Part shown: piece after piece, positions 1-64,000 of the stretch
Position numbering within the stretch: the stretch's first letter is position 1
How the letters are laid out: each line of letters starts with the position of its first letter
Source of the DNA: Alphaproteobacteria bacterium
GTDB taxonomy: Bacteria > Pseudomonadota > Alphaproteobacteria > SHVZ01
DNA: 64,000 nucleotides
Assembly (NCBI GenBank): GCA_041906305.1
Contig: JAYRJL010000007.1
Location: forward strand, 196,042 to 260,041
Direction of reading: 5' to 3'
The notes under the pieces: generated by a model
Seen by the model: the letters and a program-made list of their open reading frames with translations, nothing else
Told to the model about the DNA's origin: nothing
The model's database searches: none
Program-made: the position numbers and the translations under genes

Positions 1-59
1 CTCGAAGCGTGGCGAGGCGACGGCGAGGGCGTCAAGGGAAGGCGGGCAGGACCGAAATT

Positions 60-1553
60 CTAGGGGGCGGCTGTGATGTGGTGGCGAGGTCGTGGCGAGA
101 ACCACTCCGGCTTCGCCGCCTCGATCTGGGCGGCCAGCCTCAGCACCATGTCGTCGCGGCCGAACCTGCCGTGGAGCAGCGCACCGATCGGCAGGCCGTC
201 CGCATCGAGGCCGGCCGGCACCGAGACCGACGGCATCCCGGTCTCGTTGCCCGGGATGGTGTAGCGGCAGGCGTCGTAGAGACGCTCGAACCACGTGGCA
301 TACGGTTCCTGGCTGTAGGGCGAGTAGGGACCGTTGGCCTTTGGCACGCGGATCGAGAGCGTGGGCGTCAGCAGCGCATCGTACGTGGCCATCGCCTTGC
401 CGAAGCTGCGGGTAGAGGCGTTGTTCTCGGCGAAGGCGCGCTGCAGGTCGAACAGCGTCGTCTCCTGGGAAGCGAGCAGGTGCTGGTAGTAGGTCGGCGA
501 CATCTGCTTGGCGAGATCTTCGAGGCTCACGCCACGCAGCCGTGCCGTCTCGATATGGCCGCGACGGACGGCGCGACCGTGGGTCGTGTAGCCACGCCGG
601 AGCATCTCGAAATCGCAGATGTCGGCGTCCTTCACCTCCTCGACCGTGTGCCCGAGGCTCTCCAGCAGTTTCGCGACCTCGCCGAGCCGCTGGACGACGG
701 CGGCATCGACCGGAGACGCAGCACCCCACGGGCCGCAGGAGAATCCGATCCGCCACCGCCTCGGCGGATCGCCGATCGCGGCGAGGAAGGAGGGAACGGC
801 TGGCGTCAGCCGGATGAAGAAGCCGCCCTCCGCACCCTTTGCGAGCCCGTCGAGGGCGAGGGCCGTGTCGCGCACGGTCCGCGTCACCACGCTCTCGTAG
901 ACGTGGCGCGTCATGTACTCGCTGGAGGAGAGATTGCGCGGCACCAGGCCGCGCGAGGGCTTGTGCCCGACCAGCCCGCAGAACGACGCCGGGATGCGGA
1001 TCGAGCCGCCGCCGTCGGACGCCATGCTTATCGGCAGCACGCCGGCCGACACCATCGCCGCCGAGCCGCCCGACGATCCGCCGGGGGTACGGTCCAGGTT
1101 CCAGGGGCTGCGCGTGACGATGAGCTCGTCGAGGTAGTCGGTGGTGGTGTCGAAGGTCCAGCCGAACTCGGGCGTCGTGGAGCGCCCGATCGGCACGAGG
1201 CCCATGCCGAGGTAGTTCTCGATCAACGGGTCGGTCGCTTGTGCGACGTTACCGCGGAACTGCCGCGAGCCGTTCTCGAGCTTCCGGCCCTTGAGGCCCG
1301 ACAGCACGTCCTTGAGCAGCAGCGGTACGCCGTAGAACGGGCCATTGCGGCTGGGGCCGTCGGTGTCGGGATTGGCGACGACGTCCTCGAACACCTCCAG
1401 CACCGCTCTCAGCTTCGGATTGAGCTTGGCGATGCCGGCGGCGGCCTGCTGCGCCGCTTCCCGGGCCGTGATCTCGCCTGCGCGGATGCGTTTGCCGAGC
1501 GCGATCGCGTCGAGAGACGACCACTCCGACCAGGAGAGCGCGGTCTTCGACAT
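60..1553 (-). CDS. amidase (amidase-signature family)
   Basis: Track ORF 60..2714 trimmed to ATG 1551-1553 (MSKTALSWSEW...), 497 aa. Carries the amidase-signature blocks GGSSGGSAAMVSAG and DGGGSIRIPA. Shares 1 nt (TGATG) with the upstream gene's stop. The remaining N-terminal part of the track ORF is Arg/Pro-rich shadow. Confidence 0.9.
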   Translation of the reverse strand: MSKTALSWSEWSSLDAIALGKRIRAGEITAREAAQQAAAGIAKLNPKLRAVLEVFEDVVANPDTDGPSRNGPFYGVPLLLKDVLSGLKGRKLENGSRQFRGNVAQATDPLIENYLGMGLVPIGRSTTPEFGWTFDTTTDYLDELIVTRSPWNLDRTPGGSSGGSAAMVSAGVLPISMASDGGGSIRIPASFCGLVGHKPSRGLVPRNLSSSEYMTRHVYESVVTRTVRDTALALDGLAKGAEGGFFIRLTPAVPSFLAAIGDPPRRWRIGFSCGPWGAASPVDAAVVQRLGEVAKLLESLGHTVEEVKDADICDFEMLRRGYTTHGRAVRRGHIETARLRGVSLEDLAKQMSPTYYQHLLASQETTLFDLQRAFAENNASTRSFGKAMATYDALLTPTLSIRVPKANGPYSPYSQEPYATWFERLYDACRYTIPGNETGMPSVSVPAGLDADGLPIGALLHGRFGRDDMVLRLAAQIEAAKPEWFSPRPRHHITAAP

Positions 1554-2644
1554 CAGCCGATACCGGCGGCCTTGTCGAGATCGGCGCGCTTGAGGCCGGC
1601 GGCTTCGGCTGCCTTTGAAACTTCTTCCCAGGTCGTGGCGTCGACCGGGATGCCGTCCCGCTCGCGCTCGGCGCGTCGCTTGCGTTCGGGCTCGCCCGCG
1701 ACCAGCACCTCCTCGACACCCGGCAGCGGCTTCGACGACTTGACCCAGTCGACGAAGCGGTTGGCCTCGGCGCCGACATTGTCGCCGCCGCCGAGCCTGG
1801 TCGGCTCGACGATGATCGACAGCATGCTGTTCATGATCGGCCGGTTCTCGTAGTTGCCCGGATACGTGGTACCCCCGCCGGTGAGCGCGCCAGCGAACAG
1901 CTCGCAGATCATCGCCAGACCCGAGCCCTTGTGCTCGCCGAAGGTGAAAAGCGCGCCGCGCTTCTCCGGCGGTGCGTACATCACGCCTGGATCGCGGGTC
2001 GGCTTGCCCTCGGCATCGATCAGGCAGTTCTCCGGCACCTGCTCGCCCTTGTTGAAGGCGACGCGGACCTTGCCCATCGCGATCTTCGAGGTGGCGAAGT
2101 CGAGGATGATCGGCGGGCGGCCCGGCAGCGGGAATCCCGCGGAGTAGGGATTGGTCTGGAAGCGCGTCTGGCTGCCGCCGAAAGGCGCGACCGAGGTCAC
2201 GCCGGCGAAGCCCGCGACGTAGTGCATCGAGACGAAGCCCTTGGCCGCGCACTGCTCGGCCCAGTGGCCGATGCGGCCGGTATGGTGCGCGTTTCGGATG
2301 CCGAGCACGCAGATGCCCATCTGCTTGGCCCGTTCCATCGCGAGGTTCATCGCGTCGTACGCGATCACCTGGCCGAGGCCGAGGCCGCCGTCGACGGTGA
2401 GGATGGGACCAGAGTCGACCGCGATCGTGTGCTTGGCGTTGATCGTCAGCTTCTCTTCGCGCCAGGCCAGCAGGTAGGCCGGGATCATGCCGACGCCGTG
2501 GGAGTCGTGGCCGGAGAGGTTGGCCGCGACCAGGTGATCGGCGGTCAGCTCCTGCTCGCGCGTGCTGCTGCCGACCTGGGCGAAGACGAGCATGATCGCC
2601 TTCTTGAGGTTGGCAGGCGTCATCCGGTGGTAGCTGGCGGCCAT
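1553..2644 (-). CDS. Ldh_2 family malate/L-lactate-type dehydrogenase
   Basis: Track ORF 1553..3484 trimmed to ATG 2642-2644 (MAASYHRMTPANL...), 363 aa. Ldh_2-type blocks SGHDSHGVGMIP, NAHHTGRIGHW and FGEHKGSGLA. No strong SD, so the exact start is less certain. Confidence 0.85.
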   Translation of the reverse strand: MAASYHRMTPANLKKAIMLVFAQVGSSTREQELTADHLVAANLSGHDSHGVGMIPAYLLAWREEKLTINAKHTIAVDSGPILTVDGGLGLGQVIAYDAMNLAMERAKQMGICVLGIRNAHHTGRIGHWAEQCAAKGFVSMHYVAGFAGVTSVAPFGGSQTRFQTNPYSAGFPLPGRPPIILDFATSKIAMGKVRVAFNKGEQVPENCLIDAEGKPTRDPGVMYAPPEKRGALFTFGEHKGSGLAMICELFAGALTGGGTTYPGNYENRPIMNSMLSIIVEPTRLGGGDNVGAEANRFVDWVKSSKPLPGVEEVLVAGEPERKRRAERERDGIPVDATTWEEVSKAAEAAGLKRADLDKAAGIG

Positions 2645-2707
2645 GGAAATCTCGCTGGAAGGAAAGAAAATCGGCGGGATCGGCACCCTGCCACGGGCCC
2701 TTGGGGG

Positions 2708-2721
2708 CCGGCAATTGCCGG
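2708..2721. promoter_or_regulatory. perfect 14-bp palindrome CCGGCAATTGCCGG in the Ldh_2 / pcaH divergent intergenic region (candidate operator)
   Basis: Read directly from the sequence; coordinates cross-checked against the frame of track ORF 1931..2746. No cognate regulator gene lies next to it. Confidence 0.35.
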
Positions 2722-2779
2722 ACGCAATCGGCGAACGGGCTGCTAACATGAGGGCCGGATCTTCAACGGAACCGCGCGC

Positions 2780-3490
2780 ATGACCGGCCTCAGACCCTAT
2801 CGCCCGATTGCCCCCGGCGCCCATCCGCCGAACGACTTCGAGGGCTACGGCTCGACCAGGCTCCGCCACCCGAAGCAGGCCCCGGTCGCGATCCCGCAGA
2901 CGCTGTCGGAGATCACGGGGCCGGTATCCGGCTTCGAGCGCTTCGGGCCGCCTGAGATCGATCTGACGATGCAGGGAAAGTCGCCAGCGCAGGGCGAGCG
3001 GATCATCGTCGAGGGCCTGGTGCTGGACGAGGACGAACGCCCGATCCCGAACACGCTGGTCGAGCTCTGGCAGGCGAACGCCGCCGGCCGCTATCGCCAC
3101 GACGGTGACCAGCACGACGCGCCGCTCGATCCCAACTTCACCGGCGCCGGCCGCGCGATCACCGATGCCGAGGGCCGCTACCGCTTCGTCACGATCAAGC
3201 CGGGCGCCTATCCCTGGCGGAACCACAACAACGCCTGGCGGCCGGCGCATCTGCACTTCTCGATCTTCGGTCCGAGCTTCCTCACGCGGCTGATCACGCA
3301 GATGTACTTCCCGGGCGATCCGCTGCTCGCGCACGACCCGATCTTCAATTCGACCAGAGATCCGAAGGCGAGGGAGCGGATGGTGTCCGCCTTCGACTTC
3401 AACCTGACCAAGCCCGAATGGGCGCTCGGCTACCGCTTCGACATGATCGTGCGCGGCCGCAACGCGACACCGATGGAAGCGCAAGGATGA
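2780..3490 (+). CDS. pcaH: protocatechuate 3,4-dioxygenase beta subunit
   Basis: 236 aa. Intradiol dioxygenase blocks ELWQANAAGRYRH and WRPAHLHFSIFG. ATGA overlap with the next gene. Confidence 0.93.
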   Translation: MTGLRPYRPIAPGAHPPNDFEGYGSTRLRHPKQAPVAIPQTLSEITGPVSGFERFGPPEIDLTMQGKSPAQGERIIVEGLVLDEDERPIPNTLVELWQANAAGRYRHDGDQHDAPLDPNFTGAGRAITDAEGRYRFVTIKPGAYPWRNHNNAWRPAHLHFSIFGPSFLTRLITQMYFPGDPLLAHDPIFNSTRDPKARERMVSAFDFNLTKPEWALGYRFDMIVRGRNATPMEAQG

Positions 3491-4038
3491 CCGCCACGCC
3501 CTTCCAGACCGTCGGACCGTTCTTCCGCTTCGGCCTGATCTTCGACGGCTGCAACGAGATCGTGGGATCGTGCGAGGGTATGCGCCTCACGATCGAGGGA
3601 ACCGTGCGCGACGGGGCAGGCGCCGCGGTGCCGGACGCGCTGATCGAGACCTGGCAGGCGGACGCGTCCGGCCGATATCACCATCCGGAGGACGAGCGTG
3701 CCGGGACCGAGAAGCCGTTCGACGGCTTCCGGCGCGCGGCGACCGATGCGGAAGGTCGCTTCCACCTGACCACGGTGAAGCCGGGGCCGGTGCCGGGCCC
3801 GGGCAACCGCCAGCAGGCACCGCATCTCGTCGTCGGCGTGTTCGCGCGCGGGCTGCTGACGCGGCTGGTCACGCGGATCTACTTCGAGGGCGAGGCCGCC
3901 AACGAGCAAGACCCGATCCTCGAGCTGGTGGCGGACGAGCGCGTGCCGACACTGATCGCCAGGCGCGTCGCCGACGACCGCTACCGTTTCGACATCGTGC
4001 TGCAGGGGAAGGACGAGACCGTCTTCTTCGCCCCGTGA
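3487..4038 (+). CDS. pcaG: protocatechuate 3,4-dioxygenase alpha subunit
   Basis: Track ORF 3418..4038 trimmed to ATG 3487 (MTATPFQTVGPFF...), 183 aa. Blocks ETWQADASGRYHH and APHLVVGVFARGL. The start overlaps the pcaH stop. Confidence 0.92.
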   Translation: MTATPFQTVGPFFRFGLIFDGCNEIVGSCEGMRLTIEGTVRDGAGAAVPDALIETWQADASGRYHHPEDERAGTEKPFDGFRRAATDAEGRFHLTTVKPGPVPGPGNRQQAPHLVVGVFARGLLTRLVTRIYFEGEAANEQDPILELVADERVPTLIARRVADDRYRFDIVLQGKDETVFFAP

Positions 4039-5381
4039 GCGCGCTCACCTCTCGTCTGTTCGGCGATCCCGCGGTCGACGCCGCCCTCTCCGACGAGGCA
4101 CGGCTGCAGGCGATGCTCGATGTCGAGGTGGCGCTGGCCGAGTCGGAATCCGATCTCGGCCTGGTGCCGACCGACGCGCTGGCGGCGATCCGCGAGGCTG
4201 GCAAGGCATCGCATTACGACATTCCGACGCTCGCAGAGGAGGCGACCCGGGCCGGAAACCTCGCGATCCCTCTGGTCAAGGCGCTGACGAAGCAGGTCGT
4301 CCAGATCAATGCGGATGCGTCGCGGTTCGTCCATATGGGCGCGACCAGCCAGGACATCATCGACACCGGCCTCGTGCTCCAGCTCAAGAAGGCGGTCCCG
4401 CCGATCGCGGCGCATCTGGCGCGCGCGGCGGTTGCCGCCGCGGGACACGCCCGGACGCACGCGTCGACGCCGATGATCGGACGGACCTGGATGCAACAGG
4501 CGGTGCCGGTGACCTTCGGGCTCAAGGCGGCGGGCTGGCTCGAAGCGTTGCGCCGCGTGCGGGTGCGCCTCGACGCGGATCTCGATACAGCCCTGGTCCT
4601 GCAGTTCGGCGGTGCGGCCGGCACGCTCGCCTCGCTCGGCGCCGACGGGCCGGAGGTCGCGCGGGTGCTGGGTTACCGGCTCGGCCTTCCGGTGCCCGAC
4701 ATGCCCTGGCACGCGCATCGCGACCGCCTCGTCGCCCTGGCGACGACGCTGGGCCTTGCGGCCGGCGTGCTCGGGAAGATCGCCCGCGACCTGGCGCTGA
4801 TGGGGCAGACGGAGATCGGCGAAGCCTACGAGGCGCCGGCGGCAGGCCGCGGTGGCTCCTCGACCATGCCGCACAAGCGCAACCCGGTCTCGGCGTCGGT
4901 CGCGCTCGCCGCGGCGGCGCGGGCGCCGGGACTGGTCGCGACGATGCTCGGGTCGATGGATCAGGAGCACGAGCGCGGTCTCGGCGGCTGGCAGGCGGAA
5001 TGGGAGACGTTGCCGGAGCTGATCCGGATCACCGGCGGTGCCGCGCGCGCGACCGCGGAGGCGCTCGAGGGACTCGTCGTCGATCCGGCGCGGATGCGCG
5101 CCAACATCGAGGTGACCGGCGGCTTGGTGCTGGCCGAGGCTGTCTCGGCGACCTTGGGCAGTCGGCTCGGCAAGGCCAGGGCGCATGAGCTGGTCGAGGC
5201 GGCGTGTCGGAAGTCCGTATCGGAGAAGCGCCCCCTGCGCGAGATACTCAGCGAAGACCCGCAGATTTCGCGCTCCCTCAGCCCCGACGAGATCGAGGTG
5301 CTGGTGATGCCGGAGGCCTATCTCGGGGCGTCGTCCGAGTTCGTCGGGCGCGTGCTGGCCAGGGAGAGCGGAGATGGATGA
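4035..5381 (+). CDS. pcaB: 3-carboxy-cis,cis-muconate cycloisomerase
   Basis: Track ORF 3570..5381 trimmed to GTG 4035 (GTGA overlap with the pcaG stop), 448 aa. Fumarate-lyase superfamily signature GSSTMPHKRNP and MGATSQD. The N-terminus LFGDPAVDAAL...MLDVEVALA is typical of PcaB. Confidence 0.9.
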   Translation: MSALTSRLFGDPAVDAALSDEARLQAMLDVEVALAESESDLGLVPTDALAAIREAGKASHYDIPTLAEEATRAGNLAIPLVKALTKQVVQINADASRFVHMGATSQDIIDTGLVLQLKKAVPPIAAHLARAAVAAAGHARTHASTPMIGRTWMQQAVPVTFGLKAAGWLEALRRVRVRLDADLDTALVLQFGGAAGTLASLGADGPEVARVLGYRLGLPVPDMPWHAHRDRLVALATTLGLAAGVLGKIARDLALMGQTEIGEAYEAPAAGRGGSSTMPHKRNPVSASVALAAAARAPGLVATMLGSMDQEHERGLGGWQAEWETLPELIRITGGAARATAEALEGLVVDPARMRANIEVTGGLVLAEAVSATLGSRLGKARAHELVEAACRKSVSEKRPLREILSEDPQISRSLSPDEIEVLVMPEAYLGASSEFVGRVLARESGDG

Positions 5382-5754
5382 GAAGGAGCGGCATGCCGCC
5401 GGCATGAAGGTCCGCCGCAAGGTGCTGGGCGAGGCGCATGTCGACCGCTCGGTCGCCAAGACCAACGACCTCACGCGCGAGTTCCAGGACCTGATCACGC
5501 GCTACGCCTGGGGCGAGATCTGGACTCGCCCCGGCCTGGACATCCGCACCCGCCGCATCCTGGTGATCGGCACGCTGCTGGCGCTGTCGCGCTGGGATGA
5601 GTTCCGGATGCATGCGCGCGCCGCCCTCGTCGAAGGCGGCTTCTCGACCGACGATCTCAAGGAGATCGTGCTGCAGCAGGCGATCTATTGCGGCGTGCCG
5701 GCGGCGAACACCGCCTTCCACATGCTCGACGAGCTCCAGAAGGAGCTGGGCTAG
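5374..5754 (+). CDS. pcaC: 4-carboxymuconolactone decarboxylase
   Basis: 126 aa, carboxymuconolactone-decarboxylase-type sequence (WGEIWTRPGLD, QQAIYCGVPAA). 8-nt overlap with pcaB. Its stop overlaps the convergent GGT-1 stop in CTAG. Confidence 0.9.
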   Translation: MDEKERHAAGMKVRRKVLGEAHVDRSVAKTNDLTREFQDLITRYAWGEIWTRPGLDIRTRRILVIGTLLALSRWDEFRMHARAALVEGGFSTDDLKEIVLQQAIYCGVPAANTAFHMLDELQKELG

Positions 5755-7265
5755 CCCTCGGCGAGCGCGACCGGCCACGGCGTGGTCGGATGCGCCATGC
5801 CGGTGTTGATGCCGTCCGCGCGGATCACGGCATTGGGGACCCCGAACTGCACCGGATAGACTGTGTCCGTGACCCGCGAGACCGGGAACGATCTCGCGAT
5901 CGCAGCGACGTGAGCGGGTCCCATGCGGTCATCGCAGATCACGGTCGCGGTGCTGGCGTCGAGCCGGGGCATCCGGATTGCTTCCTCGACCGGCATGCCG
6001 AAATCGAGCAGGAACGAGGCGATCTGCACCAGCGCCGGCACGATCTGGCGGCCTCCTGCGGCACCCATGACGAACGAAGGCTCGCCTCGGCGCGTCGCCA
6101 GCAATGGGCACATGTTGGCGAGGGGGCGTCTCGCCGCGGCGATCGCGTTCGCGGTGCCGGGCCGCGGGTCGAACCACATCATACCGTTGTTCATGAGAAG
6201 GCCGGTCGAGGGCAGAACCAGCTTCGAGCCGAAGCGGGCGAGTAGCGTGTTGGTCAGCGAGACCATGTTGCCGTCGGCGTCGATGACGCTGACATGCGAC
6301 GTGCAGCCCGGATCGTGCGTGAGGCCGGCATGACCGTAGGTCGACAGGCGGTCGGCATATGCGGCAGTGATCCCGCGTGCAAAGGCGACGAAGGTCTCCG
6401 GTGTCGGCATCGCACCCGGCTCGATCGCCGCGAGCAGCGACCGCATCGCCGCGAGATAGGTCGGCCCGCCCGTGAGCCCCGGCATCGCCGCGATCTCGGT
6501 GCCGCGATAGTCGAGCGAGGCCGGCTCGACCAGGCGCGCCTCATACCCGGCGAGATCTTCGCGGTCGAGCACGCTGCCCTGCGCGGCGAGATCGCTAGCG
6601 ATCCGTTGGGCGATGCCACCCTCGTAGAAATCGCGCGGGCCGGCGTCGGCGAGGCGACGCAGCGTCGCCGCCAACGCCGGGTTGGCGAGCCGGATCCCGG
6701 TGTCCGCTCTCGGAGCCTTGCCGTCCGGCAGGAAGATCGCGCGGGTCGACGGAAAGGCATCGAGACCGGTCTCGACGCCGATGGTGAGCTCCGTGAACCA
6801 GTCGACGGGAAGCCCGGCCTCCGCGAGCTCGATCGCCGGCCGGATCAAGGCAGGCCACGAAAGGCGTCCGAAGCGCTCGGCGGCGAGGCCGAGCCCGGCG
6901 ACGGTGCCGGGAATGCACACCGCTTCGGGCCCGAGGATGTTGCGATCGCCGTCGACCCTCGGCCATTGGAAGAGGCCGGAGTCGGTGCCGGTCGCGAGCG
7001 GATAGCGCGCGGGATCGAGCCGACGCGGCGAGACCATCGAGAAGTCGATGCCATGGGTCCGTCGCTCAGAAGAGAGCCTGACGAGCATCAATCCCCCGCC
7101 GCCGAGCCCGCTCAGCCACGGTTCGACGACACCGACCGCGACGGTTGCCGCGATCGCGGCGTCGACCGCATTGCCGCCGGCTTCCAGCATGCGAAGCCCG
7201 GCTTCGGCGGCGGCGGGATGCTGGGCGGCGACGACGCCGCGCCTGGAGACGACGGTGCGCTTCAA
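5751..7265 (-). CDS. gamma-glutamyltranspeptidase-family Ntn hydrolase, leaderless (GGT-1)
   Basis: 504 aa. N-terminus GVVAAQHPAAAEAGLRMLEAGGNAVDAAIA matches the mature GGT start, so there is no signal peptide. Thr nucleophile context PGCTSHVSVIDADGN; oxyanion block AAGGRQI. Only a TTG start is available (7263-7265). Confidence 0.88.
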   Translation of the reverse strand: MKRTVVSRRGVVAAQHPAAAEAGLRMLEAGGNAVDAAIAATVAVGVVEPWLSGLGGGGLMLVRLSSERRTHGIDFSMVSPRRLDPARYPLATGTDSGLFQWPRVDGDRNILGPEAVCIPGTVAGLGLAAERFGRLSWPALIRPAIELAEAGLPVDWFTELTIGVETGLDAFPSTRAIFLPDGKAPRADTGIRLANPALAATLRRLADAGPRDFYEGGIAQRIASDLAAQGSVLDREDLAGYEARLVEPASLDYRGTEIAAMPGLTGGPTYLAAMRSLLAAIEPGAMPTPETFVAFARGITAAYADRLSTYGHAGLTHDPGCTSHVSVIDADGNMVSLTNTLLARFGSKLVLPSTGLLMNNGMMWFDPRPGTANAIAAARRPLANMCPLLATRRGEPSFVMGAAGGRQIVPALVQIASFLLDFGMPVEEAIRMPRLDASTATVICDDRMGPAHVAAIARSFPVSRVTDTVYPVQFGVPNAVIRADGINTGMAHPTTPWPVALAEG

Positions 7266-7272
7266 CGAAGCG

Positions 7273-8076
7273 TCACCCGGGATGCTTCTTGTCCTGGTGG
7301 ACGGCGAGGCTGCCGATCGAGTTGCCGCCGTCGACGGTCAGAGTGGTCCCGGTGATATACGCGGCCTTGCTCGAGCAGAGGAAGAGGACCGCATCGGGTG
7401 CTTCGTTCGGCAAGGTCGCGCGGCCGAGCGGGATCTGCTGGAGCGTCGCTTCGACATGCGCCTGGGTGAGGGGGCTCGCGGTCGATCCCGGCGCGAAGCC
7501 GGGCTCGACGATGTTGACGCGGATGCCGAACTCGGCGAGCTCGATCGCGAAGCCCTTGTTGAGGCGGTCGAGCGCCGTCTTCGAAAGGCAGTAGGGCGCC
7601 ACCGTGCGCCGCATCTTGCGCGACGCCCCCGACGAGATGTCGACGATGCTGCCCTTGACCTTGTGCTGGATCATCAGCTTGGCGAAGCCCCGCGAGACCA
7701 GGAATGGAGCGCGGAGGTTCACGCCGATGATGCGGTCCCACTCCTTGGCGTCGATGTCGAGGAGGAAGCCGCTCGGATAGATGCCGGCATTGTTGACGAC
7801 GATGTCGGCGGCGCCCCAGGCCTTGGCGACGCTGGCGACGAGATCGTCGATCGAGGCGGCGTCGGTCAGGTCGGTCTTGTGGGTGAGACCGCCCTTGGCC
7901 GAGAGGTTCAGCTCGCCTGCGAACTTGGCGAGGTCGTCGCCTTTTACGTCCGAGAGACAGATTTTCGCGCCCACTGCGTCGAAGGCCTTGGCGATCCAGC
8001 GGCCGTAGATGCCGCAGGCGCCGGTGACGACGACGCGCTTGCCTTGGAACTCGTCACCCCAGCTCATCGCGGCCAT
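7273..8076 (-). CDS. SDR family oxidoreductase
   Basis: Rossmann motif VVVTGACGIYG, NNAG, and catalytic YCLSK (Y-x3-K). ATG at 8076 is preferred over ATG 8091 because the first codons of the long form (CGA GTA TCT) are A/T-ending. ATG 8067 is also possible. Confidence 0.85.
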   Translation of the reverse strand: MAAMSWGDEFQGKRVVVTGACGIYGRWIAKAFDAVGAKICLSDVKGDDLAKFAGELNLSAKGGLTHKTDLTDAASIDDLVASVAKAWGAADIVVNNAGIYPSGFLLDIDAKEWDRIIGVNLRAPFLVSRGFAKLMIQHKVKGSIVDISSGASRKMRRTVAPYCLSKTALDRLNKGFAIELAEFGIRVNIVEPGFAPGSTASPLTQAHVEATLQQIPLGRATLPNEAPDAVLFLCSSKAAYITGTTLTVDGGNSIGSLAVHQDKKHPG

Positions 8077-8117
8077 GTCAGATACTCGCATTTCGAAGAT
8101 TGCAACGCTTCATCGCT

Positions 8118-8211
8118 CCCACCCTAACCCTCTCTCACGCCGGAGGAGGGGACAAGAGCCGGAGGCAAAAAAGAGAAACCCTCCCCCTTGATGGGGGAGG
8201 GCAGGGTGGGG
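8118..8211. repeat. REP-like palindromic intergenic repeat, copy 1 (CCCACCCTAACCCTC ... GGGGGAGGGCAGGGTGGGG)
   Basis: Outer arms CCCACCCT (8118-8125) and AGGGTGGGG (8203-8211). Inner hairpin CCCTCCCCC-TTGAT-GGGGGAGGG (8179-8201). Sits between the SBP and SDR genes. Confidence 0.7.
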
Positions 8212-8239
8212 ATGAAGTTACGGACTCGATGTCAGCCGA

Positions 8240-9739
8240 TCAGCCGTCCCAGCCGATGCGGTTGATGAAGAAGCTCTCGTTCGGCGTCGGCTTCCAGCGC
8301 AGCTCCTTGCGGGCGCCGTAGAGAATGGCCGCCTGGTAGAGCGGCACCAGCGGCACCGTCGCTTCGGCCAGCTCGTTGGCCTTCTTGTAGTGCGCGATGC
8401 GCTTTGCCTCGTCGAGGGTCGCGCGGCCGGCGTCGAGCTCCGCGTCCATCGCCGGGTTGTTCGACTTCGCCCACTGGCTCTTCGAGTGATAGAGCGGATA
8501 GAGGATGCCGTCGGCGTCCTGGCAGCCGCACGACCAGCGGCTGAAGGTGACCTCGCCGAACTCCTGCGGCGAGGACTGGGCGCGCTTCAGCCAGTTGGCG
8601 AAGTCGCTGGAGGTGATCTCGACCTTGAGGCCGACGTCGCGCAGCATCTGCTGGATCGCGACGACGATGCGCTGGTCGAAGACCGGCGAGGTGAACAGCG
8701 TGAAGGTACCCTGCGCCGGGGCACCGACCGCCTTCAGCAGCTCCTTGGCCTTGTTGGGATCGTAGACCGGACCCTTGAAGCCGTCGGAATATCCGACATG
8801 GACCGGCGACAGCATGGTCGCGACCGGCTTGTCGTAGCCGCCCATCAGGCCGTCGATGATGCCCTGGCGGTCGATCGCCGCGGAGATCGCCTGGCGGACC
8901 CGGAGATCCGAGGTCGGGCCGGTCAGCGAGTTCAGCATGAAGTAGGCGACGCGCTCGCTGAGCACGCTCAACACCTTTGTGTTGGCGTCAGCCTTCAGCT
9001 CCTTGGCGTGGTCGGCGTTGATCGTGACGATGATGTCGGCCTTGCCGGAGCGGAGGTCGGCCATGCGGGTCGCGGCATCGGGCACCGGCCGGAACTCGGC
9101 CGCCGGGAACGCACCCTTCTGGCCCCAGTAGGCGTCGTTGCGCGCGAGCGTCGTCTTCACGCCGCGCTGCTGCGAGCCGAACTTGTAGGCGCCGCTACCG
9201 ACCGGGCCGGCGTTGAAGGCCTCGTTGCCGACCTTCTCGACATGCGCCTTCGGCACGACGCTGAGCTTGGTCAGCTGCGCCATCAGCACCGGGTATACGC
9301 TGTCGGTCTTGAAGCGGATCGTCGTCGGGTTGACGACCTCGGTCGCGACGATCTTGTTGAACTGGTCGAGCTGAGGGCTCTTGAAGGCGGGATCGGTGAT
9401 GCGCTTGACGGTGAAGGCGACGTCGTCGGCTGTCATCGCCGTGCCGTCGTGGAACTTCACGTCGCTGCGCAGCGTGAACTCGATCGTCTTGTCGTCGATC
9501 GCTTTCCAGGAGGTGGCGATCTGCGGGATGATCTTGCCGTCGTCGTCGCGCGTCACGACGTTGTCGAAGATGTTGCGGTAGACCCAGTAGCTGTCCGGGT
9601 TCCATTGGACGTGCGGGTCGAGCGACGCGGGCTCGCTGGCGAGATCGATGACCAGCAGGTCCTTCGCGGCATAGGCTTGTCCGGCGGCGAGCACCGTCGC
9701 GATCGCGGCGGTCCCGAGCCACATCGACAATCGATTCAT
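8240..9739 (-). CDS. ABC transporter substrate-binding protein, family 5 (peptide/nickel/opine type), Sec signal
   Basis: Track ORF 8240..9805 trimmed to ATG 9737-9739 (MNRLSMWLGTAAIATVLAAGQAYA signal peptide), with GGGAGG about 7 nt upstream. 499 aa; family-5 blocks ASEPASLDPH and SWKAIDDKTIEFTLR. Confidence 0.9.
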   Translation of the reverse strand: MNRLSMWLGTAAIATVLAAGQAYAAKDLLVIDLASEPASLDPHVQWNPDSYWVYRNIFDNVVTRDDDGKIIPQIATSWKAIDDKTIEFTLRSDVKFHDGTAMTADDVAFTVKRITDPAFKSPQLDQFNKIVATEVVNPTTIRFKTDSVYPVLMAQLTKLSVVPKAHVEKVGNEAFNAGPVGSGAYKFGSQQRGVKTTLARNDAYWGQKGAFPAAEFRPVPDAATRMADLRSGKADIIVTINADHAKELKADANTKVLSVLSERVAYFMLNSLTGPTSDLRVRQAISAAIDRQGIIDGLMGGYDKPVATMLSPVHVGYSDGFKGPVYDPNKAKELLKAVGAPAQGTFTLFTSPVFDQRIVVAIQQMLRDVGLKVEITSSDFANWLKRAQSSPQEFGEVTFSRWSCGCQDADGILYPLYHSKSQWAKSNNPAMDAELDAGRATLDEAKRIAHYKKANELAEATVPLVPLYQAAILYGARKELRWKPTPNESFFINRIGWDG

Positions 9740-9791
9740 CGTTGAGCCTCCCAGGTTGAACGACATGCCGGCCCCCTGCCGGCCGAGGTGA

Positions 9792-10523
9792 TCACCAGTG
9801 CGCACCCTCCGCCCGATCCGCCGCCTCGGCGGAAGGGGAGACGAGGATCGCGGTCTTGAGCGCGGTCTCCATGATTGCGCGAGAGAGGTGCCGGACCTCC
9901 TCGCGCATCTCGGTTTCGGCGGCAGCGCCGTCGCCGGCGCGGAGCGCGTCGATCAGCGGCCGGTGGTCGTGACGCAGGGCTTCGGCATTACCGCGGAGCA
10001 GGCCGGTGTGATGCAGCACGCGCTCGGTCTCGTCCCACAGCGGCTCGAAGCTGCGTCCGAGGCGGCGGTTGCCGGATGCCATCACGATCGCGAAGTGGAA
10101 CTGGCGATGCGCCTGCAGATAGGTCGCCTCGCTGGCGGCGTCGCCGGAAAGGAAGCCGGCACGGCAGACCGCGTCCAGATGCTCGAGCCGGCTGATCTCG
10201 ACGCGGCCGGCGGCGGCGCGGGAGGCAGCGGGCTCGACGATCAGGCGAAGCTCCAGGACTTCGGTCACGTCGCGCATGGCGACGGGCTTCACCACGTAAC
10301 CGCGGCGGGGAAGGGCGCGCAGCCAGTCGCGGTCGGCGAGACGGGTCAGCGCCATGCGGATCGGTGCCTTGCCGAGCTGGTAGCGCTCGGCGAGTTCGCC
10401 CTCCGACACGCTGGCGCCCGGCTCCAGGCGACAGGCGACGATGTCCGCCTTCATCATCTCGAAGGCGATGTCGCTCTGCCTGGTATCGCCGTCGGCGGGA
10501 AGCGTGCGCGAGATGTCGAGCAT
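9792..10523 (-). CDS. GntR family transcriptional regulator (FadR/FCD subfamily)
   Basis: 243 aa. N-terminal winged-helix block GELAERYQLGKAPIRMALTRLA followed by an all-helical FCD-like C-terminal domain. Confidence 0.88.
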   Translation of the reverse strand: MLDISRTLPADGDTRQSDIAFEMMKADIVACRLEPGASVSEGELAERYQLGKAPIRMALTRLADRDWLRALPRRGYVVKPVAMRDVTEVLELRLIVEPAASRAAAGRVEISRLEHLDAVCRAGFLSGDAASEATYLQAHRQFHFAIVMASGNRRLGRSFEPLWDETERVLHHTGLLRGNAEALRHDHRPLIDALRAGDGAAAETEMREEVRHLSRAIMETALKTAILVSPSAEAADRAEGAHW

Positions 10524-10577
10524 TCGAGCCTGGGAAAGGGCGAGGTGGGACTGGAATTCGAGTATGGTGGCTATGAA

Positions 10578-10609
10578 ATGTCAATTCTGGAATCTGTGAT
10601 GTCAGAATC
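10578..10609. promoter_or_regulatory. candidate operator in the GntR / ubiX divergent region
   Basis: Direct repeat ATGTCA (10578-10583 and 10599-10604). Inverted repeat ATTCTG-N13-CAGAAT (10584-10608). Two GANTC sites (10590-10594 and 10605-10609). Confidence 0.35.
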
Positions 10610-10648
10610 CCCATTGCGCCGGCGGGCACCCTTGGGCCATGTGAGCCG

Positions 10649-11212
10649 GTGCCCAGGAAGTCCTCCCCGAAAGCCGCTCCCAAGCGTCTGATCCTCGCGA
10701 TCACCGGCGCGTCCGGAGCGATATTCGGCATCCGGGCGCTGGAGCGGCTGAAGGACAGGGATGTCGAGACCCACCTGATCCTCTCACCCTCGGCGTTGAG
10801 GACCATAAAAGAGGAGACGGACTACTCGGCGCCCAAGGTCCGCGGGCTGGCGTCCGTCGTGCACAGCTATGAGGACATCGGCGCCTCGATGGCGAGCGGC
10901 TCGTTCCGCACCGCCGGCATGCTGGTGGCGCCCTGCTCGATCAAGACGCTGAGCGGGATCGCCAACTCCTACAACGACAACCTCGTCGTCCGGTCCGCCG
11001 ATGTCTGCCTCAAGGACCGGCGCCGCCTCGTGCTGCTGCTGCGCGAGACTCCACTGCATCTGGGCCACATCGAGCTGATGGAGCGGGCGACCCGCTACGG
11101 CGCGCTGGTGATGCCGCCGGTTCCGGCCTTCCACCTTAAGCCCGGGACGATCGACGAATTCGTCGACCAGATCGTCGACCGCGCCCTCGAACCATTTGGG
11201 CTCGCCGCATGA
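10649..11212 (+). CDS. ubiX: UbiX-family flavin prenyltransferase
   Basis: 187 aa. KRLILAITGASGAIFGIRALE, MLVAPCSIKTLSGIANSY and LLLRETPLH are classic UbiX/Pad1 blocks. GTG start is the only in-frame start before the conserved block. Confidence 0.9.
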   Translation: MPRKSSPKAAPKRLILAITGASGAIFGIRALERLKDRDVETHLILSPSALRTIKEETDYSAPKVRGLASVVHSYEDIGASMASGSFRTAGMLVAPCSIKTLSGIANSYNDNLVVRSADVCLKDRRRLVLLLRETPLHLGHIELMERATRYGALVMPPVPAFHLKPGTIDEFVDQIVDRALEPFGLAA

Positions 11213-11631
11213 TATTCGTCTTTGCAGGGCTGGTTTCCGCGCTCCTCTGCCTGCTGGTCCACTATGAGACGCTGCGGTTCCTTTCGGCCCAGGTGACGAA
11301 GCCGCCACGCGCGCCCCGCCAGCGCATCGTCGCAATCATGATCGGGATTTTCGTCAGCCATCTGATCGAGGTCGGCATCTTCGCGCTCGGGCTGTGGGCG
11401 TCGATGTCGATGAGCGGACGGCAGCTTTTCAACCGCGACATCGAGCACAACTTCCTCGAGGCGCTCTACATCTCGTTCGAGTCCTATGCCTCGCTCGGCA
11501 GCGCCGAGGTGTTTTCGTTCGGGCCGGCGCGTCTGTTCTGCGGAATCGAAGCGGTCTCGGGCCTGCTGCTGATAGGCTGGACCACGGCGTTCACCTATTG
11601 GGCGATGACCGAGCTCTGGCGGGATCATTGA
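11209..11631 (+). CDS. small two-TM ion-channel-like membrane protein (Ion_trans_2-like, degenerate selectivity filter)
   Basis: 140 aa. The ATG overlaps the ubiX stop (ATGA). Layout is hydrophobic helix, pore-helix-like EALYISFESYASLGSAEV, hydrophobic helix. The position of the K+ filter TVGYGD reads SLGSAE. Confidence 0.7.
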   Translation: MIFVFAGLVSALLCLLVHYETLRFLSAQVTKPPRAPRQRIVAIMIGIFVSHLIEVGIFALGLWASMSMSGRQLFNRDIEHNFLEALYISFESYASLGSAEVFSFGPARLFCGIEAVSGLLLIGWTTAFTYWAMTELWRDH

Positions 11632-11635
11632 CCGC

Positions 11636-12523
11636 CTAGAGCTGCACCTCGCCCTTGAGCACAGGCACGCACCCCCCGCCGACCGTGGCACGGATGCCGT
11701 CGGATGCGCGGCGCGCGACGACGCGAAGCAGGCTCGGTCGTCCCATCTCGACGCCCTGGATGATGTCGAAGCTGCGGCTCTCGTCCTTCGTGAACGACAG
11801 CAGCAACGCACCCAGCGGCGCACTCGCGCTGCCGGTCGCCGGATCCTCCCAGGTGCCGGCGATCGGCGCGAACATCCGGGCGCGCAGGCGATTGCCGTCA
11901 CGGGCGTAGAGGAACAGCGAGAAGCGGCCGTTCATTTCGCGATGCGATGAGCACACGCGCCGGAAGGCGCCAAGGTCCGGCGTCGCCTTGGTCAGGGCTA
12001 GGCCGGAGACTTCGGCGAGCACGAACGCGACGCCGACCGAGGCCACCACCGGCTTGTGGGTGGTAACGATGACCTCCGCATGGGCGACGTTCGCGGCCTC
12101 GGCGATCTCTGCCGCCGAGAGCTCGATGCTTAAGGATAGCGGCTGCGGGGCCGCGATCGTGGCCCCGGCGGTCTTGGCGGCGGCATCGCGATCGATCTTC
12201 ACCTCGACCAGGCCGGCCATCTCCTCGAACAGCAGCACGCCGTCCCGGTCTCGACCCTGCTCGGCGAGCACGTAGCCGGTGCCGACATTGGGATGGCCGG
12301 CGAACGGCATCTCGTGCGTGCGGTTGAAGATGCGCACGCGGGCCGTATGCGCCGGATCGTCCGGCGGCAGCACGAAGGTGGTTTCGCTCAGGTTGAACTC
12401 GGCGGCGAGCGACTGCATCTCGGCATCGCTCAAGCCCCGCGCGTCGGGGAACACCGCCAGCTGGTTGCCGCCGAAGCGGCGGTCGGTGAAGACGTCGACG
12501 GTGACGAAGGAGTATGTGCGCAT
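11636..12523 (-). CDS. PhzF family isomerase-like protein
   Basis: 295 aa. VDVFTDRRFGGNQLAV, NLSETTF and DPATGSA are PhzF-family blocks. Confidence 0.88.
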   Translation of the reverse strand: MRTYSFVTVDVFTDRRFGGNQLAVFPDARGLSDAEMQSLAAEFNLSETTFVLPPDDPAHTARVRIFNRTHEMPFAGHPNVGTGYVLAEQGRDRDGVLLFEEMAGLVEVKIDRDAAAKTAGATIAAPQPLSLSIELSAAEIAEAANVAHAEVIVTTHKPVVASVGVAFVLAEVSGLALTKATPDLGAFRRVCSSHREMNGRFSLFLYARDGNRLRARMFAPIAGTWEDPATGSASAPLGALLLSFTKDESRSFDIIQGVEMGRPSLLRVVARRASDGIRATVGGGCVPVLKGEVQL

Positions 12524-12535
12524 TGTCGAGGGCTC

Positions 12536-13243
12536 TCAGGGGCAGCCGAGGGCGTCGGCCAGCGCTTCCAGGCTGTCGACCGCATGATCCCATGTCCGCG
12601 ACGGGGCGAGATCGGTCTTTTGTGCAGGACCGTACTCGCTCGGACGCAATACGAAGGCGGTGCGGAGACCGAGCGCGGCTGCGGCTTCGAGGTCGCCGTT
12701 GTGGGCGGCGACCATCATCACGCGCTCGGGGGCCAAGTCGAGCAGGCGTGCGGCGCCTAGATAGACCTTGGGCTCCGGCTTGTAGCCGTCGAACAGCTCG
12801 CCCGAGAGCACGGTATCCCACGGCAGTCCGGCGCGCTTCGCCATCCGCGTCAGCAGCGCGACGCCGCCGTTCGACAGCGGCGCCAGCAGGAACTTGGCGC
12901 GCAGGCGCCGGAGTCCCGGCACCGTGTCCGGCCACGGATCGAGGCGGTGCCAGACGCGATTGATATGGGCGAGAGTCTTCTCGTCGAGGCCGCCGAGCCC
13001 GAATTTGGGTGCGATGCGATCCAGGGTCTCGCGATGGAGCGTGTCGAGATAGACAAAGGGGCGGCGGCCCGACCGGACCTCCTCCATGGAAGGCCCGTAA
13101 GCGGCGCGCCAGGAATCGGCGAGGCCGACGCCGTCGATCGTCCGGCCCAGGTCGCGGCTCCAGCGCTGCGCCTCGCGGATGATCGAGCCGCGCCAGTCGA
13201 CGCAAGTGCCGAAGACGTCGAAAACCAGCGCATCCACATCCAT
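12536..13243 (-). CDS. HAD-superfamily hydrolase, type II haloacid dehalogenase-like
   Basis: 235 aa. Nucleophile motif LVFDVFGTCVDW, SNG block and AAHNGDL. GGAGGGG SD 7 nt upstream. Confidence 0.85.
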   Translation of the reverse strand: MDVDALVFDVFGTCVDWRGSIIREAQRWSRDLGRTIDGVGLADSWRAAYGPSMEEVRSGRRPFVYLDTLHRETLDRIAPKFGLGGLDEKTLAHINRVWHRLDPWPDTVPGLRRLRAKFLLAPLSNGGVALLTRMAKRAGLPWDTVLSGELFDGYKPEPKVYLGAARLLDLAPERVMMVAAHNGDLEAAAALGLRTAFVLRPSEYGPAQKTDLAPSRTWDHAVDSLEALADALGCP

Positions 13244-13390
13244 GTCGATCCCCTCCGATGGCGCGGATCGTAGCCTGTTTTTTGAGCAGATCGCGAAGCC
13301 CTGCTCCGAAAGTCGGGGGGTGATTTTCCGGTTCTTGTCCGGTTATCATACAACCCAATAAGAAGGCTTCAGGCGCGTCAGGGAGGAGCG

Positions 13391-14377
13391 GTGTATCTCG
13401 GGACCCAGGTCAAGGCCCGCGACGACGGCGACTATCGCGTCTGGGCGCAGCTCGGCGTGCGCAATCTCTGCGCCGATCCCGACGGCAACCCGCATCACTG
13501 GTCTCTCGACATCCTGAACCGCCATCGCGAGAAGGTCGAAGGCTTCGGCCTCGTCCTCGACATGGTGCAGCTGCCGATGAACTCGCGGCCGATCGAGGAG
13601 CAGGAGAGCCCCGACGTCCTGACCGCCGGCCCCGATCGCGACCGCCAGCTCGATTCCATCTGCGCGCTGATCGAGCGTCTGGCGAAGGCCGGCATCCCGG
13701 CGGCCAAGTACAACCTCAACATCATCGGCATCCCGCGGACCCAGCATTCGATCGGCCGTGGCGGCTCGCGCAACGAGTCCTTCCGCTGGGCCGAGGCCGA
13801 CCAGAACGCCAAGCCCGGCATCGCCGGCGTCGTCGACCCGGAAGAGAACTGGGCGCGGATCGAATACTTCCTGAAGCGCGTGGTGCCGGTCGCGACAGCG
13901 AACAAGGTCCGGCTCGCCTGCCACCCGCACGATCCCTATACGCCGCCGGGCTGGAAAGGCGTCACGCGCGTGCTCGGCACGGTCGAAGGCTTGAAGCGCT
14001 TCATCCAGATCGAGGAAAGCCCGTATCACGGCCTCAACTTCTGCCAGGGGACGATCGGCGAGATGCTCGACGATCCGGCGAAGGAGGTCGGCGCGGTGAT
14101 CGAGTGGTTCGGCAGCCGCGGCAAGATCTTCAACGTCCACTTCCGCAACATCCGCGGCCGCAAGCTCGACTTCATGGAGACCTTTCCCGACGAAGGCGAC
14201 ATGGACATGCCGGCGGCGCTCCGGCTCTATCGGGACGCCGGCTACAAGTACATGATCATGCCGGACCACGTGCCGATCATCGACGGCAAGGACCCGCAGG
14301 GCGTCGCCTTCGCCTATTGCTACGGCTACATCGCCGCCTTGCTGCAGACTTTGGACGCAGAGAAACGCGCGGTTTGA
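13391..14377 (+). CDS. mannonate dehydratase-like (UxuA family, short form)
   Basis: 328 aa, GTG start with GGGAGGAG upstream. UxuA-like blocks CHPHDPYTPPG and NFCQGTIGEM. Shorter than the canonical ~394 aa UxuA, so the substrate is uncertain. Confidence 0.8.
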   Translation: MYLGTQVKARDDGDYRVWAQLGVRNLCADPDGNPHHWSLDILNRHREKVEGFGLVLDMVQLPMNSRPIEEQESPDVLTAGPDRDRQLDSICALIERLAKAGIPAAKYNLNIIGIPRTQHSIGRGGSRNESFRWAEADQNAKPGIAGVVDPEENWARIEYFLKRVVPVATANKVRLACHPHDPYTPPGWKGVTRVLGTVEGLKRFIQIEESPYHGLNFCQGTIGEMLDDPAKEVGAVIEWFGSRGKIFNVHFRNIRGRKLDFMETFPDEGDMDMPAALRLYRDAGYKYMIMPDHVPIIDGKDPQGVAFAYCYGYIAALLQTLDAEKRAV

Positions 14378-14448
14378 CAGACCGCCGGAGCACGCTTCAT
14401 TCTGGCTTTAAACGAGCGCTTAGCGGCGCAGCGAAAATGGAGGAAACG

Positions 14449-16407
14449 ATGGCACGTAAACGCAACACTCCCGGCGGCCTGAAGCTCACCCGCCGCCAGC
14501 TGATGGCCGGCGCCGGCGGCATGGCCGCGACCAGCCTGGTTTCGTGGGGCGCCTCGGCGCAGGGCACAGCGAAAGAAGCGCCCGAGTTCGTCCAGGCCGT
14601 CGCCGACAAGAAGCTGCCGGCGCTCGCCGAGCGCCTGCCGAAGATCCCGCTGGTGGTGCAGCCGGTCGAGCGCGTCGGCCGCTACGGCGGCCAGATCCGC
14701 CGCGGCCTTCGCGGTTCCGCCGACCACAACGGTATCCTGCGCATGGTCGGCAACCAGGGCCTGACCCGCTGGAACATGGAATTCACCGACGTGCTGCCGG
14801 GCGTCGCGCACAAGTGGGACGTGAACGCCGAGAACAACGAGTTCACCTTCCATCTGCGTCCGGGCATGAAGTGGTCGGATGGCCACCCGTTCACCGCCGA
14901 CGACATCGTGTTCGTGTTCGAGGACTGCCTCGCCAACACCGAGCTCTACAAGTCGCCGCCGGCGCTTTGGACGATCAACGGCAAGATGTGCAAGGTGACG
15001 AAGGTCGACGACGTCACCGTGAAGTTCACCTTCGACGGCCCCTACGGCATGTTCCTGCAGCAGGTGGCGACGCCGCTCGGACAGCACCCGACGCTGTTCC
15101 CGAAGCACTACTGCTCGAAGTTCCATCCGAAATACGCGAACAACACGGCGGACCTCGCCAAGGCGGCGAACGTGCCGGACTGGGGCTCGCTGTTCCGGCT
15201 CCGCTGCGGCGACATCGAGATCCCGTCGCGCTGGGGCAACCCCGAGAAGCCGACGCTCGATCCGTGGACCATTGCCGAGCCCTACACCGGCGGCGCCACG
15301 CGCGTCGTGCTGAAGCGCAACCCTTATTTCTGGCAGGTCGACACCGAGGGTAATCAGCTGCCCTACGTCGACGGCATCGTCTTCGGCATCGCCCAGGACG
15401 TCGAGTCGCTGATGCTCGACGTCGTGTCGGGCAAGATCGACATCCAGGAGCGTCACATCGATACGCTCCAGAACAAGCCCACGGTCGCCCAGTCGGCGCA
15501 GAAGGGCAACTACCGGCTGTTCGAGACGATCAACGCCAACAGCCAGCAGATGTCGATCTATCCGAACCTCTGCCACAAGGACCCGGTGATCCGCGCGATC
15601 CTCAACAACAAGGATTTCCGCATCGCGCTCAGCCACGCGATCAACCGCCAGGAGATCATCGACATCGTCTATCTCGGGCAGTCGGAGCCCTGGCAGTTCG
15701 GTCCGCGGCCGACGCATCCCTGGTATCACGAGAAGTACGGGCGCCAGTTCACCGAATACGATCCGAAGAAGTCGAACGAGCTCCTCGACAAGCTCGGATA
15801 CACGCGGCGCGACAGCCAGAACTTCCGGCTCCGCCCGGACGGACAGAAGCTGTTCTTCGCCGTCGACGTGATCCCGACGCTCTATCCCGACGAAGTCGAC
15901 TCGCTCGAGCTGATCAAGCGGCACTGGGCGGCGATCGGCGTCGACATCAAGATCAACACGATCGAGCGCGCCCTCTACTACACGCGCGGCGACAACAACG
16001 ACCACGACTTCGCGGTCTGGCCGGGGCCGGGCGGCCTGGAGCCGATGATCGACGCCCGCGACTGGGTCTCGATCCATCCCCAGGGTTCGCGCTTCGGCAT
16101 TCCGTGGGCGGAGTGGTACGTCAGCAACGGCAAGGGCGGGCAGGAGCCGCCGGAGAACCACAAGCGCCGCATGAAGCTCTATGACGAGGCGCGCTCGACC
16201 TCCGACGTCGCCAAGCAGCACGTCAAGATGAAGGAGGTCTTCGACCTCGCGGCCGATGCGTTCGACGCGATGGGCATCTGCCTGGCACCGAACCTGTTCG
16301 GCATCGCCTCCAACCGCCTCCGCAACGTGCCGGCCAAGATGCCGGCGGCCTGGTCGTGGCCCAACCCGGGTCCGTCCATGCCGCAGCAGTACTACTTCTC
16401 GAGCTAA
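14449..16407 (+). CDS. ABC transporter substrate-binding protein, family 5, Tat-type signal
   Basis: Track ORF 14104..16407 trimmed to ATG 14449 (MARKRNTPGGLKLTRRQLMAGAGG...), with GGAGGA 5 nt upstream; ATG 14437 is the alternative. 652 aa; twin-arginine motif RRQLM. Confidence 0.88.
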   Translation: MARKRNTPGGLKLTRRQLMAGAGGMAATSLVSWGASAQGTAKEAPEFVQAVADKKLPALAERLPKIPLVVQPVERVGRYGGQIRRGLRGSADHNGILRMVGNQGLTRWNMEFTDVLPGVAHKWDVNAENNEFTFHLRPGMKWSDGHPFTADDIVFVFEDCLANTELYKSPPALWTINGKMCKVTKVDDVTVKFTFDGPYGMFLQQVATPLGQHPTLFPKHYCSKFHPKYANNTADLAKAANVPDWGSLFRLRCGDIEIPSRWGNPEKPTLDPWTIAEPYTGGATRVVLKRNPYFWQVDTEGNQLPYVDGIVFGIAQDVESLMLDVVSGKIDIQERHIDTLQNKPTVAQSAQKGNYRLFETINANSQQMSIYPNLCHKDPVIRAILNNKDFRIALSHAINRQEIIDIVYLGQSEPWQFGPRPTHPWYHEKYGRQFTEYDPKKSNELLDKLGYTRRDSQNFRLRPDGQKLFFAVDVIPTLYPDEVDSLELIKRHWAAIGVDIKINTIERALYYTRGDNNDHDFAVWPGPGGLEPMIDARDWVSIHPQGSRFGIPWAEWYVSNGKGGQEPPENHKRRMKLYDEARSTSDVAKQHVKMKEVFDLAADAFDAMGICLAPNLFGIASNRLRNVPAKMPAAWSWPNPGPSMPQQYYFSS

Positions 16408-16414
16408 GGAGAAT

Positions 16415-16457
16415 GACCGGCGCGCCGCCTCCCTGAAGGGAAGGTGGCGCGCCGGTC
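16415..16457 (+). promoter_or_regulatory. intercistronic stem-loop between the SBP and first permease gene
   Basis: Perfect 12-bp arms GACCGGCGCGCC (16415-16426) and GGCGCGCCGGTC (16446-16457) around a 19-nt loop that can pair further. 8 nt after the SBP stop and 10 nt before the permease ATG. Confidence 0.6.
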
Positions 16458-16467
16458 GCGTTTCTGC

Positions 16468-17454
16468 ATGCTGGGCTTCATCATCAAGCGCCTGTTGTGG
16501 ATGATTCCGTCGCTGTTCGCCGTCAGCTTCCTGGCGTTCGTGCTGATCCAGCTTCCGCCCGGCGACTACGTCACCACCTACATCGCGACCCTCGCGGCCT
16601 CGAACGAGATCGTCGACCAGAATGCGGCGGCGGAGCTGCGTTCGCGCTTCGGCCTCGACCAGCCGTTCATCTTCCAGTACTTCAAGTGGATCACCGGCAT
16701 CGTGCTCCGGGGCGACTTCGGCCTCAGCTTCGAGTGGCAGCAGCCCGTCTCCGAGCTGATCTGGGAGCGCATGGCGCTGACCCTGATCGTCACCTTCTCC
16801 ACGCTGATGATGACCTGGGCGATCGCGTTCCCGATCGGCGTCTACTCGGCCGTGAAGCAGTATTCGATCGGCGACTACCTCGCGACCTTCCTGGGGTTCC
16901 TCGGCCTCGCCATCCCGTCCTTCCTGCTGGCGCTGGTGCTGATGTACATCGCGGTCGTCCAGTTCGGTCAGGACGTCGGCGGCCTGTTCTCGCAGGAGTT
17001 CCAGACGGCCCCTTGGAGCTGGGCCAAGTTCCGCGACCTTCTCGACCACATGCTGATCCCGGTGGTGATCCTCGCCACCAACGGCACCGCCAGCCTGATC
17101 CGCATCATGCGTGCCAACATGCTGGACGAGCTGCATCGGCCTTATGTCACGACGGCGCGGGCGAAGGGCCTCTCCGAATTCCGCCTGCTGCTCAAGTATC
17201 CGGTCAGGCTCGCGATCAACCCCTTCATTTCGACCATCGGCTGGCTGTTGCCGAACCTGATCTCGGGCGCGCTCATCGTCGCCGTCGTCATGAGTCTGCC
17301 GCTTGCCGGGCCGCTGCTGCTGCAGTCGCTGATGAGCCAGGACATGTATCTCGCCGGCGCGTTCATCCTGCTGCTGTGCACGCTGACCCTGATAGGAACC
17401 CTGATCAGCGACCTTCTGCTTGCGCTGGTCGATCCGCGCATCCGGTTCGAGTGA
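16468..17454 (+). CDS. ABC transporter permease (DppB/OppB-like)
   Basis: Trimmed to ATG 16468 (MLGFIIKRLLWMIPSLF, the canonical permease N-terminus), 328 aa. EAA-loop region YVTTARAKGLSE. Confidence 0.9.
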   Translation: MLGFIIKRLLWMIPSLFAVSFLAFVLIQLPPGDYVTTYIATLAASNEIVDQNAAAELRSRFGLDQPFIFQYFKWITGIVLRGDFGLSFEWQQPVSELIWERMALTLIVTFSTLMMTWAIAFPIGVYSAVKQYSIGDYLATFLGFLGLAIPSFLLALVLMYIAVVQFGQDVGGLFSQEFQTAPWSWAKFRDLLDHMLIPVVILATNGTASLIRIMRANMLDELHRPYVTTARAKGLSEFRLLLKYPVRLAINPFISTIGWLLPNLISGALIVAVVMSLPLAGPLLLQSLMSQDMYLAGAFILLLCTLTLIGTLISDLLLALVDPRIRFE

Positions 17455-17458
17455 CCCG

Positions 17459-18610
17459 ATGACCGCCAAGACCGAAACCCTGCCGCCGGAAGCCCCGGCG
17501 CCGACGCCCGCCGCCTCGCGCTTCGCCTCGGCCTCGCAGTGGCAGCTCGTGTGGTGGTCCTTCCGCAAGCACAAGCTGGCGATGCTCGGCGCCATCGTCA
17601 CGCTGATCATCTACGTCGTCGCGGCGGTGCCGGATTTCTTCGCCACCACCGACCCCAGCCAGCAGAACGCCCGCGCGGTCTATCACCCGCCGCAGCCGCT
17701 GCACTTCTTCGCGACCCTGCCGGACGGAAGCACCAGCTTCGTGCCGCATGTGAAACCGATGCTGCTCAAGCGCGATCCGGTGACGCTGGCGCCGATCTAT
17801 TCCGAGGATCCGGCGCGCCGGATCGACCTCCGCTTCTTCGCGGAGGGCTACTCCTATCACCTGTTCGGCCTGATCCCGACCAACATCCACCTGATCGGCA
17901 GCACCGATCCGCGCCAGCAGATATTCTTCCTCGGATCCGACCGCCTCGGCCGCGACGTCTGGAGCCGCATCGTCAAGGGCTGCCAGATCTCGATGTCGAT
18001 CGGCCTGGTCGGCGTGTTCATGTCGCTCTTGATCGGCATCATCCTCGGCGGCATATCGGGCTACTACGGCGGCCGCATCGACTTCGTGATCCAGCGCGTG
18101 ATCGAGTTCATCCTGGCCTTGCCGACCATCCCGATCTGGCTGGCGCTGGCCGCGGCCTTGCCGCAGGACTGGCCGGCGCTGCTCCACTATTTCATGATCA
18201 CGCTGATCCTCTCGCTGGTGGGATGGGCGCAGCTCGCGCGTGTCGTGCGCGGACGCTTCCTCAGCCTCCGGACCGAGGACTTCGTCACCGCCGCTCGTCT
18301 CGACGGCTGCTCGGAGATGCGCATCATCTTCCGGCATATGCTGCCGAGCTTCATGAGCCACATCGTCGCCAGCGTCACGCTGGCGATTCCGGCGATGATC
18401 CTGGCCGAGACGGCGCTGTCGTTCCTCGGCCTCGGCCTGCAGCCCCCGGTGATCTCCTGGGGCGTGCTGCTGCGCGAGGCGCAGAACATCCGCTCGATCG
18501 CGACCGCTCCCTGGCTGTTCGCCCCGGGCGCGGCGGTGGTGATCGCCGTCCTGGCCCTCAATTTCCTCGGCGACGGTCTCCGCGACGCGGCCGATCCGTA
18601 CAACAAATGA
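17459..18610 (+). CDS. ABC transporter permease (DppC/OppC-like)
   Basis: Trimmed to ATG 17459 (MTAKTETLPP...), 383 aa. Blocks LGSDRLGRDVWSRI and FVTAARLDGCSEMRIIFRHMLP. Confidence 0.88.
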   Translation: MTAKTETLPPEAPAPTPAASRFASASQWQLVWWSFRKHKLAMLGAIVTLIIYVVAAVPDFFATTDPSQQNARAVYHPPQPLHFFATLPDGSTSFVPHVKPMLLKRDPVTLAPIYSEDPARRIDLRFFAEGYSYHLFGLIPTNIHLIGSTDPRQQIFFLGSDRLGRDVWSRIVKGCQISMSIGLVGVFMSLLIGIILGGISGYYGGRIDFVIQRVIEFILALPTIPIWLALAAALPQDWPALLHYFMITLILSLVGWAQLARVVRGRFLSLRTEDFVTAARLDGCSEMRIIFRHMLPSFMSHIVASVTLAIPAMILAETALSFLGLGLQPPVISWGVLLREAQNIRSIATAPWLFAPGAAVVIAVLALNFLGDGLRDAADPYNK

Positions 18611-20319
18611 CCGCAGCTTCCGACCAGCCGATCATCTCGATCCGCGACCTGCACACCCACTTCCCCGTCCGCGACGGCGTTGTGAAGGCGGTCGACGGCG
18701 TCTCCTTCGACCTTTCGCGCGGCAAGACCGTCTGTGTCGTCGGCGAATCCGGTTCCGGCAAGAGCGTGACCGCGCGCTCGATCCTCCAGATCGTCGACAA
18801 GCCGGGAAGGGTGGTGAAGGGCCAGATCGTCTTCAATCGCAACGACGGCACCTCGGTCGACCTCGCGGCCCTGAATCCCCGCGGCAGCGAGATCCGCTCG
18901 GTGCGCGGCGCCGAGATCGCGATGATCTTCCAGGAGCCGATGTCGTCCTTGTCGCCGGTGCACACGATCGGCAACCAGATCACTGAGGTCCTGAAGCTCC
19001 ATCTCGGCATGAGCAAGAAGGAGGCGACGGATCGCGCGGTCGACCTGCTGCGGGCGGTCGAGATTCCGAACCCCGAGCGCGCGGTCGAGCGCTACACCTT
19101 CGAATACTCCGGCGGCATGCGTCAGCGCGCGATGATCGCGATGGCGCTCGCCTGCAATCCGCAGGTGCTGATCGCCGACGAGCCGACCACGGCGCTCGAC
19201 GTGACCACGCAGGCGGAAATCCTCGACCTGATGAAGCGCCTCCAGTCGGAGCGCGGCATGGCGGTCATGTTCATCACCCACGACATGGGGGTCGTCGCCG
19301 AGATCGCCGACGAGGTCGTGGTCATGTATCAGGGCAAGGTGGTCGAGCGCGGGCCGGTCGAGCAGATCTTCCACGCGCCCCAGGACCCTTATACCCAGAT
19401 GCTGCTGGGCAACGTGCTGAAGCTGGAGCAGCCGTCCCAGATCCGGGCCGTGCGCACGCCGGTCCCGGCCGAGGAGCCGCCGCTGCTCGACGTGCGCGGC
19501 CTGAAGATGCACTTCCCGATCCGGAAGGGCTTCTTCCGAAAGGTCGTCGACCAGGTGCGCGCGGTCGACGACGTCGACATCGTCGTGCGCGCAGGGGAGA
19601 CCCTCGGTATCGTCGGCGAGTCCGGCTCAGGGAAAACCACGCTCGGCCGCTGCCTGCTCCGCGTCTACGAGCCGACCGCCGGCCAGATCCTCTATCGTCG
19701 TACCAATGGCAGCGTCACCGATGTGGCATCGCTCGAGTCCGACAAGCTCCGCGAGTGCCGGCGCGAGATGCGCATGATCTTCCAGGATCCGTTCGCGTCC
19801 CTGAACCCGCGCATGACGGTCGGCCAGATCATCGGCGAGCCGCTGCTCGTCAATGGGCTCGCCGAGGGCTCGGAACTGCAGGACCGCGTCTCGGGCCTCC
19901 TGACCCGGGTCGGGCTGAACCCGGATTGGGCCGAGCGCTATCCGCATGCCTTCTCCGGCGGCCAGCGGCAGCGGATCGGCATCGCCCGCGCGCTTGCCCT
20001 GAGCCCCCGCCTGATCGTCGCCGACGAGGCGACCTCGGCGCTCGACGTCTCGCTGCGTGCCCAGATGCTGGACCTGATGCTGCAGCTGCAGGACGAGCTC
20101 AAGCTCGCCTATGTCTTCGTCAGCCACGACATCAGCGTGATCCGCTACATCTGCGACCGCGTCGCGGTGATGTACCGGGGCAAGGTGGTCGAGACCGGCG
20201 ACGCCGAGCAGGTCTGCAACGATCCGGTTCACGGCTACACCAAGGCGCTGCTCTCGGCCGTGCCGCGTCCAGATCCGCGCGAGCGCCGGATCCAGCACCG
20301 CCACCGCTACGTGAACTAG
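18607..20319 (+). CDS. fused double-NBD ABC ATPase (DppD-DppF type)
   Basis: Trimmed from track ORF 17539..20319 to ATG 18607 (ATGA overlap with the permease stop), 570 aa. Two Walker A sites (GESGSGKS twice) and two LSGGxxQR signatures. Confidence 0.92.
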   Translation: MTAASDQPIISIRDLHTHFPVRDGVVKAVDGVSFDLSRGKTVCVVGESGSGKSVTARSILQIVDKPGRVVKGQIVFNRNDGTSVDLAALNPRGSEIRSVRGAEIAMIFQEPMSSLSPVHTIGNQITEVLKLHLGMSKKEATDRAVDLLRAVEIPNPERAVERYTFEYSGGMRQRAMIAMALACNPQVLIADEPTTALDVTTQAEILDLMKRLQSERGMAVMFITHDMGVVAEIADEVVVMYQGKVVERGPVEQIFHAPQDPYTQMLLGNVLKLEQPSQIRAVRTPVPAEEPPLLDVRGLKMHFPIRKGFFRKVVDQVRAVDDVDIVVRAGETLGIVGESGSGKTTLGRCLLRVYEPTAGQILYRRTNGSVTDVASLESDKLRECRREMRMIFQDPFASLNPRMTVGQIIGEPLLVNGLAEGSELQDRVSGLLTRVGLNPDWAERYPHAFSGGQRQRIGIARALALSPRLIVADEATSALDVSLRAQMLDLMLQLQDELKLAYVFVSHDISVIRYICDRVAVMYRGKVVETGDAEQVCNDPVHGYTKALLSAVPRPDPRERRIQHRHRYVN

Positions 20320-20332
20320 GCAGAGCTGGCGG

Positions 20333-20659
20333 GTGATCCACCAGCTCCGCATCTACGAGATCTTCGAGCACAACAAGGCGGCCTTCCATGCGCGCTTCCG
20401 CGATCACGCGGCGCGGCTGATGAAGACGTACGGCTTCGAGATCAAGGCGATGTGGGAATGCCGGACCGAGGCGCACACCGAGTTCGTCTACGTCCTCGCC
20501 TGGCCGGACGAGGCGACGATGCGCGAGCGCTGGGCCGCCTTCATGGCGGACGAGGAGTGGAAGCGCATCAAGAAGGAAACGAGCGCCGTATCGGGGCCGA
20601 TGGTCGGCGAGATCGAGGAGCGCGTCCTTCATCCGACCGGCTACTCGCCGCCGTTCTGA
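20333..20659 (+). CDS. NIPSNAP family protein
   Basis: 108 aa, GTG start. The pattern IHQLRIYEI...FHARFRDHAARLMKTYGFEI...WPDEATMRERW fits the NIPSNAP/dimeric alpha-beta barrel family. Confidence 0.8.
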   Translation: MIHQLRIYEIFEHNKAAFHARFRDHAARLMKTYGFEIKAMWECRTEAHTEFVYVLAWPDEATMRERWAAFMADEEWKRIKKETSAVSGPMVGEIEERVLHPTGYSPPF

Positions 20660-20757
20660 CGGCTCTGGAGCCGTTCGGCCTCAGAATTGACCTGGATCAA
20701 TGCATGTCGTGATCGACCCGAGGACCCTCTTCATCGGAGAACTTGGGGAGTTCGGAT

Positions 20758-20907
20758 ATGCATGAAGTCTTCCTGCCGATCATGATCATGATCTTCACCC
20801 TCATGGTGATGGCCGGGCTGGTGATCGTTTTCCGCGGCTGGATGGTCGAGCGCGACAAGATAATCGAGGGTAAAGGCGACCGGCCGCTGGGCGCACCGGC
20901 CGAGTAG
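20758..20907 (+). CDS. candidate small single-TM protein (49 aa), not in ORF track
   Basis: ATG 20758 with GGGGAG about 7 nt upstream. Sequence MHEVFLPIMIMIFTLMVMAGLVIVFRGWMVERDKIIEGKGDRPLGAPAE. My count gives 42 of 49 codons G/C-ending, like real genes here. It lies in an otherwise empty 306-nt gap. Confidence 0.5.
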   Translation: MHEVFLPIMIMIFTLMVMAGLVIVFRGWMVERDKIIEGKGDRPLGAPAE

Positions 20908-20917
20908 CTCGATCGTT

Positions 20918-20949
20918 CGCCCTCTCCCGCGGCGAGACGGGGGAGGGCG
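20918..20949. repeat. short CCCTCTCCC / GGGGGAGGG hairpin (12-bp stem with one G-U) between convergent genes
   Basis: CGCCCTCTCCCG-cggcgaga-CGGGGGAGGGCG. Neither side has a T-run, so it looks more like the REP core than a canonical terminator. Confidence 0.5.
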
Positions 20950-20965
20950 GCGATCTCGGCTCAAA

Positions 20966-22363
20966 TCAGTCGTCGGCAGCGATCGCGAGCGTGCGGCTCG
21001 CGGTCTTGCGTGCCGGCTTCGCTGCATTTTGCGACTTCACCGGTGCCAGGACCAGGTCCACGAGCGCGCGGGCATCGGCCTTCGGCCGGTCCATCGCCAT
21101 GGCCTCGGCGAGGATCTTCTCCGTGCGAGCCTTGCCGAGCACGACCTCGGTGGTGAGGCGGTACTTGGCGACTATGCCGTCGGCGCCGAGCGGCCGCTCG
21201 GGATCGCCGAGCGCTTCGGTCGGCTCCGATTTCAGCACGCGTCCGTCCTTGGTGGTCAGCGTCACGCGCGCGATCCGGCGGGCCGGAAACTCGGCGGTCA
21301 ACTTCAGATCCTCGGTCAGGTCGATGCCGCGCGAGAGCTTCAGCACGCGCGGATCGGTCAGGCCCTTGCCGTCGACCTCGCGGGCGGTGACCTTGCCATG
21401 GACGATCGCCACGGCGACCGGGAAGGGGAGGCTGTACTGCGCCTCCTCGGTGGTCTTCGGCGCGCGGGTCGCGAGACGGACCGCGTTGTGGAAGGTCTCG
21501 ACCTTGATCTTGGCGATGTCCGCGCCCTTTACGCCGTGCTTCTTGAGCAGCCCGAGGCTGGCCGTGATCGGCGGCTGGGCCCAGCGGCAGACCGGATAGG
21601 GCTTGAAGTACATCTCCATGATCCGCCAGCGCTTGCCGAGGTCGCGCCAGAGATCGGCGACGTCGTCGCCCTCCCAGACCAGCGCCGGCGCGCCGGTGAA
21701 CCCGGCCTTGGCCAGCAGTGCCGCGCTGACGCCGGCCATGGCGCCCCAGCCGGAGCCGTCCTTCACCATGGTCGGGAAATCGATGCAGCGCATCATCTGA
21801 CTGCGGGGACCGTGATACTCGGCGATGCCGAGCGCCTCGCGGGTGAGAGCCGGGGAGAGTTTCATCCAGCGCGCCATGACCGCGGCGGCGCCGAGCGAGT
21901 TCCACGATCCGGAGGTGTGATAGTCCTTCGCCGTCCGGTGGGTGGCGATCCCGGCGCGGATCGCGATCTCGTAGCCGATGATCAGGCTCACCAGGAACTC
22001 GCGGCCGGAGATCTTCTTCTGAGGGTCGCAGAGGGCAAGCAGGGTCGGCAGGATCGCGACGCCGGCATGGCCCTTGGTCAGCACATGGCCGTCATGGGAG
22101 TCGAAGGCGTCGATGGTGATGCCGCCGGCCATGGCGGCGCCGGCCGGGCCGACCTTGCGGCCGTCCAGCATCAGGCGGACGGCGTTCTTGCCCGCCCCGA
22201 AGGTCTCGACCGCGTGGTCGCGGATGATCCGCGACATGGCCGTCTCGCTGCCGGCCGCCGCCGCGCCGATGAGGTCCACGAGGCAGAGCTTCGCCTGCTC
22301 GACCACCTTCGCCGGAAGGTCGTCGAACTTGAGCTTGTGGATGAAGTCCATCGGCGCGGGCAT
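20966..22363 (-). CDS. MmgE/PrpD family protein
   Basis: 465 aa. PrpD-family layout: N-terminal FIHKLKFDDLPAKVVEQAKLCLVDLIG, plus HAGVAILPTLLA and YFKPYPVCRWAQ. Confidence 0.88.
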   Translation of the reverse strand: MPAPMDFIHKLKFDDLPAKVVEQAKLCLVDLIGAAAAGSETAMSRIIRDHAVETFGAGKNAVRLMLDGRKVGPAGAAMAGGITIDAFDSHDGHVLTKGHAGVAILPTLLALCDPQKKISGREFLVSLIIGYEIAIRAGIATHRTAKDYHTSGSWNSLGAAAVMARWMKLSPALTREALGIAEYHGPRSQMMRCIDFPTMVKDGSGWGAMAGVSAALLAKAGFTGAPALVWEGDDVADLWRDLGKRWRIMEMYFKPYPVCRWAQPPITASLGLLKKHGVKGADIAKIKVETFHNAVRLATRAPKTTEEAQYSLPFPVAVAIVHGKVTAREVDGKGLTDPRVLKLSRGIDLTEDLKLTAEFPARRIARVTLTTKDGRVLKSEPTEALGDPERPLGADGIVAKYRLTTEVVLGKARTEKILAEAMAMDRPKADARALVDLVLAPVKSQNAAKPARKTASRTLAIAADD

Positions 22364-22367
22364 CGGG

Positions 22368-23714
22368 TCAGCTCCAGGGGAACGGGCTGTTGGAGACCGG
22401 GTGAAGCTTGCCCTCGGGGAAGCGGGAGATCCGGAACGGCTCGAGCAGTCGGCTCTTGGTGCCGCTGACGATCTCGCCGGCTGCGAGCTTGCCGACCGCG
22501 ATCATCTTATAGCCGTGGTTGGAGTCGGCGAGGATGTAGACGTTATCCCGGAAGACATCGAACACCGGGAAGCTGTCGGGGGTGAAGCATCCGAGGCCGC
22601 CCGAGGGCTCGTGCTTCCATTTGTGCGCCTGGCCGGAATAGCGCTTCTGGCAGAAGGCGAGCGCCGAGGTGAACATGTGCGCGAAGTTCTGGTCGACGAT
22701 GAATTCAGGCGAATCAGGGCCATAGGGATCGATCTTCACCTCGTCTACCGGCGTCTCGACCTTGTACGGCATGGCGCCGCCCTGGATGCCGTTGAAGTTG
22801 AAGTCGGGCTTGTAATAGATGCCCCAGAGCTTGTCGGTGATGAGGGAGCCGTCCTCGTCCGAGTGGAGCGGCGCGTCGGTATCGACGTGCATGACCGGGC
22901 CCATCTTGCCGTCGTTCATGAGGCCGTATTTGGGGTCGACGCCGAGGGTCCCTTCCTCCAGGCACCAGTAGGTCCACATGCCGACGCCTTTGTGGGTCTT
23001 GCCGTCGCGGCCCTTGATGTCGACAGTCTTCGGCAACTCCAGCATCCGCCAGACTTGGTTGATCCAGGGGCCGACACCGACCACCACGAAGTCGCACTCG
23101 ATCGTGCCGCGGTCAGTCTCGACCGCCGAGACCGCCTTCGAGTTCGAGGCGAACTTGAAGCCGGTGACCTTGGTCGGGGCGACGATCTGGACGCCCTTGG
23201 ACTCCGCCTTCTTGGCGAGCCCGTACATGGAGGCCCGGTTGTTCGCGTAGCCGCCCTTCTTCTCGTGCAGGACGGAGGTGATGCCCTTGGCCTGCCAGTC
23301 GTCGAACAGGCCCTTCATATACTTGGTGCAGTCGGCCTCGCCTTCAATGAAAACAGAGTCGTAGCCGATGTCTTTCTGCTGCCGGGCGATCTGCCCGACA
23401 TTCTCATGCATCACTTCAGGAGAGATCTGCATGTAGCCGACCGGGTGGTAGGAGAAGGCCTTCGGGTCCGACTCCCAGACCGACACGCATTCGGCCATCA
23501 GCTCGCGCATTGCCGGCTGGAAGTAGTTGTTGCGGATCACCCCGCAGGCGATGCCCGAGGCGCCGGCGGCGATGCCGACCTTGTCGAGGATGACGATGTC
23601 CTTGCCAGATCCCTTGCCCTTGGCTTCGAGCTCGCAGGCGAGGTGGTAGGCGGTCGATAGACCGTGAACGCCGGCTCCGATGACGACGTACTTGGCTTTG
23701 GCGGGAAGGGACAT
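22368..23714 (-). CDS. FAD-dependent oxidoreductase (DAO family, sarcosine-oxidase-beta/opine-oxidase-like)
   Basis: 448 aa. Dinucleotide fold KYVVIGAGVHGLSTAYHLA. GAGGAA SD upstream. 4-nt gap to the downstream PrpD-like gene. Confidence 0.88.
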   Translation of the reverse strand: MSLPAKAKYVVIGAGVHGLSTAYHLACELEAKGKGSGKDIVILDKVGIAAGASGIACGVIRNNYFQPAMRELMAECVSVWESDPKAFSYHPVGYMQISPEVMHENVGQIARQQKDIGYDSVFIEGEADCTKYMKGLFDDWQAKGITSVLHEKKGGYANNRASMYGLAKKAESKGVQIVAPTKVTGFKFASNSKAVSAVETDRGTIECDFVVVGVGPWINQVWRMLELPKTVDIKGRDGKTHKGVGMWTYWCLEEGTLGVDPKYGLMNDGKMGPVMHVDTDAPLHSDEDGSLITDKLWGIYYKPDFNFNGIQGGAMPYKVETPVDEVKIDPYGPDSPEFIVDQNFAHMFTSALAFCQKRYSGQAHKWKHEPSGGLGCFTPDSFPVFDVFRDNVYILADSNHGYKMIAVGKLAAGEIVSGTKSRLLEPFRISRFPEGKLHPVSNSPFPWS

Positions 23715-23792
23715 CTCATTCCTCTGGTAAGCGGGGAGATCATCTCACGTCGCGGACGGGGTCCGTACCTGCCGCAAAACGACCGGCATCGG

Positions 23793-25466
23793 TCAGAAGG
23801 CGGCGACGCCGCCGGAGCGCGCGTCGCTGGCGGGGACCAGTCCATCGGCCGTCCGCCACACCGCCGAGGGGCGGCCGAAGCTGGTCGGCAGGCCGACGCC
23901 GTCGACCAGCCGGACCCGATGGCCGAGGGCCGTCAGGCGATCGATCACGGCTTGGCCGGTGCGGCTGTCGACCTCGAGATCGTCGCCCTCCGTGTGAATG
24001 CGCGGAAGGTCGATAGATTGTTGAGGATCAATATGATGATCGAGATAATTAATAGTTAAATTTAGAATTGCAGAGGGGATGCGATAGCCTCCCGAGCCCG
24101 CGATCCCGCCGATCGACCGGCCACTTTCGCGGAAGATCGCGACCGGGGCGGCGTAGAGCGGCATGCGTCCTGGCCCGACCGAATTGGCCTGGCCTGGGCG
24201 TGGGTCGAACCACTGCATCGCATTGCCGAGGAAGACCCCGGTGCCGGGGATCATGACCAGCGAGCCGAAGGCGCTGCCGAGGCTGGTGATCAGGCTCGCC
24301 ATGTTGCCGTCGCCGTCGGCGCAGACGATCTGGGTCGTGCCCTCGAAGGGCGGCGGCGGGACGGACGGGGTCGACCCCTGGTGAGGCCACGGGTTGCCCG
24401 GCTCGACCTTGGTCCTCGCCTTGTCGGTCCGGATCAGGGCGGCCTGCGCCGCGGCGAACGCCTTGCTGGCAAGACCCTCGAGCGGCGCCTTCAGGTGCCT
24501 GGGGTCGGCGGCATGGGCGAAGTTGTCGGCGAAGGACTGGGCGAGCGCCTCGGCGACCAGGTGCCGGACCTCGCCCCCGTGCGGGTCGAGGGCGCCCAGG
24601 TCGAACCGCTCCAGGATGTTGAGCGCCTCGACATAGATCAGGTCGCCGCAGGTGACGTAGTCGCGGCCGCGGTAGTCGTACCAGGGCTGGAGGAAGGTGT
24701 CCGGCCTGTAGCCGGCGAGGTCCTCGGCGGTCAGTAGGCCGCCGGCCTCCTTCATCTCGCGGTCGATCGCCTGAGCGAGCGGGCCGCCATAGAAGGCGGC
24801 GGCACCCTTCTCGGCGATGGTCTCCAGGGTCCGGGCCATGTCCGAGAAGTCAAAGCGGTGGAAGGCGCCGCCGGCATTGGCCGGTCGGGGCGGGGCGTCG
24901 TCGGGGAGCAGCCATTTCGCCGCCTCGGCATACTGCCTGATCTCGACCGTTCGGCCGGCGACCGAGGCGGTCAGCTTCGGGTCGGCGACGACGCCGGCGC
25001 GGGCGAGGTCGATCGCCGGGCCGACCAGGACCTTCCACGGCAGCCGTGCGAAAAGCCGGTGTGCCTCCCAGAGGCCAGCGATGGTGCCGGGGATGCCGAC
25101 CGAGAGATGGCCCGTCGTGTTGATCGCGCCCTCGACGCCGCCCCAGCCGGCGTTCCGCCACTTGGCCAGCGCCTTTGTGTACATCTCCGGCGTCGCCGCC
25201 TTGGGCGCGCGGATGAAGTGGTCGATGCCGACCGCCTGGTTCGTCTTCGAGAGATAGACCGACATGCGGCCGTGGCCGCCGATGCCGCACATCTGCGGCT
25301 CGACGACGAAGGAGGCGAAGGCGCCGGCGATCGCCGCGTCGACCGCATTGCCGCCCTGGCGGATGATCTCGACGCCGACATCTGCCGCGGTCTGGTGACC
25401 GCAAGCGACAGCGCCACGTGCGCCGCTGATCGGCGTGCGACCGAGGATGACCGAGCCTGGACGCAT
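23793..25466 (-). CDS. gamma-glutamyltranspeptidase-family Ntn hydrolase, leaderless (GGT-2)
   Basis: Track ORF 23793..26999 trimmed to ATG 25464-25466 (MRPGSVILGR...), which shares 1 nt with the GGT-3 stop; 557 aa. Blocks QGGNAVDAAIAGAF, Thr nucleophile context FEGTTQIVCADGDGN, and oxyanion SGGYRI. Confidence 0.9.
   Translation of the reverse strand: MRPGSVILGRTPISGARGAVACGHQTAADVGVEIIRQGGNAVDAAIAGAFASFVVEPQMCGIGGHGRMSVYLSKTNQAVGIDHFIRAPKAATPEMYTKALAKWRNAGWGGVEGAINTTGHLSVGIPGTIAGLWEAHRLFARLPWKVLVGPAIDLARAGVVADPKLTASVAGRTVEIRQYAEAAKWLLPDDAPPRPANAGGAFHRFDFSDMARTLETIAEKGAAAFYGGPLAQAIDREMKEAGGLLTAEDLAGYRPDTFLQPWYDYRGRDYVTCGDLIYVEALNILERFDLGALDPHGGEVRHLVAEALAQSFADNFAHAADPRHLKAPLEGLASKAFAAAQAALIRTDKARTKVEPGNPWPHQGSTPSVPPPPFEGTTQIVCADGDGNMASLITSLGSAFGSLVMIPGTGVFLGNAMQWFDPRPGQANSVGPGRMPLYAAPVAIFRESGRSIGGIAGSGGYRIPSAILNLTINYLDHHIDPQQSIDLPRIHTEGDDLEVDSRTGQAVIDRLTALGHRVRLVDGVGLPTSFGRPSAVWRTADGLVPASDARSGGVAAF
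24015..24074 (-). other. AT-rich rare-codon island inside the GGT-2 coding sequence
   Basis: 20 consecutive in-frame codons, 19 ending in A/T. 16 G/C of 60 nt by hand count. The reading frame is intact and the peptide aligns with its paralogues. Confidence 0.85.
24021..24049 (+). promoter_or_regulatory. sigma70-like promoter motif, antisense to GGT-2
   Basis: TTGAGG (24021-24026), 17-nt spacer, GATAAT (24044-24049). Motif match only; no downstream plus-strand gene is supported. Confidence 0.3.
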
Positions 25467-27175
25467 CAGCACGCGGCCGCCGCGGAAGCCCAGGCGGGGC
25501 CCGAGCCGGCGCGCATCGAGCCGTCCTTGGCGACGGTGATCGCATTCACGCGGCCGAAGGCGTTCAGGCCTGGGGACTCGGTCTGCGTTACGACCTTGTG
25601 GCCCATCTTGGCGAGGCCATCGCGGACCTCGGCCGGGATGCGGCCGTCGATATAGGTCTCCTGGCCCTGGCAGTGGATGCGGGGCGCGTCGACCGCCGCC
25701 TGGGGGCCCATGCCGAACTCGGTCGCGTAGAGGAAGGCGTGCAGCACGCCGGTGGTGATGCGGTAGCCGCCCGAGCCGCAGCCGGCGAAGACGGCGCGGC
25801 CGTCCTTCTCGGCGACCAGCGAGGGGGCTGCGAAGATCGGCATCTTGCCCGGCCTGATGCAGTTCGCCTGGTCGGGGCGCGGGTCGAAGTTCTGCATCGA
25901 GTTGTTCAGGATCACGCCGGTGCCCGGGACGATCATCAGCGAGCCGAAGCCGCTGGTGAGGCTGGTGATGAGAGCGCAGACGTTGCCGTCCGCATCGGCC
26001 GAGGCCATCTGGCTGGTGCCGGCAAGCTTGGCGATGCCGGGCTCGTTGGCGATCCGCGTCGGCCGCTCGGCCGAGTTGTCGTAAGGCCAGGGATCGGCGG
26101 CGGCGACGGGGCGGGGGAGCGCGCGGTCCATGCGAAGCTGCTGGGCGCGCATCTTCCCGAACTCGGGGCTGGCAAGGCCTTCGACCGGCGCCCGCTCGTA
26201 ATCCGGATCGCCGTAATGCGTCATGCTGTCGATGAAGCCGCAGGCGAGCGCTTCGGCGACCAGATGGCGGAAGGCGAGACTGTCCTTGCCCATGCCCTTG
26301 AGGTCGAAGCACTCGAGGATGTTGAGTGTCTCGTAGGTCACCTGGTCGTAGCAGGTGTTGGTGTTCATGCCGCGATAGCGCGTCGGCTTCTCTTCGAGGA
26401 TGCGGGTCTTGTAGGCGCCGAGGTCGGCGGCAGTCAGGATGCCGCCCAGGCCCGTGACATGGCGCTCGATCGCTTCCGCGACCGGGCCCTCGTAGAAACC
26501 GGCCGCACCTTTTTCGGCGATGCGCCGGATCGTCTTCGCGAGATCCTTGCCGTCGAGGCGGTCGCCGCCGCCGGCGAGCTGGCCCGCGGCCTTCGGCGGC
26601 AGGTTGTTCCGCAGCAGCCACTCGGCTGTCGTCGGCAGTGCCTGGATCGCGGCCAGCCGCTCCGAGATCGGCAGCAGCAGCTGCCAGGTGACCTCGATGC
26701 CGGCCTCGGCCTCGGCGATCGCCGGCTCCAGCACCTTGGCGAGCGGAAGCTTCCCGAACATGCGGTGCGCGTCGCAGAGGCCGGCGACCGCGCCTGGTAC
26801 CGCCGGCGCCAGCGGACCCTGCTCGGCCTTCATGCCGACCGTGTAGGGAAAGCCGTAGTACTTGTTCGGCTTGGTGCGATCGATCTCGAACATGTCCGGC
26901 CGCGCCGCACCCGGTGCCCGCACATAGTGATCGAAGGTGACGAACCGCTTCTCGCGGCCGAGCCAGACGGCGAGGTGGCCGTAGCCGCCGATGCCGCATG
27001 ACGCCGGCTCGACGACGAAGCCCACGAACGCCGCCGCGACCACCGCGTCGATCGCATTGCCGCCGGCCTCGATCATCGCGATGCCGGCCGCGGCCTCGGC
27101 CGGATGCCCTCCGGTGACGACGCCGCGCGCACCCGCGACCTCGGTGCGGGTCGCGACCATCTGGCTCTGGATCAT
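25466..27175 (-). CDS. gamma-glutamyltranspeptidase-family Ntn hydrolase, leaderless (GGT-3)
   Basis: Track ORF 25466..28900 trimmed to ATG 27173-27175 (MIQSQMVATRT...), ATGA overlap with the ATPase stop; 569 aa. Blocks AGGNAIDAVVAAAF, LAGTSQMASADADGN and GSGGYRI. Confidence 0.9.
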   Translation of the reverse strand: MIQSQMVATRTEVAGARGVVTGGHPAEAAAGIAMIEAGGNAIDAVVAAAFVGFVVEPASCGIGGYGHLAVWLGREKRFVTFDHYVRAPGAARPDMFEIDRTKPNKYYGFPYTVGMKAEQGPLAPAVPGAVAGLCDAHRMFGKLPLAKVLEPAIAEAEAGIEVTWQLLLPISERLAAIQALPTTAEWLLRNNLPPKAAGQLAGGGDRLDGKDLAKTIRRIAEKGAAGFYEGPVAEAIERHVTGLGGILTAADLGAYKTRILEEKPTRYRGMNTNTCYDQVTYETLNILECFDLKGMGKDSLAFRHLVAEALACGFIDSMTHYGDPDYERAPVEGLASPEFGKMRAQQLRMDRALPRPVAAADPWPYDNSAERPTRIANEPGIAKLAGTSQMASADADGNVCALITSLTSGFGSLMIVPGTGVILNNSMQNFDPRPDQANCIRPGKMPIFAAPSLVAEKDGRAVFAGCGSGGYRITTGVLHAFLYATEFGMGPQAAVDAPRIHCQGQETYIDGRIPAEVRDGLAKMGHKVVTQTESPGLNAFGRVNAITVAKDGSMRAGSGPAWASAAAAC

Positions 27176-29217
27176 GTCAGCTCTTTCTCTTGAACGCGGG
27201 CGAGATCGTTCATCGGGATGTGGCAGGCCATGCGGTGGCCGGCCGGCGTCACCTGCTCGGGTGGACGCGTGGTCTCGCAGATCGATCCCTCCTTCCGCGG
27301 GCAGCGGGTGTGGAAGGGGCAACCCTTCGGCGGATCGAGCGGGCTCGGCGTCTCGCCCTCGACCGGCGCGTCGAGTCCCTGGTCGTTGTCGAGCTTCGGC
27401 TGCGCCTTCAGCAGCAGCTCGGTGTAGGGATGGTGCGGGGCCGAGAACACCTGGTTCGTGGTGCCCGCTTCCATCACCTGGCCGAGATACATGACGACGA
27501 CGGTGTCGGCGACGTAGCGCACCAGCGCCAGGTCGTGGCTGATCAGGATCAGCGTCGTCCCGTGCGCGCGCTGGATCTCCATCAGCAGCTGCGTGACCGC
27601 GGCGCGGACCGAGACGTCGAGCGCCGAGACCGGCTCGTCGGCAACGACGATGTCGGGCCGTCCGACGAAGGCGCGGGCGATGGCGATCCGCTGCTTCTGG
27701 CCGCCCGAAAGGTGGCGCGGCTTGCGCTCGGCGATGCCCGGCGGCAGGCGGATCTCGGCGAATAGGTCGCGCACGCGGTCCGCGCGTTCCTTGCGGCCAA
27801 GATTGAGAAGGCGCTTGGCGACACGCGCGATCTGGCGGCCGACCTTGTAGCTGGGATTCAGCGTCTCGTCCGGGTTCTGGAACACCATCTGCAGCGCGCG
27901 CAGCTGATCGCGCGAGCGGTCGATGACGGAGATCCGTCCGAGATCGGACCCTGCGACCTCGACCTTGCCGCCCGTCGAGCGTTCGAGCCCCGTCAGGATG
28001 CGGGCGAAGGTCGACTTGCCGCAGCCGGACTCGCCGACGATGGCCAGCGTGCGGCCGGACTCGGCATCGAAGGTCAGGTGATCGTTGGCGCGCACCTTCA
28101 GCGGCTCGGCGAAGGGCAGGAGCCCGCGCAGGCCCGGCGGCGTCAGGTTGTAGTCCTTGCTGAGATTGTCGACCGCGACCGAGATGCCTTCTGCGAAAGC
28201 GGCGGGTTCTCCTGCGACGCCGGCGATCAATCCAGGCTCGATCTCGTCGGCTCGGACGCAGCGGACCAGGGAGTCCTTGCCGTCGTCGATCAGTTGCGGA
28301 TGCGCGATATCGCAGCGTCCCGGCACGGCATAGACGCAGCGCGGCATGAAGAAGCAGCCGGCCGGACGCTCCCATGGCGCCGGGATCTGGCCGGGGATCG
28401 GCGCCAGCGGCCGGGCGATCTTGTCGGCGCCGGACTCCGGCAGGCAAGCGATCAGGCCGCGCGTATAGGGATGGATGGGATCGGTGAGGATGCGGCGGGT
28501 CGGGCCTTCCTCGACGATCTCGCCGGCATACATGACGGCGATCCGCTCGCAGACGCGCGAGATCAGCGCCAAGTTGTGCGAGATGTAGAGCAGCGAGGTG
28601 CCGAAGCGCCGGCTGATCTCGGCGATCAGCTTGACCACGCTCGCCTCGACGGTGACGTCGAGGCCGGTCGTCGGCTCGTCGAGCAGGAGCAGGGCCGGGT
28701 TGGCGAGCAGCGCCATCGCGATCACGACGCGCTGCTGCTGGCCGCCGGAGATTTCGTGAGGGAAGGCGCGGAACACGCGGTCGGGATCGGGGATGCGGAC
28801 CTCGGCCAGCATCGTCTTGGCGCGGCGCTCGGCCTCGGGTCCGACCACGTCCTCGTGGAAGCGCAGCACCTCGGTCAGCTGCGCGCCGATGGTAAGGCAC
28901 GGATTGAGCGCCGACATCGCCTCCTGGAACACCATGGCGATGCGCTTGCCACGGACGTGGCGCAGCTCGGCCGGCGACATCGTTGCCATGTCCCGGCCCT
29001 CGAACAGCATGCGGCCGCCGACGATCTGTCCACGGCCGGCGAGCCAGCGCATGACGCCGAAGGCGATCGTCGACTTGCCGCAGCCGGACTCGCCGACGAG
29101 GCCCAGGCTCTCTCCCGGATTCAGCCTGAGCGACACGTCGACCACCGCCGGCACCGCGCCGCGCCGCGTGCGGTAGGAGATCGAGAGCTTGTCGAGCTCG
29201 AGGAGGGGCGCGGTCAT
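27172..29217 (-). CDS. fused double-NBD ABC ATPase (DppD-DppF type)
   Basis: 681 aa. Two Walker A sites (GESGCGKS twice), ISGGQQQR and LSGGQKQR signatures, and a Cys-rich oligopeptide-ATPase C-terminal tail. Confidence 0.93.
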   Translation of the reverse strand: MTAPLLELDKLSISYRTRRGAVPAVVDVSLRLNPGESLGLVGESGCGKSTIAFGVMRWLAGRGQIVGGRMLFEGRDMATMSPAELRHVRGKRIAMVFQEAMSALNPCLTIGAQLTEVLRFHEDVVGPEAERRAKTMLAEVRIPDPDRVFRAFPHEISGGQQQRVVIAMALLANPALLLLDEPTTGLDVTVEASVVKLIAEISRRFGTSLLYISHNLALISRVCERIAVMYAGEIVEEGPTRRILTDPIHPYTRGLIACLPESGADKIARPLAPIPGQIPAPWERPAGCFFMPRCVYAVPGRCDIAHPQLIDDGKDSLVRCVRADEIEPGLIAGVAGEPAAFAEGISVAVDNLSKDYNLTPPGLRGLLPFAEPLKVRANDHLTFDAESGRTLAIVGESGCGKSTFARILTGLERSTGGKVEVAGSDLGRISVIDRSRDQLRALQMVFQNPDETLNPSYKVGRQIARVAKRLLNLGRKERADRVRDLFAEIRLPPGIAERKPRHLSGGQKQRIAIARAFVGRPDIVVADEPVSALDVSVRAAVTQLLMEIQRAHGTTLILISHDLALVRYVADTVVVMYLGQVMEAGTTNQVFSAPHHPYTELLLKAQPKLDNDQGLDAPVEGETPSPLDPPKGCPFHTRCPRKEGSICETTRPPEQVTPAGHRMACHIPMNDLARVQEKELT

Positions 29218-29218
29218 G

Positions 29219-30079
29219 TCAGTCGGCCAGCGACAGCTCGCGGAGGCCGTCGGCGATCAGGTTGAACGCCAGCACCAGCGAGGAGACCGCGAGGCACGGG
29301 AACACCGCCATGTGCGGAAACACCAGCGCGAAGTGGCGGGACTCGTTGATCATGCTGCCCCAGTCGGGCGTCGGCGGGGGGATGCCGAGGCCGAGGAAGC
29401 CCAGCGTGCCGATCGTGATCGTGACGTAGCCGAGGCGCAGGCAGGCATCGACGATCAGCGGCCCGCGCGCGTTCGGCAGGATCTCGACGAACAGGATGTA
29501 GAAGGTGGACTCGCCGCGCATCTGCGCCGCCGAGACGTAGGCGCGGCTGCGGAGGTCGAGCACGACGCCGCGCACCAGCCGCATGATCCCGGGGCTGCTC
29601 GCCAGCGTGACCGCGATCAGGATGTTGATCCCGGACGCGCCGAATTTCTGGATGATCACGATGTAGACGACGATGACGGGGAAGGCCAGGACCAGGTCGG
29701 CGAAGCGCGACAGGAGCTCATCGACCCAGCCGCCCTTGTAGCCCGCGATCAGGCCGAGGGTTACGCCGACCGAGTAGGCGCAGAGCGTCGCCAGCGGTGC
29801 GTAGGTCAGGACCGTGCGGCCGCCATATATCAGGCGCGAAAGCACGTCGCGCCCGAGATGATCGGCGCCGAACAGCATCAGGCGGCCGTCGGGCGCGCGG
29901 TCTCCCGGCAGCGCCATCGGCACCAGGTTCTGGTTCGGACCGAAGGGCGCGATCAGCGGCGCGAGGATCGCGACCAGGATCCAGAAGAAGAGGATCGATA
30001 GGCCGGCTATGAGGATCGGGCTCTCGCGCAGGAGCGAGAGCGGCGTCACGCTCTTCTGGGTCGCGGTCGCGTCGGTCAT
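29219..30079 (-). CDS. ABC transporter permease (DppC/OppC-like)
   Basis: Track ORF 29219..30811 trimmed to ATG 30077-30079 (MTDATATQKS...), ATGA overlap with the upstream permease stop; 286 aa. Blocks FGADHLGRDVLSRL and YVSAAQMRGES. Confidence 0.9.
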   Translation of the reverse strand: MTDATATQKSVTPLSLLRESPILIAGLSILFFWILVAILAPLIAPFGPNQNLVPMALPGDRAPDGRLMLFGADHLGRDVLSRLIYGGRTVLTYAPLATLCAYSVGVTLGLIAGYKGGWVDELLSRFADLVLAFPVIVVYIVIIQKFGASGINILIAVTLASSPGIMRLVRGVVLDLRSRAYVSAAQMRGESTFYILFVEILPNARGPLIVDACLRLGYVTITIGTLGFLGLGIPPPTPDWGSMINESRHFALVFPHMAVFPCLAVSSLVLAFNLIADGLRELSLAD

Positions 30080-31011
30080 CGCGCCACCCGGATGCGCGGG
30101 TTGAGGAGGCCATAGCCGATGTCGGCGAGCGTCTGGGTTCCGACCGCGATCAGCACCGAGATCGCGGTGCAGGCCTGCAGCAGGAACAGGTCGTGCGCCA
30201 GCGAGGCTTCGAGGATCAGCGAGCCGAATCCCTTGTAGGCGAAGAAGAACTCGACGACCACGACGCCGCCGATCAGCCAGTTGATCTGCAGCATGATCAC
30301 GGTGAAGGGTGGGATCAGCGCGTTGCGGAGCGCGTGGCGGAGGATGATCCACCAGTCGGGCAGACCCTTCAGCGTCGCGGTGCGGATATAGGCGGTCTGC
30401 ATCACGTCGGCCATCGAGGCCCGGGTGATGCGCGTGAGGTAGCCGAAGTCGTAGAGCAGCAGCACCGCGACCGGCATCACCAGCTCCTTCCAGCGGAAGC
30501 CGTCGATCATGCTGCTGGTGCCGGGCAGGAGCCCGAGGGTGAACACGAAGATCGCCGCCAGCAGCACGGCGCTGGCGAAGGGCGGGATCGAGGTGGTGAG
30601 GATCGAGGCGAAGGAGATGGCGCGGTCGATCGGCGAACCCTCCTTCATGCCCGCGATCACGCCGAGTCCGAGCGAGAGCGGGATCAGGATCGCGAAGAAG
30701 CAGGCGGCGAGGATCCCGGATGCCGCGAGCCGGGGCCCGAGCACGGTCGAGACCGGCGCGTTGTAGAGGCGCGAGTTGCCGAATTCGCCGGTGATGCACC
30801 GCCGCGCCCAATCGAGGAAGCGGACATGCATCGGCTCGAGATAGCCGTTGGCCAGGAGCCAGAGATCGCGCTGCTCGCGGGTGGAGTATTGGCCGAGCGC
30901 GTCGGCGGCGACCGTCTCCGGCGAGATCTCGAAGATCAGGAAAAGCACGATCGAGACCAGCGCGATCGAGACTGCCGAATTGAAAAGGCGTTGGACGATC
31001 AACCGCGCCAT
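30076..31011 (-). CDS. ABC transporter permease (DppB/OppB-like)
   Basis: 311 aa. Blocks MARLIVQRLFNSAVS and YIRTATLKGLPDWWIILRHALRNAL. Confidence 0.9.
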   Translation of the reverse strand: MARLIVQRLFNSAVSIALVSIVLFLIFEISPETVAADALGQYSTREQRDLWLLANGYLEPMHVRFLDWARRCITGEFGNSRLYNAPVSTVLGPRLAASGILAACFFAILIPLSLGLGVIAGMKEGSPIDRAISFASILTTSIPPFASAVLLAAIFVFTLGLLPGTSSMIDGFRWKELVMPVAVLLLYDFGYLTRITRASMADVMQTAYIRTATLKGLPDWWIILRHALRNALIPPFTVIMLQINWLIGGVVVVEFFFAYKGFGSLILEASLAHDLFLLQACTAISVLIAVGTQTLADIGYGLLNPRIRVAR

Positions 31012-31319
31012 CGACTGCGTCGCGCCCCCTGAAGCATCGCGATCGGAAAAGCCGGCGCGATGTTACCTAAGGAGGATGCCTCGAGGCAGCCAAATGCGAC
31101 GAGCCGAGGTCGAAATCCACCTCATGATGCAATGCTTCCTCGAACGCACCGTGCGTGTTTCGTCAGGCGGGAACACGTTCGAGCGTGTGTCGCTTCCGGG
31201 ATACGAACAGTCGCCTTTGGTCGACTTGCCGACCGGGCGCAAGGTGACGCTTTCGGATCAGAAAGGAGGGCGGCCGGAAGTCGGCCGCTCCCGGCTTCTG
31301 CGCCTTGGGGAGGTGCTGC

Positions 31320-33005
31320 ATGTCCCGTGACGATCGCGAACATTCCTACGTTCCGAAGCTGAAGACGCTGTTTGCCGACGGCAAGTGCGACCGGCGCGAG
31401 TTCCTGCGCACCGCGACGCTGCTGGGTGTCAGCGCCTCGGCCGCCTATGCCTTCGCCGGCAAGATCGACAAGGGCGCCGTCGTGCCCGAGGCGCTGGCGC
31501 AAGGGGCGCCGCGCAAGGGCGGCTCGCTGCGTCTTTGCGCGCGGGTCCGCGAGATCCAGCATCTGCACCGGACCGGCAACGTGCCGGCGAGCAACCTCGC
31601 CCGCCAGGTGGTCGAGTACCTCGCCAACACCGGGCCGGACAACATCACCCGCCCGATGCTGCTGGAGAGCTGGCAGCCGAGCGAAGACCTCAAGACCTGG
31701 ACGCTCAAGATCCGCAAGGACGTGAAGTGGCGGAAAGGCGGCACGCTCAATGCCGACCAGGTGATCTGGAACATCAAGAGCGTGCTCGATCCCAAGACCG
31801 GCTCATCGGTCCTGGGGCTGATGAAGGCCTATATGACGGTCGATGAGCCGACCGGCGAGATGGACGCCAACGGCAAGCCGAAGACGACGACCAGGCTGTG
31901 GGACTCGAAGGCGATCGAGAAGGTCGACGACCTGACCGTCCGCCTCAACCTGCGCATGCCGCAGCTGGCGGTGCCGGAGCACTTCTTCCACTACCCGTTC
32001 TTCATCGCCCACCCGGACGAGGACGGGAAGTTCGGCGTCGGCATGAACGGCACCGGGCCGTTCGAGCTGGCCGAATACGACATCACCAAGCGCGCCGTGC
32101 TGAAGGCGCGGAGCGACTACTGGGGCAAGGGGCCGTATCTGAACGAGGTGATCTTCGTCGATCTCGGCGACGATCCGTCGGCCGAGGTCGCGGCGATGGC
32201 CTCCAAGCAGGTGCACTCGATCGTCGCCACCGGCCCGGCGCAGCTGCCGATCCTGAAGCGGCTGCCGGATCTCGACTTCTATTCGGTCGGCACCGGCGCC
32301 ACCGTTCATGCGCGTGCGTATCCGGTGAAGCCGTTCGACGACAAGCGCGTGATGCAGGCGCTTCGCTACGCGACCGACAACGACAAGGTGGCGGAGGTCA
32401 CCTTCGGCGAGATCGGCTCGCGCGCCGAGCACCACCACGTGGCTCCGGTGCATCCGGAATACGCGCCGCTGCCGCCGTTCAAGAAGGACGTCGCCAAGGC
32501 GAAGAAGCTGCTCGCCGACGCAGGCTATCCGAACGGTCTGGAGATCCCGATCCCGCTCACCGTGTCCAACAACTGGACCAAGGACGTGGCGACGGTGATG
32601 ATCCAGCAGTGGGAGGAGATCGGGGTCAAGACCAAGCTCGAGGTCCTGCCCTCGCCGGAGTGGAACAAGGTCTGGAATACCGCGCCCTTCGCGTGCGGCG
32701 ACTGGTCCCACCGCCCGCTCGGTGTCATGTGCCTGGCGCTCGCCTATCGAACCGGCGTTCCCTGGAACGAGTCGGGCTTCTCGAATGCCGAGTTCGACAA
32801 GATCCTCGACCTCGCCGAGGCGACCGCCGACGTCGAGAAGCGCCGCGAGCATGTGAAGAAGCTGGAAGAAATCCTCCAGAACGACGGTCCGCTGGTGCAG
32901 CCGCTGTTCCGCAAGGTCTTCACCTACTGCGACAAGAAGATGAAGGGCTTCAGGATGCACCCGACCCAGTACATCGAGTGCAACGAGATCTGGCTCGACG
33001 CCTAG
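31320..33005 (+). CDS. ABC transporter substrate-binding protein, family 5, Tat-type signal
   Basis: Trimmed to ATG 31320 (MSRDDREHSYV...), with GGGAGG about 6 nt upstream; 561 aa. Twin-arginine motif DRREFLRTATLLGVSASAAYAFA. Divergent from the permease operon. Confidence 0.88.
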   Translation: MSRDDREHSYVPKLKTLFADGKCDRREFLRTATLLGVSASAAYAFAGKIDKGAVVPEALAQGAPRKGGSLRLCARVREIQHLHRTGNVPASNLARQVVEYLANTGPDNITRPMLLESWQPSEDLKTWTLKIRKDVKWRKGGTLNADQVIWNIKSVLDPKTGSSVLGLMKAYMTVDEPTGEMDANGKPKTTTRLWDSKAIEKVDDLTVRLNLRMPQLAVPEHFFHYPFFIAHPDEDGKFGVGMNGTGPFELAEYDITKRAVLKARSDYWGKGPYLNEVIFVDLGDDPSAEVAAMASKQVHSIVATGPAQLPILKRLPDLDFYSVGTGATVHARAYPVKPFDDKRVMQALRYATDNDKVAEVTFGEIGSRAEHHHVAPVHPEYAPLPPFKKDVAKAKKLLADAGYPNGLEIPIPLTVSNNWTKDVATVMIQQWEEIGVKTKLEVLPSPEWNKVWNTAPFACGDWSHRPLGVMCLALAYRTGVPWNESGFSNAEFDKILDLAEATADVEKRREHVKKLEEILQNDGPLVQPLFRKVFTYCDKKMKGFRMHPTQYIECNEIWLDA

Positions 33006-33025
33006 GCGCTCAGTCGTGGTCGACG

Positions 33026-33062
33026 CGGCGTGGAGGTCCCGGATCTCCGCGCCGTTCCTTTT
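33026..33062 (+). terminator. Rho-independent terminator candidate after the Tat-SBP gene
   Basis: Stem GGCGTGGAG (33027-33035) and CTCCGCGCC (33045-33053) with one G-U and a 9-nt loop, followed by GTTCCTTTT. A second small hairpin CCGAC-N6-GTCGG plus TTTT follows. Confidence 0.5.
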
Positions 33063-33136
33063 CCGACATAGAAGTCGGTTTTCAAACTCTTCGCCGCGTG
33101 CTCTCCTGTGTCGCATTCTGGCGGCTGGGAGGGGTC

Positions 33137-34117
33137 TTGAGCGCGGGCCGAAGCGAAGCCGACGTCTACACGGTCGGTTTCTTCCTCATCCCCGACTTCT
33201 CGATGATGGCTTTCGCCGCGGCGCTCGAGCCACTGCGATCGGCAAATCGGGTCAAGCAATCCACGCTTTACAGCTGGAAGCTGTTCTCGCGCGACGGCGA
33301 ACGGGTGACGGCCAGCAACGGCATCGGCTTCGACGTGCAGGGCGGCCTCGACGAGCAGCCCGGCGTCGACATCATGCTGGTCTGCGCCGGCTACAGTCCT
33401 GAAGGCTACGACGACAAGAAGGTGTTCGCGTGGCTCCGCCGGATCTCGCGGTCGGGGGCCAAGATCGGCGCGCTCTCGACCGGCGCCTATATCCTCGGCA
33501 AGGCGGGCCTCCTCGACGGCAAGCACTGCACCGTCCACTGGGAGCACGTGGCGTCGCTGTCGGAGAAGTTTCCGGAGGCGATCACCACCTCCGGCATCTA
33601 TGTGATCGACGGCAATGTGCTGACCTGCTCGGGCGGCATCGCGGCACTCGACATGATGCTGAGCGTGATCGCGAGCCAGCACGGCCGTGCCGTCGCCAAC
33701 GCGGTCGCCGAGAACTTCATCCACCCGCGCATCCGCGAGCATGACGACCGCCAGCGGATGGAACTGCAGACGCGCCTCGGCATCTCGCATCCGAGGCTTC
33801 TTACCACGATCATCCGGATGGAGAACGCGATCGAGGAGCCGCTCGACATGAACGAGCTGGCGGAGTCGGTCGATCTCAGCCCACGCCAGCTGGAACGCCT
33901 GTTCAGGCGATACCTCAAGACCACACCGCACGGCTACTACGTGAAGCTCAGGCTCGAGCGGGGCAGGCGGTTGCTCACCCAGACCAGCGCTTCCATCCTC
34001 GATGTGGCGATGTCCTGCGGCTTCGTCTCGGCCTCGCATTTCACCAAGTGCTACCGTCGCATCTTCGGTCGCACCCCGACGGACGAGAGACGCTCGGTGC
34101 TGGCAGGCGCCGCCTAG
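33137..34117 (+). CDS. GlxA-family (DJ-1/PfpI + AraC HTH) transcriptional regulator
   Basis: Track ORF 31898..34117 trimmed to TTG 33137 (GGGAGG 4 nt upstream). There is no ATG or GTG before the conserved VGFFLIPDFSMMAF block. 326 aa; the C-terminal AraC HTH reads CGFVSASHFTKCYRRIFGRTP. Confidence 0.82.
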   Translation: MSAGRSEADVYTVGFFLIPDFSMMAFAAALEPLRSANRVKQSTLYSWKLFSRDGERVTASNGIGFDVQGGLDEQPGVDIMLVCAGYSPEGYDDKKVFAWLRRISRSGAKIGALSTGAYILGKAGLLDGKHCTVHWEHVASLSEKFPEAITTSGIYVIDGNVLTCSGGIAALDMMLSVIASQHGRAVANAVAENFIHPRIREHDDRQRMELQTRLGISHPRLLTTIIRMENAIEEPLDMNELAESVDLSPRQLERLFRRYLKTTPHGYYVKLRLERGRRLLTQTSASILDVAMSCGFVSASHFTKCYRRIFGRTPTDERRSVLAGAA

Positions 34118-35262
34118 GCCTCGATCAGACCGTCGGTCGCGGCCAGCGCCTTCAGGTGGTGGTCGGCAGGGCCGAACAGGGTGTCGATCATCGTCATGCG
34201 CTTGAAGTAATGACCGACCTTGTACTCGTCGGTCATGCCGATGCCGCCGTGGAGCTGGATCGCCTGCTGGCCGACGAACTTGCCGGAGCGGCCGATCTGC
34301 ACCTTGGTCGCGGCCATCGCCTTCCGGCGCTCCGCGGCGTCGGGCTCGGCCGCCATCATCGTCGCGTAATAGGCCATGCTCCGCGCCTGCTCGAGCGCGA
34401 TCAGCATGTCGACCGAGCGATGCTGGAGTACCTGGAAGGCGCCGATGGTGATGCCGAACTGCTTTCGGGTCTTGAGATACTCGACCGTCGCCTCGTGCAT
34501 CACCGACATGACGCCGATGGACTCGGCGGCGAGTGCCGCGATCGCTTCGTCGACCACCCGCTCGATCGCGGCGTAGGCCTTGCCGGGTGTGCCTAGCACG
34601 GCATCGGCATCGACGCGAACGCCGGTGAAGGCGATCTCGGCGGCGCGCAGCCCATCGACCGTCGGATAGCCGCGCCGCACGACGCCCGAGGCGTTCGCGT
34701 CGACCAGGAGCAGGACGATCCCGTCGCGGTCGCGGCGCTGGCCCGAGATGCGCGCGCTGACGATCAGCTTGTCGGCGGAGTCGCCATGCAGGACGACGCC
34801 TTTCTCGCCGTCCAGCGCCCAACCGTCGCCGGTCTTCTTCGCCGTCGTCGCCACGTCGGCAAGCTCGTAGCGCGCCTGGCGTTCGCCATGGGCGAAGGCG
34901 AAGGTGAGGCTGCCGTCGGCGATCCTCGGCACGAGATCGGACTTCTGCGCGTCGCTGCCGGCATGGCGGATGAGGCCGCCGGCGAGCACGACGGTCGCGA
35001 GATAGGGCTCCAGCGCCAGCGCGCGGCCGAGCGCCTCCATGACCACCATGGTCTCGACCGGCCCGGCGCCGAGGCCGCCATGCCTCTCGTCGAAGGAAAG
35101 GCCGAGGATTCCGAGCTCGGCATACTTGCCCCAGAGCGCGCGGCTCCAGCCGTCGGCCTCCTTGCGGTTGGCCTTTCGCTGCTCGAACGAGGAATGGTCG
35201 GCGAGCAGTCGCTCGACGCTGTCCTTGAGGAGCTGCTGCTCCTCCGAAAGATCGAAGTCCAC
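34114..35262 (-). CDS. acyl-CoA dehydrogenase family protein (PimD-like small partner)
   Basis: 382 aa, GTG start with GAGG upstream. ACAD blocks QFGITIGAFQVLQHR and QLHGGIGMTDEY. Confidence 0.88.
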   Translation of the reverse strand: MDFDLSEEQQLLKDSVERLLADHSSFEQRKANRKEADGWSRALWGKYAELGILGLSFDERHGGLGAGPVETMVVMEALGRALALEPYLATVVLAGGLIRHAGSDAQKSDLVPRIADGSLTFAFAHGERQARYELADVATTAKKTGDGWALDGEKGVVLHGDSADKLIVSARISGQRRDRDGIVLLLVDANASGVVRRGYPTVDGLRAAEIAFTGVRVDADAVLGTPGKAYAAIERVVDEAIAALAAESIGVMSVMHEATVEYLKTRKQFGITIGAFQVLQHRSVDMLIALEQARSMAYYATMMAAEPDAAERRKAMAATKVQIGRSGKFVGQQAIQLHGGIGMTDEYKVGHYFKRMTMIDTLFGPADHHLKALAATDGLIEA

Positions 35263-35268
35263 GTTACC

Positions 35269-36468
35269 TCAAAGTCCCAGGATGGCCTTGGCGATGATGT
35301 TCTTCTGGATCTCGTTGGAGCCGCCGTAGATCGAGATCTTGCGCCAGTTGAAGTAGGCCGGCGCCACGGTCTCGGCCCAGTCTGGCCCGACCGGCGGCTC
35401 GTTCGAGCCTTCGTCCAGATCGTCGGGGGCGGGCATCGCGTAGGGGCCCACCAGCTCCATCGCGAGCTCGGTCACCGCCTGCTGAAGCTCCGAGCCCTTG
35501 ATCTTGAGGATCGAGGAGGCGGGATCGGGCTTCTTGTCCTTGCGGTTCTTCTCGGCCGCGACGACGCGGAGCTGCGTCATCTCCAGCGCCTTGAGCTCGA
35601 TCTCGACCGCCGCGAGGCGCTCGCGGAAGCCCTGGTCCTCGATCATCGGCCGGTCGCCGTCGCGTTCGCCGCGGGCGAGGCGCTTCAGCCGACGGATGCG
35701 CTCCTTGGTGACGCCGACGCGGGCGATGCCGACGCGCTCGTTGCCGAGCAGGAACTTGGCGTAGTCCCAGCCCTTGTTCTCCTGGCCCACCAGGTTCTCG
35801 ACCGGCACGCGGACTTCGTCGAAGAAGACCTCGTTGACCTCGTGGCCGCCGTCGATGGTGATGATCGGCCGTACGGTGACGCCTTTCGACTTCATGTCGA
35901 TCAGCAGGAAGGAGATGCCTTCCTGCTTCTTCGCCGCCGGGTCGGTGCGGACCAGGCAGAAGATCCAGTCGGCGTGCTGGGCGAGCGTGGTCCAGGTCTT
36001 CTGGCCGTTGACGACGTAGTGGTCGCCGTCGCGCTTGGCGGAGGTGCGGAGCGAGGCCAGGTCCGAGCCGGCGCCGGGCTCGGAGAAGCCCTGGCACCAC
36101 CAGTCGTCGAGGTTGGCGATGCGCGGCAGGAAGTGCTTCTTCTGCTTCTCGTTGCCGAAGGCGATCAGCACCGGGCCGAGCATGCTGACGCCGAACTGCA
36201 GCGGGGGCGGGGCTGCCGCCTGCTGCAGCTCGTCCAAGAAGAAGTACTGCTGGACCGGCGACCAGCCGGTGCCGCCCCATTCGACCGGCCAGTGCGGCGT
36301 CGCCCAGCCGCGCTTGTTGAGGATGCGCTGCCACGCGACGAACTCTTCCTTCGTCAGGTGATGGCCTTCCGCGGTCTTGCGGCGAACGGCCTCCGGAACC
36401 GATGCTTTGAAGAAGGCGCGGACCTCGTCGCGGAACGCGATTTCGTCGGGGGTGAAGCGCAGATCCAT
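35269..36468 (-). CDS. acyl-CoA dehydrogenase family protein (PimC-like)
   Basis: 399 aa. Blocks WCQGFSEPGAGSDLASL, NGQKTWTTLAQHADW and YGGSNEIQKNIIAK. Confidence 0.9.
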   Translation of the reverse strand: MDLRFTPDEIAFRDEVRAFFKASVPEAVRRKTAEGHHLTKEEFVAWQRILNKRGWATPHWPVEWGGTGWSPVQQYFFLDELQQAAAPPPLQFGVSMLGPVLIAFGNEKQKKHFLPRIANLDDWWCQGFSEPGAGSDLASLRTSAKRDGDHYVVNGQKTWTTLAQHADWIFCLVRTDPAAKKQEGISFLLIDMKSKGVTVRPIITIDGGHEVNEVFFDEVRVPVENLVGQENKGWDYAKFLLGNERVGIARVGVTKERIRRLKRLARGERDGDRPMIEDQGFRERLAAVEIELKALEMTQLRVVAAEKNRKDKKPDPASSILKIKGSELQQAVTELAMELVGPYAMPAPDDLDEGSNEPPVGPDWAETVAPAYFNWRKISIYGGSNEIQKNIIAKAILGL

Positions 36469-36471
36469 GGA

Positions 36472-38133
36472 TCAGTCTCCCGCGCCCGCCTTGCGGGCTT
36501 CTTCGTCGACCAGGGTCTTCTTCGACAGCTTGCCGACCGCGGTCCGCGGCAGCGCGTCCCGGATCTCGATCATGGCCGGCATCTCGTGCTTGCCGATCTT
36601 GTCGCCGAGGAAAGCTCGAAGCTCGTCGAGCGTGAACGGCGCGGCGCCGGCCTTCAGCTTGACGAAGGCCTTGGCCGACTGGCCGCGATAGCTGTCGGGG
36701 ACGCCGATCACCACCACCTCCTCGACCGAGGGGTGCTCATAGATCGCTTCCTCGATGATGCGCGGATAGACGTTGAATCCGCCGGAAAGGATCATGTCCT
36801 TCTTGCGGTCGACCAGGAAGAAGTAGCCGCGCTCGTCCATGTAGCCGATGTCGCCGGTCAGGAAGCAGCCGTCGCAGAAGGCCTCTTCGGTTTCCTTCGG
36901 CCTCTTCCAGTAGCCCTTCATCACGTTCGGGCCCTTGATGCGGAACTCGCCCTTCTCGTTGGGGCCGAGCACGCGGCGCGGATCGTCGAGCGCCACCACC
37001 TCCATGACGATGCCGGGCAGCGGTATGCCGATCGAGCCGGCCTTCCAGTCGCCCTGGAGCGGCAGGTTGGTGCCGGCCGGCGAGGTCTCGGTCATGCCCC
37101 AGCCGCCGCCGACGCGGAAGCCGGTGATCTTCTGGAAGCTCTGCTCGACCTCGACCGGGAGCGAGGCGCCGCCGCAGGTGATCAGCCGGAGCGAAGAGAG
37201 GTCCCGCCTACCGATCTCCGGATGCTGGAGGAGGGCGATGTACATCGTCGGCACGCCCAGCATCAGGGTCGCCTTCTTCTCGGCGATGTCGCGGATCGTC
37301 GTCTCGGCATCGAAGCGGATGCGGAGCAGGATCTCGCTGCCGAGGGAAAGGTGGCGGATCAGGATCGTGGTCAGCGCATAGATATGGAACAGCGGCAATA
37401 CGCAGACGACTTTGTCGTCGCCGCGGCGAAGCGAATTCTGGCCCTCGGCCCAGGTGTCGTAGATCGCGACCGCCGAGGTCAGGTTGGCGTGGGTCAGCAT
37501 CGCGCCCTTCGGCGCACCGGTGGTGCCGCCGGTGTATTGCAGGACGGCGAGATCGTCGGGCGTCACCTTGGGCCACGACGCGGGCAGGTCGTCGCTCGCC
37601 AGCAGGCTCTGGAGCGCAACCGCCCCCGCCGGCGCCGACGGGAGCGGTGCCGGCGTTGGTCCCCAATGCGCCTGCTCCGAGACGATCAGCGTGTCGAGAT
37701 GGCCCGCGGCGACCAGCTTCTGCGCGTTGCCGAGCAGCGAAGGGTGATTGGTCGTCACCAGGATCCGCGCGCCGCTGTCGTGGAGCTTGTGCGCGAGCTC
37801 GCGCTCGGCATCGAGGGGGCTCAGATGAACCACGTGCCCGCCGGCCTTCAGCGTGCCGAGGAAGGCGATCGGATGGTCGGGCGTGTTCGGCAGGTAGAGC
37901 GCGACGCTCTTTTCCTTGCCCACGCCGAGCGCCATCAGCCCGGCGGCGACCTTGGAGACCGCGGCATCGAGCTCGGCATAGGAGATCGGCCGGTCGAGGT
38001 ATTCGATCGCGTTCCGGTTGCCGTGCCGCTCGACGCTGGCGGCGAAGAGGGCAGGGACGGTCGATGCCTGGATCGGCGCGTCCCAGCGGACGCCCGGCGG
38101 ATACGACTTCTCCCAGAGATACGGCCGCGTCAT
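36472..38133 (-). CDS. acyl-CoA synthetase / long-chain-fatty-acid--CoA ligase (AMP-binding)
   Basis: Track ORF 36472..38301 trimmed to ATG 38131-38133 (MTRPYLWEKSYPPG...), ATGA overlap with the upstream stop; 553 aa. AMP-binding motif LQYTGGTTGAPKGAMLTH and GWGMTE. Confidence 0.9.
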   Translation of the reverse strand: MTRPYLWEKSYPPGVRWDAPIQASTVPALFAASVERHGNRNAIEYLDRPISYAELDAAVSKVAAGLMALGVGKEKSVALYLPNTPDHPIAFLGTLKAGGHVVHLSPLDAERELAHKLHDSGARILVTTNHPSLLGNAQKLVAAGHLDTLIVSEQAHWGPTPAPLPSAPAGAVALQSLLASDDLPASWPKVTPDDLAVLQYTGGTTGAPKGAMLTHANLTSAVAIYDTWAEGQNSLRRGDDKVVCVLPLFHIYALTTILIRHLSLGSEILLRIRFDAETTIRDIAEKKATLMLGVPTMYIALLQHPEIGRRDLSSLRLITCGGASLPVEVEQSFQKITGFRVGGGWGMTETSPAGTNLPLQGDWKAGSIGIPLPGIVMEVVALDDPRRVLGPNEKGEFRIKGPNVMKGYWKRPKETEEAFCDGCFLTGDIGYMDERGYFFLVDRKKDMILSGGFNVYPRIIEEAIYEHPSVEEVVVIGVPDSYRGQSAKAFVKLKAGAAPFTLDELRAFLGDKIGKHEMPAMIEIRDALPRTAVGKLSKKTLVDEEARKAGAGD

Positions 38134-40190
38134 GAAGCCGAGGAGAAGCCGCGACCCTCGCGGGCGAGGCGGTCGAGCACCGGCGCCGGGTTGAGCGACG
38201 CGTCGCCGGTCTTCCGCGCCTGCTCGGCGAGCCAGTCGCGGATGATCTTCAGGCCTACCTGGTCGGCATGGTGCATCGGGCCGCCGCGCCAGACGGGCCA
38301 TCCGTAGCCGTAGACCCAGATCACGTCGATGTCGCTCGGCCGCTGGGCGATGCCTTCCTCGAGGATCTTCGCGCCTTCGTTGATCATCGGGTAGTTGAGC
38401 CGCTGGATGATCTCTTCCTGGCTGATCTGGCGACGCTTGATGCCGAGCTTGTCCGAGGCTTCGACGATGATCTTCTCGACCTCGGGATCGGGGATCGGCT
38501 TCCGCTTGTCGGCCTCGTCGTAGCGGTAGTAGCCCTTTCCGTTCTTCTGGCCGTAGCGGCCGGCATCCGTGATCGCGTCAGCCACCGCCGCCCGTACGCC
38601 CCGGGCGCGGCGCGCACGCATGCCGATGTCGAGGCCGGCGAGGTCGGAGACGGCAAGCGGGCCCATGGCAAAGCCGAACGCGGTCGCTGCCGCATCGATC
38701 TCGTGCGGCAAGGCGCCTTCGAGCAGCAGCTGCTCGGTCGCCTTGAGGCGCGCGCCCAGCATGCGGTTGCCGACGAAGCCGTCGCAGACGCCGACGATCA
38801 CCGGCACCTTGCCGATCTTGCGGCCGACGGCGATGGCGGTCGCCAGCGTCGCAGGCGAGGTCGCCTTGCCGCGCACGATCTCCAGCAGCTTCATCACGTT
38901 CGCCGGGCTGAAGAAGTGCATGCCGAGCACGTCGCCCGGACGTTTCGTCATCGCCGCGATCGCGTTCACGTCGAGATAAGAGGTGTTGGTGGCAAGCACG
39001 GCGCCAGGCTTGGCGATGCGGTCGAGCTTGCCGAAGATCTCCTTCTTGATCTCCATCTCCTCGAACACCGCCTCGATCACGATGTCGGCGCCGCTCGCCT
39101 TCTCGATGTCGAGCGTCGGCGTGATCAGGCCCATGCGACGGTCGATCTCGGCCTGCGGCGTGCGCCCGCTGCGCTTGTAGTTGGCGAGGATCGTGTCCAG
39201 GCCTCGCTTGAGCGCCGCATCGGTGGTCTCGATCAGCGTCACCGGAATGCCGGCATTGGCGAAGGACATCGTGATGCCGCCGCCCATGGTGCCGGCGCCG
39301 ATCACGGCGGCCGAGGCGACCGGCTTGGCCTGGGTGTCGGCCGGCATGTCGGCGACCTTGGCGGCGTTGCGCTCGGCGAAAAAGACGTGGCGTTGCGCTT
39401 TGGATTCGTCGCTGGCGACGAGCTTCCGGAACAGCTCGGTCTCGTAGGCGATACCCTTGTCGAACGGCATCTCGATCGCGGCCTTGACCGCGTCGACGCA
39501 GGCTTGCGTCGCGGGCAGTACGCGGCCCCTGCCGGTCAGCGACGATGCCGCCTTGTCGAAGGCGTCGCGATCGCCGGGCACGGACATGTCGCGGACGCGC
39601 GGCAGGTCGCCTGAATCCGCGAGCGCTTCGGCGGCCTTTGACGCCGCCTCGAGGAGGTCGCCGGACGCGACCTCCTGAACGAGGCCGGAGGACCTTGCCT
39701 CCTCGGCCGGCACCATGTCGCCGGAGGTGATCATCTTGAGCGCCTTCTCGGCACCGATCAGCCGCGGCACGCGCTGGGTGCCGCCGGCGCCAGGAAGGAT
39801 GCCGAGCTTGATCTCGGGCAATCCCAGCTTCGCGTCCTTGGCCGCAACCCGCGCGTGGCAGGCGAGGGCGAGCTCGAGCCCGCCGCCGAGCGTGGTGCCG
39901 TGGATCGCCGCCACCACCGGCTTCGGGCTTGCCTCGATCGCGGTGATGAGATCGGCCAGGCTCGGGGACTGCGGCGGCTTGCCGAACTCGGTGATGTCGG
40001 CACCGGCCGAGAAGCAGCGGCCGTTGCCGACCAGAACGACGGCCTTCACGCCGGCATCCTCTTCGGCCGACTTCAGCGCCGAGGCGATGCCCAGCCTGAG
40101 TCCATGGCCGAGCGCATTCACCGGCGGGTTGTCGAGGCGAATGACGGCGACCGCGCCCTTGCGGTCATTGGATACGAAAGCTTTTGACAC
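38130..40190 (-). CDS. bifunctional enoyl-CoA hydratase / 3-hydroxyacyl-CoA dehydrogenase (FadB/PimF-like)
   Basis: Track ORF 38130..40658 trimmed to GTG 40188-40190 (VSKAFVSNDRKGAVAVIRLDNPPVNAL), 686 aa. Crotonase block FSAGADITEF and NAD fold AVIGAGTMGGGI. Confidence 0.88.
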   Translation of the reverse strand: MSKAFVSNDRKGAVAVIRLDNPPVNALGHGLRLGIASALKSAEEDAGVKAVVLVGNGRCFSAGADITEFGKPPQSPSLADLITAIEASPKPVVAAIHGTTLGGGLELALACHARVAAKDAKLGLPEIKLGILPGAGGTQRVPRLIGAEKALKMITSGDMVPAEEARSSGLVQEVASGDLLEAASKAAEALADSGDLPRVRDMSVPGDRDAFDKAASSLTGRGRVLPATQACVDAVKAAIEMPFDKGIAYETELFRKLVASDESKAQRHVFFAERNAAKVADMPADTQAKPVASAAVIGAGTMGGGITMSFANAGIPVTLIETTDAALKRGLDTILANYKRSGRTPQAEIDRRMGLITPTLDIEKASGADIVIEAVFEEMEIKKEIFGKLDRIAKPGAVLATNTSYLDVNAIAAMTKRPGDVLGMHFFSPANVMKLLEIVRGKATSPATLATAIAVGRKIGKVPVIVGVCDGFVGNRMLGARLKATEQLLLEGALPHEIDAAATAFGFAMGPLAVSDLAGLDIGMRARRARGVRAAVADAITDAGRYGQKNGKGYYRYDEADKRKPIPDPEVEKIIVEASDKLGIKRRQISQEEIIQRLNYPMINEGAKILEEGIAQRPSDIDVIWVYGYGWPVWRGGPMHHADQVGLKIIRDWLAEQARKTGDASLNPAPVLDRLAREGRGFSSAS

Positions 40191-40216
40191 GCCCGGCGTC
40201 TCCCTGCCCTTAGTTC

Positions 40217-40240
40217 CGCATTGCGAAATTGCGTTTCGCA
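40217..40240. promoter_or_regulatory. overlapping palindromes (candidate IclR operator) in the fadB-like / iclR divergent region
   Basis: CGCA-T-TGCG (40217-40225) overlaps TGCGAAA-TTGCG-TTTCGCA (40222-40240; perfect 7-bp arms). Coordinates cross-checked against track ORF 39715..40281. Confidence 0.45.
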
Positions 40241-40243
40241 GAT

Positions 40244-40272
40244 TTGACGTGGATCGTAGGGTGGAGTGTACT
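40244..40272 (+). promoter_or_regulatory. sigma70-like promoter candidate for the iclR-liv operon
   Basis: TTGACG (40244-40249), 17-nt spacer, TGTACT (40267-40272). Immediately downstream of the palindromes and about 45 nt upstream of the iclR ATG. Confidence 0.3.
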
Positions 40273-40316
40273 CCGCTGTAAATCCCTCCGAACGAGAGGG
40301 AGACGACAGGGCAGGA

Positions 40317-41150
40317 ATGACGGTCAGCAGCAGCACTGAATGGCTGGCGCGTGCGCGGGAAGAGGGGGGGCCTTCGGGCGAGCCCCGACGCGACCGGCAA
40401 TTCGTCGAAGCCCTGGCGCGCGGGCTCGAAGTGCTGCGTGCCTTCCAGCCGAACCATGCCCAGCTCGGCAACCAGGAGATCGCACGCGCCACCGGCCTGC
40501 CGAAGCCGACGGTCTCGCGACTCACCTACACGCTGACCAAGCTCGGCTACCTCACCTATTCGGATCGTCTGGGGAAGTATCAGCTGGGTGCGCCCGCGCT
40601 GGCGCTGGGCTACGCGGTGCTCTCGAACATGGGCATCCGCCAGCTTGCCCGCCCGCACATGCAGGAGCTCGCCGACTATTCCGGCGCTTCCGTGGCGCTG
40701 GGCAGCCGAGACCGGCTCAACCTGATCTACGTCGAGTATTGCCGCAGCAACGCCGCTGTGACGCTCCGCCTAGACCTCGGCTCGAAGGTGCCGATCGCGA
40801 CCACGTCGATGGGACGCGCGCTGCTGGCGGCCCTGCCGGAGAGCGAGCGCGTCCACCTGATGGACTTCATCGCCAAGCGCGAGCCCGAGCGCTGGGCGCA
40901 GATCCGCGCCGGCATCGAACGCGGGCTCGACGACTACGCGACCCGGGGCTTCACCATGTCGATCGGCGAGTGGAAGTCCGACGTCAACGCGGTCGGGGTG
41001 CCGCTGATCCCGTCGGATGGTTCGCCGATCATGGTCTTTAACTGCGGCGCCCCGTCTTTCCAGCTATCGCGTGAGCGTCTGGAAACCGACATCGGCCCTC
41101 GCCTCGTCAACATGGTTCGCGGCGTGGAGGTGCTGCTCGGTCATCGTTAA
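40317..41150 (+). CDS. IclR family transcriptional regulator
   Basis: Trimmed to ATG 40317 (MTVSSSTEWL...), 277 aa. HTH block LGNQEIARATGLPKPTVSRLTYTL and an IclR effector domain. Confidence 0.88.
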   Translation: MTVSSSTEWLARAREEGGPSGEPRRDRQFVEALARGLEVLRAFQPNHAQLGNQEIARATGLPKPTVSRLTYTLTKLGYLTYSDRLGKYQLGAPALALGYAVLSNMGIRQLARPHMQELADYSGASVALGSRDRLNLIYVEYCRSNAAVTLRLDLGSKVPIATTSMGRALLAALPESERVHLMDFIAKREPERWAQIRAGIERGLDDYATRGFTMSIGEWKSDVNAVGVPLIPSDGSPIMVFNCGAPSFQLSRERLETDIGPRLVNMVRGVEVLLGHR

Positions 41151-41247
41151 GCGTACCCAAGAAGACTTAAAAGGATCGGGAGGACACGTCTTGCGTGGAG
41201 CATCAGAGGCTGCGACCCGTCTCGCCGAGGCGGCGCGGTCTCCGAAC

Positions 41248-42030
41248 ATGTCGTCCGATATCGGCCCGCTGCTGGCGGTCCGCGACGTGGTGGTGCGCTT
41301 CGGCGGCATCGTCGCGCTCGACGGCATTTCGTTCGACCTGCCCGCCGGCCGCATTCTCGGATTGATCGGCCCCAACGGCGCCGGCAAGACGACGCTGTTC
41401 AACTGTCTCAGCCGTCTCTACACGCCGGCCTCCGGCGACATCCGCTTCGAAGGTGCTTCGATCCTCGACCGGCCGCCGCACCGGATCGCCGAGATCGGCA
41501 TCGGCCGGACCTTCCAGAACCTGGCGCTGTTCCGGGGCATGACCGTGCTCGACAACGTCCTGGTCGGCGGCCATACGCGCACCAAAAGCGACTTCTTCAG
41601 CGACGCGCTCGGATTGCCCGGCGTCCGCCGCCAGGACCGCGACCTCGCGCGGACGGCGGCGGAGATCATCGACTATCTCGGCCTCTCCGATGTCGCCCAG
41701 CGGCCGGTGATGGGCCTGCCGTTCGGCACGCAGAAGCGCGTCGAGCTGGCACGTGCGCTGGTGATGCGCCCGAAGCTGTTGCTCCTCGACGAGCCCGCTG
41801 GCGGCCTCAACCACGAGGAGGTCGCCGATCTCGGCCGAATGATCCGCCAGATCCGCGACGACCACGGCATCACCGTCCTTCTGGTCGAGCACCATATGGG
41901 CCTGGTCATGTCGGTCTCCGACATCGTCGTGGCGCTCAACTTCGGCCGGAAGATCTGCGAGGGATCTCCCTCCGCGGTCCAGCAGGACGAGGCGGTGATC
42001 GCCGCCTATCTCGGGACGGCGAAGCGATGA
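41248..42030 (+). CDS. HAAT-family ABC ATPase (LivG-like)
   Basis: ATG 41248 (MSSDIGPLLAVRDVVVRFGG), 260 aa. Walker A GPNGAGKTT. The alternative TTG 41191 has a GGGAGGA SD, but the intervening codons have low GC3. Confidence 0.88.
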   Translation: MSSDIGPLLAVRDVVVRFGGIVALDGISFDLPAGRILGLIGPNGAGKTTLFNCLSRLYTPASGDIRFEGASILDRPPHRIAEIGIGRTFQNLALFRGMTVLDNVLVGGHTRTKSDFFSDALGLPGVRRQDRDLARTAAEIIDYLGLSDVAQRPVMGLPFGTQKRVELARALVMRPKLLLLDEPAGGLNHEEVADLGRMIRQIRDDHGITVLLVEHHMGLVMSVSDIVVALNFGRKICEGSPSAVQQDEAVIAAYLGTAKR

Positions 42031-42740
42031 GCGCGCACCTCTCGGTCCGCGATCTTCGCGCCTTCTACGGTCAGACGCAGGCACTGCACGGCCTCGACCT
42101 CGATCTCGAACCGGGCGGCATCACCGCGCTTCTCGGCGCCAACGGTGCCGGCAAGACCACGGTGCTCCGCGCCATCTGCGGCATGATCCGGAGCGAAGGC
42201 GAGATCCGGCTCGACGGCAAGCCGATCGGCGGCTTCGCGGTCGAGGACGTGGTGCACCTCGGCGTCGCCCATGTGCCGGAAGGGCGGGGCACCTTCGTAC
42301 GCCTGACGGTTGAGGAGAACCTCGAGCTTGGTGCGATGATCCGCACGCGCCGTGCCGAGATCGAGCGCGACGTCGAACGCGTCTACGAGCATTTTCCGCG
42401 CCTCAAGGAGCGGCGGCATCAGCAGGCCGGTACCTTGAGCGGCGGCGAGCAGCAGATGCTGGCCGTCGGCCGCGCACTGATGCTGCGGCCCAAGGTGATG
42501 CTGCTCGACGAGCCGTCCTTCGGCCTGGCGCCGCTTGTCGTTGCCGAGGTCTTCGAGATCCTGAAGGCGGTCAACAAGTCGGATCGGGTCAGCGTGCTGC
42601 TGGTCGAACAGAATGCCTCGCTGGCTTTGGCGCTCGCCGACCGTGCCTACCTGATCGAGACCGGTCGCATCGTGATGTCCGGAACCACCGCCGAGATCGG
42701 CGCCGACGAGAACATCCGTCGCGCCTATCTGGGATACTGA
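42027..42740 (+). CDS. HAAT-family ABC ATPase (LivF-like)
   Basis: 237 aa, ATGA overlap with the upstream gene. Walker A GANGAGKTT and signature LSGGEQQMLAVGRAL. Confidence 0.92.
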   Translation: MSAHLSVRDLRAFYGQTQALHGLDLDLEPGGITALLGANGAGKTTVLRAICGMIRSEGEIRLDGKPIGGFAVEDVVHLGVAHVPEGRGTFVRLTVEENLELGAMIRTRRAEIERDVERVYEHFPRLKERRHQQAGTLSGGEQQMLAVGRALMLRPKVMLLDEPSFGLAPLVVAEVFEILKAVNKSDRVSVLLVEQNASLALALADRAYLIETGRIVMSGTTAEIGADENIRRAYLGY

Positions 42741-42753
42741 GGGGAAGGGAGGA

Positions 42754-43632
42754 ATGGAGCTTTTTCTGCACCAGCTCCTTGCGGGGATAGCCACCGGAGG
42801 CATCTATGCCTGCATGGCTCTCGCCGTGGTCATGATCTACCAGTCGATCGACCACTTCAATTTCGCCCAGGGCGAGATGGCGATGTTCTCCACCTATGTC
42901 GCCTGGCAGCTGATGCAGTGGGGCCTGCCCTACTGGGTCGCCTTCCTTGCCACCATCGCGATCTCCTTCGCCGGCGGCGTGGTCATCGAGCGGGTGCTGT
43001 TCAAGCCGATCCGCAACGCGCCGGTCTTGAGCCACATCGTCGTCTTCATCGCGATGTTCTCGATCCTGAACAGCGTCGCCGGATTCACCTGGGAGTACAC
43101 CATCAAGAGCTTCCCGAGCCCGTTCCCCTCGGAGCCTCTGTTCGGCAACCGCCTGATCGGTGCGCACGACCTGGGCATGATCGGGATCACGATAGTTCTG
43201 CTGGTGCTGCTCTACGGGCTGTTCCGCCACACCCGCCTGGGTTTGGCGATGCGGGCGGCGGCGGCCAACCCGGACTCGGCCCGCCTGGTCGGCATCCGTG
43301 TCGGCTGGATGGTGGCGCTCGGCTGGGGTCTCGCGGCGTCGATCGGCGCCGTCGCCGGCATGATGATCGCGCCCATCGTCTTCCTCGAACCCAACATGAT
43401 GCTGGGCATCCTGCTTTACGGCCTCGCCGGTGCGGTCGTCGGCGGCCTGACCAGCCCGGTCGGCGCCGTGCTCGGCGGCTTCGCCGTCGGCATCGTCGAG
43501 AATCTGGCGGGAACTTTCGTGCCGGTCGTCGGCAAGGAGCTCAAGCTGACCATCGCCCTGGTGCTGATCGTCGCCGTCCTCGTGGTCAAGCCGACCGGCC
43601 TTTTCGGGCGTGCCACCGTGAGCCGGGTCTAG
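42754..43632 (+). CDS. HAAT-family ABC permease (LivH-like)
   Basis: 292 aa polytopic membrane protein. Blocks LLAGIATGGIYACMALAVVMIYQS and NFAQGEM. Confidence 0.9.
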   Translation: MELFLHQLLAGIATGGIYACMALAVVMIYQSIDHFNFAQGEMAMFSTYVAWQLMQWGLPYWVAFLATIAISFAGGVVIERVLFKPIRNAPVLSHIVVFIAMFSILNSVAGFTWEYTIKSFPSPFPSEPLFGNRLIGAHDLGMIGITIVLLVLLYGLFRHTRLGLAMRAAAANPDSARLVGIRVGWMVALGWGLAASIGAVAGMMIAPIVFLEPNMMLGILLYGLAGAVVGGLTSPVGAVLGGFAVGIVENLAGTFVPVVGKELKLTIALVLIVAVLVVKPTGLFGRATVSRV

Positions 43633-43636
43633 CGTC

Positions 43637-44665
43637 ATGACCGTTCGCGACGGCATCGCCGAAATCGCCCCCGCCGAGACCCGCCGCGTCGGCGGTCTCA
43701 CCGTGCCGGCCTGGCAGCGCCTGCTCACCGTCCTGATCCTGCTGATCGCCCTCGTGCCGCCGCTGTTCCTCCGGAACTTCACGGTGTTCCAGCTGACGCT
43801 GGTGATGGTCTATGCGATCGCGATCCTCGGCCTCAACCTGCTGACCGGCTTCAACGGCCAGTTCTCTCTCGGCCACAGCGCCTTCTACGCGATCGGGGCC
43901 TACACGACCGCGATCCTGATGGACCGGTTCGGGGTCCCCTATTTCCTCACGCTGCCGGTCGCGGGAGTCATCTGCCTGGTTGTGGGATTCCTGTTCGGCC
44001 TTCCGGCGCTCAGGCTCGAGAACCTCTACCTAGCGCTTGCGACCTTCGCGCTCGCGGTGGCGACGCCGCAGCTGCTCAAGCTCTCGATCCTCGAGCACTG
44101 GACCGGCGGCGTGCAGGGCATCGTCATCAACAAGCCCGATGCGCCGTTCGGCCTGCCGCTGAGCCAGGACAAGTGGCTCTACTACTTCACGCTCGCGGTG
44201 CTCGTCCTGATGTTCGTCGGTGCGACGCGGTTGGTGCAGAGCCGCACCGGCCGCGCGCTGAAGGCGATCCGCGACAACCCGCTCGCCGCCAAGGCGATGG
44301 GCATCGACACGGCGTTCTACAAGTCGATGGCCTTCGGCGTCAGCGCTCTCTATACCGGTATCGCCGGCTCGCTCGGCGCCATCGTCGTGCAGTTCGTGGC
44401 CCCGGACAGCTTCACCTTCTTTCTCGCCGTCAGCTTCCTGGTCGGCCTGGTGATCGGCGGCGTCGGCTGGATCCCGGGTGCGGTGATCGGCGGCCTCTTC
44501 ATCATGTTCATCCCCAATCTCGCCGAGCAGGTCTCGAAGGGCCTGGCCTGGGCGGTCTACGGAGTCATCCTGATCCTGGTCATCTACGTGATGCCGACCG
44601 GGGCGGCGGGCTTCGTTCGTCTGGTGGCGGGGCGTCTCTCCCGCCTGATGTCGTCGAACCGGTAA
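43637..44665 (+). CDS. HAAT-family ABC permease (LivM-like)
   Basis: 342 aa. Block LGLNLLTGFNGQFSLGHSAFYAIGAY, typical of LivM. Confidence 0.9.
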   Translation: MTVRDGIAEIAPAETRRVGGLTVPAWQRLLTVLILLIALVPPLFLRNFTVFQLTLVMVYAIAILGLNLLTGFNGQFSLGHSAFYAIGAYTTAILMDRFGVPYFLTLPVAGVICLVVGFLFGLPALRLENLYLALATFALAVATPQLLKLSILEHWTGGVQGIVINKPDAPFGLPLSQDKWLYYFTLAVLVLMFVGATRLVQSRTGRALKAIRDNPLAAKAMGIDTAFYKSMAFGVSALYTGIAGSLGAIVVQFVAPDSFTFFLAVSFLVGLVIGGVGWIPGAVIGGLFIMFIPNLAEQVSKGLAWAVYGVILILVIYVMPTGAAGFVRLVAGRLSRLMSSNR

Positions 44666-44679
44666 CCAAGGAGGAAACC

Positions 44680-45906
44680 ATGACTACAAGGCGAACTCTG
44701 CTGGCGGTAGCGGCGGCCATGGCCGGCGTCGCGCTCGCCTCGTCGCCGACGCTGGCGCAGAAGAAGTACGATCCGGGCGCCAGCGATACCGAGATCAAGG
44801 TCGGCCACATCAATCCCTACAGCGGCCCGGCTTCGGCCTACGGGCTGATCGGCAAGACCATCGACGCCTATTTCAAGAAGGTGAACGCCGAGGGCGGCAT
44901 CAACGGCCGCAAGATCACCTTCGTCAGCTACGACGACGGCTACAGTCCGCCGAAGACCGTCGAGCAGGCGCGCAAGCTGGTCGAGAGCGACGAGGTGCTG
45001 CTGGTCTTCCAGCCGCTGGGTACGCCCGGCAACACCGCGATCCAGAAGTACATGAACGGCAAGAAGGTGCCGCAGCTCTTCGTCGCCACCGGCGCCACCC
45101 AGTTCGGCAATCCCAAGGAATTCCCCTGGACCATGGGCTGGCAGCCCAACTACCAGTCGGAAGGCCGCATCTACGCCAAGTACATCCTGGACAAGCATCC
45201 GAACGGCAAGATCGGCGTGCTCTACCAGAACGACGACTACGGCAAGGACTACCTCAAGGGTCTGAAGGACGGGCTCGGCGCGAAAGCCGCCTCCATGATC
45301 GTGTCTGAGCTGCCCTACGAGGTCGCCGATCCGACCGTCGACTCGCAGATCGTGACCTTGAAGTCGAAGGGCGCCGACATCTTCTTCAACGTGGCGACTC
45401 CGAAGTTCGCGGCCCAGGCGATCCGCAAGGCGCACGAGATCGGCTGGAAGCCCGTCCATCTCCTGAACAACGTCTCGAACTCGGTCGGCTCGGTGCTGAA
45501 GCCGGCGGGCCTCGACGCGGCGAAGGACATCCTGTCGACCGGCTACATCAAGGACTCGACCGACCCGACCTGGAAGGACGACGCCGCGATGAAGGAGTGG
45601 GCGGCCTTCATGGACAAGTACTTCCCGGACGGCGACAAGACCTCGAGCTTCACCGTCTACGGCTATGCCGTGGCGCAGAGCCTGAGCCAGGTGCTGAAGC
45701 AGGCGGGCAACGAGCTGACCCGCGAGAACGTCATGAAGCAGGCCGCCAATCTCAAGAACGTCGAGATCGGCGTGCTGCTGCCCGGCATCAAGCTCAACAG
45801 CGGCCCGAACGACTATTACCCGATCGAGCAGATGCAGATGCAGCGCTTCACCGGCGAACGGTGGGAGCTGTTCGGCCCGGTGATGTCGGGCGAGATCGGC
45901 AGCTGA
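44680..45906 (+). CDS. HAAT-family periplasmic substrate-binding protein (LivK-like; ligand unknown)
   Basis: Track ORF 44173..45906 trimmed to ATG 44680, with AAGGAGGAAACC immediately upstream; 408 aa. Signal peptide MTTRRTLLAVAAAMAGVALASSPTLA and block IKVGHINPYSGPAS. Confidence 0.9.
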   Translation: MTTRRTLLAVAAAMAGVALASSPTLAQKKYDPGASDTEIKVGHINPYSGPASAYGLIGKTIDAYFKKVNAEGGINGRKITFVSYDDGYSPPKTVEQARKLVESDEVLLVFQPLGTPGNTAIQKYMNGKKVPQLFVATGATQFGNPKEFPWTMGWQPNYQSEGRIYAKYILDKHPNGKIGVLYQNDDYGKDYLKGLKDGLGAKAASMIVSELPYEVADPTVDSQIVTLKSKGADIFFNVATPKFAAQAIRKAHEIGWKPVHLLNNVSNSVGSVLKPAGLDAAKDILSTGYIKDSTDPTWKDDAAMKEWAAFMDKYFPDGDKTSSFTVYGYAVAQSLSQVLKQAGNELTRENVMKQAANLKNVEIGVLLPGIKLNSGPNDYYPIEQMQMQRFTGERWELFGPVMSGEIGS

Positions 45907-45921
45907 GCCGAGTTGCCAAGT

Positions 45922-45957
45922 GGCGCGGGGGAGGAAACTCTCCCGCGCCTTTTCTTT
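45922..45957 (+). terminator. Rho-independent terminator after the LivK-like SBP gene
   Basis: 12-bp stem GGCGCGGGGGAG / CTCTCCCGCGCC (one G-U), GAAA loop, then TTTTCTTT. Confidence 0.8.
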
Positions 45958-45970
45958 CTAGGGTGATGCC

Positions 45971-47155
45971 ATGAAGGAAGCCGTCATCGTCTCCGCCGCG
46001 CGCACGCCGATCGGCAAGGCCTATCGCGGCGCGTTCAACGACACCCATGGCGCGGCGATGGGCGGCCACGTGATCCGCCACGCGGTCCAGCGCGCCGGCA
46101 TCGATCCCGGCGAAGTCGAGGACGTGATCCTGGGATGCGCGATGCCGGAAGGGGCGACCGGCGGCAACATCGCGCGTCAGGCGGCCATCGCCGGCGGGCT
46201 CAACCCGACCGCCTCCGGCATGACGATCAACCGCTTCTGCTCGTCCGGGCTGCAGGCGATCGCGTCCGCGGCCCAGCGTGTCGTCGTCGACGGCGTGCCG
46301 GTCACGGTGGCCGGAGGCCTCGAGTCGATCAGCCTCGTGCAGAACGACCACCGCAACAAGTTCCGGGTGCAGGACGAGTGGATCCTGGCGCACAAGCCGG
46401 CGATCTACATGAGCATGCTGGAGACCGCTGAGGTCGTCGCGGCACGCTACAAGATCTCCCGCGAGGCGCAGGATGCATTTTCGCTGGAGAGCCAGCGGCG
46501 CACTGCGGCCGCCCAGCAGGCCGGCCGCTTCGACCAGGAGATTGCGCCGATGGAGTCGGTGAAGGTGATCACCGACAAGGCGACGGGGAAGATCAGCCGC
46601 GAGACGGTCCGATTGCCCCGCGACGAGGGCAACCGTCCGGACACGACCCCCGAGGGGCTGGCGCAGCTGAAGCCGGTGCTCGGCGACGACAAGACGGTCA
46701 CCGCCGGCAATGCCTCGCAGCTTTCCGACGGCGCTGCGGCCTGCGTGGTGATGGAAGCGAAGCTTGCCGAGAAGCGCGGACTGCAGCCGCTCGGAGTCTT
46801 CAGGGGGCTCGCCGTCGCCGGCTGTGAGCCGGACGAGATGGGCATCGGCCCGGTGTTCGCGGTGCCGCGCCTGCTGGAGCGCACCGGCCTCAAGGTCGGC
46901 GACATCGACCTCTGGGAGATCAACGAGGCTTTCGCCGTCCAGGTGATGTACTGCCGCGACCGCCTCGGCATCGACCCTGAGAAGTTTAACGTCGATGGTG
47001 GAGCGATAGCCGTCGGCCATCCCTACGGAATGAGCGGCGCCCGCATGACCCAGCATGCGCTGATCGAGGGAAAGCGGCGCGGCGCCAAGCGGGTGGTCGT
47101 CGGCATGTGCGTCGGCGGCGGCATGGGAGCGGCCGCCCTTTTCGAGATCGCGTGA
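45971..47155 (+). CDS. acetyl-CoA C-acyltransferase (thiolase; PimB/FadA-like)
   Basis: 394 aa. Active-site blocks [20 protein letters not shown] and CVGGGMG. Confidence 0.93.
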
Positions 47156-47180
47156 GACGCGAGAGGGTTTGACGAAAAAG

Positions 47181-47205
47181 GGCCCCGCTCCCTGGGAGCG
47201 GGGCC
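47181..47205. terminator. terminator hairpin between the convergent thiolase and small secreted protein genes
   Basis: Perfect 11-nt arms GGCCCCGCTCC / GGAGCGGGGCC. On the minus strand it is followed by CTTTTTCGTC, so it is canonical for the small gene; on the plus strand there is no T-run. Confidence 0.8.
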
Positions 47206-47232
47206 AGTTCCCACAAGCGAGTTGATCGAACG

Positions 47233-47448
47233 CTACTTCGTGCAGACCGTGGTGGTCTTCACGCCGGCCTCTGCCTCGGTTTTCGTCTTGTAGACGGTGT
47301 TGCCGATCACGACCATCGAGGTCACGGTCGGCTTCTCGGTGACTACGGTGCACTTCTTCGTCGCGGTGTCCTGCACGATATAGAAGGACTCGGCCGACGC
47401 CGACCCGGCGAAAGCGACCAGCAGGGCAAGGGCAAGAACGAATTTCAT
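47233..47448 (-). CDS. small secreted protein (71 aa, two Cys), function unknown
   Basis: Signal peptide MKFVLALALLVAFAGSASA. The mature ~52 aa is Thr/Lys/Val-rich with Cys33 and Cys69. GAGAGGA SD upstream and a strong terminator downstream. Confidence 0.75.
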   Translation of the reverse strand: MKFVLALALLVAFAGSASAESFYIVQDTATKKCTVVTEKPTVTSMVVIGNTVYKTKTEAEAGVKTTTVCTK

Positions 47449-47686
47449 GACGTCCTCTCTTGGCTGATGCGGCTGGCGGCGCGTTGATCCGCCCGTCTCG
47501 GGGATCGGTGGAACGGTGGGGACGAAGCCCGTTCCGGCATGCGCCGTCGATGCATTTCGAACGGGCGGCTTCTCGCTTCGTTCCCGGTTCTTGAACCTAC
47601 TTTAACTGCCGGGGTGCAGCCCTACCGCGCACGGTACTCACCTATGCTAAAAGACGCCCTCACTCTTCTTGAACGGCAAGGCGGAC

Positions 47687-48763
47687 ATGCGTCAGCACAA
47701 GATCGCGTCGATTCCGGGCGACGGCATCGGCCAGGAAGTCATCACCGCGGGGCTCGAGGTCCTGGACGTCTGCGCCAAGCGCGACGGCGGCTTCAAGCTC
47801 GACGTCACGGCGTTCGACTGGGGCTCGGACTACTACAAGAAGCACGGTGTCATGATGCCCTCCGACGGGCTCGACCGGCTGAAGCCCCTCGATGCGATCT
47901 ACTTCGGCGCTGTCGGCGCGCCCGACGTGCCTGATCACGTTACCTTGTGGGGCCTGCGCCTCGCCATCTGCCAGCCTTTCGATCAGTACGCCAACGTGCG
48001 TCCGACGCGCATCCTGCCCGGGATCGAAGGGCCGTTGCGCAACGTCAAGGCCGGCGACCTCGACTGGGTCATCGTCCGCGAGAACTCGGAAGGCGAGTAC
48101 GCGGGCCATGGCGGCCGCGCGCACAAGGGCCTGCCTGAGGAGATCGCGACCGAGGTCTCGATCTTCACCCGCGCCGGCGTCACCCGCATCATGCGCTTCG
48201 CCTTCAGGCTGGCGCAGTCGCGGCCGCGCAAGCTCCTGACCGTCGTCACCAAGTCGAACGCCCAGCGCCACGGAATGGTGCTGTGGGACGAGATCGCGGC
48301 CGAGGTCGCGAAGGAATTCCCGGACGTGAAGTGGGACAAGATGCTGGTCGACGCCATGACCATGCGGATGACGCTGAAGCCGCAGTCGATCGACACCGTG
48401 GTCGCGACCAACCTCCACGCCGATATCCTTTCGGATCTGGCTGCCGCGCTCGCGGGATCGCTCGGCATCGCGCCGACGGCGAACCTCAACCCCGAGCGCC
48501 AGTTCCCCTCGATGTTCGAGCCGATCCACGGCTCGGCCTTCGACATCACCGGGAAGGGCATCGCCAACCCGGTCGGTACCTTCTGGTCGGCGGTGATGAT
48601 GCTGGAGCATCTCGGCGAGAACGCGGCGGCGACCCGCCTGATGCGCGCGATCGAGCGCGTGACCGCCGACAAGAAGCTGCACACGCCGGATCTCGGCGGC
48701 AACGCCACGACGCGTCAGGTTACAGACGCGGTGTGTCAGGCGCTGCTCGGCGAAAATTTCTAG
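47687..48763 (+). CDS. tartrate dehydrogenase/decarboxylase (isocitrate/isopropylmalate DH family)
   Basis: Trimmed to ATG 47687 (MRQHKIASIPGDGIGQEV), 358 aa. Blocks RENSEGEYAG, NLHADILSDLAAAL and GSLGIAPTANLNP. Confidence 0.88.
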   Translation: MRQHKIASIPGDGIGQEVITAGLEVLDVCAKRDGGFKLDVTAFDWGSDYYKKHGVMMPSDGLDRLKPLDAIYFGAVGAPDVPDHVTLWGLRLAICQPFDQYANVRPTRILPGIEGPLRNVKAGDLDWVIVRENSEGEYAGHGGRAHKGLPEEIATEVSIFTRAGVTRIMRFAFRLAQSRPRKLLTVVTKSNAQRHGMVLWDEIAAEVAKEFPDVKWDKMLVDAMTMRMTLKPQSIDTVVATNLHADILSDLAAALAGSLGIAPTANLNPERQFPSMFEPIHGSAFDITGKGIANPVGTFWSAVMMLEHLGENAAATRLMRAIERVTADKKLHTPDLGGNATTRQVTDAVCQALLGENF

Positions 48764-48765
48764 CC

Positions 48766-49254
48766 GTGCCGGATCACGTCGTCCGCTTCGCCGCGGAGAC
48801 CGATGCGGCGATCGTCGCCGACGTGATCCGGGCGATGGACCGGCACTATCGCCCCGATGCCGTTCTTCGATCGCCCGACGACTATCGGGCGATGGCGTCG
48901 TCCACCATTGTTGAGCGCGAAGGCATGCGCTTCGCGATCTGCGTCGGTTCTGACGGCAAGCCGCTCGGCGTCGCCTGCGTTGCCGTGCTGCGTCCCGGCC
49001 GGGACCTGCGAGGCCTGCTCTTCGTGAAGGACCTGTTCGTGAAGGAGGAGGCGAGGGGCCATGGCATCGGCTCCGCGCTCATGCGCTTCCTGGCGGCCTT
49101 CTGTCTCGACCAGGGTATCGCCCGGATCGATCTCGGCACCGATCGGAGCAACGACGGCGCGCAGCGTCTCTACGACGCGCTCGGGGGCGTGCGGCAGGAC
49201 AAGGTGGCCTTCACCTTCCCGACCGATGTGCTGAAGAGGCTCGCCGACGGTTGA
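48766..49254 (+). CDS. GNAT family N-acetyltransferase
   Basis: Track ORF 48283..49254 trimmed to GTG 48766, 2 nt after the upstream stop; 162 aa. Acetyl-CoA binding motif VKEEARGHGIGSALMRF and the tail GAQRLYDALG. Confidence 0.78.
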   Translation: MPDHVVRFAAETDAAIVADVIRAMDRHYRPDAVLRSPDDYRAMASSTIVEREGMRFAICVGSDGKPLGVACVAVLRPGRDLRGLLFVKDLFVKEEARGHGIGSALMRFLAAFCLDQGIARIDLGTDRSNDGAQRLYDALGGVRQDKVAFTFPTDVLKRLADG

Positions 49255-49257
49255 AGG

Positions 49258-49755
49258 CTAAGGCCAGGGATCCTGGCTCGGCGTCATCCCGGCGCGGCGG
49301 AAGTAGTCGTCGAAGTTGGTGCCGGGCCCGACCATGCCGTGGACCAGCTTGGTGACCTGGTACTTCCTGGCCGGGATGGTGAAGGGAGGGCCCTGGGTCT
49401 GCGTCGGCTCGGGCAGCACGCAGCGCCAGCCGTCGACCCAGACCAGGGTTTCGCGGAAGACCAGCGCCCCGTTGTAGAAGAAGTCGAGGAATGAGGACTG
49501 CGCGCGCTTGTCCGGGAAGCGCTGAGACCAGGGGCTCGAATAGTTCCGGTCCTGTACCAGGCCGAAGCACATGTTGATGCCGACGTCCTTGGCGAAGGTC
49601 AGCACCACGTTGTGCTCATGCAGCTCGAAGTCGACGATCCGGTTCGGGCCGCCGCGCACCGGGACCACGCGATAGTGGAAGGTCGGCGACTTGTGCACGC
49701 GCCAGTCGGCCGGCGCGCTGCCGGCGACCTGGACCACATACTCGTCGAGGCGCAT
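49258..49755 (-). CDS. hypothetical protein B (165 aa), no family recognised
   Basis: Native G/C-ending codon usage and balanced amino-acid composition (MRLDEYVVQVAGSAPADWRVHKSPTFHYRVV...ELHEHNVVLTFAKDVG...YNGALVFRETLVWVDGWRCVLPEP). Lies 11 nt downstream of hypothetical A. Confidence 0.7.
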   Translation of the reverse strand: MRLDEYVVQVAGSAPADWRVHKSPTFHYRVVPVRGGPNRIVDFELHEHNVVLTFAKDVGINMCFGLVQDRNYSSPWSQRFPDKRAQSSFLDFFYNGALVFRETLVWVDGWRCVLPEPTQTQGPPFTIPARKYQVTKLVHGMVGPGTNFDDYFRRAGMTPSQDPWP

Positions 49756-49766
49756 CCCGGCCGGCG

Positions 49767-50078
49767 TCAGTCGTCGTCGGCGTCGGGCGTCGGGTCGATG
49801 TGACCGGCGAGCGCCGAGGCGCGCCCGGCGTCGGTCAGCTTGCAGACCAGCCAGTCCGGCTTGATCGGGTTGTCGAACCAGGGCTCGGCCCAGCCCTGCT
49901 CGATGCAGGCCTTGATGGTGCGCGGATTGATGCGCTGGCCATCGACGTCGAACAGCGGCAGCTTGCCGCCGGGCTGGTCCAGCCCGCGCTTGAGCCAGCT
50001 CATCTGGGCGGCGGTCGGCCGCGGAGTCTGACGCTCGAAATTAACCACCGTCAGCGTCGCGTCGCGTCGCCGTGACAT
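49767..50078 (-). CDS. hypothetical protein A (103 aa, acidic C-terminal tail), no family recognised
   Basis: MSRRRDATLTVVNFERQTPRPTAAQMSWLKRGLDQPGGKLPLF...KACIEQGWAEPWFDNPIKPDWLVCKLTDAGR...DPTPDADDD. GGGGGG 5 nt upstream of the ATG. High GC3. Confidence 0.68.
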   Translation of the reverse strand: MSRRRDATLTVVNFERQTPRPTAAQMSWLKRGLDQPGGKLPLFDVDGQRINPRTIKACIEQGWAEPWFDNPIKPDWLVCKLTDAGRASALAGHIDPTPDADDD

Positions 50079-50176
50079 GAGTGCCCCCCAAGCGTCGACC
50101 CCACCCCCGAATCGCCTTCACCGAACCATGAACCTAGGGCTCGGGTCAACGGTCGAAGGTTCCGGACCGGCGATTT

Positions 50177-50473
50177 TCATGGCCGCGGGGCAGGCGGCCT
50201 GTCGAGGAAGGGGGCGACCACCTCGCGCGTCTCCTTGCTCGTCACCACCGGCACGATCTCGAAGGACATCAGGCCCTCGGCGTTGAGGACCCATTCCTGG
50301 AGCAGCCGTGGGTCGTCGCACTCCATCAGCTGGAAGCAGCGATCGAAGTTGGGTTCGACCCAGCTGTCGATGTACTTGAGTCCGTCCGGTATGCCGCGGC
50401 CGCTGTCGCGCACGCGGCGGTAGACCGGGATCGGGTCCCGGTCCTTGAAGCGCTCGATGATCATGAACAGCAT
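50177..50473 (-). CDS. DUF3303-like small protein
   Basis: Only the last 98 codons of track ORF 50177..52309 look real (MLFMIIERFKDRDPIPVYRRVRDSGRGIPDGLKYIDSWVEPNFDRCFQLMECDD...). The family assignment is from memory of DUF3303-type sequences. Confidence 0.72.
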   Translation of the reverse strand: MLFMIIERFKDRDPIPVYRRVRDSGRGIPDGLKYIDSWVEPNFDRCFQLMECDDPRLLQEWVLNAEGLMSFEIVPVVTSKETREVVAPFLDRPPAPRP

Positions 50474-50530
50474 GGCCCGTCCCCAGAAGTTCTTCCGCTC
50501 GCCGCCGACGATAGCGAAGCTGATAGGCTG

Positions 50531-52015
50531 ATGGCGATGACCCGCCTTCGTCCCGTCCTGCTCGACGCGCTCGTCCTCGACCGAACGGACCCGCAAGGTC
50601 TCGCGCGGCAGGTCCATGCGGCGCTGCGCGCGATGGTGCTGGACGGCGTGCTGCCGGCGGGCGCCCGTTTGCCATCGAGCCGGGCGCTGGCCGATGCCTG
50701 GGGCATCGCCCGAAATACGGTCGTCGGTGCGCTCGACCGCTTGATCGCGGAAGGGTTGCTGCTCAGCCGTCAGGGCTCCGGCACCTTCGTCGCCGAGGTC
50801 GTCGGGGCGCGAGTGGTCCGGCGCCCGGGGGCGAAAGCGGCTTCGGGGGGATTGTCCGCGCGCGGCCGTGCGGCGCTCGCCGACGCGATGCTGCAGAGCC
50901 AGTACGGGGACCGGCCGCTGGCACCGGACGTGCCCGCGCTCGACCGCTTCCCGATGGATCTCTGGCATCGCTCGGTCCTGAGGAGCGCACGCCGCCAGCG
51001 GACCGCCCTGCTGCAGAGCATCGACCGGCGCGGCTTCGGCCCCCTGCGCCAGGCGATCGCGTCGCATGTGGGCCCGGCGCGGGGCGTCATCTGCGCGCCG
51101 GAGCAGATCGTGATCCTCTCGAGCACCCGCCAGGCGATCCAGCTCGCGGTGACGCTGCTGACCGAGCCCGGTGACGCCGCGGCCGTCGAGGAGCCGGGAT
51201 ATCTCGGCGCGCGCCAGATCCTGGGCTCGGGAGGTCTCGAGCTCGCGACGATGCGGGTCGACAGCGGGGGCGCGGATCCGGAAGAGCTGTCGGGTGTGCG
51301 CCTGATCTATCTCACGCCGTCGCACCAATACCCGCTCGGCGTCACGATGAGCCTGAAGCGGCGGATGGCGGCGCTCGGCGTCGCCGATCGTCTGGGCGCC
51401 TGGATCATCGAGGACGACTACGACGGCGAGTTCCAGAACCGCGGCCACCCGGCGCCGTCGCTGCACGGGCTCTCGGGCGGCGGCCGGGTCATCTATGTCG
51501 GCACCTTCTCGAAGGCGATGTTCCCGGCGATCCGGCTCGCCTACCTGGTGGCGCCGCCCGATCTGGTCGATGCCTTCGCCGCGGTCCGCGTCCGACTCGA
51601 CGGCGCGACGCAGCTCCACGGCCAGGCAGCGCTCGCCGACTTCATGGAGTCGGGTGCCTTCGCCGGCCACATCCGGCGCATGCGGGGGCTTTATGCCGAG
51701 CGCGAGGAGGCGCTCCTCGACCGTCTGCGCCGGCGCCTCGACGGTGCGCTCGACCTGCCGGCGCCGGGCGGCGGGCTGCAACTCGCTGCGGCATTCCGGA
51801 AGCGGATCGACGATCAGGCGGTGGTCCGCACGCTCGATCCCAGGCTCGCCGCGCCGATGCCGCTCTCTCGCTACTACCTGAAGGAGCCCGATCCCGGCCT
51901 CCTGATGGGCTTCGCCGCTTCGACCGAGCCGGTGATCGCGCGCGCGGTCGACCATCTGGCGCAGGCGATCGAAAGTGGCCCTAAGCGAAAGCGGCGGACT
52001 GGCTCTTCCGCCTGA
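50531..52015 (+). CDS. MocR/GabR-type PLP-dependent transcriptional regulator (GntR HTH + aminotransferase fold)
   Basis: 494 aa. N-terminal HTH LPSSRALADAWGIARNTVVGALDRLIAEGLL. Aminotransferase-like domain with the PLP-lysine context YVGTFSKAMFPAIRLAY. Confidence 0.88.
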   Translation: MAMTRLRPVLLDALVLDRTDPQGLARQVHAALRAMVLDGVLPAGARLPSSRALADAWGIARNTVVGALDRLIAEGLLLSRQGSGTFVAEVVGARVVRRPGAKAASGGLSARGRAALADAMLQSQYGDRPLAPDVPALDRFPMDLWHRSVLRSARRQRTALLQSIDRRGFGPLRQAIASHVGPARGVICAPEQIVILSSTRQAIQLAVTLLTEPGDAAAVEEPGYLGARQILGSGGLELATMRVDSGGADPEELSGVRLIYLTPSHQYPLGVTMSLKRRMAALGVADRLGAWIIEDDYDGEFQNRGHPAPSLHGLSGGGRVIYVGTFSKAMFPAIRLAYLVAPPDLVDAFAAVRVRLDGATQLHGQAALADFMESGAFAGHIRRMRGLYAEREEALLDRLRRRLDGALDLPAPGGGLQLAAAFRKRIDDQAVVRTLDPRLAAPMPLSRYYLKEPDPGLLMGFAASTEPVIARAVDHLAQAIESGPKRKRRTGSSA

Positions 52016-52065
52016 ACCACTTTCCGGGCGACCTTCGGTCCAGAATTGCCCCCAAGGACCGTCCG

Positions 52066-52725
52066 ATGACCGATACCGTCGACTTCCCGCCGACCAAGAA
52101 GACCAAGGTAAAGCGGCTGCCCGCTCGCGGACACTACGACCGCGCGACCGTGCACGCGATCCTCGACGCCGGCGTGATCGCGCATGTCGGCTACGTGATC
52201 GACGGGCACCCTTACGTGACACCGACCTCGTTCTGGCGCCACGAGGACCGCGTCTACTGGCACGGCTCGTCGGCGAGCCGGATGCTGGAGACGATCGAGG
52301 GCGGCTCACCGGTGTGCCTGACCGTCAGCCATCTCGACGGCTTCGTGATGGCGCGCTCGGGCTTCCACCACTCGGTCAACTACCGCGCGGTGATGGCCTT
52401 CGGCATGGCCCACAAGGTCACCGACGAGGCCGAGAAGCTGCAGTCGCTGAAGGACTTCTCCGACCGCCTGTTCCCGGGACGCTGGGAGACGCTGCGCCCG
52501 GTGAACAAGCAGGAGATGAAGGCGACGATGGTCCTGAAGATAGATCTTCAGGAATGCTCGGCCAAGGTCCGCACCGGGCCGCCGGTCGACGACGACGAGG
52601 ACTACGCGCTGCCGATCTGGGCGGGCGTGCTGCCGGTACGCATGGTCACCGGCGAGCCGATCGACGACGCGCGCAACCTTCCGGGCGTGAAGCGGCCCGA
52701 TCACCTGAACCCGAAGATCTGGTGA
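52066..52725 (+). CDS. pyridoxamine 5'-phosphate oxidase family (FMN-binding split-barrel) protein
   Basis: 219 aa. KVKRLPARGHYDRATVHAILDAGVIAHVGYV...YWHGSSASRM is typical of the COG3467/NimA-like split-barrel family. Confidence 0.8.
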   Translation: MTDTVDFPPTKKTKVKRLPARGHYDRATVHAILDAGVIAHVGYVIDGHPYVTPTSFWRHEDRVYWHGSSASRMLETIEGGSPVCLTVSHLDGFVMARSGFHHSVNYRAVMAFGMAHKVTDEAEKLQSLKDFSDRLFPGRWETLRPVNKQEMKATMVLKIDLQECSAKVRTGPPVDDDEDYALPIWAGVLPVRMVTGEPIDDARNLPGVKRPDHLNPKIW

Positions 52726-52747
52726 CAAAGACGCTCGCTACGCCCGG

Positions 52748-52850
52748 CCCCCACCCTAACCCTCCCCCGTCGGCTACGCCGCCGAGGGAGGGGACTCGAT
52801 TTCGTGCCCCCCTCCCTCGTGCGAAGCGCGGGGGAGGGACGGGGTGGGGG
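52748..52850. repeat. REP-like palindromic intergenic repeat, copy 2 (CCCCCACCCTAACCCTCCCCC ... GGGGAGGGACGGGGTGGGGG)
   Basis: Same terminal motifs as copy 1, with two internal CCCTCCC/GGGAGGG hairpins. Sits between the PNPOx-like and MFS genes. Confidence 0.7.
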
Positions 52851-52930
52851 CCCGTCGCGTCGGCGACGGTTGAAGCACTCGATGTCCGCTGTATGTTGAC
52901 CTTGATCCACTCCCTCCCTGGGATCGCACG

Positions 52931-54148
52931 ATGAACACCCGCTCCGCCGGCCTGTCGCTGGGCTTCTCCTATGCCGGGCACATCTACTCGCACCTGCTGA
53001 CGCTGCTGTTCCCGACGCTGGTCCTCTCGATCGGGCCGGAGTGGGGGATGGGGTACGAGCAGCTGCTGCCGCTGGCGCTCGCCTCGTCCATCCTGTTCGG
53101 CGCCGCGGCGCTGCCGGCCGGATGGCTCGGCGACCGCTGGAGCGCCTCGGGCATGATGGTGATCTTCTTCCTCGGCACCGGCGCGTCCACGATCCTGACC
53201 GGCTTCGCCCGCACGCCGCTCGAGCTCGCGATCGGCATGGCCGGCACCGGCCTCTTCGCCTCGATCTATCACCCGGTCGGCATCGCCTGGCTGGTGCGCA
53301 ACGCCAAGAACCGGGGCAAGGCGCTCGGCATCAACGGCATTTATGGCTCGATCGGCGTCGCCGCCGGCCCGCTGGCCGCGGGCATTCTCGCGGACGCGAT
53401 CTCGTGGCGCATGGCCTTCATCCTACCGGGCATCGCCTGCGTCGCGACCGGCATCGCGATGGCGCTGCTGGTGCGCGGTGGCTCGATGATGGAGACCAAG
53501 GTCGACGCCAAGGCCGAGGCGCCGGCGACCCGCGACGACATCGTCCGTGCCTTCATCGTGCTGTCGGTGACGATGGTGTTCTCGGGGCTCATCTACCAGT
53601 GCCTGTCGCTGGCGATGCCGAAGGTGTTCTCGGAGCGTGCGCACGAAGTGCTGGGCACCGGCTCGACCGGCGTTGGCGCGGCGGTCGCCGCGATCTATCT
53701 CGGTGCGGGCTTCTGCCAGTACATCGGCGGCTACCTCGCCGACCGCTACTCGAACAAGTCGATCTACCTGCTGACCTTCCTTCTGCAGGTGCCGGTCTCG
53801 GTGCTCCTCGCCGCGGCTACCGGCATTCCGACGATCGCCCTCGCGCTCTCGCTGGCGATCATGCAGACGCTGAACGGCCCGTCGGAGTCGATCCTGCTGG
53901 CCAAGTACACGCCGGCCAAGTGGCGGGCGACCGCCTTCGGCGCCAAGTTCGTGCTGTCGATCGGCGTCAGCGCCGCCGGCGTGCCGCTGATCGCCTGGAT
54001 CTACGGATCGACCGGCGGCTTCGCCTGGCTGTTCTTCGTGATGGCGGCGATGGCGGCGGCGGCGGCGGTCGCATGCCTGTCGCTGCCCGGCGGCCGCGAC
54101 GCGACGCCGGTCCCGGTCGCTGAGAAGGCGACCGCTGCGGCAGACTGA
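52931..54148 (+). CDS. MFS transporter
   Basis: 405 aa, about 12 hydrophobic segments. MFS loop motif GWLGDRWSASG and a central hydrophilic loop. Confidence 0.88.
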   Translation: MNTRSAGLSLGFSYAGHIYSHLLTLLFPTLVLSIGPEWGMGYEQLLPLALASSILFGAAALPAGWLGDRWSASGMMVIFFLGTGASTILTGFARTPLELAIGMAGTGLFASIYHPVGIAWLVRNAKNRGKALGINGIYGSIGVAAGPLAAGILADAISWRMAFILPGIACVATGIAMALLVRGGSMMETKVDAKAEAPATRDDIVRAFIVLSVTMVFSGLIYQCLSLAMPKVFSERAHEVLGTGSTGVGAAVAAIYLGAGFCQYIGGYLADRYSNKSIYLLTFLLQVPVSVLLAAATGIPTIALALSLAIMQTLNGPSESILLAKYTPAKWRATAFGAKFVLSIGVSAAGVPLIAWIYGSTGGFAWLFFVMAAMAAAAAVACLSLPGGRDATPVPVAEKATAAAD

Positions 54149-54155
54149 AACGAGA

Positions 54156-54182
54156 AACGGCGGGGAAGGGCCCCGCCGTTTT
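54156..54182. terminator. bidirectional terminator between the MFS and ppiD-like genes
   Basis: 10-bp stem AACGGCGGGG / CCCCGCCGTT with a 5-nt loop. T-runs on both strands (TTTTCG plus strand; TTTCTCGTTTC minus strand). Confidence 0.8.
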
Positions 54183-54184
54183 CG

Positions 54185-56068
54185 TCAGTACATCTTCTGG
54201 ATCTGCTGCTGGTCGATCTTGACCGGGTAGCGCTGGCGCAGCCCCTGGCCGAAAGACTGGCTCAGGTCCTGCGCGACCTGGCCGCGGAGACGCTGGCCGA
54301 GCTCGGTCACTTCCTTCTCGGCCGCTGCCGCATCGGCCGGCACGATCTCCTTCACCTTGACCACGACCTCGGCGTCCGGGGCCGAGGCGCGCGCGCTCTC
54401 GCCCGGCTTGTTGGCGAAGATCGCCGCCGCCACCTGCGGCGCCACGTTCTCGCCGCGGCCGCCGCGTGAGACCGGGCCGACCGTGTCGACGGTGAGGCCG
54501 TTCTCGGCCGCGACCTTGGCGAGGTCGCCGTTGGCGGCCTTGACCTTGGCGAAGACGTCGTCGGCCTTCACCTTGGCGGCGGCGGCGCGCTTCTCGGCGA
54601 GCCAGGCCTGGGTCACCTCGTCCTTCACCTGATCGATCGGCTTGAGCGTCGCCGGCGTCACGGCTTCGGTGCGGAGCACGAAGAAGTCGCCGCGATCGGT
54701 CTCGACGAGGCCGCTCGCCTTGGCGGCTTCGGTCGAGAACAGCGTATTGAGCAGCTGCGCGCGATCGGTCGCTGGCAGCTCGACCGGCTTGCCGTCGGGC
54801 CCGAGGCCGTTGCGGTCGATCGGGCCGATCTCGATGACCTTGAGGTTCAGCTTCTTCGCCGCCTCGTCGAAGGTGCCGCCGCCGACGATCTCGTCCTCGA
54901 GCTTGACCGAGAGTCGCGCGATCTGGTCGGAGGCGTGCTCCTTGGCGATCACGGCCTTCAGCTCGTCGCGCACCTCGTCGATCGTGCGGACCGTGGCGGG
55001 CTCCACCTTCTCGACCTTGAACACGTGCCAGCCGAGCGAGCTCTTGATCGGCTGGGTGACGCCGCCCTCGGGGGCCGCGAACACCGCGTCGCCGAGCTCG
55101 GCCGGAAGATCGGCCTTGGCGACGGATCCGAGCTTGATCGCCTCGGCGTCGAGCTTGGCGATGTCCTTGGCCGCGGTCGCGAAGTCGCCCGACTTCGCCG
55201 CCTCGACCAGCTTCTTCGCGTCGTCTTCCTCGCTCACCAGCGCCTGCAGGAGCTCGCGCTTCTCAGGTGTCTGGTAGTCGCTGGCGTTTCGGTCGTACTC
55301 GTCCTTGATCTGCGCTTCCTCGACTGGGATCGTCGCCGCGAGCTCCTCGACCGCGAGCCGGAGCATCTGCGCTTTGCGATACTCGGGCGCGGTGAACTGC
55401 GGGGCATGGTCCTTGTGGAAGGTCGCGAGCTCTTCCGCCGTGGGGTCGGGGATCGCGGTCATCGCATCGTGGCGGATCTGCACGGCCTCTGCCGTGCGCC
55501 GCTCGCTCCGATAGCGCTCGAGCGCCATGACCAGCGACTTCGGCGGTACCGCGCCCGCCTCGATCGCGCCGGAGACGAGCTGGCGGTCGATGTCGCGGCG
55601 GATCGTCTTGACGTAGTCCTGCTCGCTCATGCCGGCGTTGCGGAGCGCCATCTGGAAGGTGCCGGGGGTGAACACGCCGGTCGAATCCTTGAACGCAGGC
55701 TCGCGGCGGATCTGCTGGCGGATGACCTCCGGCCCGACCTCGATGCCGAGGCGCTGCGCCTCCTGGTCGAAGAGGCTGTTGTCGACCAGCCGCTCGACCG
55801 TCTGGTCGAGGAGGCCGAACTGGGCCGCCTGCTCGGAGGTGAAACGCTGGCCGAAGCGCTGGCGGAGCTGCGCCACTTGGGCCTGGAAGGCGCGGCCGAT
55901 CTCGGCGGCGTTGATCTCCTGCGATCCCGCGACCACCGCCGGGCGGTCGGGATTGGAGATCGCGCGGACCACGTCGCCGATGCCCCAGATGGCGAAGGAG
56001 CCGACCAGGACCGCGAACAGGATCTTGATGAAGTAAGAGCCGAGCCGGGAGCGGAGCGCCTGAAGCAT
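54185..56068 (-). CDS. PpiD-like periplasmic chaperone / peptidylprolyl isomerase (SurA N-terminal domain)
   Basis: 627 aa. N-terminal membrane anchor YFIKILFAVLVGSFAIWG, long helical chaperone regions and a central parvulin-like block SSLGWHVFKVEKV. Confidence 0.88.
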   Translation of the reverse strand: MLQALRSRLGSYFIKILFAVLVGSFAIWGIGDVVRAISNPDRPAVVAGSQEINAAEIGRAFQAQVAQLRQRFGQRFTSEQAAQFGLLDQTVERLVDNSLFDQEAQRLGIEVGPEVIRQQIRREPAFKDSTGVFTPGTFQMALRNAGMSEQDYVKTIRRDIDRQLVSGAIEAGAVPPKSLVMALERYRSERRTAEAVQIRHDAMTAIPDPTAEELATFHKDHAPQFTAPEYRKAQMLRLAVEELAATIPVEEAQIKDEYDRNASDYQTPEKRELLQALVSEEDDAKKLVEAAKSGDFATAAKDIAKLDAEAIKLGSVAKADLPAELGDAVFAAPEGGVTQPIKSSLGWHVFKVEKVEPATVRTIDEVRDELKAVIAKEHASDQIARLSVKLEDEIVGGGTFDEAAKKLNLKVIEIGPIDRNGLGPDGKPVELPATDRAQLLNTLFSTEAAKASGLVETDRGDFFVLRTEAVTPATLKPIDQVKDEVTQAWLAEKRAAAAKVKADDVFAKVKAANGDLAKVAAENGLTVDTVGPVSRGGRGENVAPQVAAAIFANKPGESARASAPDAEVVVKVKEIVPADAAAAEKEVTELGQRLRGQVAQDLSQSFGQGLRQRYPVKIDQQQIQKMY

Positions 56069-56317
56069 GAGCCTTTGACCATGACGGAAAAACGAAAACG
56101 CCGGGCGCTCGACTGAGCCCCGGCCCCTGGAGGGATATTCTAGGCGGCGGCAAGGCCAGGGGAAACGGGAAATCGGCTCCGGGTTCCAGGTGCGGACTTG
56201 CTTAAAGGTCTATTGTATTGATTTTAATGAAAATACGATGAATATCGCCCCAGGCTCGACCGCATCCGGGGCACATGCTAGGGAGCCAGGAAAAATAACG
56301 CCCTGTGGAGGAGCCTC

Positions 56318-57058
56318 GTGCCCCTGATCGTCGGCAACTGGAAGATGAACGGCCTCAGGGCCGACGGCACGCTGCTGGCGGCCGGGATCGCGGCCAAGGC
56401 CAAGGGCAACCTGCCGAAGGGACGGGAGGTCGTGGTCTGCCCGCCGTTCACGATCCTCGAGCGCGTCCAGTCGAAGCTGACCGGGTCCGGCGTGGGCCTG
56501 GGCGCCCAGGACTGCGCCGCCAAGGAATCCGGGGCCTTCACCGGCGACATCTCGCCGGGAATGATCAAGGAAGCCGGCGCCACGTGGGTGATCCTCGGGC
56601 ATTCGGAGCGCCGGGCCGGCCATGCCGAGACCGACGAGCGCGTCCGCGCCAAGGTAGAGGCGGCCGAGGCAGCAGGGCTCACGACCATCGTCTGTGTCGG
56701 CGAGACGCTGGAAGAGCATGACGGCGGCAAGGCCAAGGACGTGGTCGCCAGGCAGCTCCAGGGCTCGATTCCGGACAAGCGCCCGGCCCGCTTGGTCGTG
56801 GCCTACGAGCCGGTCTGGGCCATCGGCTCCGGTCGCACGGCCAAGGCCGAGGTGATCGGCGCCATGCACCGCCATATCATCGTCCAGCTGCAGCGGCGCT
56901 TCGGGAAGCTCGACGGGGTCTCGATCCTCTATGGCGGCTCGGTCAAGGCCGACAACGCCCGGGAGATCCTGAACATCGACGGCGTCGACGGGGCGCTGGT
57001 CGGCGGCGCCAGCCTCAAGGTCGACGAGTTCTGGGCGATCTGCTCGGCGCGGACCTGA
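56318..57058 (+). CDS. tpiA: triose-phosphate isomerase
   Basis: 246 aa, GTG start with GGAGGA 5 nt upstream. Blocks VGNWKMNG, ILGHSERR, AYEPVWAIGSG and YGGSVK. Confidence 0.95.
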   Translation: MPLIVGNWKMNGLRADGTLLAAGIAAKAKGNLPKGREVVVCPPFTILERVQSKLTGSGVGLGAQDCAAKESGAFTGDISPGMIKEAGATWVILGHSERRAGHAETDERVRAKVEAAEAAGLTTIVCVGETLEEHDGGKAKDVVARQLQGSIPDKRPARLVVAYEPVWAIGSGRTAKAEVIGAMHRHIIVQLQRRFGKLDGVSILYGGSVKADNAREILNIDGVDGALVGGASLKVDEFWAICSART

Positions 57059-57060
57059 AA

Positions 57061-57080
57061 CCTCTCCCGGCGGGGGAGGG
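57061..57080. repeat. short CCTCTCCC / GGGGAGGG hairpin just after the tpiA stop
   Basis: CCTCTCCCggcgGGGGAGGG. Same core motif as the REP-like elements; may act as a weak terminator or stabiliser. Confidence 0.45.
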
Positions 57081-57164
57081 ACAATCCCATATGACGACAA
57101 TCCGCCGCTGGCGTCGGCCGCGGTTCGGCGCTAAAACCCGCCGTCCTGAAAGGTCCGGAACCCG

Positions 57165-60004
<2,840 letters not shown>

Positions 60005-60008
<4 letters not shown>

Positions 60009-60619
60009 ACGTCCGCGACATGCTGAAATCGGCGCGGGTCATCCCGGTGATGACGGTCACCGATGTGGCCCAGAGCCTCGATGTCGCCAAGGCGCTGGTC
60101 GAGGGCGGGCTTTCGATGCTCGAGGTCACGCTCCGCACCAAGGACGCGCTGAAGGCGGTCGAGGCGATCGCGAAGGCGCTGCCCAAGGCTGTCGTCGGCG
60201 TCGGCACTTTGACGAAGCCGGAAGAGTTCAAGGCCTCGCGCGATGCCGGGGCGGTCTTCGCCGTCAGTCCCGGCCTTACCGAACGCCTCGCCGAGGCCGG
60301 CAAGGGGAGCGGACTCGCCTACCTCCCGAGCGCGATCACCCCGTCGGAAGTGATGCAGGCGCGCGAATGGGGCTACACGACGTTGAAGTTCTTCCCCTGT
60401 AAGGCGGCGGGCGGCATCGGCGCGCTCAAGAACTTCGAGCCGGTCTTCGCCGACGTCGCCTTCTGCCCGACCGGCGGGCTCACCATGGACGACTTCCGCG
60501 ACTACCTCGCGCTCTCCAACGTCGTCGCCGCCGGCGGCACCTGGATGATGCCCGCGGCTCTGGTGAAGTCCGGCGACTGGGCCGGCATCACCAAGCTCGC
60601 CAAGCAAGCGACGTCCTAG
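60005..60619 (+). CDS. eda: KDPG/KHG aldolase family (Eda-like)
   Basis: 204 aa, ATGA overlap with the kdsA stop. Blocks VIPVMTV, LEVTLRT, and the Schiff-base lysine context TLKFFPC. Confidence 0.85.
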
Positions 60620-60624
60620 CCTCG

Positions 60625-61449
60625 ATGACGCGCACGCTCGTCGTGCGCCTCGGCGCCCTTGGCGATGCGGTGCTGACCTTGCCGGCACTCGCTCATCTGA
60701 TCGCGCGCGGCGACGAGGTCACCGTGCTCGGCGTGCCCGCGAGCTGGGCCTTTCTTGCTTCCTCGGATCTGATCCGGATCGCCGACGCGGAATCCGCCGA
60801 ATGGCGGGCCTTGTTTTCCGGCGAGGCGGTAGCGGCGATTCATGGTTTCGATCGCGCGGTGGTCATGCTGGGGCGGCCCGAAGTCGCCGAGGCGACGTCA
60901 CGGGCCGGCATCCCCACCCAGCGGATATCGCCCGTGCGTCCCGGCCAGCGCGGCGTGCATGCGGCCGTGCGGCTGCTCTCCGGTGTCGGCGGCGCCGAGG
61001 CCGATGCCGACGCCGTGCATGCGCTGATCGCCCCGGACCCCGGCGGCGATGCGCATGATCTCGTTCTTCATCCGGGCAGCGGCGGCAAGGCGAAGCGTTG
61101 GCCGGCGGAGCGCTTCGCCGATCTCGCGCGCCGCGCCGAAGCGCCGCTGATTTTGCTGGGACCGGCGGAGGGCGACCTGGATTCCGCTTTCGATGGCCTG
61201 CCGGTCGCGCGCGACTGGCCTCTCCGCCGCGTGGTCGCGGCGCTGGCCGGCGCGCGCGCTTTCGTCGGCAACGATTCAGGCGTGAGCCACCTCGCGAGCT
61301 GGATCTGTCCGACGCTGGCGCTGTTCGGCCCGACGGATCCTGCCGTATGGGCGCCCGCAGGACCGATGGCCCATGTGATGGCTGCGCCCCGAGGCGATCT
61401 CTCGCGCCTCGCCGTCGACGAGGTCGCGAACGCGGTTCCTACGCGTTAG
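60625..61449 (+). CDS. glycosyltransferase family 9 (heptosyltransferase-like, compact 274 aa)
   Basis: N-terminal LVVRLGALGDAVLTLPAL and C-terminal GNDSGVSHLAS are GT9 hallmarks. Shorter than typical heptosyltransferases. Confidence 0.78.
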   Translation: MTRTLVVRLGALGDAVLTLPALAHLIARGDEVTVLGVPASWAFLASSDLIRIADAESAEWRALFSGEAVAAIHGFDRAVVMLGRPEVAEATSRAGIPTQRISPVRPGQRGVHAAVRLLSGVGGAEADADAVHALIAPDPGGDAHDLVLHPGSGGKAKRWPAERFADLARRAEAPLILLGPAEGDLDSAFDGLPVARDWPLRRVVAALAGARAFVGNDSGVSHLASWICPTLALFGPTDPAVWAPAGPMAHVMAAPRGDLSRLAVDEVANAVPTR

Positions 61450-62428
61450 GCAGCACCAGGATCTTTCCGTCCCTGCCGCCCTGCGCGGCGTGCCGAAGCG
61501 CGGTCGCGATCGCCGCCAGCGGATACGTCGCGAGGATCGGAACATGGAGGCGCCCATCCGCGACCAGCCGCGACAGCGCCATGTAGTCGCGCTGCACCAC
61601 CTCGGGCGTTCGCCGGGCGATCGACGCCGGCAGTGAATATCCGATCATGGAGATGTTGTGGAAGATGAGTTGCTGCGGGGTGATCTCGCATGGCTTTCCC
61701 GAGAGCACGCCGTAGACCGCGATCGGCGCATGGTCGGCGAGGCAGGCGGCGATCGCGCGCGTGATCGGACCGGCGACGGCGTCGAAACAGGCCTTCGGTC
61801 GCGCGGCGCCGGTGGCGGCCAGCACGCGTTCGGCCAGAGTGTCGTATGGCTCGTCCAGCAGCACCACGTCGCCGCCAGCGTTCTTTACAACCGCCATCGC
61901 GTCCGGCCGACGGACGATATTGGCGCTCTTCAAGCCGCGGTCGCGCGCGAGCGTCGCCAGCGAGACGCCGACGCCCGAGTTGGCCGCCGTCTGCAGCATC
62001 CAGCTTCCGGGCTCGCGCGGTCCGTGATCTTCCAGCATGTACCAGGCGGTGCCGGGGAGTCCGCGCAGCACCGAGAGCTGGTGCGGATCGGCCTTCGGAT
62101 CGACGGAGAGCAGCGACGATGCGGGAAGTGTGCGACGCTGAACCCAGCTCTCGCCCGCCGTCGGCACGACGATGTCGCCGGGCTTCACCGTGGCTACCGA
62201 TGACCCGACGCTGAGCACGCGCGCGACGGACTCGCTGCCCGGCTGCGCGGGAAATGTCGGGCGGAAGCGGTGCTTGCCTTCGATCCGAAGCAGGTCGGAC
62301 GGATTGATCGGGAAGGCGACAACTTCGACCAGAGCCTCGTCCGGGCCGGGCGGCGGCGGTTCGGCGATGTCCTCGATGCGGCAGACCTGGGCCGGGTCGC
62401 CGAACGCGCCATAGGCTATCCGCTTCAC
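61439..62428 (-). CDS. MDR-superfamily NAD(P)H quinone oxidoreductase / enoyl reductase-like
   Basis: 329 aa. Blocks AFPINPSD, TAANSGVGVS and GKILVLP. Its 3' end overlaps the convergent GT9 gene by 11 nt. Confidence 0.85.
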   Translation of the reverse strand: MKRIAYGAFGDPAQVCRIEDIAEPPPPGPDEALVEVVAFPINPSDLLRIEGKHRFRPTFPAQPGSESVARVLSVGSSVATVKPGDIVVPTAGESWVQRRTLPASSLLSVDPKADPHQLSVLRGLPGTAWYMLEDHGPREPGSWMLQTAANSGVGVSLATLARDRGLKSANIVRRPDAMAVVKNAGGDVVLLDEPYDTLAERVLAATGAARPKACFDAVAGPITRAIAACLADHAPIAVYGVLSGKPCEITPQQLIFHNISMIGYSLPASIARRTPEVVQRDYMALSRLVADGRLHVPILATYPLAAIATALRHAAQGGRDGKILVLPNA

Positions 62429-62500
62429 CGGAGCGCTCCATTTTGGTCACGCAACGCGTAGCACGGCACACACGTTCTGCCGACAGAGGAGATGCGTGCC

Positions 62501-62767
62501 ATGCTCGGACGATTGGTGATCCTGGCGGTCGCCGCGGCGATTGCTGCCGTCTTCCTGGTCTCCACCAACCAGCGCCTGCTGGTTTGGGAGACCAAGGTCA
62601 CGCCCGGCGACACCTACGTCGTGAAGGGTGCCGACATCGGTAAGTCGCAACAGCCGCAGCTGGTCTGCCGCTACTTCACCGGTGTCGATGTCGTCACGAA
62701 GGTGATGACGTATCAACCGTCGTTGGGCAGCGGCAGCTGCCCGTTCCTGGCGGAGAATGCCGTCTGA
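62501..62767 (+). CDS. small membrane-anchored hypothetical protein
   Basis: ATG 62501 is preferred (AGGAG 9 nt upstream); ATG 62492 abuts the SD. 88 aa: an N-terminal TM segment LGRLVILAVAAAIAAVFLV, then a soluble domain with 2 Cys. Confidence 0.6.
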   Translation: MLGRLVILAVAAAIAAVFLVSTNQRLLVWETKVTPGDTYVVKGADIGKSQQPQLVCRYFTGVDVVTKVMTYQPSLGSGSCPFLAENAV

Positions 62768-64000
62768 TCAGAACGTCGGCGGCGCCAGCTGCGGGAAGCG
62801 GGGGGCCTGCGGCTTGAGCGGCGGGCCGAGCGTCGCATGCACGTCGACGCCGCTCTTGAGCACCAGCCGGTGGTTGGCGCGGTCCGAGGCGGCGGTGATG
62901 TCCTTCGCCGGATTACCCTTCACCAGCAGCATGTCGGCCCAATAGCCTTCCCTGAGGCGGCCGCGATCGGCGAAGCCGATCAGGTCGGCGGCGTTGCCCG
63001 TGCCGGCGCGGATCGCGTCGATCGGCGTGACGCCGAGATCGACCAGCAGCTTCAGCTCCTGCGCGTTCTCGCCGTGATAGTTGAAGGGCGTGCCGGCATC
63101 GGTGCCGAGTGCCAGCTTGCCGCCGGCCTTGTAGAACTTCAGCGTCGACTGCCGGTGCATCTCGTAGAAGCGCTGGCCCTTGTCGAGGATATAGTAGGGG
63201 AGCGCGCCGGGCTTCGAGAGCGTGCGGTCCAGCGCCGCCAGGGTCGCCACCAGATAGACGTTGCGCTTGATCATCTCGGCCATCACCTCGTCGGTGATCT
63301 GGAAGCCGTGCTCGATCGAGTGGATGCCGCCCTTGACCGCGTTCAGGATGCCGGGCGCGCCCTGGGCGTGCGCCGTGCTCTTGCGACCGAAGCGCTGCGC
63401 CTCGGCGATGCCTGCCGAGATCTCTTCGAGCGTGAGCTGCGCCAGCATCGGGTCGACGTTCGGCGTCGCGACGCCGCCGGTGGCGATGAACTTGATGTGG
63501 TCGGCACCGGCCTTGATGTTCTCGCGCACGGCCTTGACCACGTCGAGCGGTCCGTCGGCTTCACGCCCGAGGAACCAGCCGTGGCCGCCGGTCATGCAGA
63601 TGACCTTGCCGGCGCAGTGGATGGTGGGACCAAGCTGGTAGCCGGCGTTGATCGTCTCGCGGATCGAGATCTCGATGTAGTCGCGGCCGCCGAGATCGCG
63701 GACCGCGGTGAAGCCGCCGCGGAGCGTCGACTGCGCCAGCTCGAGGCCGCGCATCACCGTGTCCTGCACCGAATGCGAGCGGATGCTCGCCATCACGCTG
63801 GGCTCGCCGGGTAGCACGAGGTGGACGTGGCAGTCGATCAGCCCCGGCATCAACGTGCAGCCGCTGGTGTCGACCTTGGTGCCGTCGAAGCCCTGGAACT
63901 CGCCGGCCGGGGCGATGCGGGCGATCTTGCCGTTCTCGACCACGACGCCGAGGCCTTCCTTCGGCTCGGCGCTGCCGTCGAAGACCAGACCGCCGACATA
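62768..64000 (-). CDS. amidohydrolase family protein (metal-dependent hydrolase), 5' end outside the window
   Basis: Blocks PGLIDCHVHL, HIKFIATGG, AHAQG and LGTDAG. The reading frame stays open and family-like (YVGGLVFDGSAEPKEGLGVVVENGK) up to nt 64000, so the GTG at 63943 in the track is not the real start. Confidence 0.88.
   Translation of the reverse strand, partial: YVGGLVFDGSAEPKEGLGVVVENGKIARIAPAGEFQGFDGTKVDTSGCTLMPGLIDCHVHLVLPGEPSVMASIRSHSVQDTVMRGLELAQSTLRGGFTAVRDLGGRDYIEISIRETINAGYQLGPTIHCAGKVICMTGGHGWFLGREADGPLDVVKAVRENIKAGADHIKFIATGGVATPNVDPMLAQLTLEEISAGIAEAQRFGRKSTAHAQGAPGILNAVKGGIHSIEHGFQITDEVMAEMIKRNVYLVATLAALDRTLSKPGALPYYILDKGQRFYEMHRQSTLKFYKAGGKLALGTDAGTPFNYHGENAQELKLLVDLGVTPIDAIRAGTGNAADLIGFADRGRLREGYWADMLLVKGNPAKDITAASDRANHRLVLKSGVDVHATLGPPLKPQAPRFPQLAPPTF

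Follow-up and report, generated by a model that had tools for sequence, protein, structure and literature searches.

The question raised by this locus is which compound would be imported and degraded by a gene cluster in which a peptide-type ABC importer stands beside two GGT-superfamily hydrolases, a DAO-family flavoprotein and a PrpD-fold protein. The window, that is, the whole analysed stretch of 64,000 nt (assembly GCA_041906305.1, contig JAYRJL010000007.1, positions 196,042-260,041 of the forward strand), comes from an uncultured alphaproteobacterium. An earlier note on this DNA had counted eight minus-strand genes, while the ORF list contains seven, the ATPase being one fused gene; its ORF coordinates and junctions were reproduced, and the Pfam check on each protein detected every family that it had predicted (Table 1).

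Table 1 Features of the importer/GGT locus (positions in the window)
Feature	Position	Strand	Evidence
MmgE/PrpD-fold protein, 465 aa	20966..22363	-	MmgE_PrpD_N 151 bits, MmgE_PrpD_C 123 bits
FAD-dependent amine oxidoreductase (DAO), "DAO-447" family, 448 aa	22368..23714	-	Pfam DAO 111 bits
Spacer 5' of DAO	23715..23792	-	78 nt, ribosome-binding site AGAGGAA
GGT-2, leaderless GGT-superfamily Ntn hydrolase, 557 aa	23793..25466	-	G_glu_transpept 366 bits
GGT-3, leaderless GGT-superfamily Ntn hydrolase, 569 aa	25466..27175	-	G_glu_transpept 351 bits
Fused double ATPase, Dpp/Opp type, 681 aa	27172..29217	-	ABC_tran x2, oligo_HPY x2
Permease, OppC/DppC type (PermC), 286 aa	29219..30079	-	Pfam BPD_transp_1 + OppC_N
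Permease, OppB/DppB type (PermB), 311 aa	30076..31011	-	Pfam BPD_transp_1 + BPD_transp_1_N
Divergent control region	31012..31319	.	Blocks conserved in alignment of six orthologous loci
Tat-signal family-5 solute-binding protein (SBP), 561 aa	31320..33005	+	SBP_bac_5 227 bits
Terminator-like hairpin 3' of SBP gene	33025..33055	+	14-pair stem, then T-rich tail; consensus match only
GATase1-like/AraC (GlxA/GbdR-family) regulator, 326 aa	33137..34117	+	DJ-1_PfpI + HTH_18

The minus-strand genes are closely packed. PermB and PermC overlap by ATGA, the PermC stop and the ATPase start are separated by a single nucleotide (29218), the ATPase and GGT-3 genes again share ATGA, GGT-3 and GGT-2 overlap by 1 nt (TGATG), and the DAO and PrpD-like genes lie 4 nt apart. 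With such overlaps and spacers of 1-4 nt, the genes from PermB through GGT-2 may well be translationally coupled, and one transcript probably covers the operon genes. The same gene lengths were obtained by independent gene callers in orthologous contigs (286 aa, for example, for the OppC/DppC-type permease). The 78-nt spacer upstream of DAO had been regarded as a possible site of an internal promoter; scanning of its minus strand yielded no promoter- or terminator-like match, and its predicted fold did not differ significantly from those of shuffled sequences (z = -0.1).

The genes encode a peptide-type importer, whose fused ATPase scored 556 bits with the dipeptide ABC ATP-binding subfamily model NF008453 (cut-off 408). 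The Tat signal predicted earlier for the SBP was borne out by the twin-arginine motif RREFLRTATLLGVSASAAYAFA (RREFL, read by eye). Comparison of this protein with the PDB did not reveal a close characterised relative: the closest match, 5u4o, reached just 125 bits and carries the generic title "ABC transporter substrate-binding protein", and AccA and AgaA were weak matches. SBP identity was 66-90% in all ABC-type loci. The E. coli iaaA-gsiABCD operon (ybiK-yliABCD) encodes a family-5 SBP, two permeases, a fused two-domain ATPase and a cytoplasmic self-processing Ntn hydrolase for unusual peptide bonds, and thus has the same importer make-up and type of accompanying hydrolase as the window. However, IaaA belongs to the Asparaginase_2 family rather than to the GGTs, the E. 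coli operon has a single hydrolase and no DAO, PrpD or GATR genes, and the window importer proteins scored far below the equivalog cut-offs of the GsiA, GsiB, GsiC and GsiD models.

The properties of the two GGTs bear on the nature of the substrate. They are 41.4% identical over 553 aa, which is less than the approximately one half estimated earlier by eye. The absence of a signal peptide from both was confirmed, the GGT-2 N-terminus aligning with the start of mature GGT, as was the retention of the nucleophile and oxyanion hole: in comparison with the E. coli GGT site table, Thr391 and Gly483-Gly484 are invariant, and the position of T409 is occupied by Ser in the window-type GGTs. Both enzymes are apparently catalytically competent. 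At the same time, of the E. coli gamma-glutamyl ligands used as the pocket reference (R114, N411, Q430, D433, S462 and S463), all six are replaced by aromatic or small residues, namely F/G/A/W/Y/A in GGT-2 and Y/T/S/N/F/A in GGT-3, and these replacements are invariant across orthologues within each paralogue family. The lid loop is missing from GGT-2, GGT-3 and all orthologues, both proteins fall below the cut-off of the GGT equivalog TIGR00066 (306 and 303 bits, respectively, against 357.85), and of the 120 best homologues approximately 115 are full-length, none of which has the canonical gamma-glutamyl signature.

In the AlphaFold model of GGT-2 (pLDDT 84), the TM-score to 4y23 and 2nlz was 0.85-0.86. 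The fold (TM-score 0.79-0.85), the Thr nucleophile and the Gly-Gly oxyanion hole are shared with the canonical GGTs of E. coli, Bacillus licheniformis and B. subtilis, from which the window GGTs differ in having no signal peptide, lid loop or gamma-glutamyl ligands, at 26-28% identity in the structural alignment. The closest structural match was 2nlz, the YwrD-like "cephalosporin acylase" of B. halodurans (TM-score 0.86, rmsd 2.6), which has Asn at the D433 position in common with GGT-3. Like the window enzymes, 2nlz, Thermoplasma acidophilum 2i3o, LmbA (6j3i) and HpxW (5hft) are non-canonical homologues with altered pockets, some of them without a signal peptide, but they are only 20-28% identical to the window proteins and have other pocket signatures. 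Their functions, namely hydrolysis of glutaryl-7-ACA, C-C cleavage during the biosynthesis of lincomycin and hydrolysis of oxamate, are not implied by the context of the window, and none of them is known to form a conserved tandem pair associated with an importer.

The core of SBP, permeases with ATPase, GGT-3 and GGT-2 was retained in the loci L007-L015, L017 and L028, with relatives that come only from metagenome-assembled genomes. The view that the duplication is old and has been retained was upheld, since the two genes are neighbours in all ABC-importer loci examined while GGT-2 identity falls from 93% to 49%. GGT2-like genes without an adjacent GGT3-like gene (L027 and the P0042 context) and a GGT3-like gene alone (the P0058 context) are evidence against an obligatory heteromer. 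DAO and PrpD had been treated as constant members of the operon, but L012, L014 and L015 lack both and have Amidohydro_1 plus MR_MLE or an M24 peptidase instead; the downstream chemistry may therefore differ by lineage or have no connection with the hydrolases. The two genes are accessory yet recurrent partners: in distant lineages whose transporters differ, GGT-like genes are again found with DAO and/or PrpD-like genes (L013, L019, L020, L026, L027, L028 and the P0042 context). The GGT orthologues of the ABC-importer loci have no signal peptide, whereas GGT2-like and GGT3-like proteins adjoining TonB-dependent receptors carry Tat signals (MDRRxFL...), so that the location of these enzymes follows the route of uptake; the DAO and PrpD-like proteins lack a signal in both kinds of locus.

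For the DAO protein, a signal peptide was looked for and not found, and the score with the soxB subfamily model was 75 bits (cut-off 529). The homologue search gave 8000 scored candidates below 1e-10, the best 120 of which were 72-95% identical, and many homologues have 445-448 aa at 72-80% identity. Of 69 informative metagenome loci, 43 have the DAO-447 family gene directly upstream of gmaS-mgsABC, genes of the N-methylglutamate pathway. Proteins from this position share 66-77% identity with the window DAO, whose clade is sister to one such gmaS-mgsABC-linked member. Judged from gene neighbourhood only, the substrate may be an N-methyl or N-alkyl amino acid. In comparison with the N-methylglutamate clusters (gmaS, mgsABC, mgdABCD), however, gmaS and mgs genes are missing from the window, and identity between its DAO and the SoxB-like MgdA of L029 is only about 22-24%. 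Agrobacterium-type opine operons likewise combine a binding-protein-dependent ABC importer, a DAO-family opine oxidase and a regulator, and the window has the corresponding importer, flavoprotein and dedicated regulator; some opine-binding proteins belong to family 5, among them AccA and AgaA, the weak PDB matches of the SBP. These operons, however, have no GGT-like hydrolases. Moreover, the window DAO belongs to another, highly conserved family, and the window lacks a partner subunit of the OoxA type; only L013 has an OoxA-like gene.

The PrpD-like protein has, over its full length, the same two Pfam domains as the MmgE/PrpD family of 2-methylcitrate dehydratase, cis-aconitate decarboxylase (IRG1/CAD) and iminodisuccinate (IDS) epimerase. 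Orthology with 2-methylcitrate dehydratase was rejected, as the PrpD equivalog models gave at most 32 bits against cut-offs of 458-950. The best PDB matches were 7bra, an IRG1 homologue from B. subtilis (84 bits), and 2hp3, an IDS epimerase (62 bits), with E-values of only 1e-23 to 1e-16. Its relatives at 55-61% identity, which are the true orthologues, are uncharacterised proteins from betaine-type catabolic operons of Paracoccus and Burkholderia, and PrpD-like relatives, together with GATR regulators, adjoin betaine-type transporters, MTTB, Rieske demethylases and purU/folD. For the regulator of the window, the most likely start codon is TTG 33137, which has GGGAGG just upstream and yields the length of the orthologues, 326 aa; the protein scored 378 bits with the GbdR model NF052371 (cut-off 480), and its gene adjoins that of the SBP in L001 and L007-L011. 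Putative elements conserved in the control regions of six loci include GAAAGCGTC, CAAAG-CGAC, GCGAC, GATTYCGAC, GTCGCATTTGGCTG and TTTCCGATCG, and the GbdR-like protein probably has a regulatory role at this locus.

Our tentatively favoured reading, to which we assign a little under an even chance, is that of a substrate-inducible catabolic locus for import and cytoplasmic hydrolysis of an amide conjugate other than a gamma-glutamyl one, with an N-methyl or N-alkyl amino acid being oxidised afterwards. The Tat-exported SBP and the Dpp/Opp-type importer would bring a small amide-linked conjugate, possibly opine-like or N-acyl, into the cytoplasm, where it would be cut by the self-processing amidohydrolases GGT-3 and GGT-2, whose acyl pockets are aromatic/small rather than polar; the two would probably differ in their targets, either distinct amide bonds or two related substrates, and would not work as canonical gamma-glutamyl enzymes. 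The released amino acid would be oxidised by the DAO-447 flavoprotein in the cytoplasm, a dicarboxylate-type moiety would be isomerised, dehydrated or decarboxylated by the PrpD-fold protein, and the divergent promoters would be under the control of the GATase1-AraC regulator. The order of these steps and the chemical nature of the products are inferred. The coupling of a peptide-type importer to two leaderless GGT-superfamily hydrolases in the earlier hypothesis was supported, but its gamma-glutamyl specificity was not, given the loss of the pocket ligands.

Import and degradation of a gamma-glutamyl compound (glutathione, gamma-glutamyl peptides or amines) by two true gamma-glutamyl hydrolases is nevertheless in accord with the strong G_glu_transpept scores, the intact catalytic residues, the weak similarity of the fused ATPase and SBP to the Gsi glutathione importer models and the linkage of the DAO family to gamma-glutamylmethylamide/N-methylglutamate operons; E. 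coli PuuB, a DAO-family enzyme, acts on a gamma-glutamyl amine. Such a substrate may be bound in another way, but this explanation is improbable in view of the ligand and lid-loop losses in both paralogues and all orthologues and the sub-threshold TIGR00066 and Gsi scores. Because all gamma-glutamyl-recognising residues are gone, the imported compound is probably not glutathione-like. Salvage of D-amino-acid or unusually linked peptides or isopeptides (cell-wall peptides, cyanopeptides, N-acyl-D-amino acids) would have the GGT-likes cut blocked iso-peptide bonds, with a PrpD-fold or MR_MLE epimerase and DAO or a D-aminoacylase-like Amidohydro protein for the D-amino-acid step. The peptide-type importer, the parallel-looking modules (DAO plus PrpD in the window, Amidohydro_1/3 of 470-503 aa plus MR_MLE in L012, L014 and L025, and an M24 peptidase in L015), the characterised PrpD-fold IDS epimerase and the lake origin of many host genomes fit this salvage, which we still consider to have a low probability, as the neighbours of the DAO family are mainly methylamine/N-methylglutamate rather than D-amino-acid genes, and the regulator and PrpD-like relatives point to methylated amines.

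Finally, the locus could be a mosaic in which the importer and GGT pair form one unit and DAO, the PrpD-like gene and the regulator belong to a separate methylated-amine module placed downstream by chance. The 78-nt gap lies exactly at the module boundary, three core loci dispense with DAO and PrpD, and L062, L065 and L079 have DAO, PrpD-like and GATR genes together but no GGT-like gene. On the other hand, the recurrence of DAO and/or PrpD-like genes beside GGT-likes in unrelated lineages, the failure to find a promoter- or terminator-like site in the gap and the position of the GATR gene on the importer side, adjoining the SBP, speak against such a chance assembly, which we consider unlikely.

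Literature and database searches agreed with the earlier note in revealing no characterised pathway of this composition. The locus represents a conserved but uncharacterised nutrient-uptake cluster in which a peptide-type importer is paired with two atypical cytoplasmic GGT-fold enzymes.

The stretch holds a real, conserved and uncharacterised feature: a catabolic operon in which an ABC importer is combined with cytoplasmic hydrolases from two unstudied subfamilies of the GGT superfamily, GGT-2 and GGT-3. The layout claimed in the earlier note was confirmed by the ORF map and by direct reading of the junctions; only the count of eight minus-strand genes had to be reduced to seven ORFs, because the ATPase is one gene carrying both ABC domains. 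Adjacent minus-strand ORFs overlap by ATGA at 30076-30079 and 27172-27175 and by TGATG at 25466, and the spacers between the others are 1, 78 and 4 nt long. The regulator start listed below results in a protein of 326 aa, a length matching that of its orthologues. The 78-nt gap had been considered as the possible site of an internal promoter; it contains only a ribosome-binding site, has no promoter-like match and shows no more RNA structure than shuffled sequence, so both an internal promoter and an RNA element were rejected there.

Coordinates of the importer/hydrolase locus in the window
Feature	Position	Strand	Basis
PermB permease	30076-31011	minus	ORF map
PermC permease	29219-30079	minus	ORF map
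Fused ATPase, 681 aa, two ABC domains	27172-29217	minus	ORF map, Pfam
GGT-3	25466-27175	minus	ORF map
GGT-2	23793-25466	minus	ORF map
DAO (FAD-dependent amine oxidoreductase)	22368-23714	minus	ORF map
PrpD-like gene	20966-22363	minus	ORF map
Family-5 solute-binding protein (SBP), RREFL twin-arginine signal	31320-33005	plus	
Terminator-like hairpin	33025-33055	plus	
GATase1-like/AraC regulator	start placed at TTG 33137 behind GGGAGG	plus	

All of the Pfam families predicted earlier were recovered in the profile search. The importer belongs to the PepT (Dpp/Opp/Nik) family, as seen from its family-5 SBP, its two BPD_transp_1 permeases (one with OppC_N) and its oligo_HPY-ended ATPases, and the ATPase scored above the NF008453 subfamily cut-off (556 vs 408). 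At the same time, the equivalog cut-offs for the Gsi glutathione importer were missed (GsiA, 430 vs 1077; GsiB, 83 vs 594; GsiC, 136 vs 463; GsiD, 199 vs 484). Past the regulator, a beta-oxidation-type operon on the minus strand, which encodes an AMP-dependent ligase, a FadB-like enzyme and, at 34114-36468, two acyl-CoA dehydrogenases whose families were assigned from the syntenic contig L023, is followed by plus-strand genes for a Liv-type ABC transporter and a thiolase (34114-47155 in all); this flank is not conserved in the related locus L001 and is therefore probably independent of the importer/GGT locus. The stretch 14104-20659, downstream of the PrpD-like gene, contains another Opp-type ABC transporter, predicted on the plus strand at ~14104-20319 from the annotation of the syntenic contig L023, and at 20333-20659 a small gene with a NIPSNAP domain.

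GGT-2 and GGT-3 had been judged by eye to be about half identical, and the measured value was 41%. They scored 366 and 351 bits, respectively, with Pfam G_glu_transpept, and both missed the cut-offs of the canonical GGT equivalog TIGR00066 (306 and 303 vs 357.85) and of PRK09615 (215 and 180 vs 990). The best solved relatives of both were B. licheniformis GGT (244 and 213 bits), E. coli GGT and the B. halodurans 'cephalosporin acylase'. The GGT fold of GGT-2 is not in doubt, since TM-scores of 0.85-0.86 to 4y23 and 2nlz were obtained for its AlphaFold model (pLDDT 84, pTM 0.90).

The catalytic and substrate-binding sites were compared in an alignment that combined GGT-2 and GGT-3 with their orthologues in 13 loci and with E. 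coli GGT, whose numbering is used here. As proposed earlier, the nucleophile and the oxyanion block are retained: Thr391 and Gly483-Gly484 do not vary in either paralogue family, and Ser takes the place of Thr409. The residues known to bind the gamma-glutamyl moiety of the substrate by its alpha-amino and alpha-carboxylate groups in the E. coli enzyme (R114, N411, Q430, D433, S462 and S463) are substituted without exception, by F, G, A, W, Y and A in the GGT-2 type and by Y, T, S, N, F and A in the GGT-3 type; S485 is Y in both types, and the position of the lid-loop Tyr444 falls in a gap. Within a paralogue family, these pocket signatures stay nearly constant while identity falls from 95% to 47%, and the canonical signature is absent from all of the ~115 full-length sequences that the 120 best homologues include. 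The sequence thus indicates that GGT-2 and GGT-3 are two amidohydrolases with hydrophobic, aromatic acyl pockets and not gamma-glutamyl enzymes. The gamma-glutamyl specificity put forward before is not supported, given the substituted ligands, the missing lid-loop residue and the equivalog cut-offs. Both proteins are nearer to the poorly understood non-canonical members (2nlz/YwrD-like, 2i3o, LmbA and HpxW) than to true GGT. A third leaderless GGT-like gene of the window, GGT-1 (5751-7265, minus strand), encodes a protein 32% identical to GGT-2 in which the canonical gamma-glutamyl ligands are likewise missing (S, L, G, W, A and N at the six positions). Its minus-strand locus (5751-10523) is built in a similar style, with genes for a GntR regulator (9792-10523), an SBP_bac_5 protein (8240-9805) and a short-chain dehydrogenase (7273-8091).

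Canonical GGT is secreted, periplasmic or extracellular, whereas the window GGTs are signal-less. The absence of a signal peptide, already claimed from the first reading, was upheld: the N-termini of GGT-2 and GGT-3 begin only 16-17 residues ahead of the conserved core that aligns with the mature GGT start, which does not fit a signal peptide, and the GGT orthologues beside ABC importers are all without a signal. GGT2-like proteins (595-612 aa) encoded beside TonB-dependent receptors start with Tat signals (MDRRxFLxxS...), as does the GGT3-like protein of L020, one of the TonB-type loci; the DAO and PrpD-like proteins are signal-less in the ABC-importer and TonB settings alike. The hydrolases are thus located where the substrate arrives and are therefore functionally tied to uptake, and this distribution suggests that DAO and PrpD act on products and not on the intact conjugate. 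The Tat-signal GGT2-like/GGT3-like proteins were seen in gammaproteobacterial-type metagenome-assembled genomes (L019 1578-11903, L020 7213-17970 and L027 1162-11839), in the same stretches as a TonB-dependent receptor, a PrpD-like gene and a TPR-sulfotransferase, the latter being puzzling in an apparently catabolic locus.

In the protein collection, GGT-3 was found solely in the window's own cluster, P0241 (contig up to 280 kb). A motif-based scan of one genome per species for 185,579 species gave at least 15 loci with GGT-2 relatives, the closest 93% identical, a number that is a lower bound because exact motifs were required. All 15 were metagenome-assembled genomes, from Rhodospirillaceae and other Alphaproteobacteria, Acetobacteraceae, two gammaproteobacterial-type genomes and one Methylomirabilota. 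A tblastn search of 72,556 plasmids revealed no GGT-2 or GGT-3 relative above 37% identity on any plasmid from a cultured strain and no DAO match at 1e-30, and megablast of the whole locus against plasmid DNA returned only short ATPase or PrpD fragments.

The gene-order search suggested earlier was successful: the complete nine-gene arrangement is present in L001 and L007-L011, with 78-93% identity of GGT-2; of these loci, L009 and L011 come from Lake Tanganyika samples. The core of SBP, importer, GGT-3 and GGT-2 is kept in L012-L015, L017 and L028, down to 49% GGT-2 identity, with Amidohydro_1 and MR_MLE accessory genes in L012 and L014, an M24 peptidase gene in L015, and in L013 a PrpD-like gene upstream and an OoxA-like gene, the only one found, downstream. 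An alphaproteobacterial metagenome-assembled genome (L025 4891-11710) has, behind an Amidohydro_3 gene, a tandem of three GGT-like genes (two of them GGT3-like at 55-56%, the other GGT2-like at 49%), and no transporter lies nearby. Additionally, DAO and/or PrpD-like genes recur beside GGT-like genes in distant lineages with other transporters: in L027 (DAO 67% identical, GGT2-like, TonB receptor, PrpD-like), in L019/L020 (GGT3-like 73%, PrpD-like 52%, GGT2-like 47%, TonB receptor), in the P0042 context (MFS transporter, GGT2-like, PrpD-like, TonB receptor, GATase1-AraC regulator and MTTB), in L028 and in Patulibacter defluvii (L026). Since GGT2-like genes stand without a neighbouring GGT3-like gene in L027 and in the P0042 context, and a GGT3-like gene stands alone in the P0058 context, an obligatory heteromer is disfavoured. 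In the 73% relative L012 (= L004; 11751-19171), the SBP gene and the GGT pair adjoin genes for a dimethylglycine-dehydrogenase-like protein, an MTTB methyltransferase, an enoyl-CoA hydratase, a CaiB-type CoA transferase and a creatinase-like M24 peptidase, which adds a further link to methylated-amine catabolism.

Of all proteins encoded in the cluster, DAO is conserved best (92-98% identity between close loci). Its family, DAO-447, is highly uniform, with lengths of 445-448 aa and many homologues at 72-80% identity among the matches listed. In Zavarzinia sp. CC-PAN008, a gene of this family stands first, before Gln-synt_C, GATase_6/7, GXGXG and Glu_synthase genes, i.e., gmaS-mgsABC of the N-methylglutamate pathway; a GntR gene and a set of four sox/mgd-like genes lie divergent to this operon. 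Among 80 metagenome loci sampled for DAO, 69 had enough downstream sequence, and gmaS lay within 400 bp of the DAO-family gene in 43 of these; others carry GATase1-AraC regulators, or PrpD-like, CN_hydrolase, acyl-CoA dehydrogenase, CoA ligase, enoyl-CoA hydratase or MTTB genes. DAO-gmaS-mgsA-mgsB-mgsC operons were observed in L029 (10001-16270) and among L031-L110 (e.g., L031 2482-8700 and L049 7998-14200); they are usually accompanied by a GntR gene in divergent orientation, and most have no mgdABCD in their vicinity. In a neighbour-joining tree, the window DAO clade is sister to the Zavarzinia protein, and the neighbourhood types are interspersed across the tree. Gene neighbourhood alone points to a conserved activity of the family on an N-methyl amino acid, for which N-methylglutamate and sarcosine would be the obvious candidates, and DAO-447 may represent an overlooked one-subunit enzyme of the methylamine pathway that dehydrogenates N-methylglutamate or a related compound. 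Orthology to SoxB or MgdA was rejected (TIGR01373, 75 bits vs a cut-off of 529; ~22-24% identity to the MgdA-like protein in L029), and no SoxA-, SoxD- or SoxG-type genes, the partners in heterotetrameric sarcosine oxidase, are present in the cluster. The structure model of DAO was poor (pLDDT 55.8), because its alignment is short of diversity.

The identity of the PrpD-like protein as 2-methylcitrate dehydratase PrpD was rejected as well (equivalog scores of 32, 23 and 20 bits vs cut-offs of 575, 950 and 458); among solved structures, it is closest to IRG1 homologues and iminodisuccinate epimerase. Its relatives in Paracoccus denitrificans PD1222 plasmid 1 and in Burkholderia/Caballeronia are 55-58% identical, and the range is 53-58% for those in L024 (4801-14343, the Paracoccus plasmid), L022 (10455-20693, Burkholderia sp. 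SFA1) and L079 (862-10307). Their operons combine a betaine-type ABC transporter with genes for a nitrilase-like C-N hydrolase, a CoA ligase and an acyl-CoA dehydrogenase, to which that for an enoyl-CoA hydratase is sometimes added. The Paracoccus operon adjoins a GlxA-family regulator, a Rieske demethylase, purU and folD, the Burkholderia operon adjoins a gene annotated gbdR, and the L079 operon includes a DAO-447 gene. This betaine-type operon, found beside a GlxA/GbdR regulator, is conserved and, apparently, itself uncharacterised. The window regulator has the GbdR-type architecture (DJ-1_PfpI, HTH_18 and HTH_AraC), and its score of 378 bits with the GbdR model NF052371, under the cut-off of 480, makes it a member of the GbdR family and not an orthologue. 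In the control region 31012-31319, between the divergent SBP and permease genes, several sequence blocks are conserved across six loci. They include repeated AAG(N)CGAC-like motifs and GTCGCATTTGGCTG, which are candidate operator sites for the GbdR-like regulator; a sigma-54-like reading of the GTCGCATTTGGCTG block was discarded, as the -12 element is not conserved in L009-L011.

Taken together, the importer has been conserved along with two cytoplasmic Ntn hydrolases that are catalytically equipped and of the non-gamma-glutamyl kind, and the location of the hydrolases tracks the uptake route. A published survey of GGT subfamilies, which covers 47 selected, mostly characterised GGT-like proteins out of more than 21,000 in Pfam, does not include the GGT-2/GGT-3 clade (PMC4568574). 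A full-text literature search combining GGT with PrpD/MmgE, GbdR, ABC transporter, cephalosporin acylase/YwrD, gmaS/mgsABC or N-methylglutamate found no paper on such a cluster. The closest known architecture is that of E. coli iaaA-gsiABCD, with a family-5 SBP, a fused ATPase and a cytoplasmic Ntn hydrolase, but that hydrolase belongs to another Ntn family, and all Gsi models were below cut-off here. Opine catabolic operons differ in having a two-subunit oxidase of the OoxA/OoxB type beside the importer, whereas the window has a lone DAO gene.

In the scheme that we prefer, the importer would take up a small amide-linked conjugate, GGT-3 and GGT-2 would cut two of its bonds or act on two related substrates, DAO would oxidise the released N-methyl or N-alkyl amino acid, the PrpD-fold protein would convert a dicarboxylate-type product, and the GbdR-like regulator would induce the genes; we place the likelihood of this whole scheme a little below even. 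A true gamma-glutamyl or glutathione locus is contradicted by the pockets of both hydrolases and appears improbable, and salvage of D-amino-acid or isopeptide compounds, as suggested by the Amidohydro and MR_MLE genes swapped into relatives, has only an outside chance. It is also rather unlikely that the locus is a mosaic to which DAO, PrpD and the regulator belong as a separate methylated-amine module. The scheme of uptake followed by amide hydrolysis has a bolder and, as a whole, doubtful version, in which GGT-2 and GGT-3, as two uncharacterised aromatic-pocket subfamilies, would act together, one after the other or in a complex, as amidases on a natural conjugate whose amino-acid moiety is N-methylated or a quaternary amine, feeding a new route into oxidation by DAO-447, itself an unrecognised single-subunit N-methylglutamate/sarcosine-type dehydrogenase widespread in methylamine-utilisation operons. 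As for the substrate, one may speculate about NAGGN, gamma-glutamylmethylamide/theanine, citrate-amide siderophores, microcystin-type isopeptides, N-acylsarcosines or aminopolycarboxylates; should it prove an ordinary peptide, the finding shrinks to an annotation correction.

GGT-family genes are routinely annotated as glutathione hydrolases; the conserved pair and the wide clade around it, so far found almost exclusively in uncultured bacteria, cannot bind a gamma-glutamyl group in the known way, and such annotations are therefore probably wrong for them. Moreover, the importer linkage, the location that tracks uptake, DAO-447 as the usual head of gmaS-mgsABC operons and the PrpD-fold protein from betaine-type operons give a concrete and testable lead to a new pathway by which Alphaproteobacteria of fresh water and soil would break down amide conjugates, and these observations may also reveal the missing N-methylglutamate-oxidising enzyme in many genomes.

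Follow-up and report, generated by a model that had tools for sequence, protein, structure and literature searches.

A short stretch inside a gamma-glutamyltransferase gene (GGT-2) of an alphaproteobacterium forms an island of AT-rich, rare codons whose composition is conserved among related bacteria. The island arose in situ, by point substitutions in the common ancestor of a set of Alphaproteobacteria from fresh water and wastewater. Its AT-richness has been kept by most descendants, increased in the sub-clade that includes the sequence studied here and lost in two lineages, and it has pulled the encoded helix toward amino acids whose codons are rich in A and T. Because the same codons are AT-rich in relatives and the encoded amino acids have shifted, the coding sequence probably conceals a regulatory signal here. 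As to how it works, our best explanation is a tentative one: an old element of about 60 to 80 bp, preserved by selection on its nucleotides, lies within the small-subunit coding sequence and would act at the DNA level. With modest confidence, it may resemble a promoter in function, bind a nucleoid protein that prefers AT-rich DNA, or do both.

The window, by which we mean the whole 64 kb of DNA that was analysed, holds no other intragenic island of this kind, as a preliminary description made from the sequence had claimed. The codons reported there for positions 24015-24074 are exactly those present, 19 of the 20 minus-strand codons end in A or T, and a base count gives 16 G/C in 60 nt. Sliding-window plots of GC and codon adaptation, which that description had proposed as a check, place the island lowest on both scores. 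It is the GC minimum of the 64 kb for windows of 40, 60, 80 and 100 nt; the 60-nt window at 24013 (24013-24074 region) has 25% GC compared with a mean of 67.3% (sd 5.8). The next-lowest windows (56185, 10556, 20738 and 13309) are all intergenic, most of them between divergent genes. Plus-strand C drops to 5%, the minimum of the window, and the CAI-like score over the 20 codons, 0.089, is the lowest among 36 genes and 14,121 codons, for which the mean is 0.756 (sd 0.144). AT content far above the genome average is combined with TpA steps (six per 60 nt, read from the sequence), as looked for in a nucleoid-protein site. An assembly or polishing artefact can be excluded, as a contig from the source sample is identical across the island, a contig from an unrelated bioreactor study (~95% identical) carries it with two changes, both AAT to AAC, and several MAGs likewise bear it.

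Coordinates of the genes, of the parts of the island and of the promoter-like matches (positions in the window)
Feature	Position	Strand	Remarks
MmgE/PrpD gene, after the oxidoreductase	20966-22363		
FAD-dependent oxidoreductase (DAO family), downstream of GGT-2	22368-23714	-	
GGT-2, gamma-glutamyltransferase family, 557 aa	23793-25466	-	PF01019 in all homologues
Tandem GGT paralogue, upstream of GGT-2	25466-27172	-	overlaps GGT-2 start by one base
Island, 5' extension	24054-24074	-	TCT GCA ATT CTA AAT TTA ACT
Island, conserved core	24015-24053	-	13 codons, CTT AAT TAT CTC GAY TAT CNA ATT GAT CCA CAA NNA TCT
Island, 3' fringe	23997-24014	-	ATC GAC CTT CCG CGC ATT
Sigma-70-like motif, antisense-facing, TTGAGG-17-GATAAT	24021-24049	+	-35 at 24021-24026, -10 at 24044-24049
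Second promoter-like match, TCGATA-16-TATGAT	24010-24037	+	common only to the window and L020
Third promoter-like match, TCGAGA-17-TAGAAT	24040-24068	+	similar in L004, L001, L006 and L047

The nucleophile of GGT-2 is Thr377, the first residue of the small subunit, and the small chains of PDB structures align from residue 377; TIGR00066 scores 306 bits on the protein, under its cut-off of 357.85. The island lies within a helix of the small subunit rather than at a domain boundary, several kb into the operon and close to the 3' end of the gene. On the sense strand, the oxidoreductase gene starts about 300 nt downstream of it, with 78 nt between GGT-2 and the oxidoreductase. Neither the orthologues nor the tandem paralogue require a gap when aligned with the island peptide, bearing out the earlier view that the protein is intact and that the anomaly is at the nucleotide level. 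In the paralogue, the 28 homologous codons are 73% GC, and there is no AT dip at the homologous helix. A tie between the island and the downstream gene was considered and rejected: L008, L038 and L045 have the oxidoreductase and no island, and L003 has the island with a convergent gene downstream. A search for transcripts found no RNA run containing the window. Contigs from a lake metatranscriptome, which is unstranded, belong to the island-less L038 lineage and carry GGT-2 and the oxidoreductase on one contig at even depth, a result that is uninformative on island bearers either way.

Alignment of orthologous genes at the nucleotide level, also suggested earlier, reveals that the island is conserved and not strain-specific. 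The AT dip is found at the same codons in 14 distinct orthologues from three clades, with 75-93% protein identity. It had been allowed that close relatives might carry ordinary G/C-ending codons at this position; instead, close relatives bear the island. It is absent from closer outgroups and from two inner lineages, and it was not found in any orthologue outside one clade. In every locus that has both the island and the upstream GGT gene, no 60-mer other than the island falls below 42% GC. Orthologues keep the window's A/T-ending codons at 14-17 of the 19 island sites versus 7-16 of 51 outside (Fisher p 2e-3 to 5e-7), and island-less lineages show no excess retention of such codons at the island sites. 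When all conserved A/T-third-position columns are counted, 12 of 22 fall within 21 of the 591 alignment columns (p ~2e-12).

A codon-by-codon table can be used to see where this constraint falls. At most of the 13 core codons, 12-14 of the 14 orthologues have T or A fixed in third position, and CAA and the NNA that follows it are invariant in all 14 bearers. GAT is fixed at one Asp codon and GAC is kept at the next, and the common C-ending codons CTC, GAC and CAC are maintained inside the island. Arginine is encoded only by CGA and AGA, the two rarest of its codons. In the 3' fringe, T is kept in CTT and NTT and C in GAC and CGC, while the CCN codon is free to vary. Extreme AT-richness of the 5' extension is confined to the sub-clade of the window, L001 and L004, and its amino acids differ from clade to clade. 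Synonymous-site codon identity inside the island is not above that outside, so a constraint on composition only or on codon rarity only fits equally well. At first codon positions, GC is 0.44-0.63 in bearers versus 0.74-0.89 in non-bearers, and the recurrent replacements in bearers are Ala to Ser, Arg/His to Tyr, Gly to Arg/His/Gln and Val/Leu to Ile. Since first positions are AT-shifted as well, the constraint is on nucleotides and not on synonymous codon choice alone.

The preliminary description had also listed, among possible roles, a recombination patch from a low-GC donor, a suggestion that is not supported. Clade-specific residues (D-P-Q-R-x-I-D-L-P-R) are kept and there are no indels, which makes a distant donor unlikely. 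Trees of the 5', middle and 3' parts of the gene agree, and there is no drift back toward the genome GC. Further features that do not fit an imported patch are its presence in three clades and the retention of the A/T-ending state far above the turnover in the rest of the gene. Inserted foreign DNA, such as a MITE or an IS, was rejected because there is no length change relative to island-less orthologues.

Sigma-70-like hexamers with a spacer of 16 to 18 bp occur within the island. The antisense-facing motif noticed earlier is present, with its -35 hexamer taken from CCT CAA and its -10 hexamer from AAT TAT C, and is joined by two further promoter-like matches on the plus strand. Each of the three scores 9/12, compared with 0.3 matches expected from shuffles, and the island holds three of the five sigma-70-like matches of at least 9/12 found on both strands of the whole window. 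The position of TTGNGG-17-GATAAT is kept in 9 of 14 orthologues at 8/12 matches or better, with GATAGT in four others, and it coincides with the most conserved synonymous positions. However, it matches at only 8-9/12, and A/T-ending codons for N-Y-L and P-Q generate much of the motif automatically. It is broken in L046 (AAA) and L047 (TAC), which lack the critical -11 A and both keep an AT-rich island. Downstream of it on the plus strand, no terminator, ORF or conserved structure was found for an antisense product. On the sense strand, the weak motif that had been described is indeed weak (TTAACT-18-CATATT, 8/12). A conserved sense-strand promoter for the oxidoreductase gene was rejected, as orthologues share no positionally conserved match; the island is therefore not obviously serving the downstream oxidoreductase.

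If the island works at the DNA level, it may do so as an intragenic site of transcription control. A patch of 25-45% GC in a genome of 67% GC would be DNA picked out by RNA polymerase or by nucleoid proteins of the MucR or GapR type, and the best-conserved candidate is the antisense-facing promoter TTGNGG-17-GATAAT. Firing of this putative promoter, or occupation of the site by a silencer, could then modulate read-through of the operon of ABC-transporter, GGT, GGT-2, oxidoreductase and PrpD genes. Such an element would be dispensable, since two lineages have lost the island yet keep the same operon. Downstream regulatory elements are known from enterobacteria, for example in proU/proV, where an operon's first gene contains a binding site for H-NS no more than a few hundred bp from the promoter that is silenced. 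Like them, the island is AT-rich DNA in coding sequence, but it sits several kb into its operon, near the 3' end of a gene, and binding is putative. AT-rich intragenic DNA both starts transcription and binds silencers (Singh et al. 2014, PMC3923964; Forrest et al. 2022, PMC8894471). In Alphaproteobacteria, MucR is a silencer whose recruitment grows with AT content and TpA steps (PMC8857273). Intragenic promoters silenced by H-NS-like proteins or MucR resemble the island in being much more AT-rich than the genome, in lying within a gene and in having sigma-70-like hexamers and TpA steps. They differ in that they mostly belong to whole horizontally acquired genes or islands and are deemed spurious, whereas here the patch is 60-80 bp in a vertically inherited gene and is kept by selection, its transcription or binding being putative. 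Taken as a whole, the observations can be read, again tentatively, as a regulatory DNA element built by point mutation in a vertically inherited enzyme gene, with selection overriding codon bias, about eight amino acids of the helix rewritten and the element maintained across genus-to-family-level divergence.

Several other explanations must be weighed against a DNA-level element. Of these, we consider a translational pause, raised in the preliminary description, somewhat unlikely: a conserved cluster of rare codons would slow translation once about 90 residues of the small subunit have been made and so tune co-translational folding of the precursor before autoprocessing. The codons concerned (ATT, CAA, TCT, CGA/AGA, TTA and CTA) are very rare, the island is the rarest-codon window of the 36 genes, and the exclusive use of the two rarest Arg codons also fits. 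Conserved rare-codon clusters are known in coding sequences (Chaney et al. 2017, PMC5438181). The island is like them in that host-rare codons occur at the same aligned position inside a domain and that rarity is conserved more than the exact codon, the signature described in that study. However, the AT-shifted first positions and altered amino acids would be unneeded for a speed signal and weaken the pure form of the proposal, which retains the lowest CAI-like score in its favor. Unlike the published clusters, the island is found in one clade, has been lost twice and has some sites fixed on common C-ending codons; its position within a helix, away from a domain boundary, also counts against a pause. 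In short, a run of host-rare codons and conserved rarity are both seen, and a synonymous-only signal is not. A functionless relic is less probable still, and in our judgment improbable. On this view, the ancestor of the clade gained a short patch, either by import from a relative of lower GC or through some local quirk of mutation, and the patch would now be drifting back to the genomic GC at lineage-specific speeds. Such decay could account for the patchy distribution, in which the sister lineages L006/L043 have the island and L008/L045 do not, for the resemblance of L008 and L045 to partly GC-restored versions (26-30% A/T at third positions of the island region) and for the spread of island GC among bearers (0.33-0.48). 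It is harder to reconcile with proteins of 93% identity, in which 16-17 of 19 A/T-ending codons are retained inside the island while those outside (15 of 51) are near background. The freely varying CCN codon inside the island indicates that enough time has passed for neutral sites to diverge, the most AT-rich versions occur in one young sub-clade, contrary to steady decay, and the kept clade-specific residues and absence of indels argue against a distant source.

The signal could also lie in the mRNA, which we regard as unlikely. An unstructured, AU-rich and G-poor stretch may be where RNase E, or another protein that binds single-stranded RNA, enters the message, giving differing stabilities to the upstream (transporter, GGT) and downstream (oxidoreductase, PrpD) segments. 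The predicted consensus fold leaves the island without pairing, flanked by GC-rich stems, and the tight gene spacing (the upstream overlap and the short gap to the next gene) is that of a polycistronic message. Sense-strand G is 7-14%, and T exceeds A at four-fold sites. RNase E favors AU-rich single strands even in Rhodobacter, at 67-69% GC, where decay of puf mRNA starts at AU-rich sites inside the coding regions of pufQ and pufL (PMC6238624). Both cases come from alphaproteobacteria of high GC and place an AU-rich stretch, here predicted to be single-stranded, inside an ORF of a polycistronic mRNA; the puf sites, though, are short and mapped by experiment, whereas the island is much longer. 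RNase E sites take a few nucleotides, not 60-80, and the G-poverty is mostly due to amino-acid composition, with no significant four-fold G depletion in island-less relatives. The same low G underlies a further alternative, a latent Rho-utilization site of pyrimidine-rich, G-poor RNA at which Rho would terminate before the downstream genes if translation of GGT-2 falters. In bearers, the island does have the gene's lowest G and its largest or near-largest C-minus-G skew, and the same G minimum and skew are found in the non-bearers L026, L008 and L049. This skew nevertheless reflects which amino acids make up the helix, non-bearers show no significant avoidance of synonymous G, C is reduced rather than enriched in bearers, and a run of rare codons keeps ribosomes on the site rather than exposing it. 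We therefore give a Rho site very little chance.

Overlapping signals in bacterial coding sequence are mostly statistical inferences, and clear single cases that bend a protein sequence are rare. The island is sharply bounded (60-80 bp) and extreme for its genome, and sister lineages provide natural controls with an ordinary GC-rich allele in the same operon context. It can be used as a test case for how GC-rich bacteria fit promoters or nucleoid-protein sites inside genes, for whether conserved rare-codon clusters reflect translation speed or signals at the DNA or RNA level, and for how fast such elements decay once selection is lifted. If the DNA-element reading is true, this would be a natural, datable bacterial example of dual use, a "code within the code" for which nature also offers matching alleles with and without the element. 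If the island is a plain rare-codon pause or a relic, it would be an ordinary curiosity.

Other signals were searched for in the same sequences. Inspection of the orthologue alignment by eye revealed no conserved alternative sigma-factor, CtrA, Irr/ICE, Fur, IHF or sigma-54 motif. A search of Rfam gave no match for the island at E up to 5, and a covarying structure was not seen, with a compensatory change in 1 of 39 predicted pairs and a covariation term of -0.06; a known RNA family or structured RNA was rejected on these grounds. The G-depletion was likewise dismissed as an RNA or Rho signal in its own right, being largely explained by amino-acid composition. A programmed frameshift at A-AAT-TTA was discarded, as this sequence occurs in the window only and is not conserved. 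A DnaA-box-like TGATCCACA is present in 9 of the 14 bearers, the window itself having TGATCCTCA, and is an expected by-product of A/T-ending codons on I-D-P-Q.

The AT-rich island within the GGT-2 gene reads exactly as the preliminary description gave it: the codon string is the same, G/C makes up 16 of the 60 nt, and A or T stands in the third position of 19 of the 20 codons. GC drops to 25% in the 60-mer from 24013, the mean for the window being 67.3% (sd 5.8); the GC minimum of the window falls at the island for every window size tried, and no other stretch of the plus strand has as little C. At a codon score of 0.089, against a mean of 0.756, its 20-mer is the rarest-codon 20-mer among 36 genes. 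The remaining low-GC spots of the window are intergenic, the majority between divergent genes. The next two lowest 60-mers are each flanked by divergently oriented genes, which probably share them as promoter regions; neither has a motif in common with the island. An artefact could be ruled out, since the source run contains a contig identical to the window sequence and a bioreactor metagenome from an unrelated study yielded a contig, 95% identical, whose island differs only by two AAT-to-AAC changes. Stops in all alternative frames, as found in the island, are uncommon in a 67% GC genome.

Positions of the features discussed, in the window unless an orthologue locus is named
Feature	Position	Strand	Description
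GGT-2	23793-25466	minus	gamma-glutamyltransferase family protein, 557 aa
Island	24015-24074		stop codons in all five alternative frames, both strands
Second-lowest GC 60-mer	56185-56245		33% GC
Third-lowest GC 60-mer	10556-10615		40% GC
Long shadow ORF	23664-24059	plus	terminated by island
Long shadow ORF	24049-24390	minus	terminated by island
TGATCCTCA	24022-24030		window version of TGATCCACA
A-AAT-TTA (CTA AAT TTA)	24058-24064	minus	slippery-type heptamer, in phase
GACCG-ATGC-CGGTC then GTTTTG	23760-23792	minus	hairpin directly past GGT-2 stop
Unalignable X26 alleles, island	L007:4391-4459		67 nt
Unalignable X26 alleles, surroundings	L007:4345-4539		193 nt
Split GGT-2 orthologue	L014:630-2295		two frames, broken near residue 318
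AT-rich region before GGT-2	about 2000-2500 (L026, L027, L028)		~450 nt; 60-mers at 30-42% GC
Metatranscriptome coverage	L038:1-2400		runs X23, X24, X26, X28

Orthologue DNA was gathered by exact-protein look-up and collection scans. The island is conserved rather than strain-specific: fourteen distinct orthologues, whose proteins are 75-93% identical, become AT-rich over the same codons, with an island GC of 0.33-0.48 (27 codons) against a gene-wide third-position GC of 0.79-0.89. Where a bearer locus retains the GGT gene upstream, no 60-mer other than the island falls below 42% GC in 2.7-7.7 kb, and the upstream tandem paralogue of the window has 73% GC across the 28 homologous codons. Bearers are spread over three clades; the sister pair L008/L045, L026/L038 and every outgroup (L009, L049, L029, L010 and beyond) lack the island. 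Trees built separately from the 5', middle and 3' thirds of the gene agree, and the most parsimonious history for this distribution is therefore a single gain followed by two losses. Both loss lineages carry parallel amino-acid 'reversions' (Tyr to Arg, Ser to Ala), each of which leads to GC-rich codons, as would plausibly follow from the release of an AT constraint. The island region is also a hot spot of allelic diversity in one lake sample (run X26), where several alleles align to the orthologue locus L007 on either flank and are too divergent to align over exactly the island or its surroundings. One loose end among them reads A-A-V-L-C-S-S-I-S in A/T-ending codons.

That the element exists and is ancient is well supported, as is the retention of its A/T state against the codon bias of the genome, which we read as selection. 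Other bearers also have A or T at the end of 14-17 of the window's 19 A/T-ending codons inside the island, against 7-16 of 51 outside it, even where the proteins are 93% identical (Fisher p 2e-3 to 5e-7); in non-bearers, this retention does not differ between inside and outside. Conserved A/T third positions are similarly concentrated, with 12 of 22 in just 21 of 591 alignment columns (p about 2e-12), and a freely varying CCN codon within the island indicates that neutral sites had time to change. Where the amino acid is the same, the island does not exceed the rest of the gene in codon identity; it is mostly the A/T state that is retained. Some site-specific detail is kept as well, in that one Asp codon is always GAT and the following one always GAC; among bearers, CAA and the following NNA are invariant and TAT, ATT, TCT and CTT nearly so. 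The preliminary description had allowed for recombination from a low-GC donor. This fails for a distant donor: the island retains the clade-specific residues D-P-Q-R-x-I-D-L-P-R and has no indels, and was therefore built in place.

We class the island as a nucleotide-level signal embedded in coding sequence, a kind already known. Our leading reading, held tentatively, is a DNA-level site for transcription control, which may be promoter-like, a landing pad for an AT-binding nucleoid protein, or both. Three points put it first: every codon position takes part in the AT shift, the element has a suitable length for a complete promoter or a nucleation site, and comparable DNA occurs elsewhere in the window solely as intergenic promoter DNA. 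A promoter-like site would probably be antisense-facing or bidirectional. The plus strand of the island holds three sigma-70-like matches where 0.3 are expected, and these are three of only five with at least 9/12 in the whole window, both strands. In the antisense motif first proposed, TTGAGG-17-GATAAT, the -35 does fall on CCW CAA and the -10 on AAT TAT C, the most conserved codons; it is in place in 9 of 14 bearers and reads GATAGT in four others. The -11 A is missing from L046 and L047, both of which retain the AT-rich island. No conserved sense-strand promoter was found among the orthologues, and neither a terminator nor an ORF points to an antisense product. AT-rich intragenic DNA can start spurious transcription and draw silencers (PMC3923964, PMC8894471, PMC8857273), and the island resembles it; the silenced DNA is mostly acquired, whereas the island is short, vertically inherited and conserved.

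A conserved rare-codon pause is an unlikely alternative. The island satisfies the descriptive criteria for conserved rare-codon clusters (PMC5438181) but departs from them in that its signal is not purely synonymous: first-codon-position GC is 0.44-0.63 in bearers vs 0.74-0.89 in non-bearers, and replacements recur (Ala to Ser, Arg/His to Tyr, Gly to Arg/His/Gln, Val/Leu to Ile), neither of which a purely synonymous codon-speed signal predicts. Somewhat less likely is an AU-rich RNase E or single-strand RNA site, modelled on pufQ/pufL (PMC6238624), for which the island's predicted unpaired state speaks; neither an Rfam match nor covarying structure was found at the island. A Rho-utilisation site is very improbable. 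Sense-strand G is extremely low (7-14%), but this largely follows from amino-acid composition, and synonymous G is not significantly avoided (relatives without the island). A functionless relic is improbable too, and the remaining probability goes to an explanation outside these five. Interest is moderate, and lies mainly in the natural matched alleles with and without the island.

The window is absent from all RNA runs. Matching lake metatranscriptome contigs, which are unstranded, belong to the island-free L038 lineage; at 99% identity or more, and with uniform depth, they cover GGT-2, the oxidoreductase and PrpD, one being a single 4.7 kb contig. In this lineage the operon is thus expressed in lakes and co-assembled, and the three genes are probably co-transcribed.

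Two other motifs are likely by-products or chance. In 9 of 14 bearers (L003, L004, L006, L007, L014, L020, L025, L027/L028), ATT GAT CCA CAA spells TGATCCACA, the sequence of the Caulobacter-type DnaA box, a match largely expected from A/T-ending codons on I-D-P-Q. The slippery-type heptamer, followed in the -1 frame by a stop four codons on, is confined to the window and not in L001 or L004, and is therefore probably chance.

PF01019 is present in every GGT-2 homologue; GGT-2 itself scores 306 bits against TIGR00066, under the equivalog cut-off, and Thr377 is where alignment with PDB small chains starts. Across loci L001-L047, the rate of evolution of GGT-2 is clearly above that of the genes beside it in the operon: orthologues of GGT-2 are 76-93% identical, those of the oxidoreductase (22368-23714 in the window) 91-98% and those of the upstream GGT paralogue (25466-27172) 82-96%. 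The C-terminal 100 codons of GGT-2 are the most variable. The split in the L014 orthologue stems from a frameshift, which would make the gene a possible pseudogene, or from faulty assembly. The island of this orthologue is intact and has 27% GC. In L026, L027 and L028, the GGT paralogue before GGT-2 is missing, and the AT-rich region found there is probably GGT-2's own promoter region. Past the GGT-2 stop, the 78-nt spacer before the oxidoreductase gene holds a second hairpin of 5 bp; both hairpins score under the terminator-scan threshold and could act as a weak attenuator or stabiliser.
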